Positions 1-64,000 of a stretch of 64,000 nt of DNA are shown here, piece by piece; positions within the stretch are counted from its first letter, which is position 1; the number at the start of each line of letters is the position of its first letter. Origin of the DNA: Bdellovibrionales bacterium. GTDB lineage: Bacteria > Bdellovibrionota > Bdellovibrionia > Bdellovibrionales > UBA1609. Location of the stretch: NCBI GenBank assembly GCA_965200875.1, contig OZ241456.1, positions 334,588 through 398,587 of the forward strand, written 5' to 3'. The notes below the pieces were generated by a model. The model was not told the DNA's origin, did not search any database, and saw only the letters and a list, made by a program, of their open reading frames with translations. A program made the translations under genes and the position numbers.

Positions 1-797
1 TTTAATTCCTTCAGCTTAAAGCAACATACATAACCTTTTCCACTTGGAGAGTTTTCGTTTCCAGCTGAAAGGTCCTTGTATGAAGGCGGGTACTTTGGAT
101 GTTTAGCGATTGATGAACCTATGTGGTTTGTTTGTGTTACTTTAAATTTATAATCATATATTTCGAGTGCATATTTTTGATGGGTTGTTTTTTTTAGGAG
201 GGAAACAAAGGTTTTTAAGTATTCTTCTCTTTTCTGATACGGTAGTAGCCTCCAATGAAAAACAAATATTTGTTTGATGGAAATTTTCGGAGTATTAGGA
301 TATTGGCTAAAGCTTTTATAGGCAGATTCTTTTGCAGACCATAAAGCGGAAGAAGAGGGAGCGTGGTTTAATTCCTCTTTATGGGAAATACGTAAGACTG
401 TTTTTTCACTAGCTCTTCCCCATTGTTCCAGATCAAAACCTATGCTTTGCCGGAAAGGAGCAATAATAAAACCTCCCATAAAAGTCGAGTGAGAAAGAGA
501 TATGGAGGCAAAAGAAGTTTTTGGAGGAATACCGGGCTTTAGCAATATTTTTTTTTGTTCCTGGGAAAATATACCTTTTTGATCTGAAGCTCCGAGAATG
601 GTTGATTTCAGATTTGCCGGAGTTTTTTTCAGTAGTGCTGGATTTCGCTTTTCCAGCTCGTGGAGTAAAAACCGGCGTAGTTTTTTTCTTTGTTCCATTG
701 GAGAGTTTTTTTTGTCAAAAGTCATTAAGTGGCATGTTAACTTGCAACCAAGCCTCTGGCTGTTTTTCTCCACTATGTGTTCAAGATTTTTCAACAT
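1..797 (-). CDS. 4'-phosphopantetheinyl transferase family protein (partial; 3' end runs off window start)
   Basis: Absent from the ORF track because it has no stop in the window. My minus-strand translation from the ATG at 795-797 stays open to position 1: MLKNLEHIVEKN...ISLSHSTFMGGF...IGFDLEQW...ALWSAKESAYKSF. It carries the SxSHS, GxDxE and WxxKE(S/A)xxK motifs of Sfp/AcpS-type PPTases. It starts 9 nt after the ABC permease stop. Confidence 0.6.
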   Translation of the reverse strand, partial: MLKNLEHIVEKNSQRLGCKLTCHLMTFDKKNSPMEQRKKLRRFLLHELEKRNPALLKKTPANLKSTILGASDQKGIFSQEQKKILLKPGIPPKTSFASISLSHSTFMGGFIIAPFRQSIGFDLEQWGRASEKTVLRISHKEELNHAPSSSALWSAKESAYKSFSQYPNTPKISIKQIFVFHWRLLPYQKREEYLKTFVSLLKKTTHQKYALEIYDYKFKVTQTNHIGSSIAKHPKYPPSYKDLSAGNENSPSGKGYVCCFKLKEL

Positions 798-805
798 AAA
801 CTATC

Positions 806-1603
806 TTACCAAGGTTGGTAACTTCCTTTTTTTAAAGTCCATATTGCTGCAATATGAAATAGCAGTAACCCCAATAAGGAGATCCAAAAGGCCACATTAA
901 TAGGCACATCTGAAAGCCCCAGCACTCCATAACGTACTCCGTTTATAAAATAAAGCAGTGGGTTAAAGTAAGACACTTTAATCCAAAAAGGGCTTAAGTT
1001 TTCCAGAGAAAAAAACACTCCCCCAAGGGAAATCAAAGGCAAAATAATAAACCCGCCGATAGCACTTACATGGTCAAAGCTTTTAGCCCAAAACGCCACT
1101 GCGATTCCAAGCTTGGTAAAAGCCAGTCCTCCAATGACACAAAAAAGCACAAAGTAAAAAGGATGAGCAGGGACCAACCAAGCACTTTCGTGGAAATAGT
1201 AAAAAAGCTCTCCCGAAAGCAAAACAACCAATCCCACAACCAATCCCCGGAATAACCCTCCTAGGGACATGGCCCATATAATTTGCTGGATTGTCAGCGG
1301 GGAAGCTTTAATATCCACGATTTCCCCGGTAAATTTCATACCTAATAAAGAGCTGGAACCATTTTGATAGCTGTTGTTCATACATCCCATCATCACCAAT
1401 CCGGGTATTAAAAACTCCAAATAAGATAACTCCTCTAACACCTGAATATTTTTTCCAAGGCTGACTCCAAAAATAAGCAGGTAAATGAAAGAATTAATGG
1501 CAGGAATAAAAATAGTTTGAGCGAGTACTTTGATGAATCTTTGCACTTCCCGGTAAAGCAATATGAAAAAAGGTGTCCATACCAGATCTTGTTTTTTATT
1601 CAT
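806..1603 (-). CDS. ABC-2 type transporter permease
   Basis: 265-aa polytopic membrane protein with about 6 hydrophobic segments. It lies 5 nt downstream of an ABC ATPase gene, the typical ABC-2 exporter pairing. Confidence 0.8.
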   Translation of the reverse strand: MNKKQDLVWTPFFILLYREVQRFIKVLAQTIFIPAINSFIYLLIFGVSLGKNIQVLEELSYLEFLIPGLVMMGCMNNSYQNGSSSLLGMKFTGEIVDIKASPLTIQQIIWAMSLGGLFRGLVVGLVVLLSGELFYYFHESAWLVPAHPFYFVLFCVIGGLAFTKLGIAVAFWAKSFDHVSAIGGFIILPLISLGGVFFSLENLSPFWIKVSYFNPLLYFINGVRYGVLGLSDVPINVAFWISLLGLLLFHIAAIWTLKKGSYQPW

Positions 1604-1608
1604 ATTTT

Positions 1609-2517
1609 TTAAATATCTCCTTTGTTTAGCACATATTTAAAAGCTTCTTCCAAAGTGCCTTCCCGGATTTTCATATCCAATATGTTATGGCTTTGAAAAT
1701 TTACTTCAGAAAAAAATTGTCCAATTTCTAGGGAATAGGGTACACGAAATTCCAAAATATTATCGTGGCTTTTTACAAGAGTGGGATGCACGCACTTCAT
1801 CTTGTTTTTCAGGGTGATTGTTAGATGACGGGAGGTAAGTTTTTGGACCAGTTTTTTTGTGTTTCCCTGTTTTTGGATCTGTCCTTTATGGATAATGGCC
1901 ACTCGATCACAAAGTTGTTCCGCTTCTTCCAGATAGTGTGTGGTGAATAAAATGGCCACTCCAGTTTTTTTTAATTGTAACACCTGCTCCCAAATGGAGT
2001 ATCTTAATTCCACATCCACACCGGCTGTAGGTTCATCCAGCAAGAGTAATTTTGGGGAATGCCCCAGAGCTTTGGCGATCATTAATCGACGCTTCATTCC
2101 TCCGCTGAGTTGACGAACTTTTTTATGTCTGTGTTCCCATAGTTCCAGCTGTTTCATTAATTCCGGGATTTTTTTGTTGTGGGAAAAACCATAGTAACCA
2201 GAATGAAAATTTAACACCTCAGACACATTAAAGTATCCGTGGGTAATAATCTCCTGTGGCACCACACCTGTTATGGATTTAACAGCTCTTTCGTTTTGTA
2301 TAATATTCATATCATTTATGGTGATTTTGCCTTTAGTGGATTTTTCCAAAGTGGTGATCATGGAGATGATGGAAGTTTTACCAGCTCCATTTGGGCCAAG
2401 AAGACCAAACACCTCTCCTGAGTGCACTTCAAAAGACACCTGATTGACAGCACAAAAATCGCCATAGTTTTTTACCAAGTTTTCAATTTTTAAAACAGCC
2501 ATAATTTTTTGCTCCAA
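1609..2517 (-). CDS. ABC transporter ATP-binding protein
   Basis: Walker A GPNGAGKTS, ABC signature LSGGMKRR, Walker B LLLLDEPT, H-loop TTHYLEE. Confidence 0.9.
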   Translation of the reverse strand: MEQKIMAVLKIENLVKNYGDFCAVNQVSFEVHSGEVFGLLGPNGAGKTSIISMITTLEKSTKGKITINDMNIIQNERAVKSITGVVPQEIITHGYFNVSEVLNFHSGYYGFSHNKKIPELMKQLELWEHRHKKVRQLSGGMKRRLMIAKALGHSPKLLLLDEPTAGVDVELRYSIWEQVLQLKKTGVAILFTTHYLEEAEQLCDRVAIIHKGQIQKQGNTKKLVQKLTSRHLTITLKNKMKCVHPTLVKSHDNILEFRVPYSLEIGQFFSEVNFQSHNILDMKIREGTLEEAFKYVLNKGDI

Positions 2518-2599
2518 TCTTACTTTATCTCTGGCTTTCTGGGAAGGAAATGGTTGTTTACGCTAGTCCACCGCACGCGCAATTTTTTTTAAATAAGTC

Positions 2600-2626
2600 T
2601 AAAGTCCACAAAAAACGGACCGATAA
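2600..2626 (+). promoter_or_regulatory. sigma-28 (FliA)-type promoter candidate upstream of trhO
   Basis: TAAAGTCCacaaaaaacggACCGATAA. This is TAAA-N15-(A)CCGATAA against the classical TAAA-N15-GCCGATAA consensus. It lies about 130 nt upstream of the 2758 start. Two near-identical copies occur at 10596 and 18806. Confidence 0.4.
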
Positions 2627-2757
2627 GCTAATTAATCGCTTTTTATGGCACTTTTGAGGAAAAAGAAGGGTAAAATGGACGACAATAAAGAATCCACAAA
2701 CAGTTAGTCGACTTAAAAAATAAAAAAACAACATAGGGAATCATATAAGAAGCTATA

Positions 2758-3681
2758 ATGTTTGAAAATGATAAAAATAACCCCGCTTTATATCAAATAG
2801 TGAGTTTTTATCGTTTTGTTTCTTTTCCAAAGCCCGTTTTAAAACAAATGAAGGAAACTCTGATAAAAACCGGTGCGGAAAAAAACATTGTGGGCTTGAT
2901 TCTCCTAAGTGTGGAAGGTATCAATGCCACCATTTCAGGAAATAAAGACAATGTAAATGACTATTTGCGGACAGTGGAACAGATTACGGGTATCGATAAC
3001 TTTTTTTATAAAAAATCTCCATCTCCCATTCCAGCTTTTAAAAAGTTAAGGGTAAAAGCGAAACAGCAGATTATTTCTTTTAGGAAGTCGCAAAGCGTCA
3101 CAGCGGATTTTGGATTTCATAATTTGGAACCCGATGAATGGGAGTCCTTGTTAAATGAAGAACAAGTGACTGTTTTAGATATTAGAAATGATTATGAAAT
3201 AGAAGTGGGTCAATTTAAAAGATCGAGAAATCTAAAGTTAAAAGAATTTAGTGAATTTTCTGAAAAACTCAAATCCTCCACTTTGCCTAAAGCACAAAAG
3301 ACATTGCTCTATTGCACAGGAGGCATTCGGTGTGAGAAAGCCATACTGGAAATGAAGAAACAGGGTTTTAAAGAACTGTATCAACTTAAAGGGGGTATTT
3401 TAAATTATTTAAAAACATTTCCAAACAGGAGTTTTGAAGGGGAATGTTTTGTTTTCGATCATCGTGTCGCAGTGGATCAAAACTTAAAAGCCTCCAGTAA
3501 ATATGCCCTTTGCCCTCATTGTGGCCAAGCGGGAGGAAAGACTATTGATTGTCTGCACTGTGGAAAAAAATTTAAAATCTGTAAGCACTGCTTAAAAAAA
3601 CAAATTAAATATTTAATGACTTGCACAAAAAACTGCTCGCATCATTTTCGTATGGGACATAAATGCAAAAAAGTTTTTTAA
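2758..3681 (+). CDS. trhO: rhodanese-domain protein, UPF0176/TrhO family (tRNA U34 hydroxylase)
   Basis: Active-site loop LYCTGGIRCEKA, YceA/TrhO-like N-terminal domain, and a Cys/His-rich C-terminal tail (CPHCG...CLHCG...CKHC). Confidence 0.8.
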   Translation: MFENDKNNPALYQIVSFYRFVSFPKPVLKQMKETLIKTGAEKNIVGLILLSVEGINATISGNKDNVNDYLRTVEQITGIDNFFYKKSPSPIPAFKKLRVKAKQQIISFRKSQSVTADFGFHNLEPDEWESLLNEEQVTVLDIRNDYEIEVGQFKRSRNLKLKEFSEFSEKLKSSTLPKAQKTLLYCTGGIRCEKAILEMKKQGFKELYQLKGGILNYLKTFPNRSFEGECFVFDHRVAVDQNLKASSKYALCPHCGQAGGKTIDCLHCGKKFKICKHCLKKQIKYLMTCTKNCSHHFRMGHKCKKVF

Positions 3682-3729
3682 AGGAAAAACAGTTGCATAA
3701 ACTTTGCTTTAAGTCTTAGACTAAAAAAT

Positions 3730-4653
3730 ATGTGGTTTGGAATATTAGCTTTTGTTTTTTGTTTTTCTTATTTTGCAGAAGGTGCGGATTGGTTTTCCGG
3801 GAAGAATATGACCTTGGAAGAGAAAATAAAATTGACAGAGCGTATAAGAATACAAACAGTGAAACAAAAAAACTCTTCAGCCCAAAAACATAAATATATG
3901 CGGAGCAATAATAAAAAATCATCTGTTCACTCTCCTTCTCGTTTATATGTTTCGAAAAAAGATCGTCATAATGTCAGAATGATTTTAGCTCTTCCTTTGG
4001 AAAACAGAAAACAGGCTTTATGGAATTACGGAGCACGGGGTTTTCTGGCTTTAAAGTATTTGGTGTTTTCAAAAAAAGAGCAAATGTCTGTTCGTTGGAA
4101 GGCTTTAACCAGTTTGGCGCGTTTATACCCGGAAGAGGCCCTCCCTATTTCCAGAAAGGCTCTTCGTAGTTCTGTTTGGTTCTTAAGGAATGCTGGTTTA
4201 ATAGCCATAGAGATCATAGATGTAAAAGAGAGTATTCAGAGGGCGGGGGATTTGTTGAACGATCCTTCTTTAATTGTCAGAACAGCCGCTGTTGATGTCC
4301 TTAAAAGAAATAAAGCCAGCCAGTATAAAATTCAGCTGATGGAAAAGTTAAATGCCCCTGATAGCTTTTACAAAAACAAGAGCCTTTGGATTCGTCACCA
4401 TATTGTGTCTGCTCTGGCCAGTTTTTGTGAACCCGGGGAGGAAAGAATGTTTATTGCTTTTCTTAAGGATCCGGATGAAAGATTGCATGCTTATGCTATT
4501 TCCGCTTTGGAAACATTAACAGGAAAGACATTTCGCACCACTGGCGACAAACGGAAAGTGGCTGAAAAAACACAAAAAAATAAATGGATAAGTTGGTGGA
4601 CAGAAGGTCGTTATAACTCCAAAACCCACTCTGAAATTTCCATAAAGCTCTAG
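3730..4653 (+). CDS. exported HEAT-repeat protein
   Basis: N-terminal hydrophobic signal-like segment (MWFGILAFVFCFSYFAEG). Repeated helical units of HEAT/PBS-lyase style follow (LIVRTAAVDVLKR, ERLHAYAISALETLTG). Confidence 0.5.
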   Translation: MWFGILAFVFCFSYFAEGADWFSGKNMTLEEKIKLTERIRIQTVKQKNSSAQKHKYMRSNNKKSSVHSPSRLYVSKKDRHNVRMILALPLENRKQALWNYGARGFLALKYLVFSKKEQMSVRWKALTSLARLYPEEALPISRKALRSSVWFLRNAGLIAIEIIDVKESIQRAGDLLNDPSLIVRTAAVDVLKRNKASQYKIQLMEKLNAPDSFYKNKSLWIRHHIVSALASFCEPGEERMFIAFLKDPDERLHAYAISALETLTGKTFRTTGDKRKVAEKTQKNKWISWWTEGRYNSKTHSEISIKL

Positions 4654-4666
4654 TTTTTTTCATTTT

Positions 4667-5289
4667 TTACATATCAATATTCGGTACGCCACCATAAGCT
4701 CCGGCCAAATATTTTTTAAAAATATTTTCATCATTTCTTATTCCTGGAAATTCATCTAATCTGTATACTTCACTTTCGCATTCCTGGTTTTTTTGAACTA
4801 AAAATATCTGATATTTAGAGAGCACGCTCATTAAAATCGGCGTATGTGTAGCACAAATGAGTTGAGCACCTTTTGGATTGGTTTCTTCGGAAGTAAATAA
4901 ATTAACCAAGGTTGGCAATATATTGGGATGTAAGTTGCGCTCTATTTCATCGATTAAAAACACAGAGCCTTTTTTTAAAGTTGGAAATATAAAACTTAGC
5001 AGATTGTATAAGTGTTGAGTCCCTCCTGATTCAAGAGGTAAAGGAAGCTTGAATGTTTTATCTTTACTTTTATGTATTCCATACGGGAAAAAATGTTTCT
5101 GTTTATTCCCTCTGAAAAAACAGATGACACCTTGGAGAATCGATCACCTTCATTACACAAACCAAAATGACTGGTTTTAGGGGCATTTTCATTGACCAAA
5201 AAATTCATTTTCACCTCTTCTTTAAAAGAGTAAAAATTTTTGAGTCCAATAGAGATGATTGTCATTTGAAACTCCTTTTTGCAAAACAC
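4667..5289 (-). pseudogene. decayed AAA_21/AAA_15-type ATPase (defence-island-type ATP-binding protein), frameshifted and internally deleted
   Basis: N-terminal fragment (4996-5289) begins MTIISIGLKNFYSFKEEV, typical of this family, but the Walker A GxxGxGKS/T is missing. The C-terminal fragment is in another frame. It reads upstream of its first Met as ...LPLPLESGGTQHLYNLLSFIFPTLKKGSVFLIDEIERNLHP (signature plus Walker B), then ICATHTP. Total about 200 aa against about 350-450 aa for intact members. Confidence 0.55.
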
Positions 5290-5518
5290 TATAAAACTGG
5301 TTTATTTTAGATTATTTTAACGAAAAATCTTATATTATTTATATAAATAATATATAAGCTATAATATAATCTTAATTTCAACAAAAAATCGTTAAAAGTC
5401 AACTTTTTATTGTTGATTTTTTTCCCTTAAAGGGGATTTCTCCTGTTTAATTCAGTTTTTGGGTCATAGGTAAAGGGATAATAGGGGAAAAATAAAGCTT
5501 TTTTATTGCTTTTTTATG

Positions 5519-6013
5519 TTAGCTTGCAGAAGATCTTTTATGGTGGTTGGTGATAGCTCGTTCTATATTAATTTCCCGGTGAATGCGATATAAAATGGAT
5601 CGTTCTTCCAGACCATTTGAGGGTATTCGTTTGGGGTTTTCTATAAAGCCTTTTTGAAGAAGTATCTTTTTTAAGACAGTTACTTTTACAGCAGGTCGGG
5701 ATTTGGACTTTCCTTTTATCATTTTTATATGGAGGGTGTATTTTGCGGCCGCTAAGGTGTCATTTCTTTCCACCGGGAATTTCCATATTGTTTCTACAGG
5801 AATACTTTCTGTTTTTAAATATCCTTTTTCATTGTTTTCCGCTTCTATGGGATAGTCTTCCAGAGCTAACATGGTCGCACTCCAGATTTTTTGATAATCA
5901 GCCTGGAATATTTTTGAAATCGGGTGCATAATATTAGCAACCGGGTCTTTAGTCGCGCAACCGGATAACAGGAAAACAGAAAAAAGTGAAAACACCACAT
6001 AAAATATTTTCAT
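5519..6013 (-). CDS. lipoprotein, function unknown
   Basis: Signal peptide with lipobox FLLSG|C (MKIFYVVFSLFSVFLLSGCATKD). 164 aa. Confidence 0.6.
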   Translation of the reverse strand: MKIFYVVFSLFSVFLLSGCATKDPVANIMHPISKIFQADYQKIWSATMLALEDYPIEAENNEKGYLKTESIPVETIWKFPVERNDTLAAAKYTLHIKMIKGKSKSRPAVKVTVLKKILLQKGFIENPKRIPSNGLEERSILYRIHREINIERAITNHHKRSSAS

Positions 6014-6065
6014 ACAAAGTCTCTATATTTCTCAGTTTATTTTTATCAATAAATCTCCCCTGAGA

Positions 6066-6094
6066 TTGACATATTAGTATAAAACCAAGACAAT
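6066..6094 (+). promoter_or_regulatory. sigma-70-type promoter candidate for the tRNA
   Basis: TTGACA (6066-6071), 17-nt spacer, GACAAT (6089-6094). The tRNA starts at 6115. Confidence 0.3.
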
Positions 6095-6114
6095 AGTTTG
6101 GCAATTATTATTAT

Positions 6115-6188
6115 GGCGGGGTAGCTCAGGTGGTTAGAGCAGCGGAATCATAATCCGCGTGTCGGGGGTTCAAGTCCCTCCCTCGCTA
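6115..6188 (+). tRNA. tRNA with CAU anticodon (elongator tRNA-Met; the lysidine-modified tRNA-Ile2 cannot be excluded)
   Basis: Hand-folded cloverleaf. Acceptor GGCGGGG/CCTCGCT (two G-U pairs), D arm GCTC-AGGTGGTTA-GAGC, anticodon arm GCGGA-ATCATAA-TCCGC, T arm GGGGG-TTCAAGT-CCCTC, discriminator A. CCA is not encoded. It is not initiator-like: there is no C1-A72 mismatch and no GGG/CCC anticodon stem. Confidence 0.85.
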
Positions 6189-6308
6189 CTTTACTTTAAA
6201 GTGACAACTTCCCGCTTTCGGGGTCGATCCCACTTTTGTTTTTCAAGAAAGTCTTAAAAAATTCCGATTCTTGATATAACTGGTCCAAAATATTGAGAGT
6301 ATGGAGAA

Positions 6309-8000
6309 ATGAACCGAAAAACAAATAATATACGCGCATTAAAAATCAGATCTGTTTTTTTCTGTTCTGTTTTTTTCTGTTTAGCTCTTTGGCTGGGGCT
6401 GAACTTGCTTATACGATCCGGGTCGGAAACGGAAAACACTTCCAAGAGTTTTGTTTTTGTTCGGGATCCTGCCAATGCTTTGTTTCCCGCCAGCCCCGCT
6501 GTGATACCAGCCGGTACACAAATGATGATACCTCCTTGGGTGTTGCAACAATACCACCTAAGTCCGCAAAATTCTCTGTATGGGGACCCTTTAAATTTTT
6601 TGATATATAACTATGGCAAATCTGCTCCTTCTGTTGATAACGAAGATGAAGATGACATATATGTTCCTCTCACACGTTATAAAAGTGAAAATTACTATCG
6701 GGGTTATGATGATTATGATGATGACGATTATTATGATCGTGGAAGAGATGATACAGTTATGATGTCTGTAACTCATTTGCAGGTAGCACCTGATTCCGCA
6801 CCGGGAGGAGCAGAGCCACCGGGAGCAGGGTTCGCACCGGGAGCAGAGCCACTGGGAGGAGCAGAAAGTCCACCAGCAGAGGACGAAAAACCACAAGGCC
6901 CAAATGGCCCTGTTTTTGTTACGACAGAATCTGTTGATACCAGTCAAGTTCCTGAGACTCCTGCACTTCGCCCGGAGGAGAATTTATCTGCTACATATCC
7001 TGCCACTTGTGATACCACTGATGATGCTTTGTCAGATACAGAAGCGTCTGCACCTTGTGTGAATTGCGAGGATCAGCAACAGGGTTTTTTAACTCAAGTT
7101 GGAAAAGAGGTGAATAGAATTGCAAGAGGAAAAAAATTTCCATTAGTCATAAGAAAAATTTGTGACAAATGTTCTCAAGTGGATATAAATGATTTAGTGG
7201 GATATATGGAACAAAGATCCAAGAGTGAAAATGTGCCTCCAGAAATTATGTTTGCTATTATGCTTCGTGAATCCAATGGAGATTGCGATGTGAGCGGGGA
7301 TAGTGATACCAGTTTTGGTTTATTTCAACTCAATGTAAAAAACAGCTCGAAACTTAGGGTTTGTGAAGCCAATGAATTAAAAAATCAAACTGCAAGCGCA
7401 CAAAAAACAGCCTGTAAAAATGGTGCTTATAGAAAAAATTCTAACTATGAAAATGTGCAGTATAAGAGTCAAGGAGGTCCAGATTTTAATCAAAGGCCAA
7501 GTATTGGAGTAAATGTGTGTTTAAATAACCCTTATTGTAACTTTGAGGAGGCTTTGCATTTGTTGAAAGGGGAAAAGTGGCAAATAGGAAATAATAGAGG
7601 AGAGAGAGACAGGAGCAAGCACAAGCAAAAACCTCGCGGAAAAAGCTGGCAGGAAATGAGTGGAGAAGAAAGAAATCTATGGAGAAACGCTATTATTGCC
7701 TATAATGGAGATTATTATCATTGGCAAGCTAAGGGGGCTATGGAGAGTGCTCAAGTGTCTGCTGAGCATTTTGATGATTGGGAGCGAAAACGAATATATT
7801 TTTTGCGACAATATTTGAATATTGGAAACCGAAATAATAAAACTGATTCGCAAAACCGCCAAGCGCAAAAAAATCTCATCCATAATCTGGCTTATGTGGA
7901 AAGAATTACGGGCCGGGAAGCACGCGGGGGTTTGGTGGGCTCTTCTATCTGCCAGTGGACTAAATTCAGAACAGAAAATGCAAAACTATCCTGCAACTGA
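6309..8000 (+). CDS. secreted protein with acidic/low-complexity linker and C-terminal lytic transglycosylase (SLT-like) domain
   Basis: N-terminal hydrophobic signal. Asp/Tyr-rich stretch YYRGYDDYDDDDYYDRGRDD. APGGAEPPGAGFAPGAEPLGGAE repeats. SLT family-1 motifs IMLRESNGD (catalytic Glu-Ser), FGLFQLN and IIAYNGDYY. Confidence 0.7.
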   Translation: MNRKTNNIRALKIRSVFFCSVFFCLALWLGLNLLIRSGSETENTSKSFVFVRDPANALFPASPAVIPAGTQMMIPPWVLQQYHLSPQNSLYGDPLNFLIYNYGKSAPSVDNEDEDDIYVPLTRYKSENYYRGYDDYDDDDYYDRGRDDTVMMSVTHLQVAPDSAPGGAEPPGAGFAPGAEPLGGAESPPAEDEKPQGPNGPVFVTTESVDTSQVPETPALRPEENLSATYPATCDTTDDALSDTEASAPCVNCEDQQQGFLTQVGKEVNRIARGKKFPLVIRKICDKCSQVDINDLVGYMEQRSKSENVPPEIMFAIMLRESNGDCDVSGDSDTSFGLFQLNVKNSSKLRVCEANELKNQTASAQKTACKNGAYRKNSNYENVQYKSQGGPDFNQRPSIGVNVCLNNPYCNFEEALHLLKGEKWQIGNNRGERDRSKHKQKPRGKSWQEMSGEERNLWRNAIIAYNGDYYHWQAKGAMESAQVSAEHFDDWERKRIYFLRQYLNIGNRNNKTDSQNRQAQKNLIHNLAYVERITGREARGGLVGSSICQWTKFRTENAKLSCN

Positions 8001-8001
8001 T

Positions 8002-10575
8002 TTATCTGCATATATTTTTATAGTTGTTATTATGTGTGCCAATATAGATTATCTGAATAATGCCATTTTGATCTTTCTTCCAACACACAACATACTTTTT
8101 TCCACTTATATGGGCATGATAAACATGTCTGTCTCTGAATCTAAATCCTGTTGAGGGTTTACTTACTCCTCTTGGTAGTGTTTCGTTTGGAGGAGGTGAT
8201 AATCCTGTTCTTCGTAAAATATTCATTAATTGTGTAAGCTCGTTCAATTTCTCTGGTGGGAATTTATTGCCTTTGTGACCTATATTATTTGCTCTATTGT
8301 ATGGAAGCATTACTATGTGGTTTTCTCCTGCTCTTCTTTTTATCCGTGTTAAACCATTTAATAATTCTTGTATTTGTGTTTCGTCCGTTCTTGCTAATAG
8401 ATTGCTGAGGATAGTTACTGTCCGCTCTCTTTCCTGTTCCAGTGTTTGTGGTGGTCTGTTGTGTCCAACCACTCCATCTTCCATAAGTGCTCTTACTTGT
8501 GAGGCTATAAAACCAGCTTCTCTTAGTATTGTGGCTTTCTGTCTGATTTCAGGTCGGGTATAGACAGTGCGAGCTTGGTTTATCCAATTAGTGACTCTAC
8601 TAAGCCTTTCTTCTCCTACAAGATGTGCTCTGTGGATGGCTCTTACTTGATCATTGCTTAAAGTTTGCCCCAAGCTTTCTTCTGCTGATTTTCTGAGTCT
8701 TCGTAAGTCACTTATTTTTTCAGAAGTTTTTTGAATCGTACGAGCTAAAGCCACAGTCCCGGGAACAGCAACTGGGAGAGATAGCAAAGCCACATTCATC
8801 AGGCAGGATTTGTAATTTGCCTTTAAAGTGGCTGTCTCCTTGATTTCTTCACTACAGCTGTTGTTAGAACTTTGAAACTTAGCTCCCTCTATCCGATTCC
8901 AGTTTTCATTGCATTCGTCAAAAGTGTCTTGTACATGATCCATTGAAGCCAAAACTTCCGCACTCAATAAAGCCCCCGTCATGCCTCGTGTTGGCTTGGT
9001 TGCTCTTCCTGCTGAAAGCACTCTTGCCACTTTTACTGCCGCTTTTCCTCCTAAAGCGATTCCTGTAAGTCCTAATGTTCCTGCCATCAACAAAGCATCT
9101 AAAGCCAGACCTTCCATTAAGTCATTGGCACTTTCTCTTTTGTCTCTGGCCTCTTCCCGGCATTGCGCCGCCTTGAGTGCAGAAAGCGAAGAGTCCCTCA
9201 GGCCATAGCTGTTGGGGCTTTCCAAATCATCCAGCTTAGGAGAGCTGGCAATAACCTGCAAAGTATTTTGACATTGTTCAGGATCATAAACTTGACTGTT
9301 CAAACATTTTAAAGCTTGTTTTTGCTCTTTCAGTGTGTCCATCAGCTCGAGACTGGTCACCTCTGCTTGATCTTTAAGTAATCGAACCACCTGTTGAGGA
9401 GACTCCTTTTCCTCTTCCAGAAGATCCGAAAGCCCAGACTTAAATTTATTGCCGTTTATCCAAGGGTAAAGCTCATCAATCATCCCTATTGTTGAAGTTA
9501 GTTTTTTTTCCTGATCTGTCAAAGATTTCAAATCCTCACTCAGCACTGATAAATTCTCTGGAGCTTCAGAGTTTTGCCGGTCTGGTCTGGTTTTGGACCA
9601 AGCCCCTGTCCGGTTTCTTTGAATATACTGATCTGCTACAGAAGTTATTTGCGGGCGAACAGATTTTTTAAGCTTATCCTCTAAAAGCTTTTTGGCCTGA
9701 AGGGCCTGTATGGTTTGTTCAGCCACATCAAGGGATTTTCCAGGAGCGGAACATTGTTTTAAGTTCTCGCACTTTTCAACAAGTGCGGGAAATTCCTGAA
9801 AATCACAAGCCACTTCAGGGAGCAGGGAGTGGCCTTCTTCTCCGACCATTTCACCTAAACTGGCAAGGCTGGTCAAAGTTTGCTCAATGCCTCTTTCAAG
9901 TTTCTTCATGGAATAATAGTAATCGGCCACAAATCGTGTTTGATCCTTGGTTGTAACTGCTCTTCCACTTATCCTGCCACGCCGGCCTCTTCCGCTTCTT
10001 CCACCGACCCGGTTTGTTGTCTGAGGAAGACAGTCAGGGGAGCTTACAGGTCTTAGGGGAATAAACGATTCAATAAAATCAGCTTGATTGATATCAGCTT
10101 CCAGATGAGAGGGGTTTGGTTTTGCTCCATCGGTTTCACATTGGGAAATAGGTGAAGAGACTATCCCCAGATGAGAGCTTTTTTGATCCTGAGACAAAAA
10201 TGTTTTTAAAATGTTGGGACAGCCAAAGAGAGCCTGGTTTTCTAGGCAAACTCCGGCGCAATTTTCTTCCAAAGGATCTCTTATGGAATTAATTTCCAAA
10301 AGAGTGCTCATTTGTTCTTCGGCAAACTGGTTATGGCATTTCCGCTTTTCCGATTCCTGATTTAAGTTTATAAATTCCTCTAAAGAGGGACAAAAGCAAC
10401 CCGTTTCTGTATAATAAACTCCACCGATCTCAGAACACTGTCTGGTGTTGTTTCTTTCTTCACGGGTTTGTTGATCATCCTGGAGAGATGATCTGTCTGG
10501 TTGAGCCAAGGCTGTTGTTATTATCAACATCCAAGTTGTAAGAGTCATAATCATTTTTACGAGAATCATAATCAT
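8002..10575 (-). CDS. large secreted modular protein with C-terminal YafQ/RelE-like (BECR-fold) endoribonuclease domain; polymorphic-toxin-like
   Basis: Signal peptide ...MIMTLTTWMLIITTALA|QPD, then a Cys-rich N-terminal region, an Arg/Gly tract and long coiled-coil-like segments. Two hydrophobic helices follow (GLALDALLMAGTLGLTGIALGG; CLMNVALLSLPVAVPGTVALA). The last ~105 aa align by eye to E. coli YafQ: KLNELTQLMNIL...LSPPP...GFRFRDRHV...YVVCWKKDQNGIIQIIYIGTHNNNY versus KLKYLMTLL...LPLP...GYRDAHV...WILIYKLTDKLLRFERTGTHAALF. Confidence 0.7.
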   Translation of the reverse strand: MIMILVKMIMTLTTWMLIITTALAQPDRSSLQDDQQTREERNNTRQCSEIGGVYYTETGCFCPSLEEFINLNQESEKRKCHNQFAEEQMSTLLEINSIRDPLEENCAGVCLENQALFGCPNILKTFLSQDQKSSHLGIVSSPISQCETDGAKPNPSHLEADINQADFIESFIPLRPVSSPDCLPQTTNRVGGRSGRGRRGRISGRAVTTKDQTRFVADYYYSMKKLERGIEQTLTSLASLGEMVGEEGHSLLPEVACDFQEFPALVEKCENLKQCSAPGKSLDVAEQTIQALQAKKLLEDKLKKSVRPQITSVADQYIQRNRTGAWSKTRPDRQNSEAPENLSVLSEDLKSLTDQEKKLTSTIGMIDELYPWINGNKFKSGLSDLLEEEKESPQQVVRLLKDQAEVTSLELMDTLKEQKQALKCLNSQVYDPEQCQNTLQVIASSPKLDDLESPNSYGLRDSSLSALKAAQCREEARDKRESANDLMEGLALDALLMAGTLGLTGIALGGKAAVKVARVLSAGRATKPTRGMTGALLSAEVLASMDHVQDTFDECNENWNRIEGAKFQSSNNSCSEEIKETATLKANYKSCLMNVALLSLPVAVPGTVALARTIQKTSEKISDLRRLRKSAEESLGQTLSNDQVRAIHRAHLVGEERLSRVTNWINQARTVYTRPEIRQKATILREAGFIASQVRALMEDGVVGHNRPPQTLEQERERTVTILSNLLARTDETQIQELLNGLTRIKRRAGENHIVMLPYNRANNIGHKGNKFPPEKLNELTQLMNILRRTGLSPPPNETLPRGVSKPSTGFRFRDRHVYHAHISGKKYVVCWKKDQNGIIQIIYIGTHNNNYKNICR

Positions 10576-10595
10576 TCAGTTGTTTGCAGGCTAGC

Positions 10596-10622
10596 TTATC
10601 GGTTGTCTTTTTGTGGACTTTA
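10596..10622 (-). promoter_or_regulatory. sigma-28 (FliA)-type promoter candidate for the 8002-10575 gene
   Basis: The minus strand reads TAAAGTCCacaaaaagacaACCGATAA (TAAA-N15-ACCGATAA). It is nearly identical to the 2600 copy. The -10 element ends about 20 nt upstream of the first in-frame ATG (10575). Confidence 0.4.
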
Positions 10623-10880
10623 GACTTTTATCTTAATTTTTTTAATGAAGCTCAAAAAAATCGTTTATTTTCCCAGACCATTAAATGCGCTCTCTCTTCC
10701 TTTTAAATGTGCGCACTCTTCCTTACAGGAAAGAAATGTTTTTTGAGTTTAGTCTTAGGTCCTGAAGTTATCTTTGGTCTTAATTTTTTTTTAATATATG
10801 TCGAAACAGTAATAAGAGGCAGTCGTTCTTTAAGCCGTGAAGCGATGTTTTTTAAATTGTGAATATGAGGTAATTTGTAG

Positions 10881-12254
10881 ATGATATTACGAAAAATGTT
10901 GAGAAATAAAGTCATTATGGTGGTTGGTGTTTTAATCAGTTTTTTAACTTTGGCTTTTCTTTTTTCTTCCTGTGGTTTTGTGAACAAGGGAGGGCCAGGT
11001 TCTTTTCAGGTGGCAAGCCAAGGAGGGCCGGGGGATGGAGAAACGCCCACTTTAGGCCCCCGCTTGCGGGATAACCCCCAATTGGCCGAAGAGAAGTGTG
11101 AGGATAATGATCGTTGTAAGGAGACCTGTCGGGATATGTACCCTGATAGCTATAAAGAATGTTATGGCCTTACCATTCAACAGGTATCCGATGTGGAAAA
11201 TGTTTTTTATGCTCTCGTAAACGCAGATTCCGAAGAGCTGGAAGATATCGATGGCGATCATCTAAAAAATTATCTGAAGATTGGTTTAGATAGCTGGCAA
11301 GAAAGAGTGATCGAAAAACTGACCAGTAAAGATAATCGAAATGCCCGATTTTCCAATATTCTAACATGGATTGTAAACGAAGAAAAAGATGTAGTTCCCC
11401 TTTTGGAAAAAGAAGATCCGAAAAATGAAATTCTTGAACAAATTGTGCTGAAATATTGTAATGTGGCAGATAGTGGCAGATGTGGAAACACGGATAGTGC
11501 AAATCCCCACACTGGAGTTAATAATTTTCCGACAGGTTCTTGTGCTCTTAAGATAACAACCTCCACTGAGCCTAGTTATCGTTTTCCAAGTACTCCTAGT
11601 TGTACGGCTGGTAGCCCTGCTACTCACTATGTTTGTCCAGAGCTTAGTTATTTCCCGGAATACTCCATTGCTCATTCATTTACTACATTTAACGAGAGTG
11701 ATGTTAGTATTGTTACTCAAGATAACCGGGGTTTTGCCTATGGTAACACTCAAGATGGTAAAGATGGTGTGGTGTTTGATTATGCGGATGATGGGGGATT
11801 ATATTATTGCTATCATTTAGCAGTCAAAACATCAGATCCTACCAAATGCTCAGGTGGGGGCTTTAATACTAACTTTATTGGTGACGATTACCCTTGTATC
11901 ACTTTAACGCATAAAAAATTGGCTGAGATAGAAGATGATGACGATAAAGATCTGTTTATGTCTTTGGTGGGAGTGGGAAAGGTGTTTTTTAACAAAGCTG
12001 CTGACGATCTCAAAACAAGTGCTTTTGCTCTTGGGCATAAGCTTTTGGAAAAAGCCTGTAGTGGAGGCACTGATACATCTCTTACTCAATGTATGAGTGT
12101 GTTTTATTGCTGGTTAAATGATCATATAGGTGACGCAGAGATTTCAACAGGTACAGACAGTGAAAAATCATTCCTAAGAAACTCTGATCTTCAGGAAAAA
12201 ATAGAACTGAGGATTGCTGATTTGGAAGAGTGCGATTATAGCAATTTTGACTGA
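10881..12254 (+). CDS. Cys-motif lipoprotein, paralog family member A
   Basis: Lipobox LAFLFSS|C. Motif C-x5-C-x3-C-x11-C (CEDNDRCKETCRDMYPDSYKECY). Shares its C-terminal block (ALGHKLLEKAC...YCW) with the next gene. GAGG RBS upstream. Confidence 0.65.
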   Translation: MILRKMLRNKVIMVVGVLISFLTLAFLFSSCGFVNKGGPGSFQVASQGGPGDGETPTLGPRLRDNPQLAEEKCEDNDRCKETCRDMYPDSYKECYGLTIQQVSDVENVFYALVNADSEELEDIDGDHLKNYLKIGLDSWQERVIEKLTSKDNRNARFSNILTWIVNEEKDVVPLLEKEDPKNEILEQIVLKYCNVADSGRCGNTDSANPHTGVNNFPTGSCALKITTSTEPSYRFPSTPSCTAGSPATHYVCPELSYFPEYSIAHSFTTFNESDVSIVTQDNRGFAYGNTQDGKDGVVFDYADDGGLYYCYHLAVKTSDPTKCSGGGFNTNFIGDDYPCITLTHKKLAEIEDDDDKDLFMSLVGVGKVFFNKAADDLKTSAFALGHKLLEKACSGGTDTSLTQCMSVFYCWLNDHIGDAEISTGTDSEKSFLRNSDLQEKIELRIADLEECDYSNFD

Positions 12255-12324
12255 ACTTTAACAGAGCGATACTTAAAATGATAATGCTCTTTAAGGAATA
12301 AATAGTGGGAAGGAGAGTAAAAAA

Positions 12325-13698
12325 ATGCAAAAAATCAGTTTAAAATCAAAGACAAAGTGTGCTTCTTTTTTTAAAAGAGAAAAAAAGAGCTTAGGATTTT
12401 ATCATATCCGTTTTTTCTCTGGCAAAGGTATGGGAGGTCCATCTTGGAGAAAAATTATCACTTTTTGGCTTCTTATTTTTTCTTTGGGTAGTCTTTTTTC
12501 ATGTGGGCTGGCCAATTATAATTTTGGTTCTTCTAATTCTTCTGCGACTGTTCTGGATTCTCGATCTAATGATGATTCCACGGGAGAGTTTAATTCTCCT
12601 AAAGGTCGTCTGGAATCCTCTGACACTTGTTCCAAGAGTGAGGACTGCAAAGAGCTTTGCGATTCCATGTTGCAAAGATTTTCCTTCCAGAAAAAATGTT
12701 ACGAATATAAGGAAGTGGAAGTGCAGTCTTTTAGAGATGTTTATAACCTTTTAGCAGTGGGAAATCCCAGAAAGCTTTCGCGGGTGGATACAGAGAAGAT
12801 GGAAAAATTTTTAACTTTCGGCCCTGAGCTTTGGCAAGATGCCATTTACGGATTTGAAAGACAGAGAAAAGAAGATTGTACACCCAATGACGGGGCTGAT
12901 GATCCCACAGAGCGTGAGGATTGTAAGCTTGAGGGTTATTATAAACAGGAGGGTTACTGGAGTGGTGGAGCTTTGGCCGCTTTAGAGTGGATCGCAAAAA
13001 ACGACTGGCTGGCTGAGCTTATTGTAAGGCATGATGAAGACCTTGTAATTATGACAAGCCTCTTGGATGTTTTAGCTCATGGAGGAGGAAAAGTTTTTAA
13101 AGACCCAGATAGTGCTATAGAAACCCAAGACAATAAAAACAAAACTTGCAACTTGAATCTCATAGAATTGGATCTGAATGCTAATAGGAATTGTGACAAA
13201 CCAGCCACCGCTAATAATGAGGATTTTAACAAAGATAACGAATGTAGCTTTAAAGACTCTGATTTTGCAAATTTTCACGGCAGGCTTTCTCCTAACTCAG
13301 ATATCAGATTGGGTAATACACCCACCAGTATTTCCGTAAATTTGGAAAAACATTATAAGGCTTTTGGTGCAGACTGTGTAAGTGATGATCGTGAGAACTA
13401 TTTTATCATCGCCGTGGCGGAAAAAAACAAAAACTCATTAACCTTGGGTCATCAGATGGTGGATAAACTTTGCTCTGACGACATCACTTGCATCCGGTAT
13501 TTTTATTGTCATATTAAAAATGGGTTCAAACAGGGTGACTTGATCTCAGCCACAGACCGTTTCACTACAACAGGCACCCCACCAAAATCTGAACCCAAAC
13601 CCGCCCAAGAAGGCACAATACTGCATTACATGGATGATAATAAAGGATCGATTAGTGGCTTTAGAGCTAACACTTACAATAATTGCTATTTTCCATAA
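12325..13698 (+). CDS. Cys-motif lipoprotein, paralog family member B
   Basis: Same 457-aa length as the preceding gene. Lipobox LGSLFS|C. CSKSEDCKELCDSMLQRFSFQKKCY motif. C-terminal TLGHQMVDKLC...YFYCH. Strong RBS GGAAGGAGAG at 12325, but the signal peptide starts at Met36 (12430), so the true start is uncertain. Confidence 0.6.
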   Translation: MQKISLKSKTKCASFFKREKKSLGFYHIRFFSGKGMGGPSWRKIITFWLLIFSLGSLFSCGLANYNFGSSNSSATVLDSRSNDDSTGEFNSPKGRLESSDTCSKSEDCKELCDSMLQRFSFQKKCYEYKEVEVQSFRDVYNLLAVGNPRKLSRVDTEKMEKFLTFGPELWQDAIYGFERQRKEDCTPNDGADDPTEREDCKLEGYYKQEGYWSGGALAALEWIAKNDWLAELIVRHDEDLVIMTSLLDVLAHGGGKVFKDPDSAIETQDNKNKTCNLNLIELDLNANRNCDKPATANNEDFNKDNECSFKDSDFANFHGRLSPNSDIRLGNTPTSISVNLEKHYKAFGADCVSDDRENYFIIAVAEKNKNSLTLGHQMVDKLCSDDITCIRYFYCHIKNGFKQGDLISATDRFTTTGTPPKSEPKPAQEGTILHYMDDNKGSISGFRANTYNNCYFP

Positions 13699-13832
13699 TC
13701 TTTGATACAAATACCTTATTATGGGAACAGCTTTAATCAAAATCGAAAACACATTGGCCACTAAATTTGATATATCATCAGTGTTCATGCTCTTCAGTTT
13801 GTTTCCTGTTTTCCAGCTCTGTCGTCGCTAGG

Positions 13833-14453
13833 TTATGAAACGAATCCTAATACAGCAAATCCAACGATTATCAGACTTCCTAGAATACCCACTAAATTCA
13901 ATGTGAGGTCTTTTTTTAAGAGAGACATATCTTTTTTGATTTCCAAACGCAAAAGTTCTATGTCTTTTTTTACATCAGCGATATCTTTTTTGGTTTCGTT
14001 GCGCAGAAGTTCTATGTCTTTTTTGGTTTCGTTGCGCAGAAGTTCTATGTCTTTTTTTACATCAGCGATATCTTTTTTGGTTTCGTTGCGCAGAAGTTCT
14101 ATGTCTTTTTTGGTTTCGTTGCGCAGAAGTTCTATGTCTTTTTTTACATCAGCGATATCTTTTTTGGTTTCGTTGCGCAGAAGTTCTATGTCTTTTTTGG
14201 TTTCGTTGCGCAGAAGTTCTATGTCTTTTTTTACATACTCAATTTCTTTTTTTACATCAGCGATATCTTTTTTGGTTTCGTTGCGCAGAAGTTCTATGTC
14301 TTTTTTTACATACTCAATTTCTTTTTTTACATCAGCGATGTCTTTTTTAGTGGCCATTACATTTTCCTGAAAATAGATCAGGGTATTGGCTTGTTGTTCT
14401 GTGAAGCCGTTTTCTTTAAGATATTCCACTTGTTTGATTAAAGCAGTAGCCAT
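13833..14453 (-). CDS. DUF1640/Bdr-like coiled-coil tandem-repeat protein, C-terminal membrane anchor
   Basis: N-terminus ...YLKENGFTEQQANTLIYFQENVMATKKDI resembles the DUF1640 head. Then 7- and 11-aa units (KKDIADV, KKDIELLRNET, KKEIEYV) iterate. Ends in a hydrophobic tail LVGILGSLIIVGFAVLGFVS. Confidence 0.6.
   Translation of the reverse strand: MATALIKQVEYLKENGFTEQQANTLIYFQENVMATKKDIADVKKEIEYVKKDIELLRNETKKDIADVKKEIEYVKKDIELLRNETKKDIELLRNETKKDIADVKKDIELLRNETKKDIELLRNETKKDIADVKKDIELLRNETKKDIELLRNETKKDIADVKKDIELLRLEIKKDMSLLKKDLTLNLVGILGSLIIVGFAVLGFVS
13940..14345. repeat. coding tandem repeat, 87-nt higher-order unit (21+33+33 nt) about 3 copies plus variants
   Basis: catcagcgatatcttttttggtttcgttgcgcagaagttctatgtcttttttggtttcgttgcgcagaagttctatgtcttttttta recurs essentially unchanged. 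It lies inside CDS 13833-14453. Confidence 0.85.
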
Positions 14454-14508
14454 AGTAAGTTACTTGTATCAGTATTTTGCAAAAAAGTCAATATTACTTA
14501 GAAATCCT

Positions 14509-14554
14509 GGAAAAAGCTGTTAACGAACTGTTATTACTTGATTTTTTTATAAAA
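14509..14554 (+). repeat. dispersed ~45-nt repeat, copy 1 (orientation A)
   Basis: GGAAAAAGCTGTTAACGAACTGTTATTACTTGATTTTTTTATAAAA. See the copies at 20593, 22057, 30147 and 33703. Confidence 0.8.
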
Positions 14555-14699
14555 AATGTTAAAAATAATTAGCTTGAAAAACCCTTAACACTTGATAAGA
14601 GGTGGAAAGTGGTATAGCTTTTTAATCAGTAGGGTGAGTAAAGTGATCATTTGTAAACTTAGGGGTAAAATATTAAGCTCATATAAGGAGGAATGGCAA

Positions 14700-15014
14700 G
14701 TGTCCACAGAAAATCATACAGAAAACCATATAGTATCTTTTTCTCTTTACACAAAGGTGTTGTCCACTTTACTGGTTTTGACAGTTTTAACTGTGTTGGT
14801 TGCTCAAATGGATTTTGGCGTATTTAATGTTCTGATTGCAATGGGCATTGCTAGTGTCAAAGCGGTTTTGGTTTTGCTTTTTTTTATGCACCTGAAATAC
14901 GACAATAAACTTTTCCCGGTGATTTTTTTTACCGGAGTATTTTTTTTGGCAATTTTATTTTTATTTTGTGAGTTTGATATTATCACTCGCATTCCTGAAT
15001 TTTCTGTATTGTAG
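14700..15014 (+). CDS. cytochrome c oxidase subunit IV family protein (COX4_pro-like), orphan
   Basis: Three-TM small protein. Motif ...VLTVLTVLVA...NVLIAMGIASVKAVLVLLFFMHLKYD is typical of prokaryotic subunit IV. I place the start at GTG 14700, 7 nt after AAGGAGG. The ORF-track start at 14592 has no RBS. No other oxidase subunits are nearby. Confidence 0.65.
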   Translation: MSTENHTENHIVSFSLYTKVLSTLLVLTVLTVLVAQMDFGVFNVLIAMGIASVKAVLVLLFFMHLKYDNKLFPVIFFTGVFFLAILFLFCEFDIITRIPEFSVL

Positions 15015-15061
15015 CATTGTATAAAATGTCTTTCACAAAGCTACTCACCTTGTATGCCTGA

Positions 15062-17512
15062 CTAATTTCGATACTGGCAAGTTCGGCTTATTGGGTCATA
15101 ATAAGTACCGGGTGGGCAACAGGTGTTGTGTGTGCGATCATACACAGATCCGTTTGGACAGCAAATATTGCCTGTGCCATGATTATAGTTCCATCCGTTT
15201 GGACAACAGGTGCCGTTTGAGAAATTATATCCGTCTGGACAACATGTTCTACCTCCTACGGAATAATATCCGTTTCTGCAACAACCAGAATCAATAGAAT
15301 GTCCCAAAGCACAAGCCCTATTGTTTTTAACACATAATACTGTTCCTGCCGGAGTGTTTATATATTCGCCGGCTCTGGCAACCTTGCGAATATGTCCAGG
15401 CATACAGCAAGCTCCACTGGAACTTGGACAACAATTTCCATTACGGAGGTGTGGAGCGGTGCGAGGACATCGCTCACATCTATCACCATAGCGTAAATGA
15501 TTTCTCGGACAGAACCAGCACTTATTGTCGTATTCGTGTTGTCGCCCCCTCGGACAACGGTTGCAACTGTTGTTATAGTGCCAGTATCTGTTACGCGGAC
15601 ACTGGCGACAGTATCCGAAATAATGGTGTCTTCTGTCACGATGGCAACGGTTGCATTTCCCATCGTAAAAATACTCAGCTCTGCAACTATGACATCCTCC
15701 ATTGTGTTCATATCGTCTATACACCGGACAACGGTTGCAACTTCCCCAGTAATAATGTTGCCCCCTCTGGCAAGTGTTGCATCTTCCATTGTAGTAGTGC
15801 GGAACATGTCTTGCACATTTATTACACCGGCCATTATAATAATACCTTTCATTGAGGGGACAGCGGTTGCAGGTTCCCCAGTAGTAATGTTGCCCGCTCG
15901 GGCACCGGTTACAAGTCCCGCTATAATAATGTTGTCCGCGTGGGCATTGGTTACACCGACCTCCATAATAATACTTCCTAGAGCTTGGGCAACGATGGCA
16001 GGCCCCGCTATAGTAATGTTGCCCTCGTGGACAGCGATTACATCTGTTATTATAGTAATGTCTTTGGTAGCTTGGACATTTGTTGCAGGTTCCTCCATAG
16101 TAATACTTCCTTGAGCTGTTGCATCGGTTACACCGGCCATTATAATAATATCTTTCATTGAGGGGGCAACGGTTGCAAGTTCCACTATAGTAATGTTGCC
16201 CGCTCGGACATTTGTTGCAGGTTCCATCATCGTATTTATAGGGTGTGGAGCTTGGGCATTCGTGGCAACTCCCGTCGTAGTAATGCTCTCCACTGGGACA
16301 TTTATTGCATACATTACTGTGGTAGTGTGGAGTCCCCTCAGGGCATCTGTTACACACATTACTATAGTGGTGTGGAGTCCCCTCAGGGCATTTGTTGCAT
16401 TGGCCATCGTAAAAATGAATTTTATTGGCTGGGCAGGTGTTACAGCTCCCATTATAGTAATGTTCTCCACTTGGGCACATATTGCAGGTTCCACTATAGT
16501 AATGTTGCCCGCTCGGACATTGGTTACATGTTTGATTGTGATTGTAGTAATAGGGTTTATCTGCTGGACAAGCACATTCCTGATTTGGAGGGGTTCCTCT
16601 GTGCCGAGTTTCCCCTACGCATACACATTCCGCGCTTTCTTGATCCCACCTCTGCCTTGTTTCACAAACCCCCGCACATTCCAGTTCCCCGGAGGATTTT
16701 ACACTTACCACAATTTGCCCCTCTGGACATGCCATATTCTCTGAACTACTGGCATGAATCAAAGCCGAACATTGGATATTATCACCACCTGTATAAGCAG
16801 ATGGTGAATCAGAACAAGGATCATAATCAACACAGTCAGGTGTTCCATCGGGCTTAAATCCACGAAAATGTTTATAAGGCCCTTCGTCCTCACAACTCAC
16901 ACTCTGGAAGCCCTTTCCGGTATGACAATCTAGGGGAACACACTTATCTTCAGTGCCATCACATGCCTCATTCGAACACTTGTAATCCAACACACAGGTT
17001 TGATGATAACAACCGGTTTTATCTGTGGCGGAACAACCCCCACCCCCTAAAGTTTCATTACCCCTAAGATAAGGCTTTGTGTAAAACACAATTAAAAGTC
17101 GCTTTGGGTGATCCTTATCAATATTCACTTCCTTTTTCAGCTCAATCCCCTGAATGGAAATAAAATCATCTTGTGTAAACTGTCCTATGGATGTAAGGGG
17201 ATCTGAGAGATTTCCTTCATCATCCAGCTCATGCAACAAACCACTTTGGTGTTCTTTGTCGCTCTCCGAAAGCCGGGCAGGCTTTGTTATATCCTTGCAA
17301 TTAATTTCATTACTTAAAAACTCTTTTGTTCTGTGAGATAAAACCTGCTCTGCCAGATTGGTTCTGATTACCTGCTCGGACTTTACCGATATTCCTATTA
17401 TTTTTAATGTGCTCAAGCTTATAGTGAGGCCCAGAGTGCCAGCCACTAAAATGCCAGCTAGTCCTCCAAATCCTCTTTTTCCTCTTAAAAAACTTGTGTA
17501 ATACATTTTCAT
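15062..17512 (-). CDS. type IV (minor-)pilin-like protein with 25 CxxC modules and vicinal-Cys C-terminal region
   Basis: N-terminus GKRG|FGGLAGILVAGTLGLTISL has prepilin-like Gly-Phe plus a hydrophobic helix but no Glu5. Its core is homologous to the upstream gene. Residues 329-693 hold 25 modules, C-x2-C-P-x-G-x-H-Y-Y-x-G-x, with period 13-16 aa. Residues 694-816 hold 7 CC pairs (CCPxG(Y/W)...). By my count there are 86 Cys in 816 aa. Confidence 0.7.
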   Translation of the reverse strand: MKMYYTSFLRGKRGFGGLAGILVAGTLGLTISLSTLKIIGISVKSEQVIRTNLAEQVLSHRTKEFLSNEINCKDITKPARLSESDKEHQSGLLHELDDEGNLSDPLTSIGQFTQDDFISIQGIELKKEVNIDKDHPKRLLIVFYTKPYLRGNETLGGGGCSATDKTGCYHQTCVLDYKCSNEACDGTEDKCVPLDCHTGKGFQSVSCEDEGPYKHFRGFKPDGTPDCVDYDPCSDSPSAYTGGDNIQCSALIHASSSENMACPEGQIVVSVKSSGELECAGVCETRQRWDQESAECVCVGETRHRGTPPNQECACPADKPYYYNHNQTCNQCPSGQHYYSGTCNMCPSGEHYYNGSCNTCPANKIHFYDGQCNKCPEGTPHHYSNVCNRCPEGTPHYHSNVCNKCPSGEHYYDGSCHECPSSTPYKYDDGTCNKCPSGQHYYSGTCNRCPLNERYYYNGRCNRCNSSRKYYYGGTCNKCPSYQRHYYNNRCNRCPRGQHYYSGACHRCPSSRKYYYGGRCNQCPRGQHYYSGTCNRCPSGQHYYWGTCNRCPLNERYYYNGRCNKCARHVPHYYNGRCNTCQRGQHYYWGSCNRCPVYRRYEHNGGCHSCRAEYFYDGKCNRCHRDRRHHYFGYCRQCPRNRYWHYNNSCNRCPRGRQHEYDNKCWFCPRNHLRYGDRCERCPRTAPHLRNGNCCPSSSGACCMPGHIRKVARAGEYINTPAGTVLCVKNNRACALGHSIDSGCCRNGYYSVGGRTCCPDGYNFSNGTCCPNGWNYNHGTGNICCPNGSVYDRTHNTCCPPGTYYDPISRTCQYRN
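15434..16528. repeat. coding tandem array of 42-45-nt CxxC modules (25 units, diverged)
   Basis: Periodicity read from the translated protein. Several units are near-identical (CNRCPLNERYYYNGR twice; CPSGQHYYSGTCN three times). Stop codons are depleted in several frames on both strands. Confidence 0.8.
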
Positions 17513-17518
17513 GTTAAC

Positions 17519-18682
17519 CTATTTAGGTATGTCAGGTTCAGGTACGCAAACTATCGGTGCTCCTCCCGGTTCAGGGAGAGGACATTCACATTTTTTAGTA
17601 TCTGGATTATACCTTGTAAGGCCTGTACAGATTATTGGTTCATCAGGTTCATCAGGTTCAGGGGTTGGTTCATCAGGTTCAGGGTTTGGATCATCAGGTT
17701 CAGGCGGAGGCACAATACATTTTAAACTTATTTTGTTCCAAATTTTTCCAGTCGGGCATTTACAGGTCACCCCGGTCCAGATTTTGTCATAAGGACAATC
17801 ACAATTTGACCCAATCCTTCCCCCGGAACAGATACGGCTACAAATCGGATCCCCGTCTTTGTCAAAACCCTGTAAAAACTCGTCAGCATTCGGACAACTT
17901 AAATTCCCAGTTTCAGGAATCGCCGGAAATGCCCGGCAATCTTCTTCACCGTCTGCTTTTCTGCCAACATAAACTTGACCGGGAGGGCAGGTTGGTTTTT
18001 CCTGGCATCTTGGGTTTCCATCTCCGTCAAATCCGCTTAAGTATTGTTCATCTGAACAAGACACACTCAAACTATCTCCTATACTTTTGCAAGCTGATAA
18101 CGAACAGCTGGTGATTTTATTATTATCGCCGGGGTCATGCACGATTTCCAAATCACAGGATTGGTGATAACAGCCTTTGTTGTCAGTGGTTGAACATTCT
18201 CCATCTCCCAAGGTTTTATAAGAACCTAGTTGAGGCTTGCTGTAATAAACAGCAAAAGTATATTTGTCCGAACCTTCGTTTGACAGTTCAAGGCTTTTTA
18301 CAGATATCAGATCGCCTTTAAAACCTCCGGTGGCAAGATAAAGTATGTCGTCTGAAGTGTTGGGACTTGGAGGGGTATTGTTTCCCTCAGTCTTCATATA
18401 TTTACCGCCGGTGAGTTTGCCTTTTTTATGGGTGCGGTCAGAGAGCCTAGAAGGATCTAAATTCCATTTGCAATCCTCCTCATTGCTTAACATTCGCCGA
18501 ATGGTGATATACAAATCCTGCTCCTTTTGCTGAGTGCTGGACACCTGAGCAGAGCTTATGGTTATTTGAGAGAGCTTTAAAACGGCTAGACCTAAAACAA
18601 GTCCAACCCCGGTGGCTACAAATACTTCCACCAGACCAAAACCTTTATTGCCAAAGAGAATTTTTTTCATACATGTGGTCAT
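17519..18682 (-). CDS. type IV pilin-like protein (class III signal peptide) with Cys-rich globular region and Pro/Asp/Glu-rich tail
   Basis: MKKILFGNKG|FGLVEVFVATGVGLVLGLAVLKL has Gly-1, Phe+1, Glu+5 and a hydrophobic helix. C-terminal PPPEPDDPNPEPDEPTPEPDEPDEP linker, then CxC/CP motifs. A 6-nt gap separates it from the downstream paralog. Confidence 0.75.
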   Translation of the reverse strand: MTTCMKKILFGNKGFGLVEVFVATGVGLVLGLAVLKLSQITISSAQVSSTQQKEQDLYITIRRMLSNEEDCKWNLDPSRLSDRTHKKGKLTGGKYMKTEGNNTPPSPNTSDDILYLATGGFKGDLISVKSLELSNEGSDKYTFAVYYSKPQLGSYKTLGDGECSTTDNKGCYHQSCDLEIVHDPGDNNKITSCSLSACKSIGDSLSVSCSDEQYLSGFDGDGNPRCQEKPTCPPGQVYVGRKADGEEDCRAFPAIPETGNLSCPNADEFLQGFDKDGDPICSRICSGGRIGSNCDCPYDKIWTGVTCKCPTGKIWNKISLKCIVPPPEPDDPNPEPDEPTPEPDEPDEPIICTGLTRYNPDTKKCECPLPEPGGAPIVCVPEPDIPK

Positions 18683-18804
18683 GGTTTTTAAAGTTCCCTC
18701 TCTTTAAACTATACTGGCCTCGCAATAAAATTCTTGTTTTCTTGCAAAAAGTGTCTTTAATGTGCTTGGTTTTACTCATTCACTTTAAATTGGTTCAAAA
18801 TGGC

Positions 18805-18832
18805 GTATCGGTCTTCTTTGATTAGGACTTTA
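18805..18832 (-). promoter_or_regulatory. sigma-28 (FliA)-type promoter candidate for the pilin-like operon
   Basis: The minus strand reads TAAAGTCCtaatcaaagaagACCGATAC (TAAA-N16-ACCGATAC). It lies about 120 nt upstream of the 18682 start. Confidence 0.4.
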
Positions 18833-19063
18833 GTGGGGAGAGTGAAAAAAACTGGTCTTATGGGACAAAAAACAGCTTAAAAAAGCTTAAAAACAAAAAA
18901 AACTTGAAAGAGGCAAAATGAGGTATATACTTATCTACACGACTATTGAATGGGTCTTGGATAAATACTCCTGCTCCATCCAATACTTAGAGCTTGATAT
19001 GATAAGATTTTTTTTTGATGGATGATTATAAATTTCGGAAAAAATAAGAATTAAGGAGGAAAG

Positions 19064-20230
19064 ATGAAATCATTTTTACGAATAAGAGCTTGGCTTTTTT
19101 TGTTTGTATCCTGCTTTTTTACAGTAATGATTGTCTTGAGTTGCACCCAGGAGGGTCAGGAAAGTGGCACTTCCACCACCACAGGTTCCGGCACCAGGGA
19201 TAGGAATGATGAACCAGAAGAAGATGATGATGACAAACCCTTACTCACCTGTGAATTTTCCTCCTGTAGCGGAAGCGACTGTTGTACAGAAGATGATGAA
19301 AAATGCGAGGAATGGTGTAGTAAAGACAAGTATTTAAGTCTAAGTGGAGATGAGGAGGATAAATGTCTTGGTGTTGGTAAAGAGCCTGGGCTGAAGAAGG
19401 AAACAGTGGAAAGACTAAACGAAATATTTACTGGTAAGTTTAAAAGAAATAAAATTAATAGGAAGAACTTGGACAATCTAAAAGACAGGGATGATATAGA
19501 ATTAATATGTGCTGCTGTAAAAGAGTTGGGTACAGATATATTGAACAATCATATTGAAGATTATAAAGAAAAACACGCCAAGTTTTTTTTATCTTGGCTC
19601 GCTAGAGAGAAAGTGGCTTTGGAGATATTTGAAAATGCAGAAGACGATGACGGTATTGAAATGTTGAAAGACCTTTTAAAAAAAGCAGGTAACAGTAGCT
19701 CAGATAACGAAAGCGAGCAGATTTTGATAGGTCTTACGAAAAAAATAGAGAACCTGGATGATAAAGATGAGAAGTTGCCGATTTTGGCTTTGGCTGATGA
19801 ACATAACAACGAACGATTGATAGAGTATTTCCATGAGACTTTTATCGCAGATGATGATGAGGCAATATGTGAAGAAGACAAAAGTAATAATTTACCAGAA
19901 CCGGTTTCCGGTTCTGGTAAATATAGTAACGTCGCAGTAGCGGAAGACAACAAAGAGCAAGCCTGTGTTTTAGCGGTTTACTGTAAAATAGCTGATGATG
20001 GAATAATCGCCGAAGACCGAGATGATTTCAGAAAGGCTATGGCCGATGCTACGGAGTATTCACTTGATTTTATAGAAACAGATATAGAGGATGGAGGTTT
20101 AGACCCCGGCGAAAATACTAATAATGCTATTCATGATCTGACAGATGACGACGAGGAGGAGTGGTCTAATAACGCTTGTGAGAATTTGAAACACTACTGG
20201 GACAACGATGGTCTTGATCTTGGTTTATAA
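19064..20230 (+). CDS. highly acidic Cys-motif lipoprotein, paralog family member C
   Basis: Strong RBS AAGGAGG. Lipobox MIVLS|C. Motif CCTEDDEKCEEWCSKDKY...C is related to genes 10881 and 12325, and the C-terminal ...EQACVLAVYCKI is related to their ...YFYC/YCW block. Very Asp/Glu-rich. Confidence 0.6.
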   Translation: MKSFLRIRAWLFLFVSCFFTVMIVLSCTQEGQESGTSTTTGSGTRDRNDEPEEDDDDKPLLTCEFSSCSGSDCCTEDDEKCEEWCSKDKYLSLSGDEEDKCLGVGKEPGLKKETVERLNEIFTGKFKRNKINRKNLDNLKDRDDIELICAAVKELGTDILNNHIEDYKEKHAKFFLSWLAREKVALEIFENAEDDDGIEMLKDLLKKAGNSSSDNESEQILIGLTKKIENLDDKDEKLPILALADEHNNERLIEYFHETFIADDDEAICEEDKSNNLPEPVSGSGKYSNVAVAEDNKEQACVLAVYCKIADDGIIAEDRDDFRKAMADATEYSLDFIETDIEDGGLDPGENTNNAIHDLTDDDEEEWSNNACENLKHYWDNDGLDLGL

Positions 20231-20411
20231 ATGAATGATTGAATTTAGGTTTTTAGATAGTACCCTTTGAAAAACCTCTGATAAAACAGGTTACTCGCCT
20301 GTTAAAGAAAAAGCTTCCCACCTCAAGCATAAGGTATGAGTCACTTTATTTTTTATCTTTTAAGCTGTTTAATGAGTCGATCCTGAATAAGTCTGTTTAG
20401 TGAGATATGCT

Positions 20412-20520
20412 CTTACCAATACTTCACCGCTCGGTCTCAAACATGCGTTTTGCCACACACGCGTCTTTTCAGTCGCGGTGTGCTCAAAGCCGAACTCGCC
20501 TCGTGGTGAGTATCGGTAAG
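20412..20520. ncRNA. GC-rich structured intergenic element (candidate ncRNA or cis-RNA; family and strand unknown)
   Basis: Outer stem CTTACCAATACTTCACC (20412-20428) pairs with GGTGAGTATCGGTAAG (20505-20520), about 15 bp with one mismatch and one bulge. Inner hairpin GCCACACACGCG-tcttttcagt-CGCGGTGTGC (20450-20483). Local GC is far above the flanking intergenic DNA. Confidence 0.25.
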
Positions 20521-20592
20521 ATCTTTTTCACTGATACTTTTTGCAAGAAAACAAAGGTTGTATTGTAAAATCTTGCAATTTTTCCCGAACCG

Positions 20593-20622
20593 TTTATAAA
20601 AAAAATCAAGTGATAACAACGC
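20593..20622 (-). repeat. dispersed repeat, copy 2 (orientation B, diverged distal half)
   Basis: The plus strand reads TTTATAAAAAAAATCAAGTGATAACAACGC. It is inverted relative to copy 1. Confidence 0.65.
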
Positions 20623-20747
20623 TTTATTATTTATTCAGAACCGACTATTTCCGAGTGTATAGAGTGAGAATGTTCTTGTAACATCTGCTTATAACTCTCC
20701 GTCTTTTCATTCAGCATGACATTTACGCCTTTCAACTGGTTTTAAAT

Positions 20748-21299
20748 CTATTCTTTTTTCGAAAACCATACTCTCATATCTTCTTTTAAATCTTTAAAAC
20801 CACTTGTCATATCAATTCTCAAACCATCAATTTTTTTATTTGTATCAGTGATATGATTACTCAAATCTTTTTTCGAATCATCAATTTTTTTATTTGTATC
20901 AATTCTCAAATCATCAATTTTTTTATTTGTGTCAATTCTCAAATCATCAATTTTTTTATTTGTATCAATGATATAATTACTCAAATCTTTTTTCGAATCA
21001 TCAATTTTTTTATTTGTGTCAATTCTCGAATCATCAATTTTTTTATTTGTATCAGTGATATAATTACTCAAATCTTTTTTCGAATCATCAATTTTTTTAT
21101 TTGTATCAGTGATATAATTACTCAAATCTTTTTTCGAATCATCAATTTTTTTATTTGTATCAGTGATATGATTACTCAAATCTTTTCGGATATGTCTCAT
21201 TTCAATGGCAAGATAAACCAAGATAACTATCCCTATCACAGAATATACGGGGACTTGGTCGCCTAAATAATTAAAAAAAAGAGGTGCAAAATTACTCAT
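20748..21299 (-). CDS. tandem-repeat (TDTNKKIDD) coiled-coil protein with N-terminal membrane anchor
   Basis: N-terminal TM helix VYSVIGIVILVYLAIEM. Then 18-aa units (KKDLSNYITDTNKKIDDS) and 11-aa units (RIDTNKKIDDL) iterate. The KID-type repeats are reminiscent of Borrelia Bdr proteins. Confidence 0.6.
   Translation of the reverse strand: MSNFAPLFFNYLGDQVPVYSVIGIVILVYLAIEMRHIRKDLSNHITDTNKKIDDSKKDLSNYITDTNKKIDDSKKDLSNYITDTNKKIDDSRIDTNKKIDDSKKDLSNYIIDTNKKIDDLRIDTNKKIDDLRIDTNKKIDDSKKDLSNHITDTNKKIDGLRIDMTSGFKDLKEDMRVWFSKKE
20812..21185. repeat. coding tandem repeat, 54-nt and 33-nt units
   Basis: atcatcaatttttttatttgtatcagtgatat(a/g)attactcaaatcttttttcga and atcatcaatttttttatttgtgtcaattctc(a/g)a recur. 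They lie inside CDS 20748-21299. Confidence 0.85.
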
Positions 21300-21363
21300 T
21301 TCTACATTATATCACATATAATTTAAAGCAACAATATAATACGGCTAACTATTGCTTTTTAAT

Positions 21364-21720
21364 TTAACCTGGTGGCCACTTCATGGGCCTACCTCCTAAA
21401 ATATGAATGTGAATATGATATACGGTCTGGCCACCGTCTGCTCCGGTATTTATCACCAGCCGCCAACCCTTTTTTAATCCCGCTTTCAAGGCGATTTCTT
21501 TTGCTTTTAAAATCAGGTGGCCCATGAGAGACAGATCTTCTGATTCCACCTCCCGATGACTGAAAATCTCTTTTTTGGGTATCAATAAAATATGAACAGG
21601 AGATTGAGGGTTTATATCATCAAAGGCAATACATAAATCATCCTCATAATGAATATTGGCTGGCACCTCTTTATTAATAATTTTTTGAAAAATAGTGGAA
21701 ATGGCAAATCTCCTTACCAA
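21364..21720 (-). CDS. HIT (histidine triad) family nucleotide hydrolase
   Basis: HIHIHILGG histidine-triad motif. Hint-like, 118 aa. Confidence 0.85.
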   Translation of the reverse strand: MVRRFAISTIFQKIINKEVPANIHYEDDLCIAFDDINPQSPVHILLIPKKEIFSHREVESEDLSLMGHLILKAKEIALKAGLKKGWRLVINTGADGGQTVYHIHIHILGGRPMKWPPG

Positions 21721-21726
21721 CGAGTT

Positions 21727-21987
21727 TTATTTGAACTCTGTCTTTCTGACTTTAGCATACTTTTTTCGAAATTTTTCCGCTCTGCCTTCTGTGTCCAATA
21801 ACCTTTGCTGACCAGTATAAAAGGGATGGGAGGCACTGGATACATCAAAAGTCACTAAGGGATGGGTTTTGCCGTTTAATTCAATCGTGTTTTTGCTTTT
21901 CACAGTGGATTTTGTAATAATATGAAATTGAGTGGAAACATCCTTAAAAACCACTTCTCTGAATTTTGGGTGAATGTCTTTTTTCAT
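21727..21987 (-). CDS. rpmE: 50S ribosomal protein L31 (type B, no CxxC)
   Basis: MKKDIHPKF... and ...SSASHPFYTGQQRLLDTEGRAEKFRKKY are canonical L31 sequences. Confidence 0.9.
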   Translation of the reverse strand: MKKDIHPKFREVVFKDVSTQFHIITKSTVKSKNTIELNGKTHPLVTFDVSSASHPFYTGQQRLLDTEGRAEKFRKKYAKVRKTEFK

Positions 21988-22056
21988 AAAAACCTCATAA
22001 CTTCTTCTGTTGATTATATAACATATTTATAGCCTGTGGAAAAGCTTGTTTTGAGA

Positions 22057-22095
22057 CAAAAAATCAAGTATTCACAGTGTGTTAACACGCTATAT
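22057..22095 (-). repeat. dispersed repeat, copy 4 (orientation B), upstream of rpmE
   Basis: The plus strand reads ACAAAAAATCAAGTATTCACAGTGTGTTAACACGCTATA. It contains the perfect palindrome GTGTTAACAC. Confidence 0.7.
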
Positions 22096-22142
22096 CTTCT
22101 TTTTAAGGTTTTGTAAATCAATCAATTTACAAATCTGCCTCT

Positions 22143-23480
22143 TCAGGTGTCAGGAAATTCACATATAAATTCCATACCTCCAGCTGAACGGGAAATCGCT
22201 CGCACAAAACCGCCATGTTTTTCCATGGATTGTTTTACTAAAGCTAGGCCCACACCCGTCCCTCCTTTTTCTCTGGACCTTGCAGGATCCACCCTAAAAA
22301 ATCTTTCAAAAATTCTTTGTTGATATTTTTCTGGAATCCCCTCTCCGGTATCCATAACCTTAAGCAAAACCCGATCTTTCACATTTTCCCATCGAATATA
22401 AACATCGCACCCCCTGGGTGTGTGGCGACAAGCATTGTCTATTAAATTATACAACACCATTTCCACCCAGATCGGATTTGCCAGTACATGCTCTGCGGAA
22501 AAAAAATAGTGCAGTTTATGATCTTGAGGCACTATCATTTCCATAACCTGGCTGGTGATTTTTTTTGTGCTAAGTCGTTTTTTCTCCAAATAAGTCTGAG
22601 CTGTTAAATTGGAGAGACTCAGCAGATCATCCACTAAATTACTCATTCTTTTGCAATTTCTCAGCAATATTTGTAAAAAAATTTCAAATTGATCGAGCTT
22701 TTTTTGAGAAAAGTCGTGTATTAACATTTCCACATAGCCTTGAATGGAAGTTAAAGGGGTTTTTAACTCATGCGATACATTAGACACAAAATCAATATGT
22801 GCTTGTTGAGATTCCTTGATATCTGTTTGATCGTTAAACAGTAAAATCACATTGTTTATTTTTAGATCTGTATGAAAAACGGGCAAGGCTGTCACTTGAA
22901 AACTGCTTTTAAGATATTGATTTTTTTTTTCGAGCGTACATTCTTTTACAATCACATTTTTTTTCTGCAAACACTGTTTAAAAATATTCATTACATCAGG
23001 AGAGCGGGTTATTTCCGTTATACTGCGCCGAGGAGTATTTTCCAAAGCCAGAGCTTTTTCTTCTAAAGAAAGAGGCTTTGAAGATCCGAAGCTCTTTGCA
23101 TAAGGTCGATCTGTGAGAGATTCCTCTTCAACGGAAAAAGAAAATATTTCTGAGCTTTGAGAATTATGAAAAATCAAATCTCCTTTTTCATCCAAAATAA
23201 TGACAGCTTCTTTTATACCAAAAACCATTTTTTTCACGGTTTCTCTTAAAAAGAAAAGCTGATTCGATTGATTTTGAATCCGGTTTTGTGTTCGTTCCAT
23301 ATAGTGAGTCAACCGGGATATTGTATTCCCTTTCTTTACACTCAGGGAAGTTTCAGAGAAAGAACGATTTTTCTCTATAAGCTTGATGATTTTTCGCTTT
23401 AAATTCCAAAAAGGAATAATAACGCAAATTCCTCCCAAGACAAAAAAAACAAGGCTTAAAAGTAATAACACATTCCTCAT
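22143..23480 (-). CDS. phoR: phosphate regulon sensor histidine kinase (PhoR-like)
   Basis: N-terminal TM. H-box FVSNVSHELKTPLTSI. N/G boxes (NLIDNACRHT, DTGEGIP, GGTGVGLA). Last gene of the pst-phoU-phoB cluster. Confidence 0.8.
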   Translation of the reverse strand: MRNVLLLLSLVFFVLGGICVIIPFWNLKRKIIKLIEKNRSFSETSLSVKKGNTISRLTHYMERTQNRIQNQSNQLFFLRETVKKMVFGIKEAVIILDEKGDLIFHNSQSSEIFSFSVEEESLTDRPYAKSFGSSKPLSLEEKALALENTPRRSITEITRSPDVMNIFKQCLQKKNVIVKECTLEKKNQYLKSSFQVTALPVFHTDLKINNVILLFNDQTDIKESQQAHIDFVSNVSHELKTPLTSIQGYVEMLIHDFSQKKLDQFEIFLQILLRNCKRMSNLVDDLLSLSNLTAQTYLEKKRLSTKKITSQVMEMIVPQDHKLHYFFSAEHVLANPIWVEMVLYNLIDNACRHTPRGCDVYIRWENVKDRVLLKVMDTGEGIPEKYQQRIFERFFRVDPARSREKGGTGVGLALVKQSMEKHGGFVRAISRSAGGMEFICEFPDT

Positions 23481-24199
23481 TAAATAAACCCGATTCGATA
23501 TCCTATACCTCTTACTGTTTCAATAAGCTTCCCATATTGTCCTATTTTCTTCCGTAAAATGGAAATATGGGTGTCCACTGTTCGGCCAGTGACATTAATC
23601 TCCTCTCCCTGAATAAAGTTAATCATCTGTTTTCGGGAAAGGGCTTTTCCCTGATTTCTCAAAAGAACTTCCAATAAACGAAATTCAGAAAGTGTCAAAA
23701 TTAATTCTTTTCCAGCTAAAAAAGCCTTATGCGCGGTTGTATCCAAGGTAAGATCACCTAGATGAAACTTAAAATCCTGATGGTTTTCCAACTTTGTGAG
23801 AGTGTTCATAAAAGAAAGTCGTTTAATCAGATTTTTCACTCGTGCTTTAAATACAGAAAAATCAAAAGGCTTAGTGATATAATCATCTGCACCGGCTTCG
23901 AGTCCCAGCACAATATCCTCCGGATCAGACTTGGCGGTAACAAACAAAACGGGTGTGTTTTTATATGCAGAAGAAGGTGTCTTCATCCACTTTAAAAGCT
24001 CCAAACCATTGATACCTGGTATCATCCAATCCAGTATAACCAGCTGATAGGAATGATTAAGAAGTTTGTTGTAAGCTTGTTTCCCATTCTCAGCGGAGTC
24101 CACTTGGTAGCCCTCTCGAGACAAGTGCAGACATATAAGATTTTGAATATCTATCTCATCCTCCACAACCAATATGGAATGTAAAAGTGTGTCTTTCAT
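23480..24199 (-). CDS. phoB: OmpR/PhoB-family response regulator
   Basis: Receiver domain (ILVVEDE...DWMIPG...) plus winged-helix output (TVDTHISILRKK...TVRGIGYR). Overlaps both phoU and phoR. Confidence 0.85.
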   Translation of the reverse strand: MKDTLLHSILVVEDEIDIQNLICLHLSREGYQVDSAENGKQAYNKLLNHSYQLVILDWMIPGINGLELLKWMKTPSSAYKNTPVLFVTAKSDPEDIVLGLEAGADDYITKPFDFSVFKARVKNLIKRLSFMNTLTKLENHQDFKFHLGDLTLDTTAHKAFLAGKELILTLSEFRLLEVLLRNQGKALSRKQMINFIQGEEINVTGRTVDTHISILRKKIGQYGKLIETVRGIGYRIGFI

Positions 24200-24927
24200 T
24201 TTGTATGATCCTCTTCATCCATGTCGATATCCTGATGCCGGACATCATCACCGGTTTTCAGGAAAATAACCTCCTCCGCTATATTAGTGGCATGGTCAGC
24301 TATTCTTTCCAATTCACCGGCTATAATAATTAAATCAATACAGGGTTTTATCAAATGATTTTGAGACAGTGTAATTTCCTCCAACTCTTCCCGGAGTTTG
24401 TTTCTGATTTGATCCACATTATCATCCTGACTGAGAATGGTTCGGGCCATCCGCTCATCCTCCACCACAAGAGCGTCAAGGGATTTATGCACCATTTTAC
24501 TGACTTGATCAAACATAGCTTCGAATAAATAAATCATCTCATCCAAAATAGGATCTTTTGTCACCACTTCTGCTCGTTCAGCAATATTGAGTGCCAGATC
24601 ACCCATTCTTTCCAAGTCTGTATTTGTATTCAAAATTGCCAAAATAAGACGCAAATCTCCTGCCACAGGAGACTCTCTAGCTAAAATTTTAAAGCCCACC
24701 CTAGATACTTTCAGCTGAAGAGTGTTAATTTCTTCTTCTCTTTTTCTTAATTCACTCATGATCTCCGGGTTAAGGTTTTTGCTCAAAAGAATCTCCAAAG
24801 AGCTGGCAATGGTTTTTTCAACGAAACCGCCCATATTTAAAATTAAGGAGCGCATATAATTCAACCGCTCATCCAATTTGTTTTGTACTCTTCTCAATAT
24901 ATCTGTCCCTTTCGTTTTAAAAATCAA
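24196..24927 (-). CDS. phoU: phosphate signalling complex protein PhoU
   Basis: Two PhoU repeats with the E/DxxxD motifs ([13 protein letters not shown]; [13 protein letters not shown]). Confidence 0.9.
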
Positions 24928-25682
24928 CCAAACCGGCCAGTAATATACGATTCTGTTTTGGCTTTCCCCGGCTTAGTAAATATTTGTGAGGTTTTTCCAT
25001 ATTCTATCAATTTTCCAGAAAGTAAAAAAGCGGTTTTATCTGAAATGCGGGATGCTTGTTGCATATTGTGGGTGACAATAATGACTGTAACAGTTTTTTT
25101 AAGCTGTTGAATGAGATTTTCAATACGAGAGGTGGATATGGGATCCAAAGCCGAAGTGGGTTCATCCATTAAAACCACAGAAGGATTAATAGCCAGCGCG
25201 CGGGCAATGCAGAGTCTTTGTTGTTGTCCCCCGGAAAGAGAAGTTCCTGGACGTTTTAAAATATCTTTCACTTCCTCCCAAAGCGCGGATTGTTTAAGAG
25301 AGTTTTCCACTTTCTCATATAGAGCTTTTCTTTTCACTCCCATCAATTTAAGCCCCAATGCCACATTATCAAAAATACTTAAACCCGGAAAAGGGTTTGG
25401 TTTTTGAAAAACCATCCCCACTTTTCTGCGAACCAAAACCGGATCAATATTTGTTTCATAAATATTTTGACCGGCCAATAAAACCTGACCCTGAATACCC
25501 GCCCCTGGTGCTTCTTCGTGCATACGATTCAAACATCGTAAAAAAGTAGATTTTCCGCACCCGGAAGGACCAATAAGTGCCACCACTTTATGAACAGGAA
25601 TTTTCATATTAATTTTTTTCAAAACCGGTACAGAAAAAAAATCAGCACTCAGGTCCTGAATTTTTACAAGTATATTTTCCAT
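24924..25682 (-). CDS. pstB: phosphate ABC transporter ATP-binding protein PstB
   Basis: Walker [36 protein letters not shown]. PstB-typical FLRCLNRM. Confidence 0.95.
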
Positions 25683-25688
25683 AGTTTT

Positions 25689-26585
25689 TTATTTCCGCAT
25701 AGGCGGAAATCCCTTCACTCCATCTCTTTTATAAAAAAATAAAATCACTCTGGTAAAAAAATTAATAAAAAACACAAAAAAAACCAACACCAAAGCCCCC
25801 GCCCAAGCTTGTTTTTCCATTTCCTCAAAAGGCCCTTTGGAAAGCTCATATATCTGTACAGGCAAGGTGGCTATAGGTTCATTTAAATTCCTTACATGGT
25901 ACTGATTGCCCAAGGCTGTAAATAAAAGAGGAGCTGTTTCTCCGGCAATACGGGCAATAGAAAGCATGATTACTGTTACAAGCATACTTAAAGCACCGGG
26001 TATAATAATACGTGTTATCACTTTCCACCGGGGAATCCCCAAGGCCAAGCCAGCCTCCCGAATATGATGAGGGATGATTTTCAAAATTTCCTCTGTTCCG
26101 CGCGCTACGACAGGCAACATAATCAGCAACAAGGCTGACGCGCCAGCATAAGCGGAGAACCCGTATCTGACCACAAAGACAACATAAATAAAAATACCTA
26201 CAACGATAGATGGAGCACTGATCAACAGATCCACCACAAATCGAAGAGTTTTCGCAGTTTTGGTATGTTTATACTCACTTAAGTAAACCCCCATTCCCAT
26301 CCCCCAGGGAATACCAAAGATACTGGTCATTCCCACAACGATAGCACTCCCTAAGAGAGCATTGGACATTCCTCCTCCTTTTTCTCCAGGAGGTTTTGGG
26401 AGCTGAGTAAAAAAATCCCAGTTTAAAGCGGAGATTCCTTTTTCTAAAACATAATAAACTATAAATAAAAATGGAACCGCTGCGGTGAAGCTGAGAAAAA
26501 ACAAGCAACCTATCATAAAAGAATTACACCATTTTCGCCATCTATCCCTCAAAGATAAGGGCTTTCTTTCTTTTTTGTTCTTCAT
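25689..26585 (-). CDS. pstA: phosphate ABC transporter permease PstA
   Basis: Polytopic permease with an EAA-type loop (REAGLALGIPRWKV), located between pstC and pstB. Confidence 0.9.
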   Translation of the reverse strand: MKNKKERKPLSLRDRWRKWCNSFMIGCLFFLSFTAAVPFLFIVYYVLEKGISALNWDFFTQLPKPPGEKGGGMSNALLGSAIVVGMTSIFGIPWGMGMGVYLSEYKHTKTAKTLRFVVDLLISAPSIVVGIFIYVVFVVRYGFSAYAGASALLLIMLPVVARGTEEILKIIPHHIREAGLALGIPRWKVITRIIIPGALSMLVTVIMLSIARIAGETAPLLFTALGNQYHVRNLNEPIATLPVQIYELSKGPFEEMEKQAWAGALVLVFFVFFINFFTRVILFFYKRDGVKGFPPMRK

Positions 26586-26694
26586 ATTTTTTCCTCAATA
26601 AATTTTATTAACACTTTTTTTGTATATTCTCCAAGTTTACCTCTTAGTAGATCACAGATCGACCTTTTTTAAAGGTTCTCTTTTCCAATTTAGC

Positions 26695-27738
26695 TTAACT
26701 TTTTCCTCCACGCATCCTAGCTGGTCCCTGTGTGGAATAAAATTTTTTTTCCATTCTCCACACCAACAACAAAGCTAAAGCATTAATCAATAAAGAAAGA
26801 AAAAACAAAGAAAACCCCACCGCTGTTAGGGAAGCTAGGTGCAGTTCATTATCTGCTTCTGCATATTGATTGGCCAGAATGCTGGCCATAGTTTGAGCAG
26901 GTTCAAAAAGAGAGGCTTTAATGGAAATCGCATTGCCTATCACCATAGTAACCGCCATAGTTTCTCCTAGGGCGCGCCCTAAACCCATAATGACTGCTCC
27001 GACAATGCCAGTAAACCCTCCTCTTAAAACCGCTATTTTCAGCATCTCCCAGCGAGTGGCCCCTAAGCCTAAAACCGCTTCTCTGTTAGATTCAGGAATA
27101 GTGCGAAACACTTCCCGACACACAGAGGAAATGGTGGGTATAATCATGATGGCCAAAATCACCCCGCCACACATCATTCCCACACCATAGTAAGCCCCCT
27201 GAAAAAAAGGCAAGAAGGAAAAATATTCAGATAAAAAATATTGAATGTAATCCCTGAGGATAGGAGCCAGAACAAAAAGCCCCCATAAACCGTATACAAC
27301 AGAAGGAACTGCAGCCAGCATTTCCACAATGAAACTCAAAGGTTTTGCCAGCCATTTTGGAGCCAGTTCACTCAGAAAAAGAGCCACCCCTATACTGATC
27401 GGCACAGCTAATAACAAAGCCAGAAAGGAAGTGACAGCCGTGCCGTAAATCAAGGAAAGAGCACCAAAACTTTTTGTCCAATTATTCCAATCGGGATTAA
27501 TAAAGAATTTCATGCCAAAATGAGAAAAAGCCGGCCAAGACATTTGAAAAATCACAGCCAACATATAAAAAAACAAAAAAATAAGAGACCAAGAAAAACC
27601 CTTGAGAACAAAATAAAAAAGACGATCTTGAATATGAATGTCTTTTTTTTTGATATTTTTCCGATTAAAAACTTCTAGGACGGAATTTTCTTTTTGCAAA
27701 GGCCATTGGTTTGGAGATTTGACCTCTTTCATAATCAT
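26695..27738 (-). CDS. pstC: phosphate ABC transporter permease PstC
   Basis: Polytopic permease with EAA loop (REAVLGLGATRWEM), directly downstream of pstS. Confidence 0.9.
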   Translation of the reverse strand: MIMKEVKSPNQWPLQKENSVLEVFNRKNIKKKDIHIQDRLFYFVLKGFSWSLIFLFFYMLAVIFQMSWPAFSHFGMKFFINPDWNNWTKSFGALSLIYGTAVTSFLALLLAVPISIGVALFLSELAPKWLAKPLSFIVEMLAAVPSVVYGLWGLFVLAPILRDYIQYFLSEYFSFLPFFQGAYYGVGMMCGGVILAIMIIPTISSVCREVFRTIPESNREAVLGLGATRWEMLKIAVLRGGFTGIVGAVIMGLGRALGETMAVTMVIGNAISIKASLFEPAQTMASILANQYAEADNELHLASLTAVGFSLFFLSLLINALALLLVWRMEKKFYSTQGPARMRGGKS

Positions 27739-27770
27739 CTCACTCCCAAGAGGAAAAAATAAAACTCGGG

Positions 27771-28829
27771 TTAAGTTTTTTTATCATCATCTTTGTTGTC
27801 ATTAACTTTAATCGTCTGGATTCTGGTTTTCACTTCTTGTATGACTAGCTGGGGGAGAGGGATGTAATGCAATTTCTCACAAAAACCTTGTCCCACACTC
27901 AAGTACCAATTCAAAAACCGCACCAATGCTTTTCCTTTTTCAGAAAACATTTCCTTATATACCAGTAAATAAGTGTAGGAAGACATGGGATAAACACCAT
28001 TTCCTCTGGCGACAACAAGGGGTTGAAACAGATCATTTGTTTTTTTTAACATTTGTTTTGCAGAAGCAGTGACAGTTTGAATGTCAGCTTTTACAAAGTG
28101 CCCTGACATATTTTGCACTTCTGCCATCTGGAGATTGCGATCAACGGCGTAGCTCATAGCCACATAACCTATAGCCCCCGGTATTTTTTGCACCAAACCC
28201 ATCACTCCTTCATTTCCTTTTCCCCCCACTCCCGTGATCCAATTCACAGCTTTTCCTTTGCCCGCTTTTTTGAGCCATTTTTGTGAAAACTGAGAAAGAT
28301 ACTCCGTAAAAACTGCTGTAGTACCACTTCCATCCGCACGATAGATGGGAACAATATTTTTATCAGGTAACGGAACACTGGGGTTTATTTTACGGATATC
28401 TTTATGATTCCACTTGGTGATTTTTTTCATATAGATATCTACCAATATTTGGGCAGTTAAACGCAGGCTTGTTTTTTTTAGAGAGGGAAGGTTATAGCTG
28501 ATGATTACAGCCCCCAGAGCAGTAGGCAGGTGTAAAATTTCTTTTTTTGACTTTTGCATTTGCTCTTTTGGCATGGGAACATCTGTTGCCCCAAAATCTA
28601 AAGCACCGGTTAAAAACTGCCGGATCCCACCGCCACTTCCAATAGAGCGATAATTAATCATGATATCCGGGTCTGCTTTTCTGTATTCTAAAAACCATTT
28701 GGAATACAGAATATAAGGGAAAGAAGCTCCCGCGCCGTTTATCAAAAGCGGACGTTTTACTGTTGGTTTTCCCGGAGCGTATAAAGGGAAAAAGCCAATC
28801 AAGATAAAAATAAACCAGAAAGAACGCAA
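27771..28829 (-). CDS. pstS: phosphate ABC transporter substrate-binding protein PstS
   Basis: Signal peptide. PstS motifs GAGASFP, SIGSGGG, ADGSGTT. Apparent TTG start. Confidence 0.9.
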   Translation of the reverse strand: MRSFWFIFILIGFFPLYAPGKPTVKRPLLINGAGASFPYILYSKWFLEYRKADPDIMINYRSIGSGGGIRQFLTGALDFGATDVPMPKEQMQKSKKEILHLPTALGAVIISYNLPSLKKTSLRLTAQILVDIYMKKITKWNHKDIRKINPSVPLPDKNIVPIYRADGSGTTAVFTEYLSQFSQKWLKKAGKGKAVNWITGVGGKGNEGVMGLVQKIPGAIGYVAMSYAVDRNLQMAEVQNMSGHFVKADIQTVTASAKQMLKKTNDLFQPLVVARGNGVYPMSSYTYLLVYKEMFSEKGKALVRFLNWYLSVGQGFCEKLHYIPLPQLVIQEVKTRIQTIKVNDNKDDDKKT

Positions 28830-28919
28830 AATGAAAAACCTTTTTTTATTTTTTTAAGCCTGTGCGGGAGAGGTGTTGATTATTCACATATTCTTTTAAC
28901 CCGCTCTCCCGGTGAAATT

Positions 28920-28958
28920 ACAACAGATAAAATTAAAAAATTATTAAATTTATGTTAA
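28920..28958 (-). promoter_or_regulatory. Pho-box-like array: four direct hexamers at exact 11-bp spacing upstream of pstS
   Basis: The minus strand reads TTAACA-N5-TTAATA-N5-TTAATT-N5-TGTTGT. Plus-strand hexamers start at 28953, 28942, 28931 and 28920. The array is 90-130 nt upstream of pstS. The periodicity matches PhoB/PhoP-type tandem half-sites. Confidence 0.4.
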
Positions 28959-28982
28959 ACTTCACAAGTCAAAGAAGGATTT

Positions 28983-29726
28983 ATGACTAGATTGAGCGTA
29001 AATGTCAATAAAATTGCCACTCTTCGCAATTCACGGGGAAAAAATCAACCCAATCTGGTAGAAGCTGTCAAAAAACTGATTCATTTCGGTGTAACAGGAA
29101 TTACTGTTCATCCGCGCCCAGATGGTCGCCATATTCTTTACAAAGATGTACGACAAATTAAAAAACAGCTCAAAAAACACCCAAAAGTGGAGCTGAATGT
29201 GGAAGGTTATCCCAGTGCGGAATTTATGACTTTAATAGAGGAGGTAAAACCTGCCCAATGCACTCTGGTCCCAGATTCAGAGGTTGTGTTGACATCCAAT
29301 GCGGGATGGAAAATCCAGAAAAACTTTCCCTTGTTGGAACATATCCTTAAAGTCCTGAAAAAAAATAAAATTCGATCATCCTTGTTTATAGACCCTTTTA
29401 CCTTCAAAAAAAAGGAGTTGGAATTGCTAGTTGAGCTTATGCCTAAGAGGGTGGAACTTTATACAGAAGCTTATGCAAACGCTTTTTTTACTCGGGAAAA
29501 AGATCATGTGATCCGCACTTATATTTCCACAGCTAAAAAACTTATAAACCACGGACTGGAATTAAACGCCGGACATGATCTGAATTTGAACAATCTAACC
29601 TGGTTTTTAAAAAAAATTCCTCACATTAAAGAAGTTTCCATTGGTCATGCTTTAATTTGTGAATCTCTTTACCAAGGTTTGGAAACCGTGGTGAAAAAAT
29701 ATTTAAAAATCTGTCGTGGTCATTAA
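28983..29726 (+). CDS. pdxJ: pyridoxine 5'-phosphate synthase
   Basis: LSVNVNKIATLRNSRG, GITVHPRPDGRHI, ELNVEGYP, HAGHDLN-like (LNAGHDLNL) and EVSIGHAL are canonical PdxJ blocks. Confidence 0.9.
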   Translation: MTRLSVNVNKIATLRNSRGKNQPNLVEAVKKLIHFGVTGITVHPRPDGRHILYKDVRQIKKQLKKHPKVELNVEGYPSAEFMTLIEEVKPAQCTLVPDSEVVLTSNAGWKIQKNFPLLEHILKVLKKNKIRSSLFIDPFTFKKKELELLVELMPKRVELYTEAYANAFFTREKDHVIRTYISTAKKLINHGLELNAGHDLNLNNLTWFLKKIPHIKEVSIGHALICESLYQGLETVVKKYLKICRGH

Positions 29727-29773
29727 ATAACAAACTCTTGTGGAAAAAGAGCTGAACTGATATATAAAGGGAT

Positions 29774-30166
29774 ATGAGAAAAACTTTAAAACAACCCGTG
29801 CCTTTATCTGACATTTTACATACTTTTTTTCAGGATCGCCTCAATAAAACTGATCAGGGGATAGAAATAAAGCTTTGGCAAAACTGGTCTCAATTTGCTA
29901 CACCGGAAGTTTTAAAATGTGCCAAACCTGTCAATTATCAAAATGGTAGATTAATTTTATGGGTGGCTCATTCTGTGGAGCTTCAGGAGTTGAGTTTTCA
30001 TCTGGAAGACCTGAAGCAGGCGATCAACAGTTATTTTAAAAAAAATTGGGTTAAAGACATTTATTTTACCGTTAATAAAGATCTCTTGAACAAAAAAGAA
30101 AACTCCTTGAAATTTCTTCAAAAAATATCCAAAGAATCCGCACCGGTTTATAAAAAAATCAAGTAA
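29774..30166 (+). CDS. DUF721 (DciA-like) domain protein
   Basis: 130 aa. The pattern ...W..I.......A.P..Y.NG.L.V.V.....A.EL.F....L is characteristic of DUF721. Its last 20 nt overlap dispersed-repeat copy 3. Confidence 0.5.
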   Translation: MRKTLKQPVPLSDILHTFFQDRLNKTDQGIEIKLWQNWSQFATPEVLKCAKPVNYQNGRLILWVAHSVELQELSFHLEDLKQAINSYFKKNWVKDIYFTVNKDLLNKKENSLKFLQKISKESAPVYKKIK

Positions 30167-30190
30167 TAACAGTGCGTTAACACCTTTTTC
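30147..30190 (-). repeat. dispersed repeat, copy 3 (orientation B)
   Basis: The plus strand reads TTTATAAAAAAATCAAGTAATAACAGTGCGTTAACACCTTTTTC. It matches the reverse complement of copy 1 at all but about 3 positions. Confidence 0.8.
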
Positions 30191-33100
30191 ACGCCCGACT
30201 AGTGAGTTGGCAAAAGAGGTTCATTAGTTTCATATTGGGGATGGATCGAATATGAGTGTCTGCCACATTTTTGGAGCCTACGATAAGCGAAAGGCACCGG
30301 GCGCGGGATAAAGCCACATTCAGACGATTTTTATTGAGCAAAAAAGAAATGCCTCTTGGTGCGTCCTGAATAGTGGAAGCGCAAAGGGAAAGAATGCAAA
30401 CGGGTGCTTCCTGACCTTGAAATTTATCCACAGAAGCTACACGGGCGGAATCCTGAACTAACACCTTCTTTATGCAAGCAACTTGTACATTATAAGGAGC
30501 GACAATTAAAATATCCTTGGTGGTTATGGGCTTGGTTTTTCCTTCCCTGTTGATCCACTTTGCCCTTAAAAGCTCTTTATAAAGAGCACCAATCACTTGA
30601 GCCTCCTCCATTGAGGAATGAGTGTTTCCTGAATGTTCCACAGGTATAAAACAGATTCCCGCTTCTGGGATCTTCAGCTTTAAACCAGTTTGGCTTAAAC
30701 TCTCCGGGAGAAGAACTTTTTGCTGACTCGTGGTGGGATGATTTGTAAGCTCTCCCTTATAAAAATAATCCGAGACAAATTGGCAAATCCCCTCGTGCAT
30801 ACGATAAGAAACTGGCAAAAATACCCCTTTGTCCTTGGAAATAGTGGTACTTCCTTCAGTGTAGTAAGTGAGAGCGGAAAGTCCTGACTCTCCGGGATGA
30901 ACAGCCTGTTGAGGCTGATCCAATTGATTTTGATCCCCAATGAGGATAAGGTTTTTGCCCGCACGCGCGCCAGCCACCAGATTGGCGAGACTCACTTGGG
31001 AAGCTTCATCCACAAACAGGTAATCATAAGAGGATTCCTGTTCTTCCCTTGAGAAAAAAAAGGTCGTACCACCCACCACCCGGGCACTTTGTTTGACTTT
31101 GTTGCCATTAACCAGCTCCACCGGCAGGTTTTGAAAAAAAAGTTTTTCTTCCTCTGATTCTTTTGAAGATTTTACTTTTTGGCATTGAAAAAAAAATTTT
31201 TCTTTATTTTGTTCGAAAATGGTTTTTAAAACATTTGAAATGGCTTTATGGGAATTAGCTGTCACCCCCACTCTTTTGCCATTTTTTACCAAGTGTAAAA
31301 TCATATAAGCCACTGTGTAGGTTTTGCCTGTACCGGGAGGGCCTTGAATGCAAAAAACAGAGTCATTTAAATTTAAAGCATGCGTGGATATTTTTTCTAT
31401 AAGATTTTCCGAGTTTAAAACAAGCGGGCCTTTATGGTTTGGCAGGCTTGGTTTTTCCCTCAATAAAAGATCATGAATACATTTTTTTAAACCGAAATGA
31501 GAGGAGGAAGAGGAAAATTCATTAGCTGTTTTCAACAAGGATCTAAAAATATTTACTTTGTAGTAATCATTTTTTTCTGGTCCTAAGGTGAAAAAGCCAT
31601 GCGCAGGAATATTGTTTTCTTTAGGAGCTTTAAGCCATAAAATTCCATTAATTAAATCCAGTTTCAAAAGGGTGTGGGTATTGCGCGTATTATTATTATT
31701 TTTATCTTCATTTTTCGAAAGCACAATCACTTTGTCTTCTTCTGTGAAGCCAATTTCCTGTTCTCTTTCAAACTGTATTTTACAGGACTCTTCGTTAAGT
31801 TCCAAGAGACGGCAGAAGGCAATGGTGTTTCTATCCTCCAGCAGTTGCTCTTCATTCATGTCTCGGCGGGAAAAGTAATCCCACCACCCGGGTTTTTCCT
31901 CTCTTATATGAAACATCAGTAAATCCGAAAGAAGTCTGGTAAGATAATTTTTTTTGTCAACCAAGGAAACAGGTTTTGGCAAAATGGGTTTTTCTCCCTT
32001 TAAGGGCAAATGTTTTGAAATGCTCATCTCTTCCGGGTTGCTTTGGCTTAAAAGCTCTTTGGCTTTTTCTTCGCATTTTCCACGAATGCCCTCCCGATGA
32101 TATTCCTGATTGTTTTCCTCTTCTTTGTGAGGAATGTATTTAATTCTGTGTGTTTCCTGCTGTTTCCATAGAAACTGACAAAGTTTTTTTGTGGAGACGC
32201 AGTCATCCCGGTTATAAGCATTTATTTTTTTTAAAAAAGGAGAGTTTTCTCTATTGTCATCAGTATTCAGGAAATGAAAAAACAGCACAGCAGACTCCCC
32301 GCCAGTTTTTACTTCTGTATTTCTTTTCTTGTAATAAAGGTTTTCCACTTCTTTTAAGGAATAAGATAATACACCTATGCGAAGGCTTTGAATCACTATT
32401 CTGTGTAAATCCACAAATATGTGATTTCTTAAGAGGTTATCCACTTCTTGCTCTCTTGTGCCGTATTTTCCCATGAGTCTTTTTATTGTGGAGGTTTCAT
32501 AGTGTCCGTAATGGTAAATGTGCATACCGGGGTTTTCCCTCCATCTGTGATATACCCAATCCATCCATTTTTGAAACGCTTTGACTTCTTCCTGTTCGCT
32601 TAAAGCCCAGAAACAGATAAATCCGGGCTGTTCCTTTACAGCATTGCCGTATAGATATTCCAGACCTTCCTCTCCTAGGAGAGGGTAGCCTTCCATATCA
32701 AAAAACACATCTGCTGGGTGTGAGGGAGGGAGTGTCTCCAATCCCTTTCTTTCTCCGGTGTGAGGCAGAACTTCGAAGTCAGGTCTGTTTTTTCCTTTGG
32801 ATTTTAACTGTATTTTTGCCTGTTCTTTTAAAGTTTCGAAAGTGGCTATAGGTATATTTTTTACTTTATCTCCTGAGTATAAAGCCAGCTCAGAAAGTTT
32901 TTTTATTCCCGCTCTTTTTAAAAGAGTGGAATGAGCGGAGCGAATGCCGGCTGTTAAGGAAATATCATCTAGCTGATGTAGTCTTTTTTTGGCAAAGAGG
33001 CTCCAGTCCCGGTGCTGAGCGGTTTTGTCCGGTATGGGTAGTGAGTCCTTAGAAAAATGGGAATGGTAGTGTAAAAATTCTTCTTTTAAAAAATTGTAAA

Positions 33101-33671
33101 AAGAGAAAAAATCTTTGGTTTTAAAAAAATGCTCTTTTGAAGATTTTGTGACAATCACAAACTCAGGAGGCAATACTCCCTGAATAAATTGCAACATATC
33201 ACAATAACAGCAAAGCTGAATCAAAGCCGTGGGTTTTGGATGTCTTGCGATTTTAAAATCATAAGGAATATAGTAATGATTTCCCAAGATGGAAGGGCCT
33301 TTTTGCTTGACCAAAAGATCAACATACCCAAATATTTTTTCTTTTTCAATAGCGGCTTGGTAAATTTTTTCTTCACCGTCTTTCATGGCTTTTCGGGTTT
33401 TCTGAAGGGCTTTTATATGTGTTTCTTTTTCCACTCTAAAAATAAATTGGTCTTTTTCCATTTTATTGATAAGATTTTCTTCGTGTTTATTTCCCAGATC
33501 TTTTATAAGCTCATAAAGTGGATCGGAGGGATCGCGATGCACCCCAAGATCTTTTAGGGTTTCCTTGGAGGCAATTTTTTCAAAATGATCCATATAAGAG
33601 GAAAATTCAGATTCAAAAAACTGAACCAGATCTGATGGGGAAAAAGTGATTTTATTAGGAAAAATATTCAT
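30189..33671 (-). CDS. fusion protein: Cas4/RecB-like PD-(D/E)xK nuclease + RNase H-like 3'-5' exonuclease (TM0106 family) + SF1 (Upf1/DNA2-like) helicase
   Basis: N-terminus: GYVDLLV...PYDFKIAR...QLCCYCDML (D...(D/E)xK...QxxxY). Middle: DVFFDMEGYP...HYGHYE...Y..DDC (DEDD-type, YprB-like). C-terminus: GPPGTGKT, DEASQV, VDKFQGQE, NVALSRAR. The ORF track extends to 33767, but homolog-style N-terminus MNIFPNKITFSPSDL begins at 33671. The extra 5' region holds repeat copy 5 and the aroB promoter zone. Confidence 0.75.
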   Translation of the reverse strand: MNIFPNKITFSPSDLVQFFESEFSSYMDHFEKIASKETLKDLGVHRDPSDPLYELIKDLGNKHEENLINKMEKDQFIFRVEKETHIKALQKTRKAMKDGEEKIYQAAIEKEKIFGYVDLLVKQKGPSILGNHYYIPYDFKIARHPKPTALIQLCCYCDMLQFIQGVLPPEFVIVTKSSKEHFFKTKDFFSFYNFLKEEFLHYHSHFSKDSLPIPDKTAQHRDWSLFAKKRLHQLDDISLTAGIRSAHSTLLKRAGIKKLSELALYSGDKVKNIPIATFETLKEQAKIQLKSKGKNRPDFEVLPHTGERKGLETLPPSHPADVFFDMEGYPLLGEEGLEYLYGNAVKEQPGFICFWALSEQEEVKAFQKWMDWVYHRWRENPGMHIYHYGHYETSTIKRLMGKYGTREQEVDNLLRNHIFVDLHRIVIQSLRIGVLSYSLKEVENLYYKKRNTEVKTGGESAVLFFHFLNTDDNRENSPFLKKINAYNRDDCVSTKKLCQFLWKQQETHRIKYIPHKEEENNQEYHREGIRGKCEEKAKELLSQSNPEEMSISKHLPLKGEKPILPKPVSLVDKKNYLTRLLSDLLMFHIREEKPGWWDYFSRRDMNEEQLLEDRNTIAFCRLLELNEESCKIQFEREQEIGFTEEDKVIVLSKNEDKNNNNTRNTHTLLKLDLINGILWLKAPKENNIPAHGFFTLGPEKNDYYKVNIFRSLLKTANEFSSSSSHFGLKKCIHDLLLREKPSLPNHKGPLVLNSENLIEKISTHALNLNDSVFCIQGPPGTGKTYTVAYMILHLVKNGKRVGVTANSHKAISNVLKTIFEQNKEKFFFQCQKVKSSKESEEEKLFFQNLPVELVNGNKVKQSARVVGGTTFFFSREEQESSYDYLFVDEASQVSLANLVAGARAGKNLILIGDQNQLDQPQQAVHPGESGLSALTYYTEGSTTISKDKGVFLPVSYRMHEGICQFVSDYFYKGELTNHPTTSQQKVLLPESLSQTGLKLKIPEAGICFIPVEHSGNTHSSMEEAQVIGALYKELLRAKWINREGKTKPITTKDILIVAPYNVQVACIKKVLVQDSARVASVDKFQGQEAPVCILSLCASTIQDAPRGISFLLNKNRLNVALSRARCLSLIVGSKNVADTHIRSIPNMKLMNLFCQLTSRA

Positions 33672-33702
33672 AAAGCGGACTGTAACAAATAAACAATCGT
33701 TC

Positions 33703-33748
33703 GGGAAGAAGCTGTTAACATATTGTTTATAATTTGATTTTTTTATAA
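33703..33748 (+). repeat. dispersed repeat, copy 5 (orientation A), 33 nt upstream of aroB
   Basis: GGGAAGAAGCTGTTAACATATTGTTTATAATTTGATTTTTTTATAA. Confidence 0.75.
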
Positions 33749-33780
33749 TTTTCTGGAAACATAGCAAGGTTTTACAACGA

Positions 33781-34887
33781 ATGAAGGAAAAAAAAAGCTA
33801 TAAAACTATCCGAAAAATCAATGCTGATTTAAAAGCTCACGGAGTGTATTTTTCTGAAAAACTGCCTTCATTTAATCAGGTTTTAAAATCCTTTGAAAGA
33901 GACCTTTCTTTTTCTAAGAGTGATATAAAACCAATGGTGGTTTGCGATCGAAAACTAAAGCATGGAAAAGAAGTGAAGTTATGGTTAAAAAATTATCCGG
34001 TTTATTTTGTCTCAGGGGGGGAACAGTTAAAAACTCTAGAAAATTTTTCCAAGCATGTAAACAGTCTTTTAAGGAAAACAAAAACGGAAAACATTTCAGG
34101 GTTTATCAGTCTTGGGGGAGGAAGTGTGGGGGATTTTACAGGCTTTCTCGCCAGTGTGTATAAACGAGGTACTATGCTTGCTCATATTCCCACTACATGG
34201 CTTTCCGCTTTGGATTCCGCACATGGCGGAAAAACCGCTTTAAATATCGGTCCCGTTAAAAATGTGTTGGGTACTTACTTTTTTCCAAAAGCGGTGTTTA
34301 TTGTGAAGAAGATGTTTTCTTCTTTGCCGAAACGGGAAATAGAATCCGCCAAAGGGGAATTAATAAAAATCTCCTTAATAGAGGGAGGGGAGCTTTACGA
34401 AAAATGTTTTAAAAAGAAATGGCCAGAGGATATATGGAGTTTTTTGCCCCAAGCTGTTCTCGCGAAAATAAAAATAGTGGAAAAAGATCCTTACGGAAAA
34501 AAAGGTTATCGCCAAAATCTTAACTTAGGCCATACTTTAGGTCATACTTTGGAATCTTATTTTAGTTTGGCACACGGAAGTGCTGTGATGTATGGTCTTG
34601 TTTTTGCTCTTTTATGGAGCCATAGCCGGTTCACTTTTTCTCCGGGTTTTTTGAAAGAAATATCCTTTTTGATGAGAAAAAAAACTCAGCTGAACTTTTA
34701 TTTAAAAAATCTGCCGGAAGGAATATTAAGAAAACTCCTTTTACAGGATAAAAAACGAGTGGATAAACAGAGTATTCAATTTATTTTTCTGAAAGGACCT
34801 GGGAAAGTTTTTTCAGAAAATGTTTCTGTAAGAGAGATAATAAAAGAGACAGAGAGGCAACTCTTCCTTAATCCTGATAGCTTATAA
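33781..34887 (+). CDS. aroB: 3-dehydroquinate synthase
   Basis: GGGSVGDFTGFLASVYKRG nucleotide-binding block. Metal ligands LNLGHTLGH..E. Confidence 0.85.
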   Translation: MKEKKSYKTIRKINADLKAHGVYFSEKLPSFNQVLKSFERDLSFSKSDIKPMVVCDRKLKHGKEVKLWLKNYPVYFVSGGEQLKTLENFSKHVNSLLRKTKTENISGFISLGGGSVGDFTGFLASVYKRGTMLAHIPTTWLSALDSAHGGKTALNIGPVKNVLGTYFFPKAVFIVKKMFSSLPKREIESAKGELIKISLIEGGELYEKCFKKKWPEDIWSFLPQAVLAKIKIVEKDPYGKKGYRQNLNLGHTLGHTLESYFSLAHGSAVMYGLVFALLWSHSRFTFSPGFLKEISFLMRKKTQLNFYLKNLPEGILRKLLLQDKKRVDKQSIQFIFLKGPGKVFSENVSVREIIKETERQLFLNPDSL

Positions 34888-34906
34888 ACATAAGTTTTGA
34901 TACTTA

Positions 34907-36991
34907 TTGAGCTGTATAAGATTAATGAGCATAAAAATTATGAAAAGTAACACAAAGCAACCTGCAAACTTTCATTTGGTGTCGGATTACTCTCCAGCCG
35001 GGGATCAGCCTTCGGCAATACGGCAGATTTGTGAGGGGTTAAAAGCTGGTGAGAAGTATCATACTTTATTAGGTGTAACCGGTTCCGGAAAAACCTTTAC
35101 TATGGCTAATATCATTCAGGAGATGAAAATGCCGGTTTTAACGCTCGCACCTAACAAAACTTTGGCCGCTCAGCTGTTTGCTGAGTTTAGAGAGCTATTC
35201 CCTAAGAATGCCGTGGAATATTTTGTCAGTTATTATGATTATTATCAGCCGGAAGCTTATATTCCCGCTACCGACACTTATATTGAAAAAGACGCCAGCA
35301 TTAATGATCAAATTGATCGCATGAGGCATTCTGCCACGATGGCTTTGCTGGAAAGAAAAGATGTTATTATTGTTAGTAGTGTATCCTGTATTTATGGCTT
35401 AGGTAGTCCTGAAACCTACAGGAATTTAAAAGTGCATGTGAGCCTGAATCAAAATTTGGACAGAGATCAGTTTTTAAAATCTTTGGTGGATATTCAATAT
35501 CAGAGAAAGGATTTTGATTTTCACAGAGGGGTTTTTCGTGTTCGAGGGGACACAGTGGATATTTTTCCCGCTTATGAGGAGAATAAGGCTTTTCGAATTG
35601 AGTTTTTTGGCGACTACATTGATTTTATTGGCCAAGTGGATCCTCTGCGTGGGGAAGTTTTGAAAGAGCTTGAGGAACTTTCCATTTATCCATCCAGTCA
35701 CTATGTTAGCACAGAACAGGAAAACGAAAAGGCTGTTAGATCCATTAAAGAGGAATTAAAACATCATCTCAGGATATTAATTAATAAAAAATTGCAGACA
35801 GAACATGACAGGCTTAAAAGGAGAACTCTTTATGACTTGGAGATGATAGAAGAAATGGGCACTTGTCCTGGTGTGGAAAATTATTCCCGGCATTTTACGG
35901 GTCGTGCGGCTGGTGAACCTCCTCCCACCTTGCTGGAGTATTTTCCGAAAGATTGGCTTTTGTTTATTGATGAAAGTCATATCAGTATTCCTCAAGTGGG
36001 AGGAATGTACAGAGGGGACAGAAGCCGAAAAGAGAACTTGGTTCAGCACGGGTTTCGTCTTCCATCTGCCTTGGATAATCGTCCTTTAAATTTTCAGGAG
36101 TTTGAAAAATCGCTTAATCGAGTGGTGTATGTGTCTGCGACTCCAGGAGATTTTGAAATTCAAAAAAACGCAGGAGTGGTGGTGGAGCAAATTATTCGTC
36201 CCACGGGTTTGTTGGATCCGGAAATATTTATTCGTTCCACGGCGAAACAAGTAGAAAATTTACTGATGGAAATTAAAAAAAGAGAAAAAAAGCAGGAAAG
36301 AGTTTTGGTTGTAACTTTAACAAAAAAAATGGCAGAAAATTTAACAGCGCACTATCAATCAAAAGGGTTAAGGGTAAAGTATCTTCATAGTGATATAAAA
36401 ACCATTGAAAGAATGGAGTTGATACGAGACCTGCGTATGGGGGTGTTTCAGGTTTTGATAGGCATTAATCTTTTAAGGGAAGGTCTGGATCTGCCGGAGG
36501 TGAGTTTGGTGGCTGTTATGGATGCTGACAAAGAGGGATTTTTACGGTCCCGCAGATCTTTAATTCAAATTATTGGAAGAGCGGCCCGACATATTGATGG
36601 AAAGGTGATCCTATATGCTGACAAAAAGACAGATTCCATTAAGGTTGCTGTGGAGGAAACCAACCGGCGGAGAAAACTGCAGCAAGCTTTTAATAAAAAG
36701 CATAACATTAAAATTCGCGGAGTGAAAAAACCAGCACCTAAAGGATTGATGGAAATTTATGGTTATGAAGGTGAACTGGAAAAAGATTTATTGGTAAAGA
36801 AAGGCCGGAGAAAGAACCAAAAAAAACAAAGCGGTAAAACTCTGGAAGATGGGGAGTTTTTAAAAAAGGAAGTTGCTTTTTTGAAAGAGGAAATGAAAAA
36901 AGCCTCTGAGAAACTGGATTTTGAAAGAGCTGTGGAGTTAAGGGACAAAATAAAACGATTACAGATAAAAGAAATGACTCTCAGGGAGTAA
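34907..36991 (+). CDS. uvrB: excinuclease ABC subunit B
   Basis: F.L.SDY.PAGDQP.AI, GVTGSGKTFT, YYDYYQPEAY, beta-hairpin region, and C-terminal UVR domain (FERAVELRDKIKRL). The true start is probably ATG 34925 or 34940 (MKSNTKQPANFHL...). Confidence 0.95.
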   Translation: MSCIRLMSIKIMKSNTKQPANFHLVSDYSPAGDQPSAIRQICEGLKAGEKYHTLLGVTGSGKTFTMANIIQEMKMPVLTLAPNKTLAAQLFAEFRELFPKNAVEYFVSYYDYYQPEAYIPATDTYIEKDASINDQIDRMRHSATMALLERKDVIIVSSVSCIYGLGSPETYRNLKVHVSLNQNLDRDQFLKSLVDIQYQRKDFDFHRGVFRVRGDTVDIFPAYEENKAFRIEFFGDYIDFIGQVDPLRGEVLKELEELSIYPSSHYVSTEQENEKAVRSIKEELKHHLRILINKKLQTEHDRLKRRTLYDLEMIEEMGTCPGVENYSRHFTGRAAGEPPPTLLEYFPKDWLLFIDESHISIPQVGGMYRGDRSRKENLVQHGFRLPSALDNRPLNFQEFEKSLNRVVYVSATPGDFEIQKNAGVVVEQIIRPTGLLDPEIFIRSTAKQVENLLMEIKKREKKQERVLVVTLTKKMAENLTAHYQSKGLRVKYLHSDIKTIERMELIRDLRMGVFQVLIGINLLREGLDLPEVSLVAVMDADKEGFLRSRRSLIQIIGRAARHIDGKVILYADKKTDSIKVAVEETNRRRKLQQAFNKKHNIKIRGVKKPAPKGLMEIYGYEGELEKDLLVKKGRRKNQKKQSGKTLEDGEFLKKEVAFLKEEMKKASEKLDFERAVELRDKIKRLQIKEMTLRE

Positions 36992-37025
36992 TCAGAGGGA
37001 GGGGAATAACCTCATAATTTTTTGT

Positions 37026-39194
37026 TCAGTTTAAAGATTTTTTTTGAACCAGATTGGATTGAAAATTCACTTGATCAAAAGCAATATTCACTGCTTCCTG
37101 AATATCAGGCCGTTCCATGTATTTCTTTTTAATCACTTCCTCTGGTTTTTCCACGCTTTCTTCAGATTTTTTTTCCAAAGCTTTTTCATTATTGTTTTTC
37201 TTTTCTTTTTCATTTTCTGCTTTTTTTGCCTTATCAAATATTTGAGCGATAGTGGTCACATATCCCTTAAGTTTTTTGTTCCGCATTTCCAAAATATCTT
37301 TTTCAATTTCCTGGAATTTTTCATTTTTCTTTATTCGAAGATGAGATTTTTTACGGAGAGAAGAAATCAGATCTAGTGTAACAGGGCTCCATTTTTCCTC
37401 TTTATTGGAAACATCGAAAGCTGATTTTGAGATAAATCTATCAATTTTTCTTTCAGATAGTACATAATCCAATGTTTTCTCTCCAATTTCATCGTTGGAA
37501 AACATACTAGGGAAGGAAATGTCAGACTTTACACCTTTTAACTGAGTGGAAAATCCACTGGGAATAAAAAACATTCCTACTGTAACACGAATGGAACCTA
37601 AGCCAAAACGCAACCGCTCCACAGACTGTATACTGCCTTTTCCAAAAGTATGATCCCCTCCTACAATCAGTGCTCTTTTATAGGATTTTAAAGTTCCCGA
37701 AACAATTTCCGAAGCACTGGCACTTACTCGGTTTACCAAAACAACCAAAGGTCCTGAGTATTCAATAGTTTCATCCACATCAGATAAAGTTAGATAACGA
37801 TCACCACTTTTTGTCTTAACTTGTTGACGCACAACACTTCCCTTTGCAAAAAATAACCCTGCTAATTGTACGGCTTCCGTTAGAGAACCGCCTCCATTAT
37901 TGGACATATCCAAAACAATGGCAGATACTTTGGCTTTCTTCGCATTGGTCAGTAGTTTTCTCACATCATTGGTAACAGAACGTCCTCCTGGACGTCCCTC
38001 TCCGTAAAAAGAAGGAAGTTGAATAACACCCACCTTAATTGATTTATTATCTTCTCCACGTTCAAAATAATGAATGTTCGCGGCTTGATCATCTAAGTTG
38101 ACTCGATCACGAATCAAACGCACATTAAATATTGTTTTCTTTTCTTTGTCATTTATCCTCATAATTTTTAAGTACACAGGGGTTCCTTTTTTTCCGCGGA
38201 TCATGCTCACCACATCCCTTAAAATCATATTAAAAATATTTATCATTTTTGTAGTAGACTGTCCGACTGCCAAAATTTTATCTTTGGGCTTTAATTTGCC
38301 GGAACGAGCGGCCGCTCCTCCAGGAATAAGCTTCTCAATAACAGTATACCCATATTTGGAACTAAGGCTGGCTCCAATGCCCTCTAAAGAAAGCTTCATA
38401 TTAATTTCAAAATCTTCATGATCCTCCTGTGAAAGATAGCCAGAGTGAGGATCAAAGCCTCTGGCAAAGCTTTTCAGATACATGGAATACCATTCGTAGG
38501 GTTTGCAAACAGCAACTTTGCCGTAAGATTTTCTTTTCTTGTAACATTTTTTCTTTTCTTTATCCGACAAATTAACTGACCAGCTTTTTATTTCTTTATG
38601 CAAGCGGTTGTAACTATGCAACACACTTTGTTTTGCCTCCTCTACCTGTTTTTCATAATCCTTCTTATCACTGGCAATGATGGCATTGGCCATTTGATAC
38701 TGAATATACTTTTTATGAAACTTATTAATTTGGCGCATGGTTTTACGCCTTGGTCTTTTTCTAGGATCCAAGGTTAATTTAATCATCGGATCCAGAATAA
38801 ATTTTTGTTGCAGATATTCTTTTGCAAATCGTACACGCTCAGACACTCTTTTCGCGTAAAGGTCATACACTCTGTCCAAGTGGGAACAATCACTTTTTTG
38901 TATTTTAACGAAAATATTTTTCAACTTCTTTTTAATATTGTTAATATCTGATTGAGTGAAATATAGTTTTTCAGAATCCAGAGACTTGAGAAATTGATCT
39001 CTTACCCTTTTTTCCAAATCAGACATCATGGTTTTGAAGCGTGTGCTTTTTCTGTCCAAATTGGAAAAATTAATATGCAAATCCAGATATTTTTTCTGAA
39101 TATCGTGTATATAATCACATTCCAAAATGATCGCATATAAATTCGATGAAAAAAGAAATATTAAAAAAACCAAAATATTTTTCATTGAAATCAA
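37026..39194 (-). CDS. S41 family carboxy-terminal processing (tail-specific) protease
   Basis: Signal peptide. PDZ region (GIGASL...VIEKLIPGGAAARSGKLKPKDKILAV). S41 catalytic blocks NNGGGSL...ASASEI and FGKGSIQ. Confidence 0.85.
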   Translation of the reverse strand: MISMKNILVFLIFLFSSNLYAIILECDYIHDIQKKYLDLHINFSNLDRKSTRFKTMMSDLEKRVRDQFLKSLDSEKLYFTQSDINNIKKKLKNIFVKIQKSDCSHLDRVYDLYAKRVSERVRFAKEYLQQKFILDPMIKLTLDPRKRPRRKTMRQINKFHKKYIQYQMANAIIASDKKDYEKQVEEAKQSVLHSYNRLHKEIKSWSVNLSDKEKKKCYKKRKSYGKVAVCKPYEWYSMYLKSFARGFDPHSGYLSQEDHEDFEINMKLSLEGIGASLSSKYGYTVIEKLIPGGAAARSGKLKPKDKILAVGQSTTKMINIFNMILRDVVSMIRGKKGTPVYLKIMRINDKEKKTIFNVRLIRDRVNLDDQAANIHYFERGEDNKSIKVGVIQLPSFYGEGRPGGRSVTNDVRKLLTNAKKAKVSAIVLDMSNNGGGSLTEAVQLAGLFFAKGSVVRQQVKTKSGDRYLTLSDVDETIEYSGPLVVLVNRVSASASEIVSGTLKSYKRALIVGGDHTFGKGSIQSVERLRFGLGSIRVTVGMFFIPSGFSTQLKGVKSDISFPSMFSNDEIGEKTLDYVLSERKIDRFISKSAFDVSNKEEKWSPVTLDLISSLRKKSHLRIKKNEKFQEIEKDILEMRNKKLKGYVTTIAQIFDKAKKAENEKEKKNNNEKALEKKSEESVEKPEEVIKKKYMERPDIQEAVNIAFDQVNFQSNLVQKKSLN

Positions 39195-39197
39195 ATT

Positions 39198-41888
39198 TTA
39201 CCTCACTTTTTTCTTTTTTGTAGTGTTTCCAGAAGATTTTTTCTTTCTGGATCGCGATGTTGTCTTTTTTTTGCCGATTTTCTTTTTACTGGACTTTTTC
39301 TTACTGGATTTTACAGATTTTTTAGATTTCCGGGATTTCACGCCTTCTTCAATCAGCTTTAAAACAGTCTTCAAATCCAAATCATCCTCTTTTAAATTTG
39401 GAGGTAATGAATGGTTTTTTTTATTATATTTAATGTAAGGGCCATAACGTCCCTTCATTAATTGAATAGGTGTTTTAGATTCAGGATGTTTAAACTCCTT
39501 TAACACGCGTGAAGAGCGACCCTTGGGTTCACTCAACCTTTGAATGGCGTATTTCAAGTCGATATCAAAAAATGTATCCGCCGGTACAGAGCGAAAATCT
39601 CCTGCATGCACAATATAAGGGCCAAAGCGCCCCACGGATTTCTTAATTTCTTTACCTGTTTCCGGGTGTTCACCTAAGGTTTTAGGCAACTCCAATAATT
39701 TTAAAGCACCATCCAGAGTAATGTTTTTTTCATCAAAAAACGGTGTAATGGTAGCCGTTTTATTTTTTTTTCGGGATTTATTCTTTCCCTTTTTAACTGT
39801 TTTATCCTCTTTGCTTTCACTGTTTTTATTCTCATCATTTGTGCCTAATCGCACATAAGGGCCAAAGCGTCCCAGAACAACAAACACTTCCTGACCTGTT
39901 TTAGGGTCTTTTCCCAAAGACCTCCCCCCTGTTATTTTATGCTCAATAATTTGATCAATTATCTCTTTTGTGATTTCACCGGGATAAATATCTGTCGGCA
40001 ACGAAGCAGATATATCCTCTTTACCATTTTTTCTACACACATAAGCTCCAAAAGGTCCTACTTTAAAGGAATACTCTTCAAAACCTTTCAAAATCAAGGA
40101 TCGAAAAGTTTGATCTTTCGTGCGCTTTTCATGCGTTTCCACTAATTTTTTCAGACCTTTTGGCCCCAGGTAAACTGATTTAAGATATTTTACATGGTTT
40201 TTTTTGCCACTAGCGATGTCATCTAAGTCTTTCTCCATTTCAGAAGTAAATTGCATATCCACATAATCTGGAAAATTTTTCTGTAAAAAGTGATTTACAA
40301 TCAAAGCTGTAAAGGTGGGAATAAGTGTATTTTGTTTTTTCTCCACATAACCCCTGTCCTGAATAGTGCTGATGATACTGGCATAAGTGGAAGGGCGTCC
40401 CACCCCTTCTTTTTCCAATTTCTGAATAAGAGAAGCTTCTGTGTATCGAGCGGGAGGTTTTGTTTCATGTTTAACCGTTGATACTTTCAGGCATTGCACT
40501 TCGTCGCCTTTTTTTAAAGCCGGGAGCTGAACTTCATCTGTTATTTGATCCTTATATACCAAATAAAACCCTGGAAAACGAATTGTCACTCCTGAACTTT
40601 GAAAAACAGAAGATTTCGCTTTCATTTTTACCCGTGTTTGATTTTGCTCGCAATTTTTCATCTGTGAAGATAAAGTCCTCTTCCATATCAGATCATACAA
40701 ACTTAATATCTGCCCGCTTAAACCTGTTTTATCAGGAGCGATAAAGTGTTCTCCAGCAGGACGGATGGCTTCATGCGCCTCCTGCGCGCCTTTGGCTTTT
40801 TTACGGTACACTCTTGGAGTGGGAGGCAGATTATTTTTTCCATATATACTGGATACTGCCGAACGGGTAGCTTGTAAAGCCTGTGCAGACAAAAAAGTGG
40901 AATCCGTCCTCATATAAGTGATTAAACCCTGTTCATACAGTTTTTGAGCCAAGCTCATTATTTGTTTGGAGGAAAAGTTTAGTTTTCTATTACCCTCCTG
41001 TTGAAGGGTGGAAGTAATAAACGGCGGAGGTGGTTTTCTGGAAATTTTTTTATTTTCCACTTCTAGGACTTTAAATTTTTCACCTGACAAGGTTTTTTGC
41101 AGTTTTATAGCCTCTTTTTCTCCCATTATTAACACATTCTGGTTTTTTAATTCCCCAGTTTTACTGTCGAAATTAGAGCTACGCGCAAGTTTTTTTCCTT
41201 TGTGCTCAATTAAACGGCTTTTGAACACATTGGAGTTTCCTTTTTTATGTACTCCCTCTAAATCCCAATACACACTCTTTTTAAAGGATAGACGCTCCAA
41301 TTCCCTGTCACTTACCAAAGCCACTGCCACAGACTGCACTCGTCCAGCGGAAAGCCCCCGTGTGACTTTTTTCCACAACACTGGCGAAATACTATACCCT
41401 ACCAAGCGATCCAAAATACGACGCGCTTCCTGTGCCTGCACCAAATTATGATCCACCGGTCTGAAATTTTTCAAAGCTTCCTGAATCGCGGTTTTTGTTA
41501 TTTCGTGAAAAACCATCCTCTTGACGGGAATTTTAGGCTTTAAAAGCTCCTGAAGATGCCAAGAAATACTTTCTCCTTCACGATCTTCATCTGTTGCTAA
41601 TATCAACTCTTTTACTGAACTGATTTTTTTCTTCAATTTTTTTACTATTTCTTTTTTTTCGCCGGGAATACAATAAACCGGTTGAAAGTTATTTTCCACA
41701 TTCACACCAAAATGCGCCCAAGATTTTTTTCGTATTTGCTCCGGCAACTCTTTGGCGGAACTAGGTAAATCCCTTATATGTCCCATACAGGATTCCACGG
41801 CGTAATCTCTGCCCAGAAAACGGCTGATCGTTTTAGCCTTGACAGGGGATTCCACGATAACCAATTTTTTTTCTTTTGATTTTGACAT
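39198..41888 (-). CDS. topA: DNA topoisomerase I with Lys-rich C-terminal tail
   Basis: TOPRIM LVIVESP.KAKTI and DEDREGE. Catalytic-Tyr region (GLITYMRTDS). C-terminal repeats GRFGPY. The last ~50 aa are KSRKSKKSVKSSKKKSSKKKIGKKKTT...KKKKVR. Confidence 0.95.
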   Translation of the reverse strand: MSKSKEKKLVIVESPVKAKTISRFLGRDYAVESCMGHIRDLPSSAKELPEQIRKKSWAHFGVNVENNFQPVYCIPGEKKEIVKKLKKKISSVKELILATDEDREGESISWHLQELLKPKIPVKRMVFHEITKTAIQEALKNFRPVDHNLVQAQEARRILDRLVGYSISPVLWKKVTRGLSAGRVQSVAVALVSDRELERLSFKKSVYWDLEGVHKKGNSNVFKSRLIEHKGKKLARSSNFDSKTGELKNQNVLIMGEKEAIKLQKTLSGEKFKVLEVENKKISRKPPPPFITSTLQQEGNRKLNFSSKQIMSLAQKLYEQGLITYMRTDSTFLSAQALQATRSAVSSIYGKNNLPPTPRVYRKKAKGAQEAHEAIRPAGEHFIAPDKTGLSGQILSLYDLIWKRTLSSQMKNCEQNQTRVKMKAKSSVFQSSGVTIRFPGFYLVYKDQITDEVQLPALKKGDEVQCLKVSTVKHETKPPARYTEASLIQKLEKEGVGRPSTYASIISTIQDRGYVEKKQNTLIPTFTALIVNHFLQKNFPDYVDMQFTSEMEKDLDDIASGKKNHVKYLKSVYLGPKGLKKLVETHEKRTKDQTFRSLILKGFEEYSFKVGPFGAYVCRKNGKEDISASLPTDIYPGEITKEIIDQIIEHKITGGRSLGKDPKTGQEVFVVLGRFGPYVRLGTNDENKNSESKEDKTVKKGKNKSRKKNKTATITPFFDEKNITLDGALKLLELPKTLGEHPETGKEIKKSVGRFGPYIVHAGDFRSVPADTFFDIDLKYAIQRLSEPKGRSSRVLKEFKHPESKTPIQLMKGRYGPYIKYNKKNHSLPPNLKEDDLDLKTVLKLIEEGVKSRKSKKSVKSSKKKSSKKKIGKKKTTSRSRKKKSSGNTTKKKKVR

Positions 41889-41916
41889 ATTTCACCCATC
41901 TGTTTGCTTTATAAGC

Positions 41917-42144
41917 CTAACGATATCTGTATATTATCAAACCCAGTGTGAGATCATGAGGAGAAAACCCCACTGTCACTCTGTCTCCATTAACCACTTG
42001 AATATTGTATTTACGCATTTTACCACAAAGCCTAGCCGACACTTCAATCTCTTTTTTTTCCAGCTGCACCTTGTATAACCCGTTAGAGCATACTTTTACA
42101 ATTTGACCGTCAAATTGAACTAATTCAGATTTTGGCATAATCAT
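41917..42144 (-). CDS. infA: translation initiation factor IF-1
   Basis: S1-like fold ...ARLCGKMRKYNIQVVNGDRVTVGFSPHDLTLGLIIYRYR. Likely start MPKSE at 42138. Confidence 0.9.
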   Translation of the reverse strand: MIMPKSELVQFDGQIVKVCSNGLYKVQLEKKEIEVSARLCGKMRKYNIQVVNGDRVTVGFSPHDLTLGLIIYRYR

Positions 42145-42193
42145 ATTCCTGTTTGAGAAAAAAGAGTTTTATATTATTGAGTGCCATGAAATT

Positions 42194-42847
42194 TTATCTT
42201 AACCTCTTCCCTGATTTTGTTTCATTATAATTAGATAAAAGAATTCTCACTTTATCTTTAAATATTACTTCCAAACGATCATTTGTATTACTGATAATCC
42301 ACCCCCACCCAAAAACAGGGTGGCTTATGGGAGTTACAGGTTGAAACTGACGGGAAATATTAAAGGGGGTGGGTTTTACGCCTTTTGCTTTTTTATAAAA
42401 AGCTTCCCATTTTTGTTCATTTTCCTGTTTGAGTTTCTCCTCTTTCTTACTTTCAACGGCTTTTTTCCGCGAAGATGTTTTTTTCACAAGGACAGATTTT
42501 TCTGGTTTTTTTTCACCTTTAACTTTTTTTTCAACGGAAACAGACTCCTTTTTATCAGCAGTTTTTTCCGTTGAATGTGTAACGGGTTTTGCTTTTTTAG
42601 TCGGGAGAGTGGCGGATTTCACTGGTTTTTTGTCGACTTTGTTTTTGTCACTGACAGCCTTGGAAACAGCAGATTTACGAAAAGTCTCCTTTGTGGAAGA
42701 TGATTTTTTCTTTTTTGCAATCACCTCACTTTTTTTCAAAGCACTTTTTGAAGTGGCAGGTGTTTTCTTTTTACCTGACTGCTTGCCATTGGTGGCTTTT
42801 TTTTTGTCTGTATTGACTGTTTTCTTTTTAGCGATCTTGGCTGGCAT
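42194..42847 (-). CDS. lysine-rich (histone H1-like tail) protein with C-terminal HxxFGxGxI Tudor-like/DUF3553-like domain
   Basis: AGGAGG RBS 8 nt before ATG 42847. The ORF-track start at 42991 lacks one. N-terminal ~150 aa are KKKT/KKPV-rich. The C-terminus is ISHPVFGWGWIISNTNDRLEVIFKD. Confidence 0.6.
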   Translation of the reverse strand: MPAKIAKKKTVNTDKKKATNGKQSGKKKTPATSKSALKKSEVIAKKKKSSSTKETFRKSAVSKAVSDKNKVDKKPVKSATLPTKKAKPVTHSTEKTADKKESVSVEKKVKGEKKPEKSVLVKKTSSRKKAVESKKEEKLKQENEQKWEAFYKKAKGVKPTPFNISRQFQPVTPISHPVFGWGWIISNTNDRLEVIFKDKVRILLSNYNETKSGKRLR

Positions 42848-43267
42848 AAAAATATTCCTCCTGATTTTTATTTCATTGCCTGTAAAAAGTATATTCCGAA
42901 AATGCCTGACACATATTCTATTCTTAAACCTGTTCTCACAAAAATCGGGGACGGGAATCTTGTCAAAAAAATATACTGTTTGCCCGGACAACTACTCAGC
43001 CCTTTACTTCAGCAATAAACTTCACACTAAGCAAGAAAATACACTTTAAGCAAGATTTTTTTCACCTTATATCCAATAATTCTTTTCCAAAACCGGAAAT
43101 TTGTTATCTTTTGACATTATGATCAGGACTTATATCCTGTAACTTTCTGTTTATGATAAACAGATAATTTTTCCGGTTTTATCAGCTGGTTATTAAACAT
43201 TCCTGCCTTGTTTTAACCTTATTTTTTTTATATATTTTCAGGGAAACAGGATATAACTTTTATTTTT

Positions 43268-44947
43268 ATGCTCTCAGAAACTGCAAAACAAAAGATGATA
43301 ATGAACCGCTTTTATATTACAACGCCTCTTTATTATGTCAACGACAAACCCCACTTAGGCACTGCCTATAGTACTGTTCTGGCTGATGTTCTCAATCGTT
43401 ATCATCAACTTGTGGGATACGAAACTTTTTTTTTAACGGGTGTTGATGAACATGGCCAAAAAGTTAGTCAAGCTGCGAAACAACAAAATATTCCGGTTCA
43501 AACTTATTGCGATCAAATGTCCAAAAGATTTGAGACCGTTTGGAAATTAATGGATATTTCCTACAATCGCTTTTTCAGAACTACTGCAAAATGGCATAAA
43601 AAAGCTGTTCAAAAGTTTCTGCAAGAACTCCACGACAAAAAACAAATTTATGAATCCACTTATGAAGGCTGGTACTGTGTTAGTGAAGAAACTTTTTATA
43701 CTTCAAAAGATCTGATAAACGGAAAATCCCCTTCCGGGAAAGAAGTTATAAAAATAAAAGAAAAAAATTATTTTTTTAAAATGTCCTCCTACCAAAAGCC
43801 TTTATTGGAATATATTGACGAAAACCCTGATTTTATCCAGCCCCCTCATCGAAAAAATGAAGTTATAAGCTTTTTAAAGCAGGGGTTGAGTGATTTATGT
43901 ATCAGTCGACCCAAAAGCAGAGTGAATTGGGGAGTGGAGATTCCTTTTGACACGGATTATGTGACTTATGTATGGGTGGATGCTTTGCTGAATTATATCA
44001 CCGGCGTAGGCTGGCCTCCGCAAAGTGGTGGAGGGAGAAAACAATTCTCTTTCACCAATCCCCTAAAAAGTGAGGACTTTGAAAAGTGGTGGAAAGAAAC
44101 GGGAGCTGTTCATCTGATAGGAAAAGATATTTTAATCACCCATTGCGTATATTGGCCTTGTTTGTTAATGGCTTTGGGAATCAAACTTCCAAAAACCATA
44201 TTGGCACATGGCTGGCTTTTGAATCAATCCCAGGAAAAAATGAGTAAATCAAAAGGGGATGTGATGGATCCCTTGAAGATTTTAAACAAATCCTCGGCAG
44301 AAAAATCTTCAAAAAAATTATCCAGCGGGACAGGAAAATCAAACCCAAAGAACAATATACAATTTTTTGATTCAGACAGCCTTCGTTATTTTCTCATTCG
44401 GGATGTTCCCTTGGGAAACGACTCCCCTGTCTCTCATACCCTTATTGCCAACAGAATTAATGAAGACTTAGCCAACAACTTTGGCAATTTAATCAGTAGA
44501 ACCACAAAAATGATTCATCAAGGCTTTGAATCCAAAATTCCTGAAAGAAACTGCAAAACAAGTAAAAACCCCTTGATCGAAAATCTGAGACATAAAGGAA
44601 TAGAAGTTACAACAGAACTAAAGGCAAATCTTCTCCGCCCTCATCTTATACTGGAAAATATTATTAATTTGTTGAATGAAACAAACCGATTTTTGGAAAA
44701 AAGTGCTCCTTGGAAAACCATTAAGACCAATAAGCAGGATACAGGGGCTGTTTTACGATCCGCTCTGGAAATTATTTATTTGTCTGCCGTATTGCTGAAA
44801 CCGGTTATGCCAAAAAAAATGGATCAGCTATTAAAAAGCCTCGCTTGCCCGGATGAATGGCCGGTGGAGAACTTTCAAAGCGGTTTTTTTCCAAAAGCCG
44901 GTGAAACGATCCAGGAATTTCCACCTCTTTTTCCCCGTATAAACTAA
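43268..44947 (+). CDS. metG: methionyl-tRNA synthetase (short form, no C-terminal tRNA-binding domain)
   Basis: YITTPLYYVNDKPHLGTAYS (HIGH-type) and KMSKSKGD. Likely start at MIMNRFY (43295). There is a Ser/Lys-rich insertion after KMSKS. Confidence 0.95.
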   Translation: MLSETAKQKMIMNRFYITTPLYYVNDKPHLGTAYSTVLADVLNRYHQLVGYETFFLTGVDEHGQKVSQAAKQQNIPVQTYCDQMSKRFETVWKLMDISYNRFFRTTAKWHKKAVQKFLQELHDKKQIYESTYEGWYCVSEETFYTSKDLINGKSPSGKEVIKIKEKNYFFKMSSYQKPLLEYIDENPDFIQPPHRKNEVISFLKQGLSDLCISRPKSRVNWGVEIPFDTDYVTYVWVDALLNYITGVGWPPQSGGGRKQFSFTNPLKSEDFEKWWKETGAVHLIGKDILITHCVYWPCLLMALGIKLPKTILAHGWLLNQSQEKMSKSKGDVMDPLKILNKSSAEKSSKKLSSGTGKSNPKNNIQFFDSDSLRYFLIRDVPLGNDSPVSHTLIANRINEDLANNFGNLISRTTKMIHQGFESKIPERNCKTSKNPLIENLRHKGIEVTTELKANLLRPHLILENIINLLNETNRFLEKSAPWKTIKTNKQDTGAVLRSALEIIYLSAVLLKPVMPKKMDQLLKSLACPDEWPVENFQSGFFPKAGETIQEFPPLFPRIN

Positions 44948-46371
44948 AAGTCTTTGGAGTAAGAGTCTTTTCTGCGATTGGGTGTGGGAATATTCATGGA
45001 CTCCCTGTATTTGGCAATCGTCCGGCGCGCAAGATGCACCCCTAAATCTTCCTTCAGATGATCCATAATATATTGATCAGAAACAGGATCTTTTTTGTTT
45101 TCGTTTTTAATGTAAGATAAAATTTTCAATTTCACTACTTCACCGCTTATCTTTTCCCCTCTGTCTGTTTCAAGACCTGAGTTAAAAAAATATTTAAGCT
45201 CATATACACCATGTGGAGTATGAGCATACTTATTAGTGGTGACACGGCTTACGGTGGATTCATGTACACCGACTTCTTCCGCAATTTGCCTGAGAATCAT
45301 GGGTTTCATTCCTATAGACCCTTTTTTAAAAAATTCCATTTGATGTTTTACGATAGCTGAAGTGACTTTAAACATGGTCTTTTGACGCTGGTTAATGGAG
45401 CGAATCAGCCAAAGTGCAGAGTTCATTTTATGTCGTAAATACCGTTGTGTGGAGTCCAAGGGCAAAACTTTATCATTATCCAGCCCCCCTTTTAACATAT
45501 CCTGGTACACATGAGCCACTCTTAAGTGTGGCAAACCCTCTTCATTAATGGATACCCGATATCCATTTTCCTCTTTAATAATATACACATCTGGCGTGAC
45601 ATATTGAATAGGTTGTGTAACGAAACGGCGACCGGGTTTAGGTTCCATGGCAGTAATGATTTTATACAGATCCATCACTTCCTCTTCTGTCAACCCCATT
45701 TTTAAAGCAATAGCATTAAAGTTCTTGCTTTCCAAATCTGACAGATGGTTTTCAATTAGAGTAATCAGATCTTTAGTGTCTTCTTGATTTTGACGAGCCT
45801 GAATCAACAAACACTCTTTTAAATTTCTGGCTCCTACTCCGTTGGGATCCAAAGTATGTAATAGCTTGAGTGCCTTTCTTAAGGTGGACAAATTTGTGCC
45901 TGTTTCATTGGCTATGTGCTCTAGGGGAACAACCAAATAACCATCTTCATTCAAACGATCCACCAGTAAATTCAAATGTGCTTTCTCTTGATTGGAAAAA
46001 CCACTCATTTGAATTTGCCACACCAAGTGATCATAAAGGCTTTGTTCTGTGGAAATAACATTTTCTAGATTAAATACACCATCAGCGGACTTTACCTGAG
46101 ACTGCCTGGGGCCTCGCACAGAATAAGTGCTTGTAAACTCCATCCAAGTATGTCTTTCTGGGAGTTCTTCCTGATTGGATAATTCATCCATACTCTGTTC
46201 TTCCATTGTATCATGTACTTCCTCTAAAACCGGATTTTCCAGCAATTCATCTCTAACCGCTTGCTCTAATTCCATTATAGGGAGAGTAAGAAGTTTTATG
46301 GACTGTTGAAGTTGAGGTGTCATCTTCAGTTTTTGAGCCAGTTTCATTCCCATTTTTAAATGCGCCGACAT
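44944..46371 (-). CDS. rpoN: RNA polymerase sigma-54 factor
   Basis: Region I MKLAQKLKMTPQLQQSIKLLTLPIMEL. HTH ESTVSRVTTNKY. RpoN box ARRTIAKYRESM. Confidence 0.95.
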   Translation of the reverse strand: MSAHLKMGMKLAQKLKMTPQLQQSIKLLTLPIMELEQAVRDELLENPVLEEVHDTMEEQSMDELSNQEELPERHTWMEFTSTYSVRGPRQSQVKSADGVFNLENVISTEQSLYDHLVWQIQMSGFSNQEKAHLNLLVDRLNEDGYLVVPLEHIANETGTNLSTLRKALKLLHTLDPNGVGARNLKECLLIQARQNQEDTKDLITLIENHLSDLESKNFNAIALKMGLTEEEVMDLYKIITAMEPKPGRRFVTQPIQYVTPDVYIIKEENGYRVSINEEGLPHLRVAHVYQDMLKGGLDNDKVLPLDSTQRYLRHKMNSALWLIRSINQRQKTMFKVTSAIVKHQMEFFKKGSIGMKPMILRQIAEEVGVHESTVSRVTTNKYAHTPHGVYELKYFFNSGLETDRGEKISGEVVKLKILSYIKNENKKDPVSDQYIMDHLKEDLGVHLARRTIAKYRESMNIPTPNRRKDSYSKDF

Positions 46372-46481
46372 AAATCCTCCGTATTATGTATAATATATAC
46401 CATATCCTCTTTTTTTCATTAGTCAATTTTTTTACAGTCAAAGAGTCTGGTCAAGTCCGAAAACCTTTTAATAAACGATCT

Positions 46482-47951
46482 TTAGGGGAACATACCTCTG
46501 TTTTTTATTTGAGCAAAAGGTATCAAACTTAACTCTTTGGCTTGTTCAATATGTTGTGCTTTTATTTCTTCATCTTCATTCAAGTCTGCCAAAGTACGAG
46601 CCACTTTAAGAACCGCTTTCTTTCTTCTTTTGGAAGACACACCAGAGGAAATTTGTGTTTCTCTTAAAAAGGAGCTGAGAGATGACTCCAGTTCCTGAAT
46701 GGATAAACGAGCGTTCACTTTCTCTTGTTTTCTTTTCTTACGAAATGTGTGCGCTTTCATTACTTTTTTATGGATATCTTCAAGATGTACGGAAAGCGGG
46801 CCTTTTTTCCATTGGGTGGAAAAAGCCAGAATGTCAAAACGATCCAACATAGGGCCATTCAGCCTGTCCATAACAGAAAAGCACCTCCTGAGGGAATAAG
46901 AGCATTGAGTGGATTTTCCCGGAACCAGATCCCCACAAGGGCAAAGGTTTGTTGCAGCCACTAATAAAAACCTGGCTGGAAACTTTTCACTTTGGCCCCG
47001 GCGGGAAATACAAATTTCTCCTTTTTCCATTGGCTCTCTAAGAGCTTCTTGCACTCTTGGATGAAACTCCAAATATTCATCCATAAACAAAATACCACCA
47101 TGTGCTTTTGTAATTTCTCCAAAAAATACAGGATAGCCTCCCCCTATCATGGAAAGCGCGGTGATACTGTGATGAGGATTTACAAAAGGTCGCCATGTCA
47201 AAGACTCTCCTGTGTGGGACCAAATTTGCCGTGATTTTTGAAATTCGGATAAAGAAGGAGGAGGCAATAAATAAGGTAAATGCTCGGATAATGTGCTTTT
47301 ACCGGAACCTGCTTCGCCGGCCAACAGTAAAGGGTGCTCACCCACAGCTGTAATCGTCAAAATAAAAGCCGATTGTTCGGAAAAACAAATATCGGGAATA
47401 GAGGGTTTTTGCAAAAGCTCTGTTAAAGGTTTTGCAGGCATAAAAGTTGGTTTTTCCAAATCCCTTAAAGAGCTTACCTGAAACAAAGGACAAAGATAAT
47501 TTTCTTTTTCTATTATCCCTGTCAATATCCCTTCTTTTCGTGAGGGCAGACTTTCCCAGTCATCCGGTGCAGATACAGTTCCATCCAGTGACAACTCTCC
47601 ATAGATATAGAAAGGAGAAGATATCTCAGCAGGAGGTGGTATCTGCTTTGTTTTCCAAAGCAACGCGCAGGCAATAGCCAGCTCCAACCCTTGTGAGCTT
47701 TTCTTCAAGTGAGCAGGTCTGAGATTAATAATCATCTGTCTTGTATTAGGCCATTCAAACCCTTGAGCGCGAACAGCGGATTTAATCCGCATAACACTTT
47801 CCTTAATGGCCATATCCGGCAGACCCGTAAACTGAACCTGTGGCAAACCTGGAATCAAACTGAGCTGTACCTCTACAGGAATAATTTTATTTCCATCTTG
47901 TGTAAAAGAAAAAATATTCATACCCAATATATTTGCAAGACCGGATTGCAC
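46482..47951 (-). CDS. comM: YifB/ComM family Mg-chelatase-like AAA+ ATPase
   Basis: Lon-like N-terminal domain (GLPQVQFTGLPD). Walker A GEAGSGKST. Walker B GILFMDE. ChlI-type C-terminal region. Confidence 0.85.
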   Translation of the reverse strand: MQSGLANILGMNIFSFTQDGNKIIPVEVQLSLIPGLPQVQFTGLPDMAIKESVMRIKSAVRAQGFEWPNTRQMIINLRPAHLKKSSQGLELAIACALLWKTKQIPPPAEISSPFYIYGELSLDGTVSAPDDWESLPSRKEGILTGIIEKENYLCPLFQVSSLRDLEKPTFMPAKPLTELLQKPSIPDICFSEQSAFILTITAVGEHPLLLAGEAGSGKSTLSEHLPYLLPPPSLSEFQKSRQIWSHTGESLTWRPFVNPHHSITALSMIGGGYPVFFGEITKAHGGILFMDEYLEFHPRVQEALREPMEKGEICISRRGQSEKFPARFLLVAATNLCPCGDLVPGKSTQCSYSLRRCFSVMDRLNGPMLDRFDILAFSTQWKKGPLSVHLEDIHKKVMKAHTFRKKRKQEKVNARLSIQELESSLSSFLRETQISSGVSSKRRKKAVLKVARTLADLNEDEEIKAQHIEQAKELSLIPFAQIKNRGMFP

Positions 47952-47989
47952 GAAAAAATAAAGAAAAATGGAGTTTTGAGAAGGTAAAA

Positions 47990-48022
47990 ATTCGAAATCC
48001 GAATATTATCCGAAATCCGAAT
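47990..48022. promoter_or_regulatory. pair of 15-bp dyad-like sites (ATTCGAAATCCGAAT, ATCCGAAATCCGAAT) in the comM/permease divergent region
   Basis: The first 15-mer is the exact reverse complement of the site at 63099-63113. The consensus resembles a 7-1-7 palindrome ATTCGGA-N-TCCGAAT. Confidence 0.4.
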
Positions 48023-48131
48023 TTTTTGACGCATAGTGTTCATTCCCGTAAAAAGCTAGATAATCTTCATATAAAAATCTTAAGATGTGTAATTATATAA
48101 AGATCATATCGATTTTACAGGCACTTAAAAA

Positions 48132-49451
48132 ATGAAACAAAAAATTAAAAAATTTTTTGAAATAGAAAAAAACCAAAGCTCTCTTCGGCAGGAAGTGTTG
48201 GCTGGGATTACCACTTTTTTGAGTATGGCTTATATTGTCAGTGTACATCCACAGATCATCAGCCAAACCGGTATGCCTTTTTCCGCCTGCGTGACAGCCA
48301 CTATTTTGGTTTGTTTCTTTAGCTCTGTGGCTATGGGAGTTTATGCCAATAACCCCATTGTATTAGGCCCCAGTTTGAGCCTCAGCAGTTTTTTTACATT
48401 CACTCTGGTAAAAAGCCAAGGTGTTCCATATACTATAGCTTTGGGTGCCACCTTTTGGGTGGGTATTATCTTCTTTATCCTATCTCTTTTTAAAATCCGG
48501 GAGAAGTTAGTTCTCTCTGTGCCTCATTCCATTAAAAATGCTCTTATTTGCGGTATTGGATTCTTTATTGCCTTCATAGGTTTGAAAGAAGGCCAGCTGA
48601 TTGTTCACTCAGATGAAACCTTTTTAAAAGCAAAATCTCTTACGATAGAAAACGGAATATTTTTAGTGGGTCTGGCTTTCACCTTTCTTATGTTGGTTTT
48701 AAAAATCAAAAACGCTTTATTGTTTTCCATCCCTGTTGTCACTTTTTTATGTGTTCCCGTAGGACGGCTATGGGGGGAGGAAACCATTGTAAACTACAGT
48801 GGCTTGTTCTCTTGGCCTGATTGGAGTCTTTTTTCACGAATGGATTTATTGGGTTCTTTACAATATTCCTTTTGGCCGGTTTTGTTTTCCATCGCCTTCG
48901 TGGATTTATTTGAAAGTCTTGGTGGTGTACTGGGAATAGCTAAGTCTGGTCCTTTAACTTCAGAAAACAGTTCTCGTCCTCGCTATTTAAGAAAAAGCCT
49001 TTTAATAGATGCCACAGCTACTTCTTGGGCAGGACTGGCTGGTTCCAGTTCTGTTGTGTGTTTCCTAGAATCCATAACCGGTATTCGTGCTGGTGGAAAA
49101 ACAGGCTTAACAGCAATTACAACAGCTCTTTTGTTTCTTCCCTTTTTGTTTCTTTCTCCCCTGCTTTCCATGATTCCTCATATTGCCACAGCTCCCATTT
49201 TGGTGGCACTGGGTTCTTACATGATAAAATCCGTCGTGGATATAGAATGGGATAACCCCGAAGAGGCTTTGCCAGCTTTTTTGATCATTATACTTATTCC
49301 GTTATGTTTTTCCATCGTTCAGGGTATTATCTATGGATTTTTATTTTACACTTTTTTGAAAATAGCCTTGGGAAAAGGCCGATTGCTTTCTCCTTATATG
49401 TATTGCTTAACTATTTTTTGCGCACTCTTCTTTATAGGATCTTGGCTCTGA
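48132..49451 (+). CDS. NCS2 family permease (AzgA-type adenine/guanine/hypoxanthine transporter)
   Basis: 439 aa with about 12-13 TM segments. N-terminal FEI..N.SSLRQEVLAGITTFLSMAYI is typical of AzgA/PbuG-type permeases. Confidence 0.8.
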   Translation: MKQKIKKFFEIEKNQSSLRQEVLAGITTFLSMAYIVSVHPQIISQTGMPFSACVTATILVCFFSSVAMGVYANNPIVLGPSLSLSSFFTFTLVKSQGVPYTIALGATFWVGIIFFILSLFKIREKLVLSVPHSIKNALICGIGFFIAFIGLKEGQLIVHSDETFLKAKSLTIENGIFLVGLAFTFLMLVLKIKNALLFSIPVVTFLCVPVGRLWGEETIVNYSGLFSWPDWSLFSRMDLLGSLQYSFWPVLFSIAFVDLFESLGGVLGIAKSGPLTSENSSRPRYLRKSLLIDATATSWAGLAGSSSVVCFLESITGIRAGGKTGLTAITTALLFLPFLFLSPLLSMIPHIATAPILVALGSYMIKSVVDIEWDNPEEALPAFLIIILIPLCFSIVQGIIYGFLFYTFLKIALGKGRLLSPYMYCLTIFCALFFIGSWL

Positions 49452-49649
49452 ATCATTAAAATACAAAAAATTGGATCAAGGTCGGGAAAAATTTGATTTA
49501 ATGTGCTGAAAACAGAGATGAAAAAGGGGCTGAAAAAAGTCATTTTTTTGAAAATTTTTATTCAAACTTGACAACATACAAGTATTATCAGACAATAATT
49601 TTTAGTTGACAACACAAAATCAGAAAATTTGATTGAGTATATAATTTTG

Positions 49650-49670
49650 CCTCTTAACCCACTTAAGAGG
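49650..49670 (+). promoter_or_regulatory. hairpin sequestering the RBS of the small ORF at 49676
   Basis: CCTCTTAA-cccac-TTAAGAGG, a perfect 8-bp stem. The 3' arm contains the only Shine-Dalgarno-like sequence (AAGAGG), 5 nt before the ATG. Confidence 0.35.
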
Positions 49671-49675
49671 GAATT

Positions 49676-49876
49676 ATGAATCCTCCAAAGGAACTTAAAA
49701 ATTCTGATTTGAAATATATATCAGAAGAGAGAAAAAAAGAAGTTGAGCAGGTTTTCCAAACTCTTGGAATACTACAAAAAGAGAATCTCCTTGACTATTC
49801 TGAAGGTTATAATACTCCATTCAGACAACTTTCTGTCTTAAAAAATGAAACCATAATTTTTAGTGGTTATGGTTAA
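49676..49876 (+). CDS. small hypothetical protein (66 aa)
   Basis: ATG preceded by AAGAGGG. No recognisable motifs. Coding status is uncertain. Confidence 0.35.
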   Translation: MNPPKELKNSDLKYISEERKKEVEQVFQTLGILQKENLLDYSEGYNTPFRQLSVLKNETIIFSGYG

Positions 49877-49900
49877 TTATGCCTAATTGGTTGGAAAAAA

Positions 49901-50575
49901 TTAAAGATCTTTAAAGAACAGAGTGCCATCTGAGCTTCCCATCCACTCTGCCATAGCTCTTTCTGGATGAGGCATCAAGCCCGCCACATTTTTCTTTTCA
50001 TTCATCACACCGGCTATACTTCCCACAGAACCGTTGGGGTTATTTTTGTACTTCCACCAAATTTGTTCCTGATCTTCCAGCTGTTTTATTCCATCTTCAT
50101 CAATGTAAAAACAGCCTTCCTTATGTGCGATGGGAATACGAATAGTTTTTTTTGTCATTCCATTTCCTCCTCCCCACTCTTGGCAAGAATGACAAAGCTC
50201 AAGCTCTACCCATTCATCAATAAAACGAAGGCTTTTATTAATTTTTAAAACTCCTTTCAAAAGACCCGCTTCACATAAAATTTGAAAACCGTTGCATATT
50301 CCTAAAACCGGCCACCCCTCTTGAGCCACTTTATGAATATCCTGCATAGCTGGAGAATGTGCTGACAAAGCCCCCGCCCGAAGATAGTCTCCATAAGAAA
50401 ACCCCCCTGGCAAAACAAAAGCCGAATAATCTTTCGGAGAAAATCTGTCTGTATGCCATATCTTTTTTGCAGGCTGGTTTACACTCTCCAGAGCCTTCAA
50501 AACATCCTGATCACATTGAGTGCCTGGAAAAACCAACACTCCAACCGGTTTTTTACTCACAATACTTTTTTTCAT
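49901..50575 (-). CDS. purQ: phosphoribosylformylglycinamidine synthase, glutaminase subunit PurQ
   Basis: Class I amidotransferase triad region GICNGFQIL and ...MPHPER. Confidence 0.9.
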   Translation of the reverse strand: MKKSIVSKKPVGVLVFPGTQCDQDVLKALESVNQPAKKIWHTDRFSPKDYSAFVLPGGFSYGDYLRAGALSAHSPAMQDIHKVAQEGWPVLGICNGFQILCEAGLLKGVLKINKSLRFIDEWVELELCHSCQEWGGGNGMTKKTIRIPIAHKEGCFYIDEDGIKQLEDQEQIWWKYKNNPNGSVGSIAGVMNEKKNVAGLMPHPERAMAEWMGSSDGTLFFKDL

Positions 50576-50617
50576 AGTCTTTGGTTCTCTTGTTTGTTTT
50601 TCTGATGATTTTCGTGA

Positions 50618-50872
50618 TTATTCTGGTTTGTCAGATAAAATTTCCAACTCATAAGTTTCCAAAAGAGGGTTGCATAACACTGACTTCGCCATTTTTTTCG
50701 CTTCACCCAAAGCAAATTCTAGGTCATCTGTATGGATTGTCAATCTGATAAATTTTCCGTACTGACAATTTTTAATGGCCCTACCCTGTCGCTTTAGCAT
50801 ATCTGCTATAGCACGACCCTGCACATCCAATACTTCCTTTTTAGGTAAAATTTTAACTCCCACTATTATCAT
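50618..50872 (-). CDS. purS: phosphoribosylformylglycinamidine synthase subunit PurS
   Basis: 84 aa. V.V..K..V.D.QG pattern. Located between purC and purQ. Confidence 0.8.
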   Translation of the reverse strand: MIIVGVKILPKKEVLDVQGRAIADMLKRQGRAIKNCQYGKFIRLTIHTDDLEFALGEAKKMAKSVLCNPLLETYELEILSDKPE

Positions 50873-51600
50873 TTTCCCATTTTCCTTTGTAAATAATCAT
50901 ACACTTTTTTATAGGATTCTTCCACTCCACCTAAGTCCAAGCGGAAGCGATCTTTATCCATTTTTTCTCCTGTTTGCTTGTCCCACAAACGACAGGAGTC
51001 ACAGGAAATTTCATCAGCCAATACAAATACTTTCTTTTTCAAAGTGCCAAACTCCAGTTTAAAGTCAATAAGTTCTATTTCCGCTGAATCAAAAAAATTT
51101 TTTAATTTCTGGTTCACCCGCAAAGCCTGCTTTTTTAAAATATCCATTTCCTTTCTTTCGGCAACAAAGTTAAAAAGCACTGCCTGATCTGTACTAACAA
51201 AAGGATCTCCTAAGCTGTCGTTTTTATAATAAAACTCCACCAATGGTTCTGAAAGTACTTGGCCTTCGGGGAATTGAAATTTCCTAGCCGTGGAACCAGC
51301 CAAGCGGTTTCTTACCACTACCTCCAAAGGAATTATTTGCAAGCCTTGGCAAATCATTCCTGATTTATCCACATCCGCCACCCAATGCGTTTTTATCTCT
51401 TCTTTCTTGAGAAAGCGAAACACAAGAGAGCTGGTATCTCTGTTTAAAGTGCCTTTTCCTTTAAAGCTGGATTTTTTTTTCCCGTTAAAGGCTGTTAAAT
51501 TATCTTTGAACTCCATCCATATCAGATGAGGATGATCTTTAACTCCATAAATACTCTTTCCTTTTCCTTCACTGAAAAAATCTCCTTTTATCCATTTCAT
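50869..51600 (-). CDS. purC: phosphoribosylaminoimidazole-succinocarboxamide (SAICAR) synthase
   Basis: GKSIY....H......FKD..TAFNG.K and LADEISCDSCRLWD blocks. Confidence 0.9.
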   Translation of the reverse strand: MKWIKGDFFSEGKGKSIYGVKDHPHLIWMEFKDNLTAFNGKKKSSFKGKGTLNRDTSSLVFRFLKKEEIKTHWVADVDKSGMICQGLQIIPLEVVVRNRLAGSTARKFQFPEGQVLSEPLVEFYYKNDSLGDPFVSTDQAVLFNFVAERKEMDILKKQALRVNQKLKNFFDSAEIELIDFKLEFGTLKKKVFVLADEISCDSCRLWDKQTGEKMDKDRFRLDLGGVEESYKKVYDYLQRKMGK

Positions 51601-51624
51601 TTTATTTTCCTCAACCCCGCGCTT

Positions 51625-52932
51625 TTACTTTACCTGACTTTGTTTTAAAATGACTTGTATTTGTTTTGCGATTTGCTTTTTTCGTTTCTCCAAAGAAAAT
51701 TTTTCTTTAATCTCTTCCGGCTTAAGGTATTTTAAAACAGTTTTGTTTTTTAGTAATTGCTCTTGGAAAGATTCTCCTGATTTAAGAGCAAAGCTTATTT
51801 TTTGAATTAACTCGTAAGCCTGAAACCTCGACATGCCTCTTTGTACAAGAGTCGTTAAAAGTAAAGAAGAGAACACCACTTCTCCACTGGACTTCAGGTT
51901 TTCAAGCATTCGGTTTTCATTAATACATAAGTTCTCCATTATCTCCGCCATGCGGTTTAAAGCAAAATCACAGAGAATAAAAGAAGAGGAAAACATAAGC
52001 CTCTCCACAGAAGAGTGAGAAATATCTCTTTCATGCCACAAAACAGTATTTTCCAAAGCTGGAACAGTGTAAGAACGAATCAAACGGGAAAGTCCTGTAA
52101 TATTTTCAGAATAAATAGGGTTTTTTTTATGAGGCATGGCACTGGAACCCGTTTGACCGGGAGCAAAACCTTCAGATACCTCTGCCACCTCAGATCGCTG
52201 AAGATGACGAATCTCCACTGCTAGGCGCTCTAAACCGCTGGCTGTCATGGCAAGAGACAAAATTACCTCTGCATGACGATCTCTCGGCACTATCTGTGTT
52301 GCAGTTGGCTCTGCAGAAAGATTAAGAGCTTGGCAAATTTTTTGTTCCAACTCAGGAGAAAGTGCACTGTAAGCACCCACCGCCCCACTGAACTTTCCCA
52401 CCATTGTTTGCTTAAGGGCGCGAAACACTCTCTGCTCATTCCTCTGAAGTTCCATTAAATAACCGGTGAGTTTCCAGCCAAAAGTAAGAGGTTCTGCCAC
52501 CATCCCATGTGTTCTGCCACAACAAAGAGTTTCTGCGTGTTTCTCGCTAAGCGTAAGCAAGATTTTTTTCAAGCGGACAAAAGATCTTTTTAAAACTTCA
52601 CTGGCTGAAGAAAGCAACAAAGCCAGTGCAGAATCCAGCACATCAGAGGAGGTAAGCCCCCAGTGGACATACGCGCCTTCTGAACCACCCACTTTATCGG
52701 CCACTTCCTGCACGAAGGCCGTCACATCGTGTCGGGTCTTTTTTTCGTTCTTTACTATATTGTTTAACTCAAAATCCGCTTTTTCCTGAATGGCCTGAGC
52801 AGAAGTTCCGGGAATCAACCCCATTTCCGCTTGAGCAAGTGCCACCGCTTTTTCCACTTGTAGCATTTTTCGAAAACGATTCTCTTGAGTCCACACTTGA
52901 CCCATTTCTTTTCTGGTGTATCTTTCCAACAT
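51625..52932 (-). CDS. purB: adenylosuccinate lyase
   Basis: Fumarate-lyase signature GSSAMPHKKNP. N-terminal RYTRKEM...W. Confidence 0.95.
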   Translation of the reverse strand: MLERYTRKEMGQVWTQENRFRKMLQVEKAVALAQAEMGLIPGTSAQAIQEKADFELNNIVKNEKKTRHDVTAFVQEVADKVGGSEGAYVHWGLTSSDVLDSALALLLSSASEVLKRSFVRLKKILLTLSEKHAETLCCGRTHGMVAEPLTFGWKLTGYLMELQRNEQRVFRALKQTMVGKFSGAVGAYSALSPELEQKICQALNLSAEPTATQIVPRDRHAEVILSLAMTASGLERLAVEIRHLQRSEVAEVSEGFAPGQTGSSAMPHKKNPIYSENITGLSRLIRSYTVPALENTVLWHERDISHSSVERLMFSSSFILCDFALNRMAEIMENLCINENRMLENLKSSGEVVFSSLLLTTLVQRGMSRFQAYELIQKISFALKSGESFQEQLLKNKTVLKYLKPEEIKEKFSLEKRKKQIAKQIQVILKQSQVK

Positions 52933-53049
52933 GAACTGTCCCCTTTCAATTTATTTATTGCTGATATAATTTCTTACAGACTCTTCATAATGGAGTCCGT
53001 CAGCAAAATCAATATAAAAACTTGCCGGTGCAAATTGCTCTTGTTTTCT

Positions 53050-53886
53050 CTATTGCTGTATTTTATTGGTGTATTTTTCCAGAATATGGTCAGCCAATTC
53101 TAGGAAAGACAAACCCTCTTCGGAATCAGGATAGCTTTCCATAAAAGGTACACCGCTTTCACAACTCAACCCCACATCAGGATGAAAAGGGATACTGCTT
53201 AATTTTTTAATATTGTTTGTTTTTAAATAAATATCCAGCTGTCCTTTGGGAAATAAATCAATAGGTTCTTCATCCTGTCTTACTTTAAAAGAAGACATAT
53301 TTTCCACAACTCCCAAACAAGGGATTTTCAAGTGTGCCAACATATTTAAAGCTTTTTTTGCATCTGCCAAAGCAATATTTTGAGGAGTACATACCACTAT
53401 ACCACCGGATACAGGTGTTTTTTGGGCCAGGGTTAACACCACATCCCCCGTACCGGGCGGAAGATCCACTATTAAATAATCCAGTTCTCCCCAGTCCACT
53501 TCGTTTAAAAACTGGCCAATAGCTTTAAACAACATGGGGCCACGCCATATTACAGGTAAATCTTCTTTCACTAAAAATCCCATGCTCATTAATTTAATGC
53601 CAAAGCGGTTAAGGGGAATCACTTTTTTGTTTTCAGAATTGATATCTGTCTTTTGATTTAAACATCCCATCATACGGGGCAGGGAAGGTCCATAGAGATC
53701 TGCGTCTAGGAGACCCACTTTTAGGGTGGTGGATTTTTTTTTAAAAGCCAAAGCTAGATTTAAAGCTACAGTGCTTTTTCCTACACCTCCTTTGCCGGAA
53801 CCAATGGCTATAATATACTTTACCCCTGGAATTTCAGCTTGTTGATCAAAAGGGTTTTTCCCTGTGTTCGAAGCTTGTGTTTTCAT
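53050..53886 (-). CDS. apbC: Mrp/ApbC/NBP35 family Fe-S cluster carrier ATPase
   Basis: Deviant Walker A GSGKGGVGKSTVALNLA. DLPPGTGD. CxxC-less short form. Confidence 0.85.
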   Translation of the reverse strand: MKTQASNTGKNPFDQQAEIPGVKYIIAIGSGKGGVGKSTVALNLALAFKKKSTTLKVGLLDADLYGPSLPRMMGCLNQKTDINSENKKVIPLNRFGIKLMSMGFLVKEDLPVIWRGPMLFKAIGQFLNEVDWGELDYLIVDLPPGTGDVVLTLAQKTPVSGGIVVCTPQNIALADAKKALNMLAHLKIPCLGVVENMSSFKVRQDEEPIDLFPKGQLDIYLKTNNIKKLSSIPFHPDVGLSCESGVPFMESYPDSEEGLSFLELADHILEKYTNKIQQ

Positions 53887-53910
53887 ATTTACCCTCTTGT
53901 TTTTTTATTG

Positions 53911-54570
53911 CTAAAATTCAATGGTTTTTACTTGATGGCTGACTTTTAAAGTGGCAGAAGTGATTTTTTTCACCTCTTCAATAGTAATGCCCGGTGCGGT
54001 TTCCTGTAAAACAAAACCTTCTTCTGGAATAACATCAATCACAGCATAGTCCGTGACGACACGATTAACGCAATTTAAACCTGTTAAAGGCAAGGAACAT
54101 TTTTCCAAAATCTTTGAATTTCCTTTTTTATCAGTATGTTGCATGGCTACAATGACTTTTTTAGTTCCTGCCACCAGATCCATAGCACCCCCCATGCCTT
54201 TTACCATTTTTCCCGGAACCATCCAGTTGGCGATAGCCCCTGTCTGATCCACTTGTAAAGCCCCCAGAACACTTAAGTCAATATGTCCTCCACGAATCAT
54301 GGCAAAGCTTTCCGCTGAGGAAAAAAAACTAGCTCCCTTTACCGCAGTGACTGTTTGCTTTCCGGCGTTTATCAGATCAGCGTCTTCTGCTCCGTCCAAA
54401 GGGAAAGGGCCAAGGCCCAGAAGACCATTTTCACTATGAAGCATGACCTTTATATTATCAGGAATGAAGTTGCTTACCAAAGTGGGAATACCGATTCCTA
54501 AGTTAACCGTAAAACCATCTTCAATTTCCTGTGCAATTCTTTTTGCGATTTGATTTCTGTCGAGTGGCAT
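53911..54570 (-). CDS. scoB: 3-oxoacid CoA-transferase subunit B
   Basis: SENGLLG catalytic-Glu motif and GGAMDL. Confidence 0.9.
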
Positions 54571-54634
54571 AATTTTCCTTTTTTTTATTTGTAGCGTGTT
54601 TTACTGTATCAACACTTTCTTTTTTATTTCAAAG

Positions 54635-55333
54635 TCAGCTTTGTGCTCTTATTGTTCTTTGTTCTATTCTTTTTTCATGTTTTTTTCCCTGGAAAATTCT
54701 TTGTACGAAAAGACCTGGAGTATGAATAGTATCAGGTGCCAATTCTCCTGTTTCCACCAATATTTCCACTTCAGCAACAGTGATTTTTCCGGCTGTGGCC
54801 ATAACGGAATTAAAGTTACGAGCAGTATGACGATAGATTAAGTTGCCGAATTTGTCTCCTTTGTAAGCTTTTACCAAAGCAAAATCCCCTTTGAGGGCTT
54901 TCTCCAATAAATATTCTTTTCCGGCAAAAGTTTTAACTTCTTTTCCTTCCGCCACCTTGGTTCCCACTCCGGTAGGGGTGTAAAAAGCTGGTATACCAGC
55001 ACCGCCAGCGCGGATTCTTTCCGCTAAAGTACCTTGAGGAACCAGCTCCACTTCCAATTCACCATCTAAAAATTGTTTTTCAAAAATCAAATTTTCTCCC
55101 ACATAACTAGCCACCATTTTTTTGATTTGGCGGGTTTGCAATAAAAGCCCTAAGCCGAAATCGTCCACACCGGCGTTGTTGGAAACACAAGTAAGATTTT
55201 TAATGCCTTTTTCGCGAATGGCGGAAATAAGATTTTCCGGAATCCCGCAAAGGCCAAAGCCCCCTACCAATAAAACAGAAGAGTCTTTTATATCAAAAAC
55301 TGCTGTCTCCGCATTTTTAAAAACTTTGTTCAT
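54635..55333 (-). CDS. scoA: 3-oxoacid CoA-transferase subunit A
   Basis: [10 protein letters not shown] and [22 protein letters not shown]. Confidence 0.9.
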
Positions 55334-55438
55334 ATTTTTAAGTCTTTCATTTTGATTTTTTATTGGATAAATTATTTCTTACATTTTTTCCGGCAAAAGA
55401 GCCAGCACTTCCCCACCTAAATCTGCATTTTTCAACAA

Positions 55439-56602
55439 TTACAGTTTTTCCACCAAAAGGGCCACGGCTTCTCCGCCTCCTAAGCATAAGCTGGCTATTC
55501 CATATTTTTTGTTATGATGATGGAGAGCATGTATCAAGGTGGTGAGGATGCGCGCGCCACTAGCTCCCAAGGGGTGGCCCAAAGCTACAGCACCGCCATG
55601 TATGTTGAGTTTTTCAGCTGGAATACATAGCTCTTTAGAGACCGCTAAAGCCACAACGGAAAAAGCTTCGTTGATTTCAAACAAATCAATTTCAGAAAGT
55701 TTCATACTGGCATTTTGCAAACAGTTCTTTATGGCTTGGACAGGAGCTGTCGTAAAGTATTCCGGTGCTTGCGCAAAAGAACCTTGTGCAACAATACGAA
55801 CCAAAGGCTTTTTCTTTTCTGATTTCAGATATTGTTCTGAGACGAGCAAACAGGCGGAGGCACCATCGTTGATTTTACTGGCATTGGCCGGGGTTATGCT
55901 TCCGTCTTTTTCAAAAACAGGTTTGAGACGGGAGATTTTATCAAAGAGTACTTTGTCCGGCTCTTCGTCTTTATCCACTAGCCGATTTTGTTTTTTAGAG
56001 GGTACAGTCACGGTCACTATCTCTTTTTGAAACCAGCCTTCCTTTTGCGCTTTTTGCGCTTTTCGGTAACTTTTTATTGCAAATTCATCTTGTTGTTCCC
56101 GGCTGATTTTGTACTCTCTGGCGCAAATTTCGCCGGCATTTCCCATCTGAAACTCATGATAAGGATCCCATAGGCCATCTTTAATAATTCCGTCCTCTAG
56201 GTTGGAGGGGCCAAAGCGAAGACCTGTTCTGACTTTAGGGAGAAGATAAGGGGTTAAGCTCATGTTTTCTTGGCCTCCGGCGACTGCGACATCGAAGCGA
56301 CCCAGAGTAATGGAATCCTGAGCGAGCATAATAGCTTTTAAACCAGACCCGCAAACCTTATTGACAGTCATGCACTGAGTGGAGTTTTTCAGTCCGGCAT
56401 AGATGGCGGATTGGCGGGCAGGGGACTGCCCCGCGCCGGCGGTCAATACCTGACCCATAATACATTCCTGTATATCCCCTTTCTGGGATTGCAGTAAGGA
56501 AGCAATTACTTGCGCCCCCAAGCGAGGAGCGGGAACAGAAGAAATAGCTCCCATAAAGGAACCAATAGCTGTTCTTTTAGCCGATAAGATATAAGTATTC
56601 AT
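55439..56602 (-). CDS. acetyl-CoA C-acetyltransferase (thiolase II)
   Basis: Active-site Cys VNKVCGSGLKA. NIHGGAVALGHPLGASG. C-terminal CLGGGEAVA. Confidence 0.95.
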   Translation of the reverse strand: MNTYILSAKRTAIGSFMGAISSVPAPRLGAQVIASLLQSQKGDIQECIMGQVLTAGAGQSPARQSAIYAGLKNSTQCMTVNKVCGSGLKAIMLAQDSITLGRFDVAVAGGQENMSLTPYLLPKVRTGLRFGPSNLEDGIIKDGLWDPYHEFQMGNAGEICAREYKISREQQDEFAIKSYRKAQKAQKEGWFQKEIVTVTVPSKKQNRLVDKDEEPDKVLFDKISRLKPVFEKDGSITPANASKINDGASACLLVSEQYLKSEKKKPLVRIVAQGSFAQAPEYFTTAPVQAIKNCLQNASMKLSEIDLFEINEAFSVVALAVSKELCIPAEKLNIHGGAVALGHPLGASGARILTTLIHALHHHNKKYGIASLCLGGGEAVALLVEKL

Positions 56603-56741
56603 GGTTGATATTTACAGTATAATCCAAAAAACAATGTATGACACATACTGACCCAATAGTCTGGTTATTTATCTTTAAACCGGACTTTTTTTATCTTCTG
56701 CTATCTTAAAACCGATAAATTTTCCATATAAGGTGATTTTT

Positions 56742-57551
56742 ATGATGAAAAAAAATCTGTTTATTATTCTGTTTTTTTTCTGTGGGTTAATAAACTCAAG
56801 TTCTGCCAAGGCTGATACTCGTTGGTCTCAAACTGAAAATACCACAAAAAAATCATGGTTAATAGCGGAAAACTCTACAGAAAAAAAGGAGGAATTAAAC
56901 GCGTATGATCCTTTTGCAGACTATTCTGAGTTTGAAAATACAGCAGAAGAACAGGAAAATATCAATTTTTTTCAAACTGGCAGATTTCTCACTCTAGGAG
57001 TTTTAGGAGGAGTAAAATTATTCACCCTGAATATGGCCATTTTATACCAAATAGGTCCAGTTTATGGAGGATATTTAAACTATTTTTTTGATCTGCAATT
57101 TTCCATTCAATTCGGACTAACAGCCAGCACCCATGAAGTGATTTTACAAGATCAACAAGAGCTGAATTTTCTGGGAGCTGCTGATTTTTTGTCTATGGGC
57201 TTGGATTTTAAATATTTTTTTGACAAAAGTCTTTTTAGCAAAAACTTTTCCTGGTTACAACCTTATGTTTTTCTTGGAGTATTTAATGCCTCAGTGACAA
57301 TGGTTGCCACATACACCGATCAGCTCGGTTTTACTGAAGCTAGCGGATTTGGCCTAAATATGGGGTTGGGAATAGAATTACACTTTATGAAAAAAATCCA
57401 TTTTGGGCTGGAATACGCATTTAAATTCGTCACTTTGGAGAACGAAGCTATCCCACTTCGCTTAAATGTTGGAAATAACCAGCAAAACACCAATTTTAGA
57501 CCTTATGGGGACTGGATGAATATTACTTTGCTATTAGGCGTCAATTTTTAA
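56742..57551 (+). CDS. outer-membrane beta-barrel protein
   Basis: Signal peptide MMKKNLFIILFFFCGLINSSSA|KA. Alternating beta-strand pattern. Terminal aromatic ...LLLGVNF. RBS AAGGTGA lies before ATG 56742 (the ORF-track GTG is at 56733). Confidence 0.65.
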   Translation: MMKKNLFIILFFFCGLINSSSAKADTRWSQTENTTKKSWLIAENSTEKKEELNAYDPFADYSEFENTAEEQENINFFQTGRFLTLGVLGGVKLFTLNMAILYQIGPVYGGYLNYFFDLQFSIQFGLTASTHEVILQDQQELNFLGAADFLSMGLDFKYFFDKSLFSKNFSWLQPYVFLGVFNASVTMVATYTDQLGFTEASGFGLNMGLGIELHFMKKIHFGLEYAFKFVTLENEAIPLRLNVGNNQQNTNFRPYGDWMNITLLLGVNF

Positions 57552-57585
57552 AATACTTTTCATTTTTTTTATGTTACGCTTTTTT

Positions 57586-57608
57586 CAGGGCATGATTCAA
57601 GTGCCCTG
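57586..57608 (+). terminator. hairpin downstream of the OMP gene (weak intrinsic terminator)
   Basis: CAGGGCA-tgattcaag-TGCCCTG followed by tgtttta. Confidence 0.35.
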
Positions 57609-57639
57609 TGTTTTAATACATCGTTGCTAAGGAGGTAAT

Positions 57640-58224
57640 ATGAAAAAAGCAATAATGGTTATATTAACCGGATTCTTTTCCTTGATAATGGCTTTGCCAG
57701 CACTTATGCCCATCGTGACATACGCAGAAAGTGGTATGGATGATGGTATGAGAAAGAAAAGATACCGGTATAGAAAAAGAACCCACCGTATCCAAGTTGG
57801 AGTGGATGCCATCCCTTGGTCAAGTGAATCAAAGAGGAACATGAAATTTGGTATTGATTTTCTCTATGGATATAATGCCGGCCATTTTGAGATAGGGCCA
57901 AATATAAAGATCGAAAATGCTGGTGATGGAAGGATAAACCTAGGTTTCAGAGGTGGAATTTGGGGAGAATTTAACATGATAAAAAACACCAGAAAAGAAA
58001 AATTTGTCCCGGCTTTAGGTTTAAAAATTAACTACCAGAGAGAAGACAACAAAAATTATTTATTGTGGGGTCCTAATCTGGCTTTAAAATATTTTCCAGC
58101 TAGCAGAACAGGGCTTGTGTTCAATATAAGTTACGATATAAGGGATGAGTTTAGTAGCTTGTTTAAGCTTGAAGATATGCAATTTAACCTGTCATTGGCT
58201 TATGTTCATTACTTTAATTTTTGA
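57640..58224 (+). CDS. small outer-membrane beta-barrel protein
   Basis: RBS AAGGAGG. Signal peptide ...LPALMPIVTYA|ES. Beta-strand periodicity. C-terminal ...AYVHYFNF. Confidence 0.65.
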   Translation: MKKAIMVILTGFFSLIMALPALMPIVTYAESGMDDGMRKKRYRYRKRTHRIQVGVDAIPWSSESKRNMKFGIDFLYGYNAGHFEIGPNIKIENAGDGRINLGFRGGIWGEFNMIKNTRKEKFVPALGLKINYQREDNKNYLLWGPNLALKYFPASRTGLVFNISYDIRDEFSSLFKLEDMQFNLSLAYVHYFNF

Positions 58225-58259
58225 TGGATTTTTTGAATCACATTATTAAGTGAGAATGT

Positions 58260-58291
58260 AAAAAGCCGGAAGATATCTTCCGGCTTTTTTT
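58260..58291. terminator. bidirectional rho-independent terminator
   Basis: aaaaaGCCGGAAGATATCTTCCGGCttttttt, a perfect 10+10 palindrome flanked by an A-run and a T-run. It lies between convergent genes. Confidence 0.85.
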
Positions 58292-58311
58292 GTAGCTAAT
58301 TTTTATATTCA

Positions 58312-58860
58312 TCATTTGCATTGAAAAGTAATATCCGTGTATTCCCTAAAAACAGGCGCGGTTCTGGTGGTGGAATAGCTGTCGCTATGGCCGTGTTTTG
58401 AAGAGCTGTCCGATTGGGAATAAACTCCCCCTATTGCCTTGCTGATAAGGCTACCTCCTGCCCCAGTATTACGGGAACCAGCACCATAACCGCTATGCGC
58501 ACCCTGACCATAACTGTCTCTTTGAGAACTATAGTCACTGTGATAAGAAGTGTCCGTGCGAGTTCCTAAGTTTTCTTTCTTCTCAGCAATAGTGTTTATA
58601 GTATATTTGCCCTCACAAAAATTTTTAATACTGCGCTTTACCGATTTCAGACCTTTTTTATGTGCTCTTTGCCAACTTGTAATAGCACCCGGTCTCTCGG
58701 AGTAAGTGGTTTCTCCGTACACAGTCAGCTCCACACGCCCTTTTTTAACCGGATTATATGCCCTCTCCTTAAACTCATGAGTCGCATGATAATAACGAAA
58801 TGTGGTACAGGATACAGCAATAAATAGGTGGAACAAAATCATTGCAGATTTTAAATACAT
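58312..58860 (-). CDS. lipoprotein, Ser/Gly-rich C-terminal half, function unknown
   Basis: Lipobox LFIAVS|C. 182 aa. Confidence 0.55.
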   Translation of the reverse strand: MYLKSAMILFHLFIAVSCTTFRYYHATHEFKERAYNPVKKGRVELTVYGETTYSERPGAITSWQRAHKKGLKSVKRSIKNFCEGKYTINTIAEKKENLGTRTDTSYHSDYSSQRDSYGQGAHSGYGAGSRNTGAGGSLISKAIGGVYSQSDSSSKHGHSDSYSTTRTAPVFREYTDITFQCK

Positions 58861-58990
58861 AATACCCTCCTTGTTTTCTTTTATTTGTACAGCTATTTCT
58901 TTTTAAAAACAACTTATTTTGGAGGTCATCTGCCTTAAGAATTGGGCTTATTGAAATTCTCTGACGGACTTTTCTCCCCTTTAGGTTTTT

Positions 58991-60202
58991 TTACTTTTCT
59001 TTTCTAAAGGCTCTGGCCGAAAGAGTAACAAGAGATTTATTGTCAAAAGGAACACCCACACCTATTCCGCTCCAAGCTGAATAAGGAGGTAAAATGTGCT
59101 TATTTTTTTCCTTAAGAAAATTAAAAAATCGTTTAGATGTCATTTTTGTGTGAAAAGTGTTCACTTCCATAAGGTCGTTTATACTCAAGCCAGTGAGTCG
59201 CAATATTTTTTTCAGCTGCTCAAACAGAAAACTGTATTGTTCCTTCTCCCTTATATTTAAACGACTACCAGCTGAAAACAAAGTACCAATATATACGATA
59301 TTTTTAAATTCAATCGCTGTGGAAAACTTTGAACCTTTTCTCTGGTGATATCTTATATTGTGTTTGGAGTTTTTTAAACGGGCGCGAACTGTTATTTCCA
59401 GAAGGCCGGCAGGATCTGCAATATCACTCACCATTAAGGGATTCCACACAATAGGTTTTTGGATAAATTCATCTCTGATTTTTTTAAAAATCCTTATATT
59501 TTTTCCACTGTTGACTCCAACAACATGAAATGTATCCAGCTCAATCACCTCATCCAGCCCGGAACCCACAGATTCCAAAGCTTTTTTAAGAGTCAAAAAA
59601 GCATCTTTAAACTGCTCTTCCACGGTTTTTCCTTTTGATACTCCTGAAAGACCGGATAAATAAACCAAATCATCGTCAATAATGGCAGGAGTGTATTTCA
59701 ACCGACTGATATTTTTATTCAGAGTATTTAAATAAATAAGTTTATCTCCTCCTTTTATTTTTTCTGCTCTAGCAGTTACTTTCAGCTTCTTGGTACCAGG
59801 AAAGAAATTTTTTATTTCCACGGCAGTCCATGTTGGATAAGGAGGTTTTGGGAAGTATTTGTCTTTTACTTTCAGAAAGATTTTTTCATGTTTAGATATA
59901 TCCACATGCCATGTGTAAATTTCCTTTATGTGTGAAATGTCCGATCCGGCGGTTTTTAATACTTTGGATAACTTGTTAAAGGTGGAATCAAATTGTTTTT
60001 CAATCGCGTTTTCTCCTTTAAACACTTCACCAGAAATTCCTGATAAAAAAAGATCATTTCCAATTTCAACAACCGCGCTGTAATGAGTATTTTTGGATGT
60101 TTTCTGAAAATCAGGAGGATTAATATGGTGCATTGTTGTTCCATCCTTAAATAGAGCGCAAGAGACAAAGAAAAGAAACACAAAAAGAAAACCATTTTTC
60201 AT
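58991..60202 (-). CDS. lipoprotein made of three tandem RidA/YjgF/UK114-like domains
   Basis: Lipobox LFFVS|C. Three ~120-aa segments each match the RidA layout: (Y/F)S.A(V/I)...(L/V)(F/Y)(L/I)SG...EEQF...L...L..(A/V)G..L..V......(H/F)(V/T)... ending ..(V/L)..(T/S)(A/V)RA. Confidence 0.65.
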   Translation of the reverse strand: MKNGFLFVFLFFVSCALFKDGTTMHHINPPDFQKTSKNTHYSAVVEIGNDLFLSGISGEVFKGENAIEKQFDSTFNKLSKVLKTAGSDISHIKEIYTWHVDISKHEKIFLKVKDKYFPKPPYPTWTAVEIKNFFPGTKKLKVTARAEKIKGGDKLIYLNTLNKNISRLKYTPAIIDDDLVYLSGLSGVSKGKTVEEQFKDAFLTLKKALESVGSGLDEVIELDTFHVVGVNSGKNIRIFKKIRDEFIQKPIVWNPLMVSDIADPAGLLEITVRARLKNSKHNIRYHQRKGSKFSTAIEFKNIVYIGTLFSAGSRLNIREKEQYSFLFEQLKKILRLTGLSINDLMEVNTFHTKMTSKRFFNFLKEKNKHILPPYSAWSGIGVGVPFDNKSLVTLSARAFRKEK

Positions 60203-61596
60203 AAAGATGTAAGAGTTTTCTTCGCAGAGTTTTTTATTAGGGATTGGGTGTAATTAATCCATTGCCTAGCCGTTTTAATCATCTGTCCTGTTGCTTTTGT
60301 GTTAATAACCTGTTCAAAAGATTTTATGGCTTTATCGTAGGCTTTTAAATTGACCTGAGCAATGCCGATAGAAATATAAATCTGTTCAGGACGTTTTATA
60401 TTTCCTTTATGGAGGGCTTTCGTAAAAGAGTTTACCACTTTATTCCAATTTTTGTTTTTCATGTAAATATGTCCAATCTTGGCAAATATTTTCCCATCTT
60501 TTGCCGAAGAACCAGCCAGCTGGTAAGCTTTTAAAGCTTTATTTGTTTCGTTTGCTCTTTCCCAGCAATCTCCCAATATTTCATAATTTTTTTGAGAGAG
60601 CTTTACTTTTTTAAGCTTAATGGAGTGTTCCATTAAATGACCAGCTTTAAAGGCAAGCCCTTTATGCAAAAGGAGACTGGTTAGGTGTAAAATCTCTTGT
60701 TCTTTTTCCAAAAAATCCAATTTATAGGCCAAATCCAAGGTAGCCAGCGCGCGATCTTCTTTATTAATGTTTAGATAGACCGCAGAAAGCTGTTTCCAAT
60801 ATTTTTTCTTGTCCGGCCAGCGCGCAGTCAATGTGGTCAGAAAACGCACAGCGGGTATGTATCTCTCCATTTCCAAATTGAGACCCGTTGCAAGAGCTAG
60901 CCAACTCTCTTTTGGATTCGTAGTGGACTTAAGAGCTTTCATTACCAGTTCCAGAGCTTGTTTTTTTTGTTTTCGTTCCATCAAAACAGTGGCTTTTAAA
61001 ACATAAAGTGGTGGAGGAATAGTGTCAGACAGATAAAATAATTGCTCTATAAGATCAGAGGCTTTTTTTATTTTATTTTTCATCAAATTCAAATAAGCCA
61101 TATCGTACAGAACAGATAGATGTTCCTTATAAGGAAGAGTTTTTAAACCCAAGGCTTTCTTATAGTAAAGGAAAGCTTTTTTTAAATCATCCTTGGATAA
61201 ATAGACACTCGCTTTTAGCTTGTAAAGATGTGCTAAATCGAAAGGTCGGTTTTTCACTGTTTTTTCCAGTTTATTAATAAGCTTCAGGGTTTTGTTTTCG
61301 GAATTTTTTTGATTCATTACCCGGTGAATACGATCAAGTCGCCGTTTCACTATAGGGGAAGTAAGAGCATTTTTGCGATTTTTAAGTTCTTTTTTAAAGG
61401 CTACCCACTGCTCAGGCATTTTTGTTTTAGTGTGTTGTGTTCGGTGATGTTCGGCAGATGGGCTTTCTTGTGTGTTGTTTTTTGTTGTGTTTTTTATGCT
61501 GTTTGGTGGATCTTTTTTCGCGACAAGTGTTTTTTGTTTTGCGTTTAAATATGGGCCACTGATCAACAAAGCCAGAAAAATGATTGTTTTTATCAT
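60199..61596 (-). CDS. exported TPR-repeat protein
   Basis: Signal peptide MIKTIIFLALLISGPYLNA|K. Multiple 34-aa TPR-like units (A...Y..AL......). Confidence 0.7.
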   Translation of the reverse strand: MIKTIIFLALLISGPYLNAKQKTLVAKKDPPNSIKNTTKNNTQESPSAEHHRTQHTKTKMPEQWVAFKKELKNRKNALTSPIVKRRLDRIHRVMNQKNSENKTLKLINKLEKTVKNRPFDLAHLYKLKASVYLSKDDLKKAFLYYKKALGLKTLPYKEHLSVLYDMAYLNLMKNKIKKASDLIEQLFYLSDTIPPPLYVLKATVLMERKQKKQALELVMKALKSTTNPKESWLALATGLNLEMERYIPAVRFLTTLTARWPDKKKYWKQLSAVYLNINKEDRALATLDLAYKLDFLEKEQEILHLTSLLLHKGLAFKAGHLMEHSIKLKKVKLSQKNYEILGDCWERANETNKALKAYQLAGSSAKDGKIFAKIGHIYMKNKNWNKVVNSFTKALHKGNIKRPEQIYISIGIAQVNLKAYDKAIKSFEQVINTKATGQMIKTARQWINYTQSLIKNSAKKTLTSL

Positions 61597-61635
61597 AAGA
61601 AAACACCTTGTGTTGAACCAACCCGATAAAGTTTT

Positions 61636-61664
61636 TATATACCAATAATTGTCATTAATGTCAA
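61636..61664 (-). promoter_or_regulatory. sigma-70-type promoter for the TPR/RidA genes
   Basis: The minus strand reads TTGACA, a 17-nt spacer, then TATATA. It lies about 35 nt upstream of the 61596 start. Confidence 0.45.
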
Positions 61665-61681
61665 AAATCTTAAAGGTTATT

Positions 61682-62974
61682 TTAAGAATGGTATTTATAG
61701 GCTTTTGGGTTTATTTCGTATTTTTTGATTCGTTCGGAGAGGGTGCTTTGAGCTATGCCTAGCTCTTTCGCTATTTTTTTCTGATTGCCCCGGTAAAATG
61801 TCATAGCTTTTAAAATAAGATCTTTTTCTATTGTTTTTATTACCGGTATTTGCAGGAGTTTTTGAGTAAATTCTTCTTTCTTGTCTGATGATAAAACAGG
61901 AGTGTAGATGAGGTGTGGTATTTGTTTTACTTCCACTGTTGTTCCTGAAAACAAAGCCTTAGCTCTGGCGACTGTATTTTTAAGCTCTCTGATATTTCCC
62001 GGCCATGAATGCCTTTTCAACAGCAAAATCGCTTTGTCTGAAAAAGAAATGTTATATTCATTACAAAAAAATTGCAGAAGATCATCGAAGTCCTCCATTC
62101 TGTTTGCCAAGTAAGGAGGGGAAAGATTGAGCACATGCAGTCGGAAATACAAATCAGAACGAAATGTTTTTTGAGCCACTTTCGCTTTTAAATCCTGATG
62201 AGTGGCTGATATAATACGAACATCCGTTTTTTTTACATTATCTGATCCAACCGGTTTAATTTCCTGATATTCTAGTGCACGAAGAAGTTTGGGTTGCAAA
62301 TGCAGAGGGAGATCTCCAATTTCATCCAAAAACAGAGAACCACCCTTAGCGGCCATAAACGCTCCCTGCCGATTGGTGAGCGCACCCGTATAACTACCTT
62401 TGACATGTCCAAAAAATTCACTTTCAATAAGAGACTCTGAAAGAGCACTGCAATTAATGGAAATCATAGGTCCTTTGCTTCTGTAGGAATAACGATGAAT
62501 TAATTTTGCCAGCATTTCTTTCCCTGTGCCTGAGGGACCGGTAATAAGAACAGGCATATTATTTCTGGCTATGTTGGGAAGTTTTTCCAGCTGTTGACTC
62601 CATTCCGGATTTTTGCTTTTTGTGTGAATATTCCAATGATTGTCAAATCTTTCAAAAGAGAAAGTAAATTCCTTTGTCCCCACTTGAATGCGATCATTGT
62701 TTTTTAAAACGGCTTTAAATACACGAGTGCCATTGAGAAAAGTGCCATTTTTGCTGTTCATGTCCTGTAATATAAAGCCTTCTTTTTCTTTTTTTTGAAT
62801 GCGACAATGTCTGCGAGAAATGAAACCGTCGTCCAGAACAATGATGTTTTCGCTATCTCTGCCTATACTGACAAAGGAAGAGATTTCCCTTTGCTCTGTA
62901 TGTGAATCTTCTGACCAGCGCAGAAAACCATGATTTTGGTTGTTTTTTTGAGGAGTTAATTTTTGTGTTAGCAT
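61682..62974 (-). CDS. sigma-54-dependent transcriptional activator with N-terminal FHA domain
   Basis: FHA (SIGRDSENIIVLDDGFISRRHCRI...NSKNGTFLNG). AAA+ domain with GPSGTGKE. GAFTGA-type loop GSYTGA. ESEFFGH. C-terminal Fis-type HTH (IAKELGIAQSTLSERIKK). Confidence 0.9.
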   Translation of the reverse strand: MLTQKLTPQKNNQNHGFLRWSEDSHTEQREISSFVSIGRDSENIIVLDDGFISRRHCRIQKKEKEGFILQDMNSKNGTFLNGTRVFKAVLKNNDRIQVGTKEFTFSFERFDNHWNIHTKSKNPEWSQQLEKLPNIARNNMPVLITGPSGTGKEMLAKLIHRYSYRSKGPMISINCSALSESLIESEFFGHVKGSYTGALTNRQGAFMAAKGGSLFLDEIGDLPLHLQPKLLRALEYQEIKPVGSDNVKKTDVRIISATHQDLKAKVAQKTFRSDLYFRLHVLNLSPPYLANRMEDFDDLLQFFCNEYNISFSDKAILLLKRHSWPGNIRELKNTVARAKALFSGTTVEVKQIPHLIYTPVLSSDKKEEFTQKLLQIPVIKTIEKDLILKAMTFYRGNQKKIAKELGIAQSTLSERIKKYEINPKAYKYHS

Positions 62975-63069
62975 TTTGTGCTCCTTTTATATATATATCG
63001 TTATTTTTTATGTTTTTTATTGTTGCAAAAAACATAACAGGGTTTTGTCGTCTAAAAATAGGGTTTTGG

Positions 63070-63113
63070 ATTCGGATTCCGAATTTTTTTCAAAAAAGAT
63101 TCGGATTTCGAAT
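63070..63113. promoter_or_regulatory. pair of 15-bp dyads (ATTCGGATTCCGAAT perfect 7-1-7 palindrome; ATTCGGATTTCGAAT) upstream of the FHA-sigma54 activator gene
   Basis: The two sites are 29 bp apart centre to centre and 95-140 nt upstream of the 62974 start. The second is the exact reverse complement of 47990-48004. Confidence 0.4.
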
Positions 63114-63282
63114 TTTTTGGATCAAGACAAAACTATATTGTTGCATCTTGTCAAGTTGGCATTCATTGGTTTTTTCAGGCAAAAAGTGAATGCTTCCTGT
63201 TTTTGTATATACCTGTTTTAAGTTTCTATCCTCCTTTTAAAATTCTTTTTGCCAATATGTTTAAACTTACCACTATTTACCC

Positions 63283-64000
63283 TCAGTACTTGTAATCATC
63301 TGGTTTGTAAGGGCCATTTACATCTAGGCCCAAATAATCTGCTTGGACTTGAGAGAGCTGGGTTAACTGAACACCCAGTTTTTCCAAATGCAAACGAGCC
63401 ACTTTTTCATCCAAGGCTTTAGGTAGACGATACACTCCTGGAGCATAACTGTCTTTTTGTTTCCATAAATCCAGCTGAGCCAACACTTGATTACAAAAGG
63501 AGTGGCTCATTACAAAAGAGGGGTGGCCGGTGGCGCAACCCAAATTCACCAAACGTCCTTCTGCCAAAACAATGATTTCCCGTTCATCAGAAAAACTATG
63601 TAAATCCACTTGTGGTTTTAAAAATGTTTTTTTGCTATTTTGGTTCAGCCATTTCATATCTATTTCCAAATCAAAATGACCGATATTGCAGACAATCGCT
63701 CCACTTTTCATTTTTAAAAAATGGTCTTTTGTGATGATATCTCTGCACCCGGTGGCTGTGACAAAAATATCCACTTGGTCAGCCACATTATCCACGCGAA
63801 CTACATTGTAGCCTTCCATACTGGCTTGCAAGGCGCAGATAGGGTCAATTTCAGAAATCAGCACCTGCATTCCATAAGCGCGAAGACTTTGCGCAGATCC
63901 TTTGCCTACATCCCCATAGCCAGCTACCAAGGCAGTTTTTCCAGCCAGCATAATGTCCGTGGCTCTTTTGATTCCATCCACCAAAGATTCTCTGCATCCA
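63283..64000 (-). CDS. ahcY: adenosylhomocysteinase (partial; N-terminal part lies beyond window end)
   Basis: ...[21 protein letters not shown], the NAD-binding GYGDVGKG, and C-terminal ...YRLPK.LDEKVA..HL..LG..LT.L...QA.Y. The frame is open to position 64000. Confidence 0.95.

Follow-up and report, generated by a model that had tools for sequence, protein, structure and literature searches.

We found that an 857-aa ORF of an uncultured Bdellovibrionales bacterium, a member of a predatory lineage, is one of the few members of a so far undescribed family that, as judged from sequence, has the build of polymorphic toxins or effectors, with tails that appear to be exchanged in the manner of polymorphic-toxin warheads. 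We consider it probable, with moderate confidence, that the product is a Sec-exported, disulfide-rich member of a polymorphic-tail effector family, and that a RelE/ParE-like fold is the leading candidate for its tail. A preliminary description of the locus had gone further and proposed that the tail is a YafQ/RelE-type RNase, a claim that is not statistically supported. The features of the gene are collected in Table 1; “window” denotes the whole 64-kb stretch of DNA that was analyzed.

Table 1. Features of the 857-aa gene and its neighbors, with positions in the window
Feature	Position	Strand	Basis
Downstream 563-aa gene, convergent, weakly similar to lytic transglycosylases (SLT)	6309..8000	+	Pfam SLT E=4.5e-4, just under cut-off
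Gene for the predicted exported 857-aa protein	8002..10575	-	ORF list; 100%-identical database protein; five other relatives
Variable C-terminal tail, residues 748-857, basic alpha+beta domain	8005..8334	-	AlphaFold model; composition; conservation
Poorly conserved linker, probably helical, residues 705-747	8335..8463	-	Indels vs. P0002; low-confidence AlphaFold helix
Conserved 77-aa junction module, residues 628-704	8464..8694	-	Module HMM; similarity of relatives ends here
Second hydrophobic helix, ~residues 591-614	8734..8805	-	Kyte-Doolittle >=1.6
First Gly/Ala-rich hydrophobic helix, ~residues 488-516	9028..9114	-	Kyte-Doolittle >=1.6 over 19 aa
Cys-rich head, residues 47-182, 9 Cys	10030..10437	-	Cys positions
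Predicted Sec signal peptide, residues 1-24, MIMILVKMIMTLTTWMLIITTALA, cleavage before QP	10504..10575	-	Hydropathy, AxA site
Sigma-28 (FliA)-type promoter motif, TAAAGTCCACAAAAAGACAACCGATAA	10596..10622	-	Exact TAAAG-N15-CCGATAA
Two paralogous Cys-rich lipoprotein genes, 457 aa each, divergent from the family gene	10881..13698	+	Synteny; lipobox read from sequence

The Gene, Its Neighbors, and the Body of the Protein

The gene is real, and a database protein (P0001), annotated from Met10 with a length of 848 aa, is 100% identical to its product. A single nucleotide separates the TAA stop codon (complement of 8002-8004) from the TGA (7998-8000) that ends the convergent 563-aa gene, as previously described. 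This neighbor is not an immunity gene, and because the family gene in locus L001 has another downstream neighbor (Exo_endo_phos), the linkage is not conserved. The divergent lipoprotein pair, for which we found no Pfam family, keeps its place next to the family gene in L001 and L005, where the counterparts are 46% and 57% identical and the synteny is conserved. Directly downstream of the 857-aa gene there is no small ORF on the same strand, its upstream neighbor in the ORF list is divergent, and of the 29 small ORFs located between genes in the window, none stands out as antitoxin-like when judged by reading. The adjacent, co-oriented antitoxin gene of type II toxin-antitoxin systems is hence absent from this locus, and the earlier statement that no antitoxin lies next door holds locally.

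The signal peptide and the Cys-rich head proposed in the preliminary description both find support at the level of sequence. A hydrophobic N-terminal segment with an AxA-type site is likewise present in P0002, P0004, L004, and L006; an equivalent signal peptide is predicted in the five relatives with a reliably called N terminus, while in the sixth, P0003, the called start looks wrong. The protein contains 20 Cys, 9 of them within the head, and C110, C119, C146, and C182 are invariant in a four-sequence alignment. Two hydrophobic helices, described before as adjacent, are indeed present but lie ~75 residues apart. The first is kept in all family members, and the second is the start of a segment that the protein has in common with an 851-aa protein of locus L002 whose body is unrelated. 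Against an effector role, secretion past the inner membrane is putative, and the two helices may do no more than hold the protein in the producer’s own membrane. The body of the family proteins gave no match in Pfam, NCBIfam, PADLOC, or PDB, and nothing was found when the body was used as query against JGI metagenome contigs.

Unrelated Tails Follow a Conserved Junction Module

The family consists of six members, all from uncultured Bdellovibrionales: four proteins found among 5.8 billion clusters (one of which, P0001, is the window’s own protein) and two more loci in Bdellovibrionales MAGs. The comparison thus covers six loci only, all from MAGs or metagenomes, which also weighs against the effector reading. 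Every family member contains the junction module, with the pattern ...LG..L...Q..AI..AH.VG...YT..E.R.KA..L..AGF...Q.R.LME.G.VG, and an HMM of this module gives 97-118 bits in all of them as well as in an orphan ORF and in the 851-aa protein of L002. The module has no relative in Pfam, PDB, NCBIfam, or PADLOC, and it occurs once in the window in a six-frame scan with the module HMM. The tail helix LMNILRRTGL was considered as an extra copy of the module’s AGF[ST]xxQ motif and rejected, the HMM finding no second copy.

At least four unrelated tail types and one tail-less form are found after the module. One tail type is common to the window protein, P0002, and L004 (the latter truncated), and P0003 ends 4 residues past the module. 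Between P0004 and L006, 52% identity extends as far as the final residue of the module (670 and 636, respectively), beyond which the tails, of 492 aa and 331 aa, are unrelated to each other. In L002, an orphan ORF (430..1611) starts with a remnant of the module end, followed by a full module and then by a tail that is 50-55% identical to that of L006; the 851-aa protein of the same locus combines a different N-terminal body with the same junction module and a further tail. Neither a second tail copy nor an orphan cassette was detected in the window itself, using the six-frame module scan and tblastn with the tail. A conserved N-terminal region, unrelated C termini beginning at a conserved junction, and an orphan cassette in a related genome back the polymorphic or colicin-like delivered-toxin architecture that had been suggested for the protein.

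Two observations count against an effector function of these tails. First, no tail type resembles a known toxin family, the other tails having no match in Pfam, NCBIfam, PADLOC, or PDB. Second, none of the loci shows a dedicated immunity gene: none lies directly downstream in the window or after the tail in L006, and the small antitoxin-like genes that follow each module gene in L002 are not attributable to the tails. Immunity would not be needed if the tails were not toxins but interchangeable binding or recognition modules, carried on the exposed tip of a surface protein of the predator, an alternative that we regard as unlikely. It is in agreement with the lack of an immunity gene after any tail type, with the sigma-28-type promoter, with the tail-less member, which indicates a body that works alone, and with the L006-type tails, which show repeated GF[ST]xxE helix motifs and not an enzyme-like core. 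By analogy, the tails may be likened to the variable tips of phage tail fibers or of the Bdellovibrio MAT (mosaic adhesive trimer) fibers. B. bacteriovorus has attack-phase surface proteins with variable C-terminal binding domains, and MAT proteins form trimeric beta-helix fibers with binding tips and carry a ~130-aa beta-rich domain after the signal peptide; as here, they are predator proteins of the attack phase with a signal peptide, a conserved N-terminal part, diverse C termini, and no immunity genes (PMC10769870). However, a mostly helical structure, including hydrophobic helices, is predicted for the 857-aa family, and this and its orphan cassettes set it apart from the MAT proteins as these are described, and no similarity to a MAT or fiber domain appeared in the Pfam or Foldseek output. 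Moreover, orphan module-plus-tail cassettes, and the use of one module by different bodies, are most typically seen in polymorphic toxins. The small, strongly basic tail of the window protein, in which His, Arg, and Tyr residues are conserved, bears a closer resemblance to an enzyme or a nucleic-acid binder.

Features and Predicted Fold of the Tail

The tail of the window protein differs from the body in pI (10.2 vs. 5.5), GC content (34-35% vs. 43%), and GC3 (26% vs. 36%), in keeping with its being a distinct cassette. It is 45% identical to the tail of P0002, compared with 63% for the whole proteins. Conserved stretches are YHAHI, VVCW, and IIQIxYIG.H..NYK..C, with conserved His (820 and 822 in YHAHI, 848 in G[TK]H), Arg, Tyr, and Lys residues and a Cys pair, the latter suggesting that the domain may fold outside the cytoplasm.

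With 152 aa as input, AlphaFold gave no usable model (pLDDT 51), but a run on the 110-aa tail gave one (pLDDT 71, pTM 0.66) with a helix at 27-43, four strands, and a C-terminal helix (H12-15, H27-43, E64-66, E69-76, E81-87, E93-100, H103-109). The order of these predicted elements agrees with the BECR/RelE-like layout given in a 2026 preprint. In Foldseek searches of PDB and BFVD with this model, no match was found at E<0.09; the best toxin match, HigB (6af4_C), came at rank 7 with E=0.32 and TM 0.42, and had the longest coverage. Of the structural likeness to RelE-type toxins expected from the preliminary description, a compatible layout is thus seen in the model, whereas a significant structural match is not. 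At the sequence level, no tail relative was found among 1.84 billion representatives, in a word-indexed search at E up to 10, or in JGI metagenome contigs; tblastn of plasmids at E up to 10 returned three noise matches, none on an annotated toxin, and the tail profile recovered no RelE, ParE, HigB, or YafQ chain among PDB sequences. Taken together, the tail is a small, very basic, compact alpha+beta domain of ~90-110 aa, for which a RelE/ParE-like (BECR) RNase fold is the leading guess rather than a finding.

Relation of the Tail to YafQ, RelE, and HIT Domains

The tail could be a true RelE/YafQ-family, ribosome-dependent mRNA endonuclease that would be delivered into the prey cytoplasm, with the producer protected by export only. 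We hold this to be possible, if doubtful. PF15781 and TIGR02385 were the only matches of the tail in two libraries: the first (14.8-17.2 bits, cut-off 28; E 0.005-0.03) is the top Pfam match, the sole one in all queries but one, and persists after trimming, and the second (14.1-14.5 bits, cut-off 27.9) is the only NCBIfam match. The basic character of the tail, the compatible AlphaFold topology with HigB in the Foldseek top 10, and the existence of Tox-RelE as a known polymorphic-toxin warhead point in the same direction, as does an hhalign alignment to YafQ that is colinear over 80 columns (HAHI/DAHV, GTH/GTH, Tyr852/Phe91).

Against this, the profile scores are only about half the curated cut-offs and of the size obtained with scrambled sequence: 1 of 10 scrambled controls gave a match at E=0.025, tails of orthologs gave unrelated matches at E=0.02 and 0.0008, and the 45%-identical tail of P0002 had no RelE/ParE match in Pfam or NCBIfam. 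The YafQ models PF15738 and TIGR00053 were absent from the Pfam and NCBIfam output of the tail, and an HMM built from 93 YafQ sequences, run on the six-frame translation with all filters off, did not align it, so that profile searches yielded no significant match to the YafQ/RelE families. The full-length alignment to E. coli YafQ drawn in the preliminary description could not be told apart from chance: BLASTP covers 44 aa at E=0.34 and hhalign of the tail profile with YafQ gives a probability of 2.3% and P=0.02, with 5 of 300 column shuffles doing equally well. Among the 21 columns that are invariant across 32 YafQ sequences, the tail matches four in the best hhalign alignment (P44, H63, G85, and H87), and Lys stands in place of both H50 and D67; H50, H63, D67, and H87 are the catalytic residues in published YafQ work. 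As for the two catalytic-region His residues said to be retained, His 848 of the GTH motif is conserved, but His 817 (“RDRHV”) is Lys in P0002. We thus rejected membership in the YafQ family, based on the failure of the HMM, the four matched invariants, and the hhalign P value. The putative route across two prey membranes, which the endonuclease reading would require, also counts against that reading.

Low scores are nonetheless compatible with RelE/YafQ membership, because a degenerate YafQ-like toxin of L002 that is supported by its context also reaches just 17 bits. This ORF, located beside ParD, was examined as a bridge between the tail and RelE toxins and rejected (no BLASTP similarity; hhalign P=0.48). 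Broader RelE/YafQ profiles from viral contigs brought in near-identical or >=51%-identical sequences only and no added reach.

The statistically best hhalign match of the tail, above YafQ, was to HIT: against an alignment of four HIT sequences, P was 7e-4 and 0 of 200 shuffles reached the score. The pairs HIVMLP/HILLIP, GFRF/GWRL, and VYHAHI..G/VYHIHIHILGG are colinear, a helix ending in ...TGL corresponds to one ending in ...AGL at an identical 38-aa spacing, and the spacing in P0002 is near-identical to that of HIT. It is nevertheless extremely improbable that the tail, instead of coming from RelE, descends from a nucleotide-binding or hydrolase domain of HIT-like (histidine-triad) type. The triad is incomplete, with HxH but no third His (YHAHIS here, YHAHIE in P0002). 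HIT models are absent from the Pfam output, even with the E limit raised to 10, and the Foldseek lists for PDB and BFVD contain no HIT protein. The strand order predicted by AlphaFold is also wrong for HIT: the HxH strand is followed by two further confident strands, and an N-terminal beta-hairpin is missing. HIT was, in addition, picked post hoc among 15 comparisons. We therefore rejected it as the tail fold, and the main lesson of the comparison is that, with so shallow a tail profile, hhalign scores in this range are not to be trusted.

A Sigma-28-Type Promoter Motif Precedes the Gene

The FliA-type promoter reported for the gene is confirmed at the level of the motif, whose end lies 21 nt before the ATG. 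Whereas 0.02 exact copies of TAAAG-N15-CCGATAA are expected in the window, there are two, a count reached in 0 of 100 shuffles. A motif similar to the sigma-28 type is also present upstream of P0004 in L002, and in L006 the family gene lies directly 3′ of fliL and fliA. Given that most attack-phase genes of B. bacteriovorus are driven by the FliA/sigma-28 motif class (PMC3627812), we infer that the 857-aa family is probably expressed in the attack phase.

Discussion

The 857-aa family resembles polymorphic toxin systems in its conserved N-terminal secretion/trafficking part, in a conserved, pre-toxin-like junction module, in close relatives that bear unrelated tails, in an orphan cassette that keeps the junction piece for recombination, and possibly in a BECR/RelE-like tail. 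It differs from them in that its body, module, and tails have no Pfam, NCBIfam, PADLOC, or PDB relative, in that neither RHS or filamentous repeats nor a releasing peptidase was detected, in the lack of an adjacent immunity gene, in having a tail-less member, and in its predatory host lineage and sigma-28-type promoter. Compared with colicins and other modular bacteriocins, the protein likewise shows an N-terminal part, hydrophobic helices that may insert into membranes, and a small C-terminal domain of cytotoxic type. Colicins D and E5 end in BECR-fold RNases; colicins are not Sec-exported and are coproduced with an immunity protein. The 857-aa protein, on the contrary, is predicted to be Sec-exported, and no sequence or structural similarity to colicins was found.

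With the toxins of the YafQ-DinJ and RelE-RelB pairs, the tail has in common a small basic alpha+beta build and weak matches to ParE-like and RelE_StbE models; its order of strands and its C-terminal G-x-H...aromatic motif resemble those of YafQ and YoeB. Unlike them, it is not a standalone cytoplasmic protein of ~90 aa, has no antitoxin and a conserved Cys pair, and lacks both a significant YafQ/RelE profile match and most of the YafQ invariants. Tox-RelE has already been listed as a C-terminal toxin domain of Sec/T2SS-secreted polymorphic toxins, together with Imm54 (Zhang et al. 2012, PMC3482391). Since it is catalogued, a YafQ-type RNase warhead, even if true, is no new kind of thing, and the concept is less new than the preliminary description implied.

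In the model that we favor, that of a Sec-exported effector with exchangeable tails, the gene would be transcribed from the sigma-28-type promoter in the motile attack phase, and its product would be exported unfolded through Sec and then fold, with formation of disulfides, outside the cytoplasm. The body may serve for surface display or membrane insertion, and the swappable tail would be the effector end acting on prey or competitor cells. Toxicity, an RNase activity of the tail, and self-protection of the producer through export would be further elements of this model. Should the family indeed be a polymorphic effector system, it would be a rare example of an obligate predator lineage whose weapons change by cassette exchange, linked to the sigma factor of the attack phase and seemingly lacking immunity genes, and would bear on how predators avoid self-harm and diversify their prey range. 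The 77-aa module, which has no known relative, offers a search handle for mining predator genomes for new effector domains.

A more far-reaching version of this model, decidedly unlikely in our estimation, is that small-genome uncultured Bdellovibrionales possess their own polymorphic effector system, Sec-exported and sigma-28-driven, with the 77-aa module for the exchange of warheads by recombination and orphan cassettes as a reservoir. In it, a RelE-fold RNase would be directed against prey and not kin, and the producer could do without an immunity protein, as the toxin would at no time fold in its cytoplasm.

A family with a common junction module and exchanged tails

The stretch that had been proposed as a YafQ/RelE-type warhead (bases 8005-8319) constitutes the final 105 codons of an 857-codon ORF on the minus strand, whose stop codon lies a single base from that of a convergent gene, as previously stated. 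The N terminus of the protein carries a hydrophobic segment ending in ALA/QP, and 9 of its 20 Cys fall within residues 47-182, bearing out the signal peptide and the Cys-rich head that had been proposed. The two hydrophobic helices described as adjacent are in fact separated by about 75 residues (approximately residues 488-516 and 591-614). The descriptive part of the preliminary description (the gene, its export signals, the promoter motif and the lack of an antitoxin) thus holds. The convergent gene encodes a 563-aa protein with a weak lytic-transglycosylase (SLT) match just below the Pfam cut-off, a region rich in Pro/Ala/Gly and a conspicuous acidic Tyr/Asp run, YDDYDDDDYYDRGRDD.

No part of the body of the 857-aa protein has a relative in Pfam, NCBIfam, PADLOC or the PDB. 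Searching 5.8 billion clusters, we found only four protein matches, namely the gene product itself (P0001), P0002 (60% identity), P0003 (52%) and P0004 (27%). Two more, L004 (50%, cut by a contig end) and L006 (27%), came from a genome scan; the records are all titled MAGs of Bdellovibrionales, and two metagenome scans yielded no further family members. As called, P0003 opens with TLQAIGQTTFWV, a threefold repeat that precedes the part aligning with the signal peptides of the other members; its start codon was probably mis-called.

The main positive result comes from comparing these relatives, which share a module, carry swapped tails and include an orphan cassette. All members contain a 77-aa module (residues 628-704 of the 857-aa protein) ending in AGF[ST]xxQxRxLMExGVVG, which scores 97-118 bits in each member with its HMM, has no relative in Pfam or the PDB, and marks with its last residue the end of similarity between relatives. 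The 857-aa protein, P0002 and L004 have one tail type in common; P0003 terminates 4 residues past the module, and 84 bp separate it from the next gene; and P0004 and L006 are 52% identical as far as residues 670 and 636, respectively, beyond which their tails, 492 aa long in P0004 and 331 aa in L006, are unrelated. The L006-type tail recurs in the P0004 genome, in an orphan ORF of locus L002 that shares 55% identity with the end of L006 and consists of a remnant module end (MEEGVVG), a complete module and the tail. An 851-aa protein of the same locus has a repeat-rich N-terminal body of a different kind and yet another tail; what it has in common with the family is limited to the module and the second hydrophobic helix. 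In the 857-aa gene, the tail differs from the rest in GC content (34-35% vs 43%), GC3 (26% vs 36%) and pI of the product (10.2 vs 5.5), a contrast that gives it the look of a cassette of its own. Polymorphic toxin systems are defined by a conserved junction, by tails that are unrelated between close relatives and by orphan cassettes (PMC3482391), and the family resembles them in all three respects.

Coordinates and properties of the features discussed
Sequence	Feature	Position	Strand	Remark
Window	Sigma-28-type motif, copy 2, TAAAGTCCACAAAAAACGGACCGATAA	2600-2626	+	Exact match
Window	UPF0176/rhodanese-family gene	2758..3681
Window	Two adjoining short ORFs	4667..5289	-
Window	tRNA-Met gene	6115-6189
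Window	Convergent 563-aa gene	6309..8000	+
Window	Stop of convergent gene, TGA	7998-8000	+
Window	857-aa gene	8002..10575	-
Window	Stop of 857-aa gene, TAA	8002-8004 (complement)	-	One base from convergent stop
Window	Sigma-28-type motif, copy 1	Ends 21 nt upstream of 857-aa gene ATG	-	Exact match
Window	457-aa Cys-rich paralogs, lipoprotein-type signals	10881..12254, 12325..13698	+	No known family
Window	HIT protein gene	21364..21720	-
L001	Transposase_31 gene and two HTH_Rpn_C ORFs	6126..7436
L001	P0003 gene	From 8001
L002	Orphan ORF with module	430..1611
L002	851-aa protein with module	3284..5839
L002	P0004, with module	8001..11489
L002	ParD-like small gene			Own degenerate YafQ-like partner
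L002	206-aa ORF			4-nt overlap with preceding gene
L002	BrnA-like gene
L006	Stretch with fliL-like gene and fliA next to family gene	6100..7348

Relation of the tail to YafQ and RelE-type toxins

The preliminary description had aligned the tail with E. coli YafQ along its whole length. Using a YafQ query 97-100% identical to database YafQ proteins, BLASTP aligned only 44 residues (E=0.34), and an HMM built from 93 YafQ sequences did not align the tail at all when the six-frame translation of the window was searched with every filter disabled. In hhalign, the tail profile matched YafQ with a probability of 2.3% (P=0.02), a score that column shuffling equaled in 5 of 300 cases. When forced, the alignment is colinear and pairs HAHI with DAHV and GTH with GTH; the tail matches 4 of the 21 positions invariant among 32 YafQ sequences, and the His of “RDRHV,” put forward as a retained catalytic-region residue, is a Lys in P0002. 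Given the failed HMM alignment, the hhalign P value and the few invariant positions matched, we rejected membership of the YafQ family.

Profile searches with the C-terminal 120 aa gave a single match in Pfam, PF15781 ParE-like_toxin (E=0.021, 15.2 bits, cut-off 28), and a single one in NCBIfam, TIGR02385 RelE_StbE (E=0.038, 14.5 bits, cut-off 27.9), both far below the cut-offs. The PF15781 match persisted after trimming (E=0.005-0.03), and no such match was obtained in either database with the P0002 tail, which is 45% identical. Matches of this size can arise by chance, since 1 of 10 scrambled or reversed controls reached E=0.025 and ortholog tails matched the unrelated families STAS (E=0.02) and Acetyltransf_11 (E=0.0008). 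The tail profile retrieved no RelE, ParE, HigB or YafQ chain among PDB sequences and only itself among 1.84 billion representatives, and a word-indexed search with the tail returned nothing at E values up to 10.

As a control, we compared the tail by hhalign with six toxins of the RelE superfamily and eight small, unrelated proteins, each represented by one sequence. The top score went to one of the latter, a HIT protein encoded in the window, above YafQ; with so shallow a profile, a YafQ-sized score is thus not evidence. When four aligned HIT sequences were used, the tail reached P=7e-4, with none of 200 shuffles equaling the score. The match is colinear: HIVMLP pairs with HILLIP, GFRF with GWRL and VYHAHI..G with VYHIHIHILGG, and the spacing of a helix is identical. 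Assignment to HIT was nevertheless rejected, as the triad is incomplete, neither Pfam nor Foldseek supports it and the strands are predicted to follow a different order. The short motifs that the tail shares in colinear order with the HIT protein of the window, VYHIHIHILGG against VYHAHISG among them, may reflect either a chance match or a remote link.

AlphaFold gave a pLDDT of 51 for 152 residues, and of 71 (pTM 0.66) for the 110-residue domain, entered with one admissible ortholog, in which residues 23-110 were confident. The predicted order is a helix (27-43), four strands (64-66, 69-76, 81-87, 93-100) and a helix (103-109), which agrees with the layout that a 2026 preprint gives for RelE-like BECR domains but is a common alpha+beta meander. 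Foldseek gave no significant match in the PDB (best E=0.22; HigB 6af4_C at rank 7, E=0.32, TM 0.42 over 86 columns) or in BFVD (best E=0.09). The model leans weakly toward RelE/ParE, and a fold of this kind is our leading guess, to which we give somewhat less than an even chance.

Promoter motif and neighborhood

The FliA-type promoter proposed for the gene is borne out at the level of the motif, as the window holds two exact matches to TAAAG-N15-CCGATAA, against 0.02 expected. The second copy has its first 15 nt in common with the copy that precedes the 857-aa gene and is followed, after about 130 nt, by a UPF0176/rhodanese-family gene. P0004 also has a similar motif in front of it; for the other four relatives, including the tail-less copy in L001, the locus of P0003, the search for an upstream motif found none. 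In L006, a fliL-like gene and fliA (TIGR02479, 262 bits) immediately precede the family gene. Two thirds of the attack-phase promoters of B. bacteriovorus carry a motif of this class (PMC3627812). Based on the motif, the fliA context and this precedent, expression of the 857-aa gene in attack phase is a reasonable inference.

Divergently from the 857-aa gene are transcribed two paralogous genes for 457-aa proteins, an arrangement kept in L001/L005 (46% and 57% identity). In L001, a Transposase_31 gene and two HTH_Rpn_C ORFs separate the tail-less family gene from the lipoprotein pair. Elsewhere in the window, two adjoining short ORFs lie beside its sole tRNA gene, bordering a run of genes for orphan exported proteins (~5.5 to 20 kb); similarity of the first is confined to the C-terminal end of AAA_21 ATPases, pointing to a gene that was split or has decayed.

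Absence of adjacent immunity genes

As reported before, no small co-oriented ORF follows the 857-aa gene, and among the small ORFs between the genes of the window, 29 in all and including L31, IF-1, PurS and a HIT protein, none stands out as an antitoxin by reading. Neither the window nor L006 has an adjacent immunity gene. In L002, a small antitoxin-like gene follows each module-bearing gene on the same strand, these being the ParD-like gene, the 206-aa ORF and the BrnA-like gene; the region is a toxin-antitoxin-rich island, and these small genes cannot be tied to the tails. The three module genes of this locus lie within 11 kb, interspersed with three AAA_14-DUF4143 genes, the ParD-like gene with its degenerate YafQ-like ORF and the BrnA-like gene. 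The absence of immunity genes fits equally well with effectors aimed at prey, from which the producer would be protected by export, and with tails serving as binding modules, like those of Bdellovibrio MAT fibres (PMC10769870).

Taken together, the 857-aa protein is most aptly described as belonging to a new effector family with polymorphic tails in uncultured Bdellovibrionales. Should its tail prove RelE-like, it would still represent a kind of warhead already catalogued as Tox-RelE (PMC3482391); what is new is the family itself, along with the junction module, the predator host and the immunity-free context.

Follow-up and report, generated by a model that had tools for sequence, protein, structure and literature searches.

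The short repeat dispersed through the 64-kb window of Bdellovibrionales DNA analysed here (the window being that whole stretch) is very probably the left terminus of an insertion sequence (IS) of the IS5 family, and its five copies, C1 to C5, are best read from sequence comparison as separate relics carrying neither the transposase gene nor the right end. The homology to the IS, the IS5-family transposase of the intact copies and the absence of the element from two orthologous sites in relatives can be regarded as established; no intact IS, no transposase and no significant right end occur in the 64-kb window, so that the link to the IS rests on homology to elements located elsewhere.

An earlier note on this DNA had listed five copies of a ~45-nt repeat; all five are present, at or near the positions it gave and far above chance, with the orientations and gene contexts that it described. 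C1 (14510-14553, +) and C3 (30147-30190, -) are 95% complementary across 44 nt; in a pattern search of the window, the 20-mer TTACTTGATTTTTTTATAAA gave 4 matches at a tolerance of 3 mismatches, against 0.18 expected, and a 28-mer spanning the other half of the repeat gave 2 against 0.00 expected. A profile HMM built from 18 copies matched C3 (30203-30144, E 9.5e-18), C1 (14496-14554, E 2.7e-13), C2 (20649-20591, E 8.6e-12), C5 (33691-33749, E 1.9e-10) and C4 (22088-22057, E 2e-4); no sixth full copy was found, the HMM giving no match with E < 1 in the 64-kb window beyond these five. The length of ~45 nt proved too short, the elements being actually about 55-127 nt long, and what had been taken for a diverged distal half of C2 is an undamaged terminal inverted repeat, TAGTCGGTTCTGAATAAA, that belongs to a sister subfamily and ends at 20647.

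The parent element was recognized in relatives. In a scan of GTDB species representatives, 12 loci were found in OZ241967.1, a Bdellovibrionales MAG with about 80% nucleotide identity to the window, and 2 in OZ241921.1, all remaining matches being singletons in unrelated taxa. Similarity among the relatives' loci starts sharply ~20-25 nt upstream of GTTAAC and then extends for 1.5-1.6 kb; the repeat corresponds to the first ~55-130 nt of insertion sequences of 1.5-1.6 kb, represented in two related Bdellovibrionales genomes and by locus L049, and two IS families are distinguished in the relatives, ISY (84-97% identity) and ISX (>99%). The IS carries an 18-19-nt terminal inverted repeat (TAGTCGNNCGTGAAAAAG): the inverted ends of ISY read TAGTCGGTCGTGAAAAAG on the left and, as reverse complement, TAGTCGCACGTGAWAAAC on the right, both ends of ISX read TAGTCGGCCCTGAA(T/C)AAA, and the terminal repeats of L049 match at 17/19 positions. 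In the two best-preserved copies (L020 and L011) the flanks are identical over 6 nt (TAAGTA/TAAGTA and TATTTA/TATTTA), those of older copies being different; the identity amounts to 6 nt if the IS starts with GTCGG, and to 4 or 2 nt if it starts with AGTC or TAGTC, corresponding to a putative target duplication of 2, 4 or 6 bp. A 445-aa ORF within the IS (L007:4063-5400) matches NF033578 (IS5 family transposase, NCBIfam) with 467.6 bits against a cutoff of 275, and also matches Pfam DUF772 and DDE_Tnp_1. L049, a 1569-nt intact IS from the window's own lineage (its source metagenome project also gave a 98%-identical contig), encodes a 457-aa homologue of this transposase, and can be aligned with each of the five window copies, the alignments starting at nt 1-19 of L049; a truncated homologue of 262 aa is encoded on the source chromosome (1,831,459 bp), and OZ241967.1 contains 125-165-nt elements with two such terminal repeats. 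The transposase shares at most 49% identity with any annotated plasmid-borne IS5-family transposase, and literature searches yielded only definitions and no description of this IS. A previously unnamed IS5-family element of uncultured Bdellovibrionales is now defined; it comprises three or more subfamilies along with MITE derivatives, and is of use both in annotating such genomes and in making sense of the many rearrangements they have undergone.

The left end of the IS comprises the terminal inverted repeat followed by GTTAAC-N4-TGTTAT-YAC-TTGATTTTTTTATAA, a sub-terminal stretch that in the intact IS stands upstream of the transposase gene and bears a putative promoter and leader; counted from the tip, each window copy is colinear with it. 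C3 (30148-30201, -; IS nt 1-54) keeps an intact terminal repeat (TAGTCGGGCGTGAAAAAG) and is identical to the left end of L049 at 51/54 positions; it is wedged between the dciA and helicase genes. C3 contributes the 6 final codons of the DciA/DUF721 gene together with its stop (an overlap already seen in the earlier note), and the 1192-aa helicase ORF, which converges on that gene, likewise terminates inside C3. C2 (20523-20647, -; IS nt 1-127) comprises the terminal repeat and the whole transposase leader, with GTTAAC mutated to AATAAA. C5 (33691-33777, +; IS nt ~1/4-90) is identical to the IS at 69/88 positions, with one 1-nt insertion, and accounts for 87 nt of the 109-nt gap that separates the ATG codons of the helicase gene (33671, -) and aroB (33781, +); the 45-nt repeat does end 32-33 nt ahead of the aroB ATG, as had been reported, and the longer element runs on to about 33777. 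C1 (14499-14570, +; IS nt ~1/12-62), located in the divergent intergenic region between a coiled-coil gene (start 14453, -) and a COX4_pro gene (GTG 14700, +), matches the IS solidly over nt 12-~62 and has a degenerate tip (nt 1-11), with GAAA in place of GTCG and 12/19 identity across the terminal repeat. C4 (22057-22088, -), a 32-nt core fragment (IS nt 19-50) from which both the tip and the -10 region are absent, lies between phoR and rpmE and is unchanged in the 98%-identical metagenome contig. A further weak fragment of 16-33 nt (18723-18755, +), with the 387-aa pilin-like gene on one side and the lipoprotein gene on the other, resembles the hairpin region of the IS transposase leader (TTGTTTTCTTGCAAAAAG), with 85% identity over 33 nt (E 7e-4) in one comparison and 16/16 nt in another.

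In the relatives' loci L047 and L048 the element is absent at dciA, the protein tails diverging exactly where C3 begins, and it is likewise absent from the rpmE upstream regions of L044, L045 and L046; the window insertions are thus lineage-specific. Relics of this kind are known as partial IS copies or solo inverted repeats of the IS5 family (ISfinder/ISsaga; PMC3129680), described as 'scars of ancestral recombination events' (PMC3129680): like them, the window copies consist of the terminal repeat and sub-terminal sequence of a DDE-transposase IS, have no transposase, are intergenic and lineage-specific, and are located where gene order differs from that of relatives, as expected for partial IS copies (PMC3129680). 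They would act as scars and not as recombination sites. They differ from the known partial copies in that the parent IS is new and every relic is a left end, several stopping at IS nt ~50-56; at 55-127 nt, moreover, they exceed a bare inverted repeat in length.

Of the three explanations offered in the earlier note, a 'REP- or MITE-like' element comes closest, as far as its transposable-element origin is concerned. A REP/BIME-type palindromic repeat was rejected because the copies fold no better than shuffles (-2.2 to -4.0 kcal/mol for C1, C3, C5 and C4; z -0.61 to +0.70), and four of the five are not MITEs because the second end is absent: C4 lacks a tip altogether, and C1, C3 and C5 have no inverted counterpart of theirs at any distance up to 8 kb. 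The relics share with IS-derived MITEs a short, non-coding, multi-copy character and termini common to an autonomous IS; unlike them, C1, C3, C4 and C5 lack another terminal repeat in reach and show no detectable target-site duplication. A Smith-Waterman comparison of IS right ends with the sequence beside each copy gave nothing above shuffles, and a right-end profile search of the window gave no significant match.

C2 has a candidate right terminal repeat (GAGTCGATCCTGAATAAG; 20374-20391, +), inverted, 256 nt off and matching the C2 tip at 14/18 positions; the match is weak (profile E 0.47, with ~0.5 such matches expected per shuffled 64-kb strand) and flanked by no duplication. Given a real partner end, 20374-20647 may represent a 274-nt MITE-like unit. 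Directly downstream of the C2 leader, where the transposase ORF would be, stands a structured RNA-like element (20395-20522, -) which is not IS-derived; in two relatives, homologues of this element precede unrelated genes. The leader may drive the adjacent RNA. The sole Rfam match in the window was one tRNA, and relaxing the threshold to E <= 10 brought up no family at the RNA of C2; a covariance model of the RNA recovered only its three training members in all sequence examined. Metagenome scans gave 36 loci with the RNA core, 0 of them confirmed by the covariance model (best E 0.077), and 0 matches with the repeat pattern. The fusion of IS leader and RNA, together with the survival of left ends only, offers modest leads on the recycling of transposon ends as 5' regions.

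All surviving fragments (5-6 of 5-6) fall inside the first 8% of the IS, a pattern that simple random decay does not predict and that may point to selection or to a specific mode of truncation; the core shared by C1 and C3 is 93-95% conserved while the C1 tip is degenerate, which could reflect constraint on the core. The most serious alternative to mere debris, possible although on balance unlikely, is that the IS left end has been kept by selection as a portable promoter and leader driving the COX4-like gene, rpmE, aroB and the structured RNA, selection then explaining why left ends alone survive. Consistent with it, only left ends are found, and four copies out of five are directed towards the start of a neighbouring gene or RNA, a proportion which is however not significant; C5 occupies most of the helicase/aroB gap between divergent start codons, so that any intergenic promoter there must overlap it, and in OZ241967.1 a one-ended copy (L014) is separated by 5 nt from the ribosome-binding site of the TonB-receptor-like gene that follows it. 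All intact IS copies keep TTGATT-N17-GA(A/G)AAT despite differing spacers (the intact IS L007 also has TTGTTA-16-TAAAAT, 9/12), and C1 retains TTGATT-17-AAAAAT, an 8/12 version of the pair. Against this reading, the hexamer pair survives only in C1 and, weakly, in C5, the -10-like hexamer being lost in C2, C3 and C4; rpmE has its own better-scoring promoter outside C4 (TTTCCA-18-TATAAT); and the genes on either side of C3, and of the L021 copy, converge, leaving a promoter there no target. The promoter module proposed earlier is right in part, for a different reason, in that the repeat spans the promoter/leader region of the IS transposase, but a consensus sigma-70 scan, the rules of which do not cover Bdellovibrionales promoters, calls no promoter inside any window copy.

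Documented families of mobile promoters provide a precedent: many of the putative mobile promoters of Matus-Garcia, Nijveen and van Passel are IS fragments, some with riboswitch-like RNAs (PMC3575422), and, like the present repeat, they are near-identical non-coding sequences upstream of non-homologous genes (PMC3575422); unlike them, only one or two of the five window copies keep the hexamers of the intact element, the promoter role here being putative. Within the relic interpretation, C1 and C5, which account for the bulk of the COX4-like and aroB 5' regions, may now supply promoter or 5'-UTR sequence, and C3 and C4 would be inert. A broader and still more speculative proposal, to which we give rather little credence, is that the left ~55-130 nt of the IS (tip, promoter and leader) form a reusable 5' expression module of streamlined Bdellovibrionales, either selectively kept or specifically truncated at a T-run/TATAA hot spot after loss of the transposase; this module would now head essential genes (aroB, COX4-like) and the unannotated structured RNA of C2, which may travel along with it as a 274-nt non-autonomous element.

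It is improbable, by a wide margin, that C1 and C2 are the ends of a mobile insertion cassette or composite, that is, of a 6.15-kb transposase-less element (14499-20647) moved in trans by the IS transposase. The geometry is appropriate, with two inverted left ends and the terminal repeats outermost; as in mobile insertion cassettes and compound transposons, two inverted IS ends enclose passenger genes with no transposase between them. The truncated transposase elsewhere in the source genome is also compatible with it and, in the relative L048, a homologue of the 816-aa pilin-like gene adjoins dciA, indicating that the gene block changed neighbourhood. Unlike in such systems, however, one end is degenerate (the terminal 11 nt of C1), the flanking sequences (TACT... 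and ...TTTC) do not repeat each other, the two ends belong to different subfamilies (an ISY/L049-like tip in C1, an ISX-like tip in C2), C2 has a nearer candidate partner 256 nt inside, and the block contains another IS fragment (18723-18755). In rpmE-anchored synteny, the relatives are too rearranged for comparison of the cassette. The bracket looks incidental, and the inverted C1/C2 pair around the 6-kb block would be a by-product of two independent insertions.

Even less probable is a host regulon operator, in which the TGTTAAC-N4-TGTTAT direct repeats, Pho-box-like and with an 11-bp period, would be recognized by a response regulator, for instance by the PhoB that the window encodes. On sequence inspection the half-site spacing resembles OmpR/PhoB-type sites, and the stretch from C4 to C3 contains a complete pstSCAB-phoU-phoB-phoR operon; the Pho-box idea was nevertheless rejected, since pstS, the canonical Pho target, has no site upstream and the half-site pattern shows no enrichment by itself (4 found, 2.8 expected). 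The motif, in addition, lies within a mobile element and is absent from the orthologous promoters of relatives, and the genes adjoining the copies are functionally unrelated. For the multi-copy loci, a tRNA/rRNA promoter was also considered and rejected.

An invertible-segment switch, with homologous or site-specific recombination between the inversely oriented C1 and C2 flipping the 6-kb block, is almost certainly wrong, the repeats being IS relics whose longest uninterrupted C1/C2 identity is about 13 nt (ACTTGATTTTTTT), under the usual minimum for RecA-dependent exchange. The earlier observation that the window holds no recombinase agrees with a Pfam scan that found no recombinase, integrase or transposase domain in 50 window ORFs (three ORFs at 61.7-64 kb lay outside it); together with the degenerate C1 tip, the lack of a target duplication flanking C1...C2 and C2's own candidate partner, this leaves the idea that the repeats serve to invert or exchange the cassette by recombination unsupported. 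As the repeat is transposon debris, there is no phase-variation or cassette-exchange mechanism to infer for the pilin/oxidase block, and the main value of the analysis is a correction, an apparent regulatory or recombination signal being traced to ordinary genome scarring.

The earlier note had reported five copies (C1–C5) of a dispersed ~45-nt repeat, and these are confirmed: a profile HMM of 18 copies matches the window at the same five places (E 9.5e-18 to 2e-4), with no match at E < 1 beyond them, and the consensus halves are strongly over-represented (4 matches vs 0.18 expected; 2 vs 0.00). Across 44 nt, C1 (14510-14553, +) and C3 (30147-30190, -) show 95% complementarity. ORF and domain annotation bears out the copy orientations and adjoining genes, namely those for a COX4_pro protein (GTG 14700), rpmE, DciA/DUF721, a 1192-aa SF1 helicase and aroB; between C4 and C3 lies a complete pstSCAB-phoU-phoB-phoR operon.

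What the repeat represents is debris left by a new insertion sequence of the IS5 family, and the operator suggested for it finds no support. When a degenerate repeat pattern was scanned over GTDB species (one genome each, the window's own genome being outside the collection), 12 loci were found in one 2.31-Mb Bdellovibrionales MAG (OZ241967.1, ~80% identical to the window in shared genes) and 2 in OZ241921.1, the remaining matches being singletons in unrelated taxa. At the OZ loci, similarity begins sharply ~20-25 nt upstream of GTTAAC and extends for 1.5-1.6 kb; the units fall into two families, ISY (84-97%) and ISX (>99%), their ends are inverted repeats (TAGTCGGTCGTGAAAAAG vs TAGTCGCACGTGAWAAAC, reverse complement), and the flanks are identical in the best-preserved copies. 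The 445-aa ORF enclosed by these ends is, judging from its matches to NF033578 (467.6 bits; cutoff 275) and to Pfam DUF772 and DDE_Tnp_1, an IS5-family transposase; the nearest annotated plasmid-borne transposases show <= 49% identity. Given this similarity, the inverted-repeat ends and the enclosed transposase, the reported motif corresponds to IS nt ~20-56; it adjoins the left terminal repeat on its inner side and precedes the start of the transposase.

The IS can also be followed in the window's own lineage. The window PdxJ has a 100% identical counterpart on a 1,831,459-bp contig, apparently the same contig from which a 262-aa truncated transposase homologue (84% identity) is recorded; a full-length member of the latter's protein cluster is found on a 1759-nt metagenome contig (L049), whose project also yielded L001, a contig 98% identical to the window. 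L049 carries a complete 1569-nt IS with the left end TAGTCGCCCGTGAAAAAGGTGTTAACGCACTGTTATTACTTGATTTTTTGATAA..., to which C3 aligns over IS nt 1-54 (51/54 identical), C2 over nt 1-127 (99/134; its tip is ISX-like), C5 over nt 4-90 (69/88), C1 over nt 12-~62 (core 40/43, tip 12/19) and C4 over nt 19-50 (29/32); a further piece of IS leader, 16-33 nt, lies at 18723-18755.

Neither a transposase (tblastn) nor an internal IS fragment nor a significant right end is present in the window, so that four of the five copies are one-ended relics and not MITEs. A candidate partner end for C2 (20374-20391), 256 nt away, is a weak 14/18 inverted match to its tip (profile E 0.47; ~0.5 such matches are expected per shuffled strand). 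A REP-like reading was rejected because none of the copies folds. The repeat belongs to a known class, that of MITEs, solo ends and incomplete copies of insertion sequences (PMC3129680), and perhaps also to that of mobile promoters carried by IS elements (PMC3575422). In OZ241967.1, many 125-165-nt elements share the terminal inverted repeats of the IS, lack the GTTAAC...TTGATT module, at times stand head to head with IS tips, and look like an abundant MITE family (for example, in oriented coordinates, L002 739-882, 2240-2405 and 3642-3789; L007 285-408; L011 2019-2165); none was found in the window.

The window copies are insertions, not conserved host sites. Downstream of dciA the element is absent, and other genes are present instead, in OZ241967.1 (L047) and in L048, a relative with 85% PdxJ identity; the DciA tails diverge from that of the window after ...LQKISKE, the exact start of the C3-encoded codons, and the motif was not found upstream of rpmE in three further relatives. 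Gene order in relatives differs from the window at each copy. For example, an 816-aa prepilin-like protein (15062-17512, -), which matches nothing in Pfam and contains numerous Cys-rich 'CNxCPxGxHYY' repeats, has a 56% identical homologue immediately after dciA in L048 (4518-5363), so that its gene has changed neighbourhood. IS relics may mark old rearrangement junctions; the coincidence is weak evidence, as gene order is scrambled genome-wide. In L047 only pstS, pstC and pstA-like genes are left beside pdxJ (1-2125), a CBASS-like SMODS/HORMA/AAA gene set lies ~5 kb beyond them (7032-9889), and the pdxJ-to-dciA distance is about 9 kb, intact IS included.

All 5-6 window fragments map to the outermost 8% at the left end of the IS (naive probability ~4e-6, assuming uniform fragment survival), and the one additional fragment detected beside the OZ loci again comes from a left end (L002 5775-5835). 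Several relics end at IS nt ~50-56, where the three subfamilies stop aligning mutually. Unrecognised non-autonomous subfamilies with only this module in common are a possible cause, as are a hot spot for recombination or insertion at TTTTTTTATAA and selection for a leader or promoter. TTGATT-N17-GA(A/G)AAT is likely the transposase promoter, being kept by all intact copies of the three subfamilies despite differing spacers; in L007, whose IS is intact, a consensus sigma-70 scan places TTGTTA-16-TAAAAT within the motif. The promoter module proposed by the earlier note survives only in part: reuse of some relics as 5' regions is plausible, but as a general module it lacks support, since the scan calls no promoter within any window copy and only C1 retains an equivalent hexamer pair (TTGATT-17-AAAAAT), the hexamer being weak in C5 (AAACAT) and lost in C2, C3 and C4. 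A better promoter for rpmE, TTTCCA-18-TATAAT, is predicted outside C4; C5 takes up 87 nt of the 109-nt gap that separates the start codons of the helicase gene and aroB, so that any intergenic promoter there would have to overlap it. The window also encodes rpoN (sigma-54; 44944-46371, -), but the repeat is no match to a -24/-12 promoter.

That C1 and C2 are the ends of a transposase-less cassette, mobilising as a unit the 6-kb block between them (COX4-like, two pilin-like and lipoprotein genes), agrees with their outward-facing tips, yet is very improbable. Degenerate terminal nucleotides in C1, flanks lacking any duplication, the origin of the ends from two different subfamilies, a further IS fragment within the block and a nearer candidate partner for C2 all speak against it. 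Inversion of the block through C1/C2 recombination can practically be dismissed, as their longest uninterrupted identity is only ~13 nt and the 50 window ORFs scanned contain no recombinase domain, as had been noted before. The block is flanked by two repeat-rich coiled-coil membrane protein genes (CCDC90-like) in the same orientation (13833-14453, -; 20748-21299, -), with 33/54-nt tandem DNA repeats and ~60% identity to each other in the repeat region.

Directly after the IS leader of C2, a 128-nt RNA-like sequence (20395-20522, -) is predicted to fold strongly at -54.8 kcal/mol (z -6.0); with its homologues in two relatives (L011 7715-7850, -; L021 1545-1668, -) it shows 5 compensatory pairs over three sequences, a closing stem that covaries and the conserved core GGCAAAAC..TGTTTGAGACCGA. 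Rfam holds no family for it, and no further members were found in the retrieved sequence and metagenomes. No ORF follows it in the window; the genes that come after its homologues in the relatives are unrelated, encoding an Rpn/PDDEXK-like protein and a 478-aa secreted protein that by eye looks like a candidate outer-membrane channel, and a classical riboswitch is therefore unlikely. This leader-RNA fusion, together with the left-end-only pattern, is a modest residual lead. Elsewhere in the window, two 457-aa ORFs lacking a Pfam match stand in tandem (10881-12254 and 12325-13698, +), and a 36-nt inverted repeat unrelated to the IS motif has arms 8 kb apart (2595-2630 / 10592-10627) that are 89% complementary.

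Follow-up and report, generated by a model that had tools for sequence, protein, structure and literature searches.

Two neighbouring genes from an uncultured Bdellovibrionales bacterium probably encode modular minor type IV pilins that are displayed at the pilus tip. The taxonomic assignment of the host comes from UvrB (75-80% identity). Both lie on the reverse strand of the window (the whole 64-kb stretch of DNA that was analysed) and encode proteins of 387 and 816 aa, in which alignments and models place a tail of 200-640 aa after a pilin-like head (Table 1). The 816-aa gene starts after the stop of the 387-aa gene, across an intergenic gap of 6 nt (17513..17518). An earlier, sequence-only reading of this DNA had described the two ORFs and their spacing, and both were reproduced. 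In the public gene call, the 387-aa gene starts at 18670, four codons downstream (MKKILF), and its 383-aa product matches P0001 exactly; the 816-aa protein had no exact entry in the protein collection searched. The shorter protein is acidic (pI 4.8) and contains 22 cysteines, as against a pI of 8.5 and 86 cysteines in the longer one. A sigma-54 promoter was looked for upstream of the pair and none was found.

Table 1. Features of the gene pair, in window positions (arrow, putative prepilin peptidase site)
Feature	Position	Strand	Basis
387-aa modular pilin-like protein, gene	17519..18682	-	ORF; head HMM 192 bits, E 1e-58
387-aa protein, leader MTTCMKKILFGNKG, ends in Gly-1	18641..18682	-	sub-threshold N_methyl; family-wide G↓F..E
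387-aa protein, head: hydrophobic alpha-1 with Glu+5, then beta domain, four conserved Cys	18140..18640	-	AlphaFold2, conserved columns
387-aa protein, middle: two C..(F/L)(L/V).GF..DG.P.C loops and CxC motifs	17714..18139	-	alignment
387-aa protein, Pro/Glu/Asp-rich linker (aa 324-349) and short Cys-containing C-terminus	17522..17713	-	sequence
816-aa modular pilin-like protein, gene	15062..17512	-	ORF; head HMM E 1.5e-52
816-aa protein, leader MKMYYTSFLRGKRG, ends in Gly-1	17471..17512	-	followed by FGGLAGILV, without Glu+5
816-aa protein, head	16979..17470	-	46-47% identity to heads of P0006 and the L003 ortholog
816-aa protein, Cys-rich middle: GF..DG.P.C-type loops and CxC motifs	16529..16978	-	alignment, sequence
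816-aa protein, repeat array: 25 tandem units of 13-16 aa	15434..16528	-	unit list; predicted secondary structure
816-aa protein, C-terminal region: seven Cys-Cys pairs, CCP.G..Y.. units	15065..15433	-	sequence

Both N-termini have the layout of a class III signal, with a basic 14-aa leader ending in Gly, then Phe and at least 20 hydrophobic residues: MTTCMKKILFGNKG↓FGLVEVFVATGVGLVLGLAVL in the 387-aa protein and MKMYYTSFLRGKRG↓FGGLAGILVAGTLGL in the 816-aa protein. The same layout is seen across 128 family members. The 387-aa protein is predicted to be cut by prepilin peptidase before Phe+1. It has Glu at +5 (FGLVE), whereas the 816-aa protein does not (FGGLAG), just as the sequence-only reading had it. 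The N-terminal methylation domain that the same reading had proposed looking for is not recognised, as neither whole protein reaches the cut-off for N_methyl (PF07963) or TIGR02532 in Pfam and NCBIfam. Against N_methyl (cut-off 21.2 bits), the isolated 387-aa N-terminus reaches 13.3 bits; the 816-aa protein has no N_methyl match.

The pair is not a singleton but falls in a family comprising about 450 clusters at 50% identity. The head profile matches 447 cluster representatives at E<=1e-3, of which 245 remain at E<=1e-10, and most family N-termini follow the pattern (K/R)G↓F(S/G/T)L(I/V)E(V/T)LV. Glu at +5 was counted automatically in 82 of 128 complete N-termini, a count that chose the wrong Gly in about 20 GGF-type sequences and a few truncated ones that do have Glu5; after correction, roughly 80% of the family is estimated to have this residue. 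Pfam N_methyl is matched by 15 of 42 family heads at E<=0.01 (best E 2.4e-7) and TIGR02532 by one of 35 full-length members. A prepilin-type N-terminus and a pilin-like layout, with a long helix and then a beta domain, are supported at the level of the family.

Glu5 is retained in the closest relatives of the 816-aa protein (P0006, the 739-aa ortholog at locus L003, P0025, P0034 and P0042), which read G↓(F/L)G(L/I)AE. Relative to these, the 816-aa N-terminus carries a one-residue insertion and a Glu-to-Gly change, and on this comparison the absence of Glu5 is a lineage-specific loss. The sequence-only reading had likened it to the Glu5-less minor pilins of the PilX/GspK type, but the trait is not conserved among these relatives. 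Membership of a GspK/PilX-type capping family was also considered for the 816-aa protein and rejected: there is no Pfam or NCBIfam match and no structural match, and its orthologs have Glu5.

The heads of the two proteins share 36-38% identity over approximately 180-200 aa (BLASTP, E 1.7e-25 to 3.5e-26), along with the motifs SNE..CK, RLS, a Y(T/S)KP block and GCYHQ(S/T)C, which bears out the common core noticed previously. AlphaFold2 models the 387-aa head (pLDDT 92.1, pTM 0.80) as one 50-residue N-terminal helix (residues 12-61) followed by four main strands. Global confidence is low in the model of the whole 816-aa protein (pLDDT 65, pTM 0.34); locally, pLDDT is about 90 in the head (residues 50-200) and 68-85 at the C-terminus (residues 750-816). 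A Foldseek search of the head model against the PDB returned no solved pilin (best match E 0.6). The best four matches of the head profile to PDB sequences are all pilins, namely TcpA (E 0.0096), two geopilin domain 1 chains and the CFA/III pilin. When the head was compared with a conventional pilin by profile, just 18 N-terminal residues aligned.

Behind the head, the middle region of the 387-aa protein shares 46% identity with the corresponding region of P0002 and P0003. Its linker (VPPPEPDDPNPEPDEPTPEPDEPDEP, aa 324-349) is followed by Cys motifs, consistent with the PEPDEP-type linker and C-terminal Cys motifs already described, and DNA repeats of 21 bp and 9 bp lie in this 3' part of the gene (17637-17704). 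In the 816-aa protein, the 25 repeat units are contiguous (aa 329-693) and have the consensus C-N-x-C-P-x-G-x-H-Y-Y-x-G-x, with the Pro present in 20 units when read by eye from the unit list. Previous counts of 86 Cys, 25 CxxC and seven CC were obtained again exactly. Structure prediction suggests that each unit forms a short beta-hairpin and that the tail consists of stacked beta-hairpins. Tandem Repeats Finder detects a single 45-bp repeat (1.9 copies) in the repeat DNA; such divergence between units at the DNA level argues for an old coding repeat rather than a recent duplication or an assembly artefact.

The CxxC-HYY module had not been recognised as a named family from the sequence alone, and the tail likewise has no matching family in the Pfam, NCBIfam and PDB collections searched and no significant structural match in Foldseek. 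None of the cysteine-repeat families suggested for comparison (TIGR02232, GCC2_GCC3, furin-like and VSP CXXC) was returned, and neither these nor zinc ribbons exceed the cut-off on the window proteins in Pfam and NCBIfam. The sole family match on these proteins is PF23091 (TNFR_ELAPOR1_6th), which is sub-threshold at 18.4 bits (cut-off 33.2). Separately, PF27023 (6BHPP) has a precomputed match on P0005, a paralog from the same genome, and matches the L003 ortholog faintly; a literature search found no mention of the name 6BHPP.

Paralogs with very different tails occur together, with at least seven in one contig and four in the genome of the window. The tails most similar to that of the 816-aa protein belong to P0005 (45%) and P0002 (41%). 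The heads of these two share only 27% and 34% identity, respectively, with the 816-aa head, and the orthologs of the latter bear different repeats. Such discordance between head and tail similarity fits a swappable effector module, and the tail appears, from these comparisons, to have been swapped between paralogs.

Genomic context in two relatives links the family to pilus genes. When the 46 larger ORFs across the 64-kb window were scanned with Pfam, no pilus assembly genes were found, in agreement with the sequence-only reading, and pil genes adjoin family genes in only two of nine related loci. At one of these (L001), a family gene encoding 960 aa begins 15 bp past pilR in a pilB-pilT-pilC-pilS-pilR cluster and is followed by a second family gene, P0009. 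At the other (L084), three tandem family genes converge on a cluster of the same composition. The presence of pilT in these loci points to a retractile type IVa pilus and not to type II secretion. L001 also encodes a conventional pilin of 240 aa, which passes N_methyl (25.3 bits), so the giant proteins would be extra pilins and not the major one. The short-then-long gene order recurs at L003 and L002. At L002, the genes encode, in this order, a conventional pilin of 207 aa, a family member of 332 aa that has Glu5 and one of 879 aa that lacks it.

The two proteins could instead be anchored in the membrane as periplasmic or surface proteins, with the pilin-like helix serving as an anchor or export signal only and never polymerising into a pilus. 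They might then act as an envelope scaffold, or serve a type II secretion-like pseudopilus as a component or substrate. A window without pil genes, the position of most related loci away from such genes and the lack of a structural match between the head and solved pilins are all compatible with this, as is the missing Glu5 of the 816-aa protein, a residue generally required for incorporation below the tip (PMC10191384). We nevertheless consider it unlikely, since the retention of Gly-1, a hydrophobic +1 residue and Glu+5 in most family members is not readily explained if the helix is a plain anchor. The tight linkage of two loci to pilB-pilT-pilC, and the operon that combines family genes with conventional pilins, also argue against it.

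In the Myxococcus-type gene order, pilA occupies the position after pilR. The family gene directly after pilR at L001, together with the complete G↓F...E signal of the 387-aa protein, could suggest that the large pilins make up most of a distinct, thick type IV filament as its major subunits. This is highly improbable given the conventional pilin at the same locus, the several paralogs per genome with very different tails, and the 170-204 aa of the major pilins known from Bdellovibrionota (PMC11046646); if every subunit had a tail of 200-640 aa, packing in a filament or passage through a secretin would also be difficult. It is about as improbable that the tail is a metal-binding array rather than a disulfide-stapled adhesin, with its CxxC units forming zinc knuckles, ribbons or another Cys/His/Tyr metal site. 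The 10-12 residues between CxxC pairs, the 27 His and 48 Tyr of the 365-aa repeat region and a weak match of the relative P0003 to PF18912, a double zinc ribbon family (E 0.019), would suit such sites. However, a protein with a prepilin signal would fold in the oxidising periplasm, and no zinc-ribbon family is significant on either window protein. Weak structural and family resemblances point instead to disulfide-rich modules of extracellular proteins, namely Meckelin, the cysteine-rich domain of CaSR, 4-1BB and the TNFR-like domain of ELAPOR1. The number of cysteines in the mature protein is even in 101 of 128 family members, which fits both readings and does not discriminate between them.

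As modular minor pilins, the two proteins would not be a new kind of protein but a variant of a known one, with its own head family and Cys-rich tail. Modular pilins sensu Raynaud et al. (2021) combine a pilin module with an extra module not specific to pilus biology, and those with grafted C-terminal modules are diverse (PMC8179133). The sequence-only reading had proposed a pilus-displayed tip or minor-pilin adhesin of a new type: the pilin-like family and the linkage to pil genes keep this as the best reading, but the claim to a new type gives way to this precedent. Size and repeat architecture have precedent too, as the same survey includes a pilin of 860 residues in which a motif without assigned function occurs 12 times. 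PilB and PilC of Streptococcus sanguinis, CofB and ComZ similarly carry a bulky C-terminal module on a class III pilin module, with predicted tip exposure and an adhesive role (PMC8179133). In contrast, the heads belong to a distinct family and, in the two window proteins, are not captured by N_methyl, and the tail is a Cys-rich hairpin repeat without a signature in the Pfam and NCBIfam libraries searched. Moreover, there are several paralogs per genome with apparent tail exchange, and the host is a diderm Bdellovibrionales bacterium.

Minor-pilin tip complexes offer a second comparison, as they have a capping subunit without Glu5 (PMC10191384), and variable, disulfide-rich pilus tips exist in predatory bacteria (PMC12075869). 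Like GspI-J-K, PilH-I-J-K (FimU/PilV-W-X) with PilY1, and the Myxococcus Tad KilL-M-N 'Tips' (PMC10191384, PMC12075869), the window pair is a small operon of pilin-like genes of increasing size, whose largest product lacks Glu5 and has a variable distal domain with many predicted disulfides; paralogous sets are likewise found in predatory bacteria. However, the window has two genes rather than three or four, their products resemble GspK, PilX or TadG in neither sequence nor fold, no PilY1 was seen near the pair, and Glu5 loss is confined to part of the family. The N-terminus is of the N_methyl (type IVa/T2SS) kind, with no match to the TadE family. The large major pilins of Myxococcota and Bdellovibrionota share the broad lineage and pilus system, and some have extra cysteines; in one relative, a family gene takes the post-pilR position. 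The window proteins are nevertheless two to four times larger than these (170-204 aa in Bdellovibrionota, 208 aa for PilA of M. xanthus; PMC11046646), a conventional pilin co-occurs at the relative's locus, and the family tails are hypervariable. Extracellular Cys-rich modules (TNFR-like/ELAPOR1, furin-like, Giardia VSP CXXC and Myxococcus TIGR02232) resemble the tail in their short tandem Cys-rich units and the likely disulfide stapling of small beta-hairpins, but the one match of the window proteins is the sub-threshold PF23091, and Foldseek gave nothing significant.

In the proposed architecture, a short basic leader ending in Gly precedes alpha-1 and the conserved head of about 170 aa, which would act as a carrier for a fast-evolving, Cys-rich effector tail. 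Both proteins would insert into the inner membrane and be cleaved by prepilin peptidase after Gly14, and their 22 and 86 cysteines would form disulfides in the periplasm. The alpha-1 helices would then bundle with other minor pilins into a complex that primes the type IVa pilus, and pilus extension would carry both proteins to the tip. There, the 816-aa protein would form a thin rod of 25 disulfide-stapled beta-hairpins with a Cys-Cys-rich end piece and act as an adhesin, plausibly in prey or surface recognition, with the acidic 387-aa partner lying beneath it. As it lacks Glu5, the 816-aa protein could be the capping subunit, although such a role may be recent or absent because its orthologs have Glu5.

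Overall, the family most likely adorns pilus tips with long, cysteine-stapled adhesive rods. A bolder and rather doubtful extension is that uncultured Bdellovibrionales have an interchangeable repertoire of tip pilins, in which the conserved carrier head is recombined, possibly with the aid of the adjacent YhgA/Rpn-type and PD-(D/E)xK nucleases, with hypervariable cassettes encoding disulfide-stapled hairpin rods. If this is true, the range of prey or surfaces open to capture by the type IVa pilus would depend on the cassettes.

The genes for the 387-aa and 816-aa proteins lie 6 nt apart, and both products begin with a 14-residue basic leader that ends in Gly and is followed by Phe and a hydrophobic stretch; the open reading frames, leaders and gap are as the sequence-only reading had claimed. 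The 387-aa protein, which is called as 383 aa in its public entry (P0001) from a start four codons later, begins G|FGLVEV, with Glu at mature position +5 (Glu5), and the 816-aa protein begins G|FGGLAGILV, without it. No exact entry for the latter was found in a collection of 5.8 billion protein sequences, in which its 387-aa neighbour is present on the same public contig. An N-terminal head of ~180-200 aa is common to both (36-38% identity, E ~1e-25), in agreement with the shared core proposed earlier, and the counts of 86 Cys, 25 CxxC and 7 Cys-Cys pairs in the 816-aa protein were reproduced exactly. The 25 CxxC units are contiguous (aa 329-693), measure 13-16 aa each, follow the consensus C-N-x-C-P-x-G-x-H-Y-Y-x-G-x and are succeeded by a C-terminal piece with many Cys-Cys pairs. 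At the DNA level the units have diverged, such that a repeat search detects a single 45-bp repeat (1.9 copies). The array is therefore an old coding repeat, and recent duplication or an assembly artefact was rejected as its origin.

Coordinates of the pilin-like gene pair and of other genes in the window
Feature	Position	Strand	Basis
Gene for 387-aa protein	17519..18682	-	ORF
Gene for 816-aa protein	15062..17512	-	ORF
ABC ATPase and ABC-2 permease pair	806..2517	-	
Predicted lipoprotein, 457 aa	10881..12254	+	lipobox-like ..SSC
Predicted lipoprotein, 457 aa	12325..13698	+	lipobox-like ..FSC
Cys-free coiled-coil protein	13833..14453	-	PF07798 (CCDC90-like), E 1e-10
caa3-type cytochrome oxidase subunit IV	14592..15014	+	TIGR02229, E 2e-25
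Predicted lipoprotein, 388 aa	19064..20230	+	lipobox-like ..LSC
Cys-free coiled-coil protein	20748..21299	-	
RNase H-like/helicase protein, 1192 aa	30189..33767	-	PF13482; superfamily 1 helicase (AAA_11/AAA_12)

The head defines a large family. A word-index protein search returned ~15 relatives and the same approach with a 42-sequence head alignment returned three matches, and an exhaustive head-profile search recovered 447 representatives of 50%-identity clusters at E<=1e-3 (245 at E<=1e-10), ranging from ~180 to 1300 aa in length. Further paralogs, P0003 (557 aa) and P0005 (728 aa), both among the word-index relatives, are encoded on the same 1.83-Mb contig as the window pair. Among the collections searched, members were seen in ENA, NCBI and Logan assemblies only; a head-pattern scan of genome contigs gave no match, and scans of JGI metagenome contigs and IMG/VR found no relative.

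Several lines of evidence place this family among the pilins. N-termini are mostly textbook prepilin starts (e.g. RGFSLIEVLV, KGFSLIEVLI and RGFTLVELLV), with F, L, I, V, M or Y at position +1 in most of the 128 complete ones. An automatic count found Glu5 in 82 of these 128, a figure corrected to an estimated ~80% because the wrong Gly was chosen in ~20 GGF-type starts and a few truncated ones that carry Glu5; ~20 members have Gly at +5. Pfam N_methyl (PF07963) matched 15 of 42 diverse heads (best E 2.4e-7), and the four best PDB sequence matches of the head profile are all type IV pilins, namely TcpA (E 0.0096), two geopilin domain 1 chains and CFA/III pilin, each aligned over alpha-1. The AlphaFold2 model of the 387-aa protein's head, built with the 42-sequence alignment (pLDDT 92.1, pTM 0.80), has a 50-residue helix followed by four main strands and, as modelled, is in outline a pilin blueprint. 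A Foldseek search of this model against the PDB returned no solved pilin and nothing significant (best E 0.6), and hhalign confined the alignment with a conventional pilin to the first 18 N-terminal residues. Membership of the head family in the pilin superfamily is well supported. For the two window proteins, neither of which reached the N_methyl or TIGR02532 cut-off when checked as the earlier reading had proposed, it follows from homology to the family rather than from their own signature scores. Both window proteins are among the many family members that fall below the N_methyl cut-off, which shows that surveys count too few modular pilins.

The Cys-rich tail matched no named family in the libraries searched. 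No Pfam or NCBIfam model matched it, including TIGR02232 and the GCC2_GCC3, furin-like, VSP and zinc-ribbon families, in line with the earlier remark that the CxxC-HYY module was not recognised as a named family; the only match on the window proteins was a sub-threshold one to the ELAPOR1 TNFR-like model. A phmmer search of the tail against PDB sequences found nothing. A precomputed match to PF27023 (6BHPP) exists for the paralog P0005, and faintly for the ortholog of the 816-aa protein at locus L003, but no description of the name 6BHPP was found in the literature searched. The full-length AlphaFold2 model of the 816-aa protein is of low overall confidence (pLDDT 65, pTM 0.34); within it, each CxxC unit is predicted to form a short hairpin of two beta strands, xHYY and xCNx (pLDDT 64-88 for units 430-580). 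Foldseek found no significant PDB match to this model, the best non-significant ones being extracellular disulfide-rich modules (Meckelin, the CaSR cysteine-rich domain and 4-1BB). The number of Cys in the mature protein is even in 101 of 128 family members. Because the proteins carry a prepilin export signal, the tail Cys more likely form putative disulfides than bind zinc.

We consider it probable that the two proteins are a modular minor-pilin pair that would display, on the tip of a type IVa pilus, a rod stapled by disulfides; the main rival, in which the proteins are anchored in the membrane and do not enter a pilus, seems unlikely. As had been claimed, no pilus assembly genes occur among the 46 larger window ORFs scanned with Pfam; in the window as a whole, the 387-aa gene is the sole ORF with a G-hydrophobic-x3-E signal. 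Four other family loci (L085, L086, L087 and L088) have no adjoining pil genes. Linkage is found at L001, a 2.18-Mb ENA contig on which pilB (MshEN and T2SSE), pilT, pilC (T2SSF), a histidine kinase and a sigma-54 response regulator are followed, after 15 bp, by a 960-aa family member. Next come a YhgA-like transposase gene on the opposite strand and the family member P0009. Beyond it lie bioB, an ABC-2 pair and the gene for a pilin of conventional type (240 aa), whose N_methyl score is above the cut-off. L084 also has a pil cluster of the L001 type, with a tandem of three family genes (694, 383 and 583 aa) converging on it. The L001 ABC ATPase and ABC-2 permease pair (15193..16913), which lies downstream of both the pil cluster and the giant pilin genes, is 69-76% identical to that of the window; the window pair may be the counterpart of pilH/pilI, the transporter found in pil loci of the Myxococcus type. 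As a conventional pilin adjoins the giant ones in L001, and published major pilins of Bdellovibrionota measure 170-204 aa (PMC11046646), this argues that the giant proteins are accessory pilins and not the major subunit.

The short-then-long gene order of the window recurs at L003 and L002, the latter having an operon in which the gene for a conventional 207-aa pilin precedes those for a 332-aa member that has Glu5 and an 879-aa one that lacks it. L002 (ENA ERZ25068400 ctg19506, 26,989 bp, marked circular) holds ~2.3 copies of an 11.7-kb unit encoding two conventional pilins, a coiled-coil protein, a resolvase, a Prim-Pol-like protein and the short and long family pair, and looks like a small mobile replicon with its own pilin set.

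A Glu5-less subunit capping a tip complex is a standard idea (PMC10191384), and the missing Glu5 had been likened to that of GspK/PilX. The nearest relatives of the 816-aa protein (P0006, the 739-aa L003 ortholog, P0025, P0034 and P0042) all read G|(F/L)G(L/I)AE, from which it differs by a one-residue insertion and a Gly replacing Glu, so that the loss is recent in its lineage. Homology to GspK/PilX was rejected: Pfam and NCBIfam returned neither family, Foldseek gave no structural match, and orthologs do not share the absence of Glu5. Glu5 is consistently missing from another clade, made up of long members (GFVGGGLLG..., GFSLIGTL...). Given this clade and the window-like pattern of the L002 pair, a capping role for the 816-aa protein is plausible. 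Overall, the earlier observation of the pair is confirmed and its interpretation only partly supported, the likeness to GspK/PilX being a part that did not hold.

Heads and tails differ in their nearest relatives. The 816-aa head is nearest to those of P0006 and the L003 ortholog (46-47%), whose tails consist mostly of CxC-type units with 4 CxxC each, whereas its tail is nearest to those of P0005, from the same genome (45%), and P0002 (41%), with which its head shares only 27% and 34% identity, respectively. P0002 and P0003 join a head (63-65% identity) and middle region (46%) like those of the 387-aa protein to HYY units. This discordance indicates that heads and tails have differing histories, which is compatible with an exchange of modules as well as with concerted evolution inside a genome. 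YhgA-like transposase/PDDEXK_2 genes adjoin family genes at L001 (8584..9660(-), between two copies with nearly identical heads), L086 (4534..5640(-)) and L087 (441..1181(-)), and small Hjc/DUF234-like nuclease-type proteins do so at L001, L085 and L086.

The window is otherwise ordinary chromosome by Pfam scan, with pstSCAB-phoU-phoBR, pdxJ, aroB, uvrB, topA, metG, rpoN, purine synthesis genes, a thiolase and the ABC-2 transporter pair, as well as a protein joining an RNase H-like domain to a helicase. The host UvrB shares 75-80% identity with its counterparts in three MAGs that bear the label Bdellovibrionales bacterium, against 59-63% for other Bdellovibrio MAGs, which makes the host an uncultured member of this predatory lineage. 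A sigma-54 promoter for the 387-aa gene was rejected, as the 381-bp intergenic region upstream contains no GG-N10-GC with at least 8 consensus matches, and so was an invertible or phase-variable promoter, the only repeats found being A/T-rich and low-complexity. The pair is bracketed by two Cys-free proteins, 33% identical to each other, with short tandem coiled-coil repeats and one transmembrane segment. Three predicted lipoproteins with 14-17 Cys and no family match also flank it: the two of 457 aa are distantly paralogous, with 23% identity across 137 aa, and the very acidic third is transcribed divergently from the 387-aa gene. The oxidase subunit gene converges on the 816-aa gene, with no other cytochrome oxidase match among the neighbouring ORFs scanned.

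Modular pilins, in which an effector module is grafted onto a pilin carrier, are widespread, and among their 264 architectures is a pilin of 860 residues that has 12 repeats (PMC8179133); they are the closest concept to the window pair. Functionally, its nearest analogues are the tip complexes formed by minor pilins (PMC10191384), including the paralogous, disulfide-rich and interchangeable KilLMN tips of the Myxococcus Tad pilus, which set prey range (PMC12075869). The pair is distinguished from these systems by its head family, unnamed hairpin repeat, paralog number, head-tail mosaicism and host lineage.

Prey entry by Bdellovibrio needs type IV pili (PMC3818213, PMC4237445). The C-N-x-C-P-x-G-x-H-Y-Y hairpin repeat, for which the libraries searched contain neither a solved nor a named relative, may represent a compact, very stable scaffold. 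Lineage-wide giant pilins with fast-changing tails provide a concrete candidate recognition module at the Bdellovibrio pilus tip, and the family parallels the interchangeable tips that are reported for the Myxococcus Kil pilus (PMC12075869).

Follow-up and report, generated by a model that had tools for sequence, protein, structure and literature searches.

Putative sigma-28 (FliA)-type promoters upstream of three non-flagellar transcription units in a low-GC Bdellovibrionota genome

Three intergenic sequences in the first 19 kb of the window (by which is meant the whole stretch of 64,000 nucleotides that was analysed) are, on the evidence of their sequence, very likely to be promoters read by RNA polymerase carrying a sigma factor of the FliA/SigD/WhiG family (sigma-28). 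They lie in the part of the window where orphan and surface-type genes cluster. The sigma-28 identity follows from the statistics of the motif, the intergenic position of the sites, their fit to mapped promoters, the genes that follow the motif in other phyla, and the recurrence of the motif before a family of pilin-like proteins. The sites belong to a well-known promoter class, the non-flagellar use of which in this phylum is already published, and the lineage-specific near identity of two of them is a modest curiosity.

The three sites and their fit to mapped FliA promoters

Three sequences with the sigma-28 consensus had been listed in an earlier sequence-only reading, and all of them are present at the positions and on the strands that it gave (Table 1). 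The -35 extension TAAAGTCC is common to the three sites, the extended -10 element is ACCGATAAG in sites 1 and 2 and ACCGATACG in site 3, and the spacers between the two 8-mers are 11, 11 and 12 bp, respectively. The pattern TAAAGTCC-N11/12-ACCGATA is found three times in the window, against an analytic expectation of 0.0003, and TAAAGTCC-N10-13-CCGATA is also found three times, with no occurrence in 100 dinucleotide-preserving shuffles. When the window was scanned with the consensus TAAAGTCC-N10-13-ACCGATAA, the numbers of sites with 0, 1, 2, 3 and 4 mismatches were 2, 1, 0, 2 and 29, compared with 0, 0.03, 0.07, 3.6 and 28 in the shuffles. The three sites are thus followed by a clean gap and then by background, with no sites of intermediate quality.

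Table 1. Positions of the features discussed in the text
Feature	Position in window	Strand	Description
Site 1	2600-2626 (promoter span 2599..2628)	+	CTAAAGTCC-N11-ACCGATAAGC, putative sigma-28-type promoter
Site 2	10596-10622 (promoter span 10594..10623)	-	CTAAAGTCC-N11-ACCGATAAGC, putative sigma-28-type promoter
Site 3	18805-18832 (promoter span 18803..18833)	-	CTAAAGTCC-N12-ACCGATACGC, putative sigma-28-type promoter
Site 1 unit (predicted)	2758..4653	+	trhO 2758-3681, HEAT-repeat gene 3730-4653
Site 2 unit (predicted)	8002..10575	-	857-aa (or 848-aa) secreted orphan, signal peptide
Site 3 unit (predicted)	15062..18682	-	387-aa pilin-like gene 17519-18682, 816-aa cysteine-repeat gene 15062-17512
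36-nt cassette, left copy	2595-2630	+	AAGTCTAAAGTCCACAAAAA-N4-ACCGATAAGCTA
36-nt cassette, right copy	10592-10627	-	inverted orientation
rpoN and FHA-domain sigma-54 activator	44944-46371 and 61682-62974	-	sigma-54 system
Adjacent short ORFs	4667-5289	-	98 + 97 aa
Coiled-coil repeat genes	13833-14453 and 20748-21299	-	small proteins
Candidate small RNA	20408-20528	+	~120 nt, inside a 518-nt convergent gap
TTTATAAAAAAATCAAGTAATAACAGTnCGTTAACA element	14510-14553, 30147-30190, 22058-22087, 20599-20618		repeated intergenic element
ACTTTTTGCAAGAAAACAA	18734-18752	-	19 nt, in the predicted leader of site 3
ACTTTTTGCAAGAAAACAA	20536-20554	+	identical second copy, inverted

All three sites are intergenic in a window that is 90% coding and 10% non-coding, and the first start codon on the same strand lies 131 nt beyond the -10 element at site 1, 20 nt at site 2 and 122 nt at site 3. 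It had been pointed out that each site faces a downstream gene. This is true but carries little weight, because each of the three intergenic regions is flanked by divergent genes, so that a site on either strand would face a gene and the orientation alone is no evidence. A weaker fourth promoter, proposed at 58938-58968 (-) upstream of the lipoprotein gene 58312-58860, is at chance level. In the consensus scan it is placed at 58948-58973, with four mismatches, a 10-nt spacer and no CCGA core, and it scores 3.9 bits versus 15.6-20.1 bits for sites 1-3.

The reference used for promoters of this kind in the phylum is Bdellovibrio bacteriovorus, in which 140 attack-phase transcription starts were mapped and the motif TTAAG-N16-CCGATA was found in 92 of them and assigned to FliA (Karunker et al. 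2013, PMC3627812). FliA is essential in this species, and in an E. coli reporter it switches on the promoters of flagellin and flp1/Tad (Avidan et al. 2017, PMC5430801). As the attack-phase master regulator it drives most attack-phase genes, including those of surface proteins and the Flp/Tad pilus operon (PMC3627812, PMC5430801), and the tie between FliA-type promoters and attack-phase genes, which the sequence-only reading had mentioned, is documented in the literature.

A two-block weight matrix was built only from the 92 FliA-flagged promoters in Table S2 of PMC3627812 (139 of its 140 rows were used), aligned on the -10 element. The aligned promoters have the profile C-T-[T/A]-A-A-G followed by CCGATAA-G, and in the anchored ones the CCGA core shows 92-100% conservation. 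From the -35 G to the first C of CCGATAA the distance is 17 nt in 58 of 85 promoters and 16 nt in 23 of 85. The spacings in the window are these two commonest classes, that of site 3 being the commonest. A C before TAAAG and a G after CCGATAA are preferred in the mapped promoters, and therefore the C and G flanks common to sites 1-3 belong to that consensus. The promoter of Bd3754 has an identical TAAAGTCC-N11.

Among the approximately 128,000 window positions scored with this matrix, site 2 (20.2 bits), site 1 (19.9 bits) and site 3 (17.2 bits) rank first, second and third, and the fourth-ranked position scores 14.4 bits. Under a uniform background the scores of sites 1, 2 and 3 are 19.0, 20.1 and 15.6 bits, which place them at the 76th, 88th and 37th percentiles of the real FliA promoters (median 17.1 bits under the same background). 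For the attack-phase promoters that lack a FliA site, the median is -2.6 bits and the 90th percentile 4.1 bits. The fit to the matrix, the correct spacing, the intergenic position, and the occurrence of the motif before flagellar and chemotaxis genes elsewhere (see below) all uphold the original assignment of the sites to the sigma-28/FliA type. Transcription starts 8 nt past CCGATAA in 68 of 89 mapped promoters, and this rule gives predicted starts at ~2634 (A) for site 1, ~10588/10587 for site 2 and ~18797/18796 for site 3, the same positions as had been put forward before.

The matches might instead be non-functional, being products of chance or of decay, with the genes transcribed from other promoters. 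Sites 1 and 2 are not kept in relatives, as described below, and a scan with the sigma-70 consensus gave many weak matches in the AT-rich DNA of the window. The same scan, however, gave no strong, correctly oriented sigma-70-like site overlapping the three upstream regions, and a chance origin is difficult to reconcile with three occurrences where 0.0003 are expected, with the intergenic position of every one, or with their occupying the top three ranks in the window under a matrix derived from independent experiments. This explanation is therefore considered very improbable.

Under the preferred reading, in which the sites are sigma-28 promoters, a FliA homologue would be encoded in this low-GC (38%) Bdellovibrionota genome. 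From what is established of sigma-28 factors, the -35 element (C)TAAAGTCC would be contacted by region 4, and the extended -10 element (A)CCGATAA(G), situated 11-12 bp downstream, by regions 2 and 3. Transcription in vivo would begin about 8 nt past the -10 element, near the starts given above. The putative targets would be trhO with the HEAT gene, the secreted 857-aa orphan, and the prepilin-type/cysteine-repeat operon.

Predicted transcription units and the remainder of the window

The first predicted unit has a leader of 124 nt before trhO, the product of which carries the Pfam domains UPF0176_N, Rhodanese and Rhodanese_C. The HEAT-repeat gene follows after a gap of 48 nt, and convergent genes lie beyond it.

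The predicted leader at site 2 is 13 nt long if translation begins at ATG 10575, or 40 nt if it begins at ATG 10548, the codon at which the database protein P0128 begins. The 857-aa protein has no Pfam or NCBIfam family, and NCBIfam gave none for any of the orphan proteins. It had been described as tipped with a YafQ-type toxin. This description is weakly supported: the ParE-like_toxin match in the last 125 residues is below threshold (E = 0.022), the C-terminus has a single match among PDB sequences (E = 1.9), and its AlphaFold model (pLDDT ~45) is too poor for a fold comparison.

The two genes of the site 3 operon are 6 nt apart, and the predicted leader is about 115-127 nt long. The N-terminus of the 387-aa protein, MKKILFGNKG/FGLVEVFVATGVGLVLGL, contains a prepilin-type cleavage motif (KG/FGLVE), and in the database entry P0124 the protein has 383 aa with a different start. 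The label 'pilin-like' is weakly supported, by the visible G/FGLVE motif at the N-terminus, and the Pfam N_methyl match is just E = 0.68; the AlphaFold model has a pLDDT of ~45.

The leaders of the three units have ordinary secondary structure (z = -0.7, -0.6 and -0.3), and the tRNA-Met is the only Rfam match in the window. The predicted leader of site 3 contains a 19-nt piece, ACTTTTTGCAAGAAAACAA, the second copy of which directly follows a candidate conserved small RNA (Table 1). This candidate has a minimum free energy of -47.6 kcal/mol (z = -5.2) and no match in Rfam at E ≤ 1. Copies of it are present at unrelated loci in relatives, namely L117 7688-7806 (-), L001 11146-11258 (+) and L002 8626-8762 (+), with the invariant core GTCTCArACATGCGTTTTGCCAC...TCAAAGCCGAACTCGC. 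Compensatory changes affect 8 of the 34 pairs predicted. A T-run comes after the outer stem, as in a terminator, and in L117 a sigma-28-type match of 16.5 bits is found on the same strand some 70 nt upstream. The sequence CCGATAC at 20510-20516 was considered as a possible site and rejected; it belongs to the RNA stem and has no -35 partner. The TTTATAAAAAAATCAAGTAATAACAGTnCGTTAACA element occurs in four copies, two sharing 95% identity over 44 nt and two being weaker.

The remainder of the window holds mostly housekeeping genes (pst-phoU-phoBR, pdxJ, dciA, uvrB, topA, metG, pur genes and a thiolase gene). The earlier statement that no flagellar or fliA gene is present in the window is borne out by Pfam searches of all major ORFs, which gave no fliA, flagellar or chemotaxis gene, and none was seen at the loci of relatives that were read, where the sole sigma factor is RpoH-like (L117). 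The window does contain rpoN and an FHA-domain sigma-54 activator, so the organism has a sigma-54 system beside the putative sigma-28 one. Of the two short adjacent ORFs at 4667-5289, the first matches just the C-terminal end of AAA_21, and together they are probably a broken ATPase gene. Two small proteins consist of coiled-coil repeats of 11 or 18 residues (KKDIELLRNET...), and their genes show matching tandem DNA repeats with a period of 33 or 54.

The near-identical pair and the fate of the sites in relatives

Sites 1 and 2 lie within two 36-nt copies of a cassette (Table 1), which are 32/36 identical (89%), 7,961 nt apart and facing inward. The similarity stops sharply at the borders, and the flanks are unrelated. 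The identity of the two sites, previously counted as 24 of 27 positions, is actually 23 of 27, and the differences form one block, ACGG versus GACA. To judge what the promoter consensus would impose, the mapped FliA promoters of B. bacteriovorus were compared pairwise in the same 36-nt frame (3,828 pairs), which gave 15.0 ± 2.7 matching positions with a maximum of 26/36; sites 1 and 3 match at 18/36. The two copies are therefore more alike than the consensus requires, as had been claimed. No further copy of the cassette was found in the window, and the 27-nt core has no exact match in the JGI metagenomes. The sequence TCTGGGAA, about 50 nt upstream of both sites, was also noticed and set aside, its sharing being within chance by the estimate made here.

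One explanation of the near identity is that sites 1 and 2 are composite, each being a sigma-28 promoter combined with the site of a second factor or with a required DNA shape. Such a constraint would account for the agreement at 32 of 36 positions, among them the spacer CCACAAAAA, AAGTC upstream and GCTA downstream, an identity well outside the range of real FliA pairs. It also fits the confinement of the four differences to one block, which lies where the spacer would be under the weakest constraint, and the unrelated flanks accord better with a constraint over 36 nt than with a very recent large duplication. On the other hand, the extra positions are missing from site 3 and from the promoters of relatives, no palindrome or known operator is visible, and two copies fit common descent as well as they fit constraint. 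The lack of further copies in the window, and of exact matches to the 27-nt core in the metagenomes, speaks against it too, as does the failure of a stricter pattern fitting both sites to bring up any related genome among those of 185,579 species. A composite site is on balance unlikely.

Alternatively, the inverted pair may be the terminal inverted repeats of an 8-kb mobile element, to which the likeness to promoters would be incidental. The inverted, inward-facing arrangement and the distance between the copies are as such an element would have them. Relatives that have no repeat, however, keep the same order of genes both within the segment and across it: L002 and L112 have ABC2-ABC-trhO-HEAT, and L001 has trhO-HEAT-164aa-SLT-like. 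Moreover, there is no transposase between the copies and no target-site duplication in the flanks, and site 3 and the sites of relatives show the bipartite motif with no partner repeat. The reading of the 36-mers as transposon ends was rejected on the ground of this synteny and is regarded as the least credible of all the explanations considered.

The relatives bear directly on the history of the sites. The nearest named TrhO homologues are in metagenome-assembled genomes labelled Bdellovibrionales, Bdellovibrionota or Pseudobdellovibrionaceae. No TAAA-N16/17-CCGATA was found upstream of trhO in L112 (89% TrhO identity), L001 (76%) or L002 (73%), and the sigma-28 motif is likewise absent upstream of the homologues of the 857-aa protein in L116 (60% identity) and L117 (52%). 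Sites 1 and 2 are thus absent at all orthologous loci examined, and therefore they are not a conserved feature of the regulon. The intergenic region upstream of trhO evolves fast. In L112 (2040-2290) a unit of ~60 nt (TGGCATCYTrGAACAnTAAACAACTGTTAG) is repeated in it about four times in tandem, and the region is devoid of the sigma-28 motif.

The pilin-like protein has three homologues, the third of which is a paralogue in the source genome; no relatives of the family were found in metagenome contigs. In L114 (56% identity) the operon is preceded by TAAATTTT-N11-TCCGATAA, which scores 19.6 bits. L115 carries the orthologous two-gene operon (pilin-like plus cysteine-repeat), and in it TAAAGTGA-N12-ACCGATAA occurs twice, each time preceding a pilin-like gene. 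These two copies sit in a 3.6-kb segmental duplication (4649-6183 and 8171-9795) comprising a Transposase_31 (Rpn/YhgA-like) gene, the sigma-28-type promoter and the start of the pilin-like gene; the second copy has a C15 homopolymer in its leader. In L117, TAAAGGGT-N11-AACCGATAA lies 37 nt ahead of an orphan ORF, and Rpn-like genes flank the homologue of the 857-aa protein. The sigma-28-type motifs in L114, L115 and L117 indicate that the clade uses this type of promoter. The putative sigma-28 link is kept for the pilin-like family, and those of trhO and the 857-aa protein are lineage-specific.

This pattern suggests that the sigma-28 regulon turns over quickly, and that the links of trhO and the secreted protein to it would be recent, made through one near-identical 36-nt module. 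It is conceivable, though the suggestion is a tentative one, that the cassette is a sigma-28 promoter module which has been copied into new places in this lineage alone, thereby recruiting trhO-HEAT and the 857-aa protein to the FliA regulon. In favour of copying are the identity of the two copies, the absence of both sites at the orthologous loci, including that of the relative with the most similar TrhO, and the case of L115, in which a sigma-28 promoter was duplicated together with an Rpn/Transposase_31 gene. The cassette might also hold the site of a second regulator. If the copying did take place, it would represent growth of a regulon through the spread of a finished promoter and not through point mutation.

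Comparison with known sigma-28 systems

Current understanding of sigma-28 promoters is unchanged by these sites. If they are active, the takeover of FliA for the global control of surface and secreted proteins, known from Bdellovibrio, would extend to a distant, uncultured, low-GC branch of the phylum with small genomes, and three candidate genes of the attack-phase type would be at hand in an otherwise unannotatable region, among them the prepilin-type/cysteine-repeat operon and the large secreted protein.

In a search of 185,579 species, each represented by one genome, the pattern CTAAAGTCC-N11/12-ACCGATAMGC, which fits sites 1-3, was found 12 times and never in a relative of the source organism. 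The first correctly oriented ORF downstream encodes a chemoreceptor in Thauera, FlgM in Rubrivivax, the YjfB motility protein in Holophaga, FlgB in a gammaproteobacterium and flagellin in a Burkholderiaceae genome. In one further genome it is a GGDEF-EAL protein, in two Solibacteraceae genomes an SLT transglycosylase, and at three matches it belongs to no family; the match in a flavobacterium is probably due to chance. Since at least five of the 12 matches are just upstream of genes for flagellin, FlgM, FlgB, YjfB or a chemoreceptor, the exact extended motif marks classical sigma-28 genes elsewhere. At the locus in a Turicibacter metagenome-assembled genome (L105), where 1334-1363 is the exact match, two more sigma-28-type sites are present at 219-248 and 1983-2012 (22.7 and 25.1 bits), all three inside 2 kb.

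The class 3 flagellar promoters of E. coli and Salmonella have the consensus TAAAGTTT-N11-GCCGATAA, and the corresponding promoters in Bacillus subtilis are those of sigma-D. The window sites agree with these at 13 of 16 consensus positions and in the spacer of 11-12 nt. They differ from the E. coli and Salmonella promoters in that the -35 element ends in CC and not TT, that an A and not a G precedes CCGATAA, and that the genes downstream are neither flagellar nor chemotactic. A use in genes of a developmental stage that are likewise not flagellar is found in an unrelated lineage, the chlamydiae, the sigma-28 promoters of which serve late genes such as hctB according to the mention in PMC3627812 (its reference 25); the likeness is one of analogy and not of compared sequences.

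The closest counterparts are the FliA promoters of B. bacteriovorus, and the arrangement in the window resembles the control of attack-phase genes by FliA in that species. A point against the sigma-28 reading is that trhO is no obvious motility or attack gene. The window sites differ from those of B. bacteriovorus in having TAAAG at -35 where the published motif has TTAAG, in coming from a different, low-GC (38%) lineage with replicons of roughly 1.8-2.3 Mb, in that two of the three are lineage-specific and near-identical, and in being known from sequence alone. The two sets nevertheless belong to the same phylum, to judge from the labels on the nearest named TrhO homologues, and have the same bipartite motif, C-T-[T/A]-A-A-G, 15-16 nt and CCGATAA-G, with scores in the same range. 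In both, the targets, which in the window are putative, include non-flagellar genes of the surface, secreted and pilus types.
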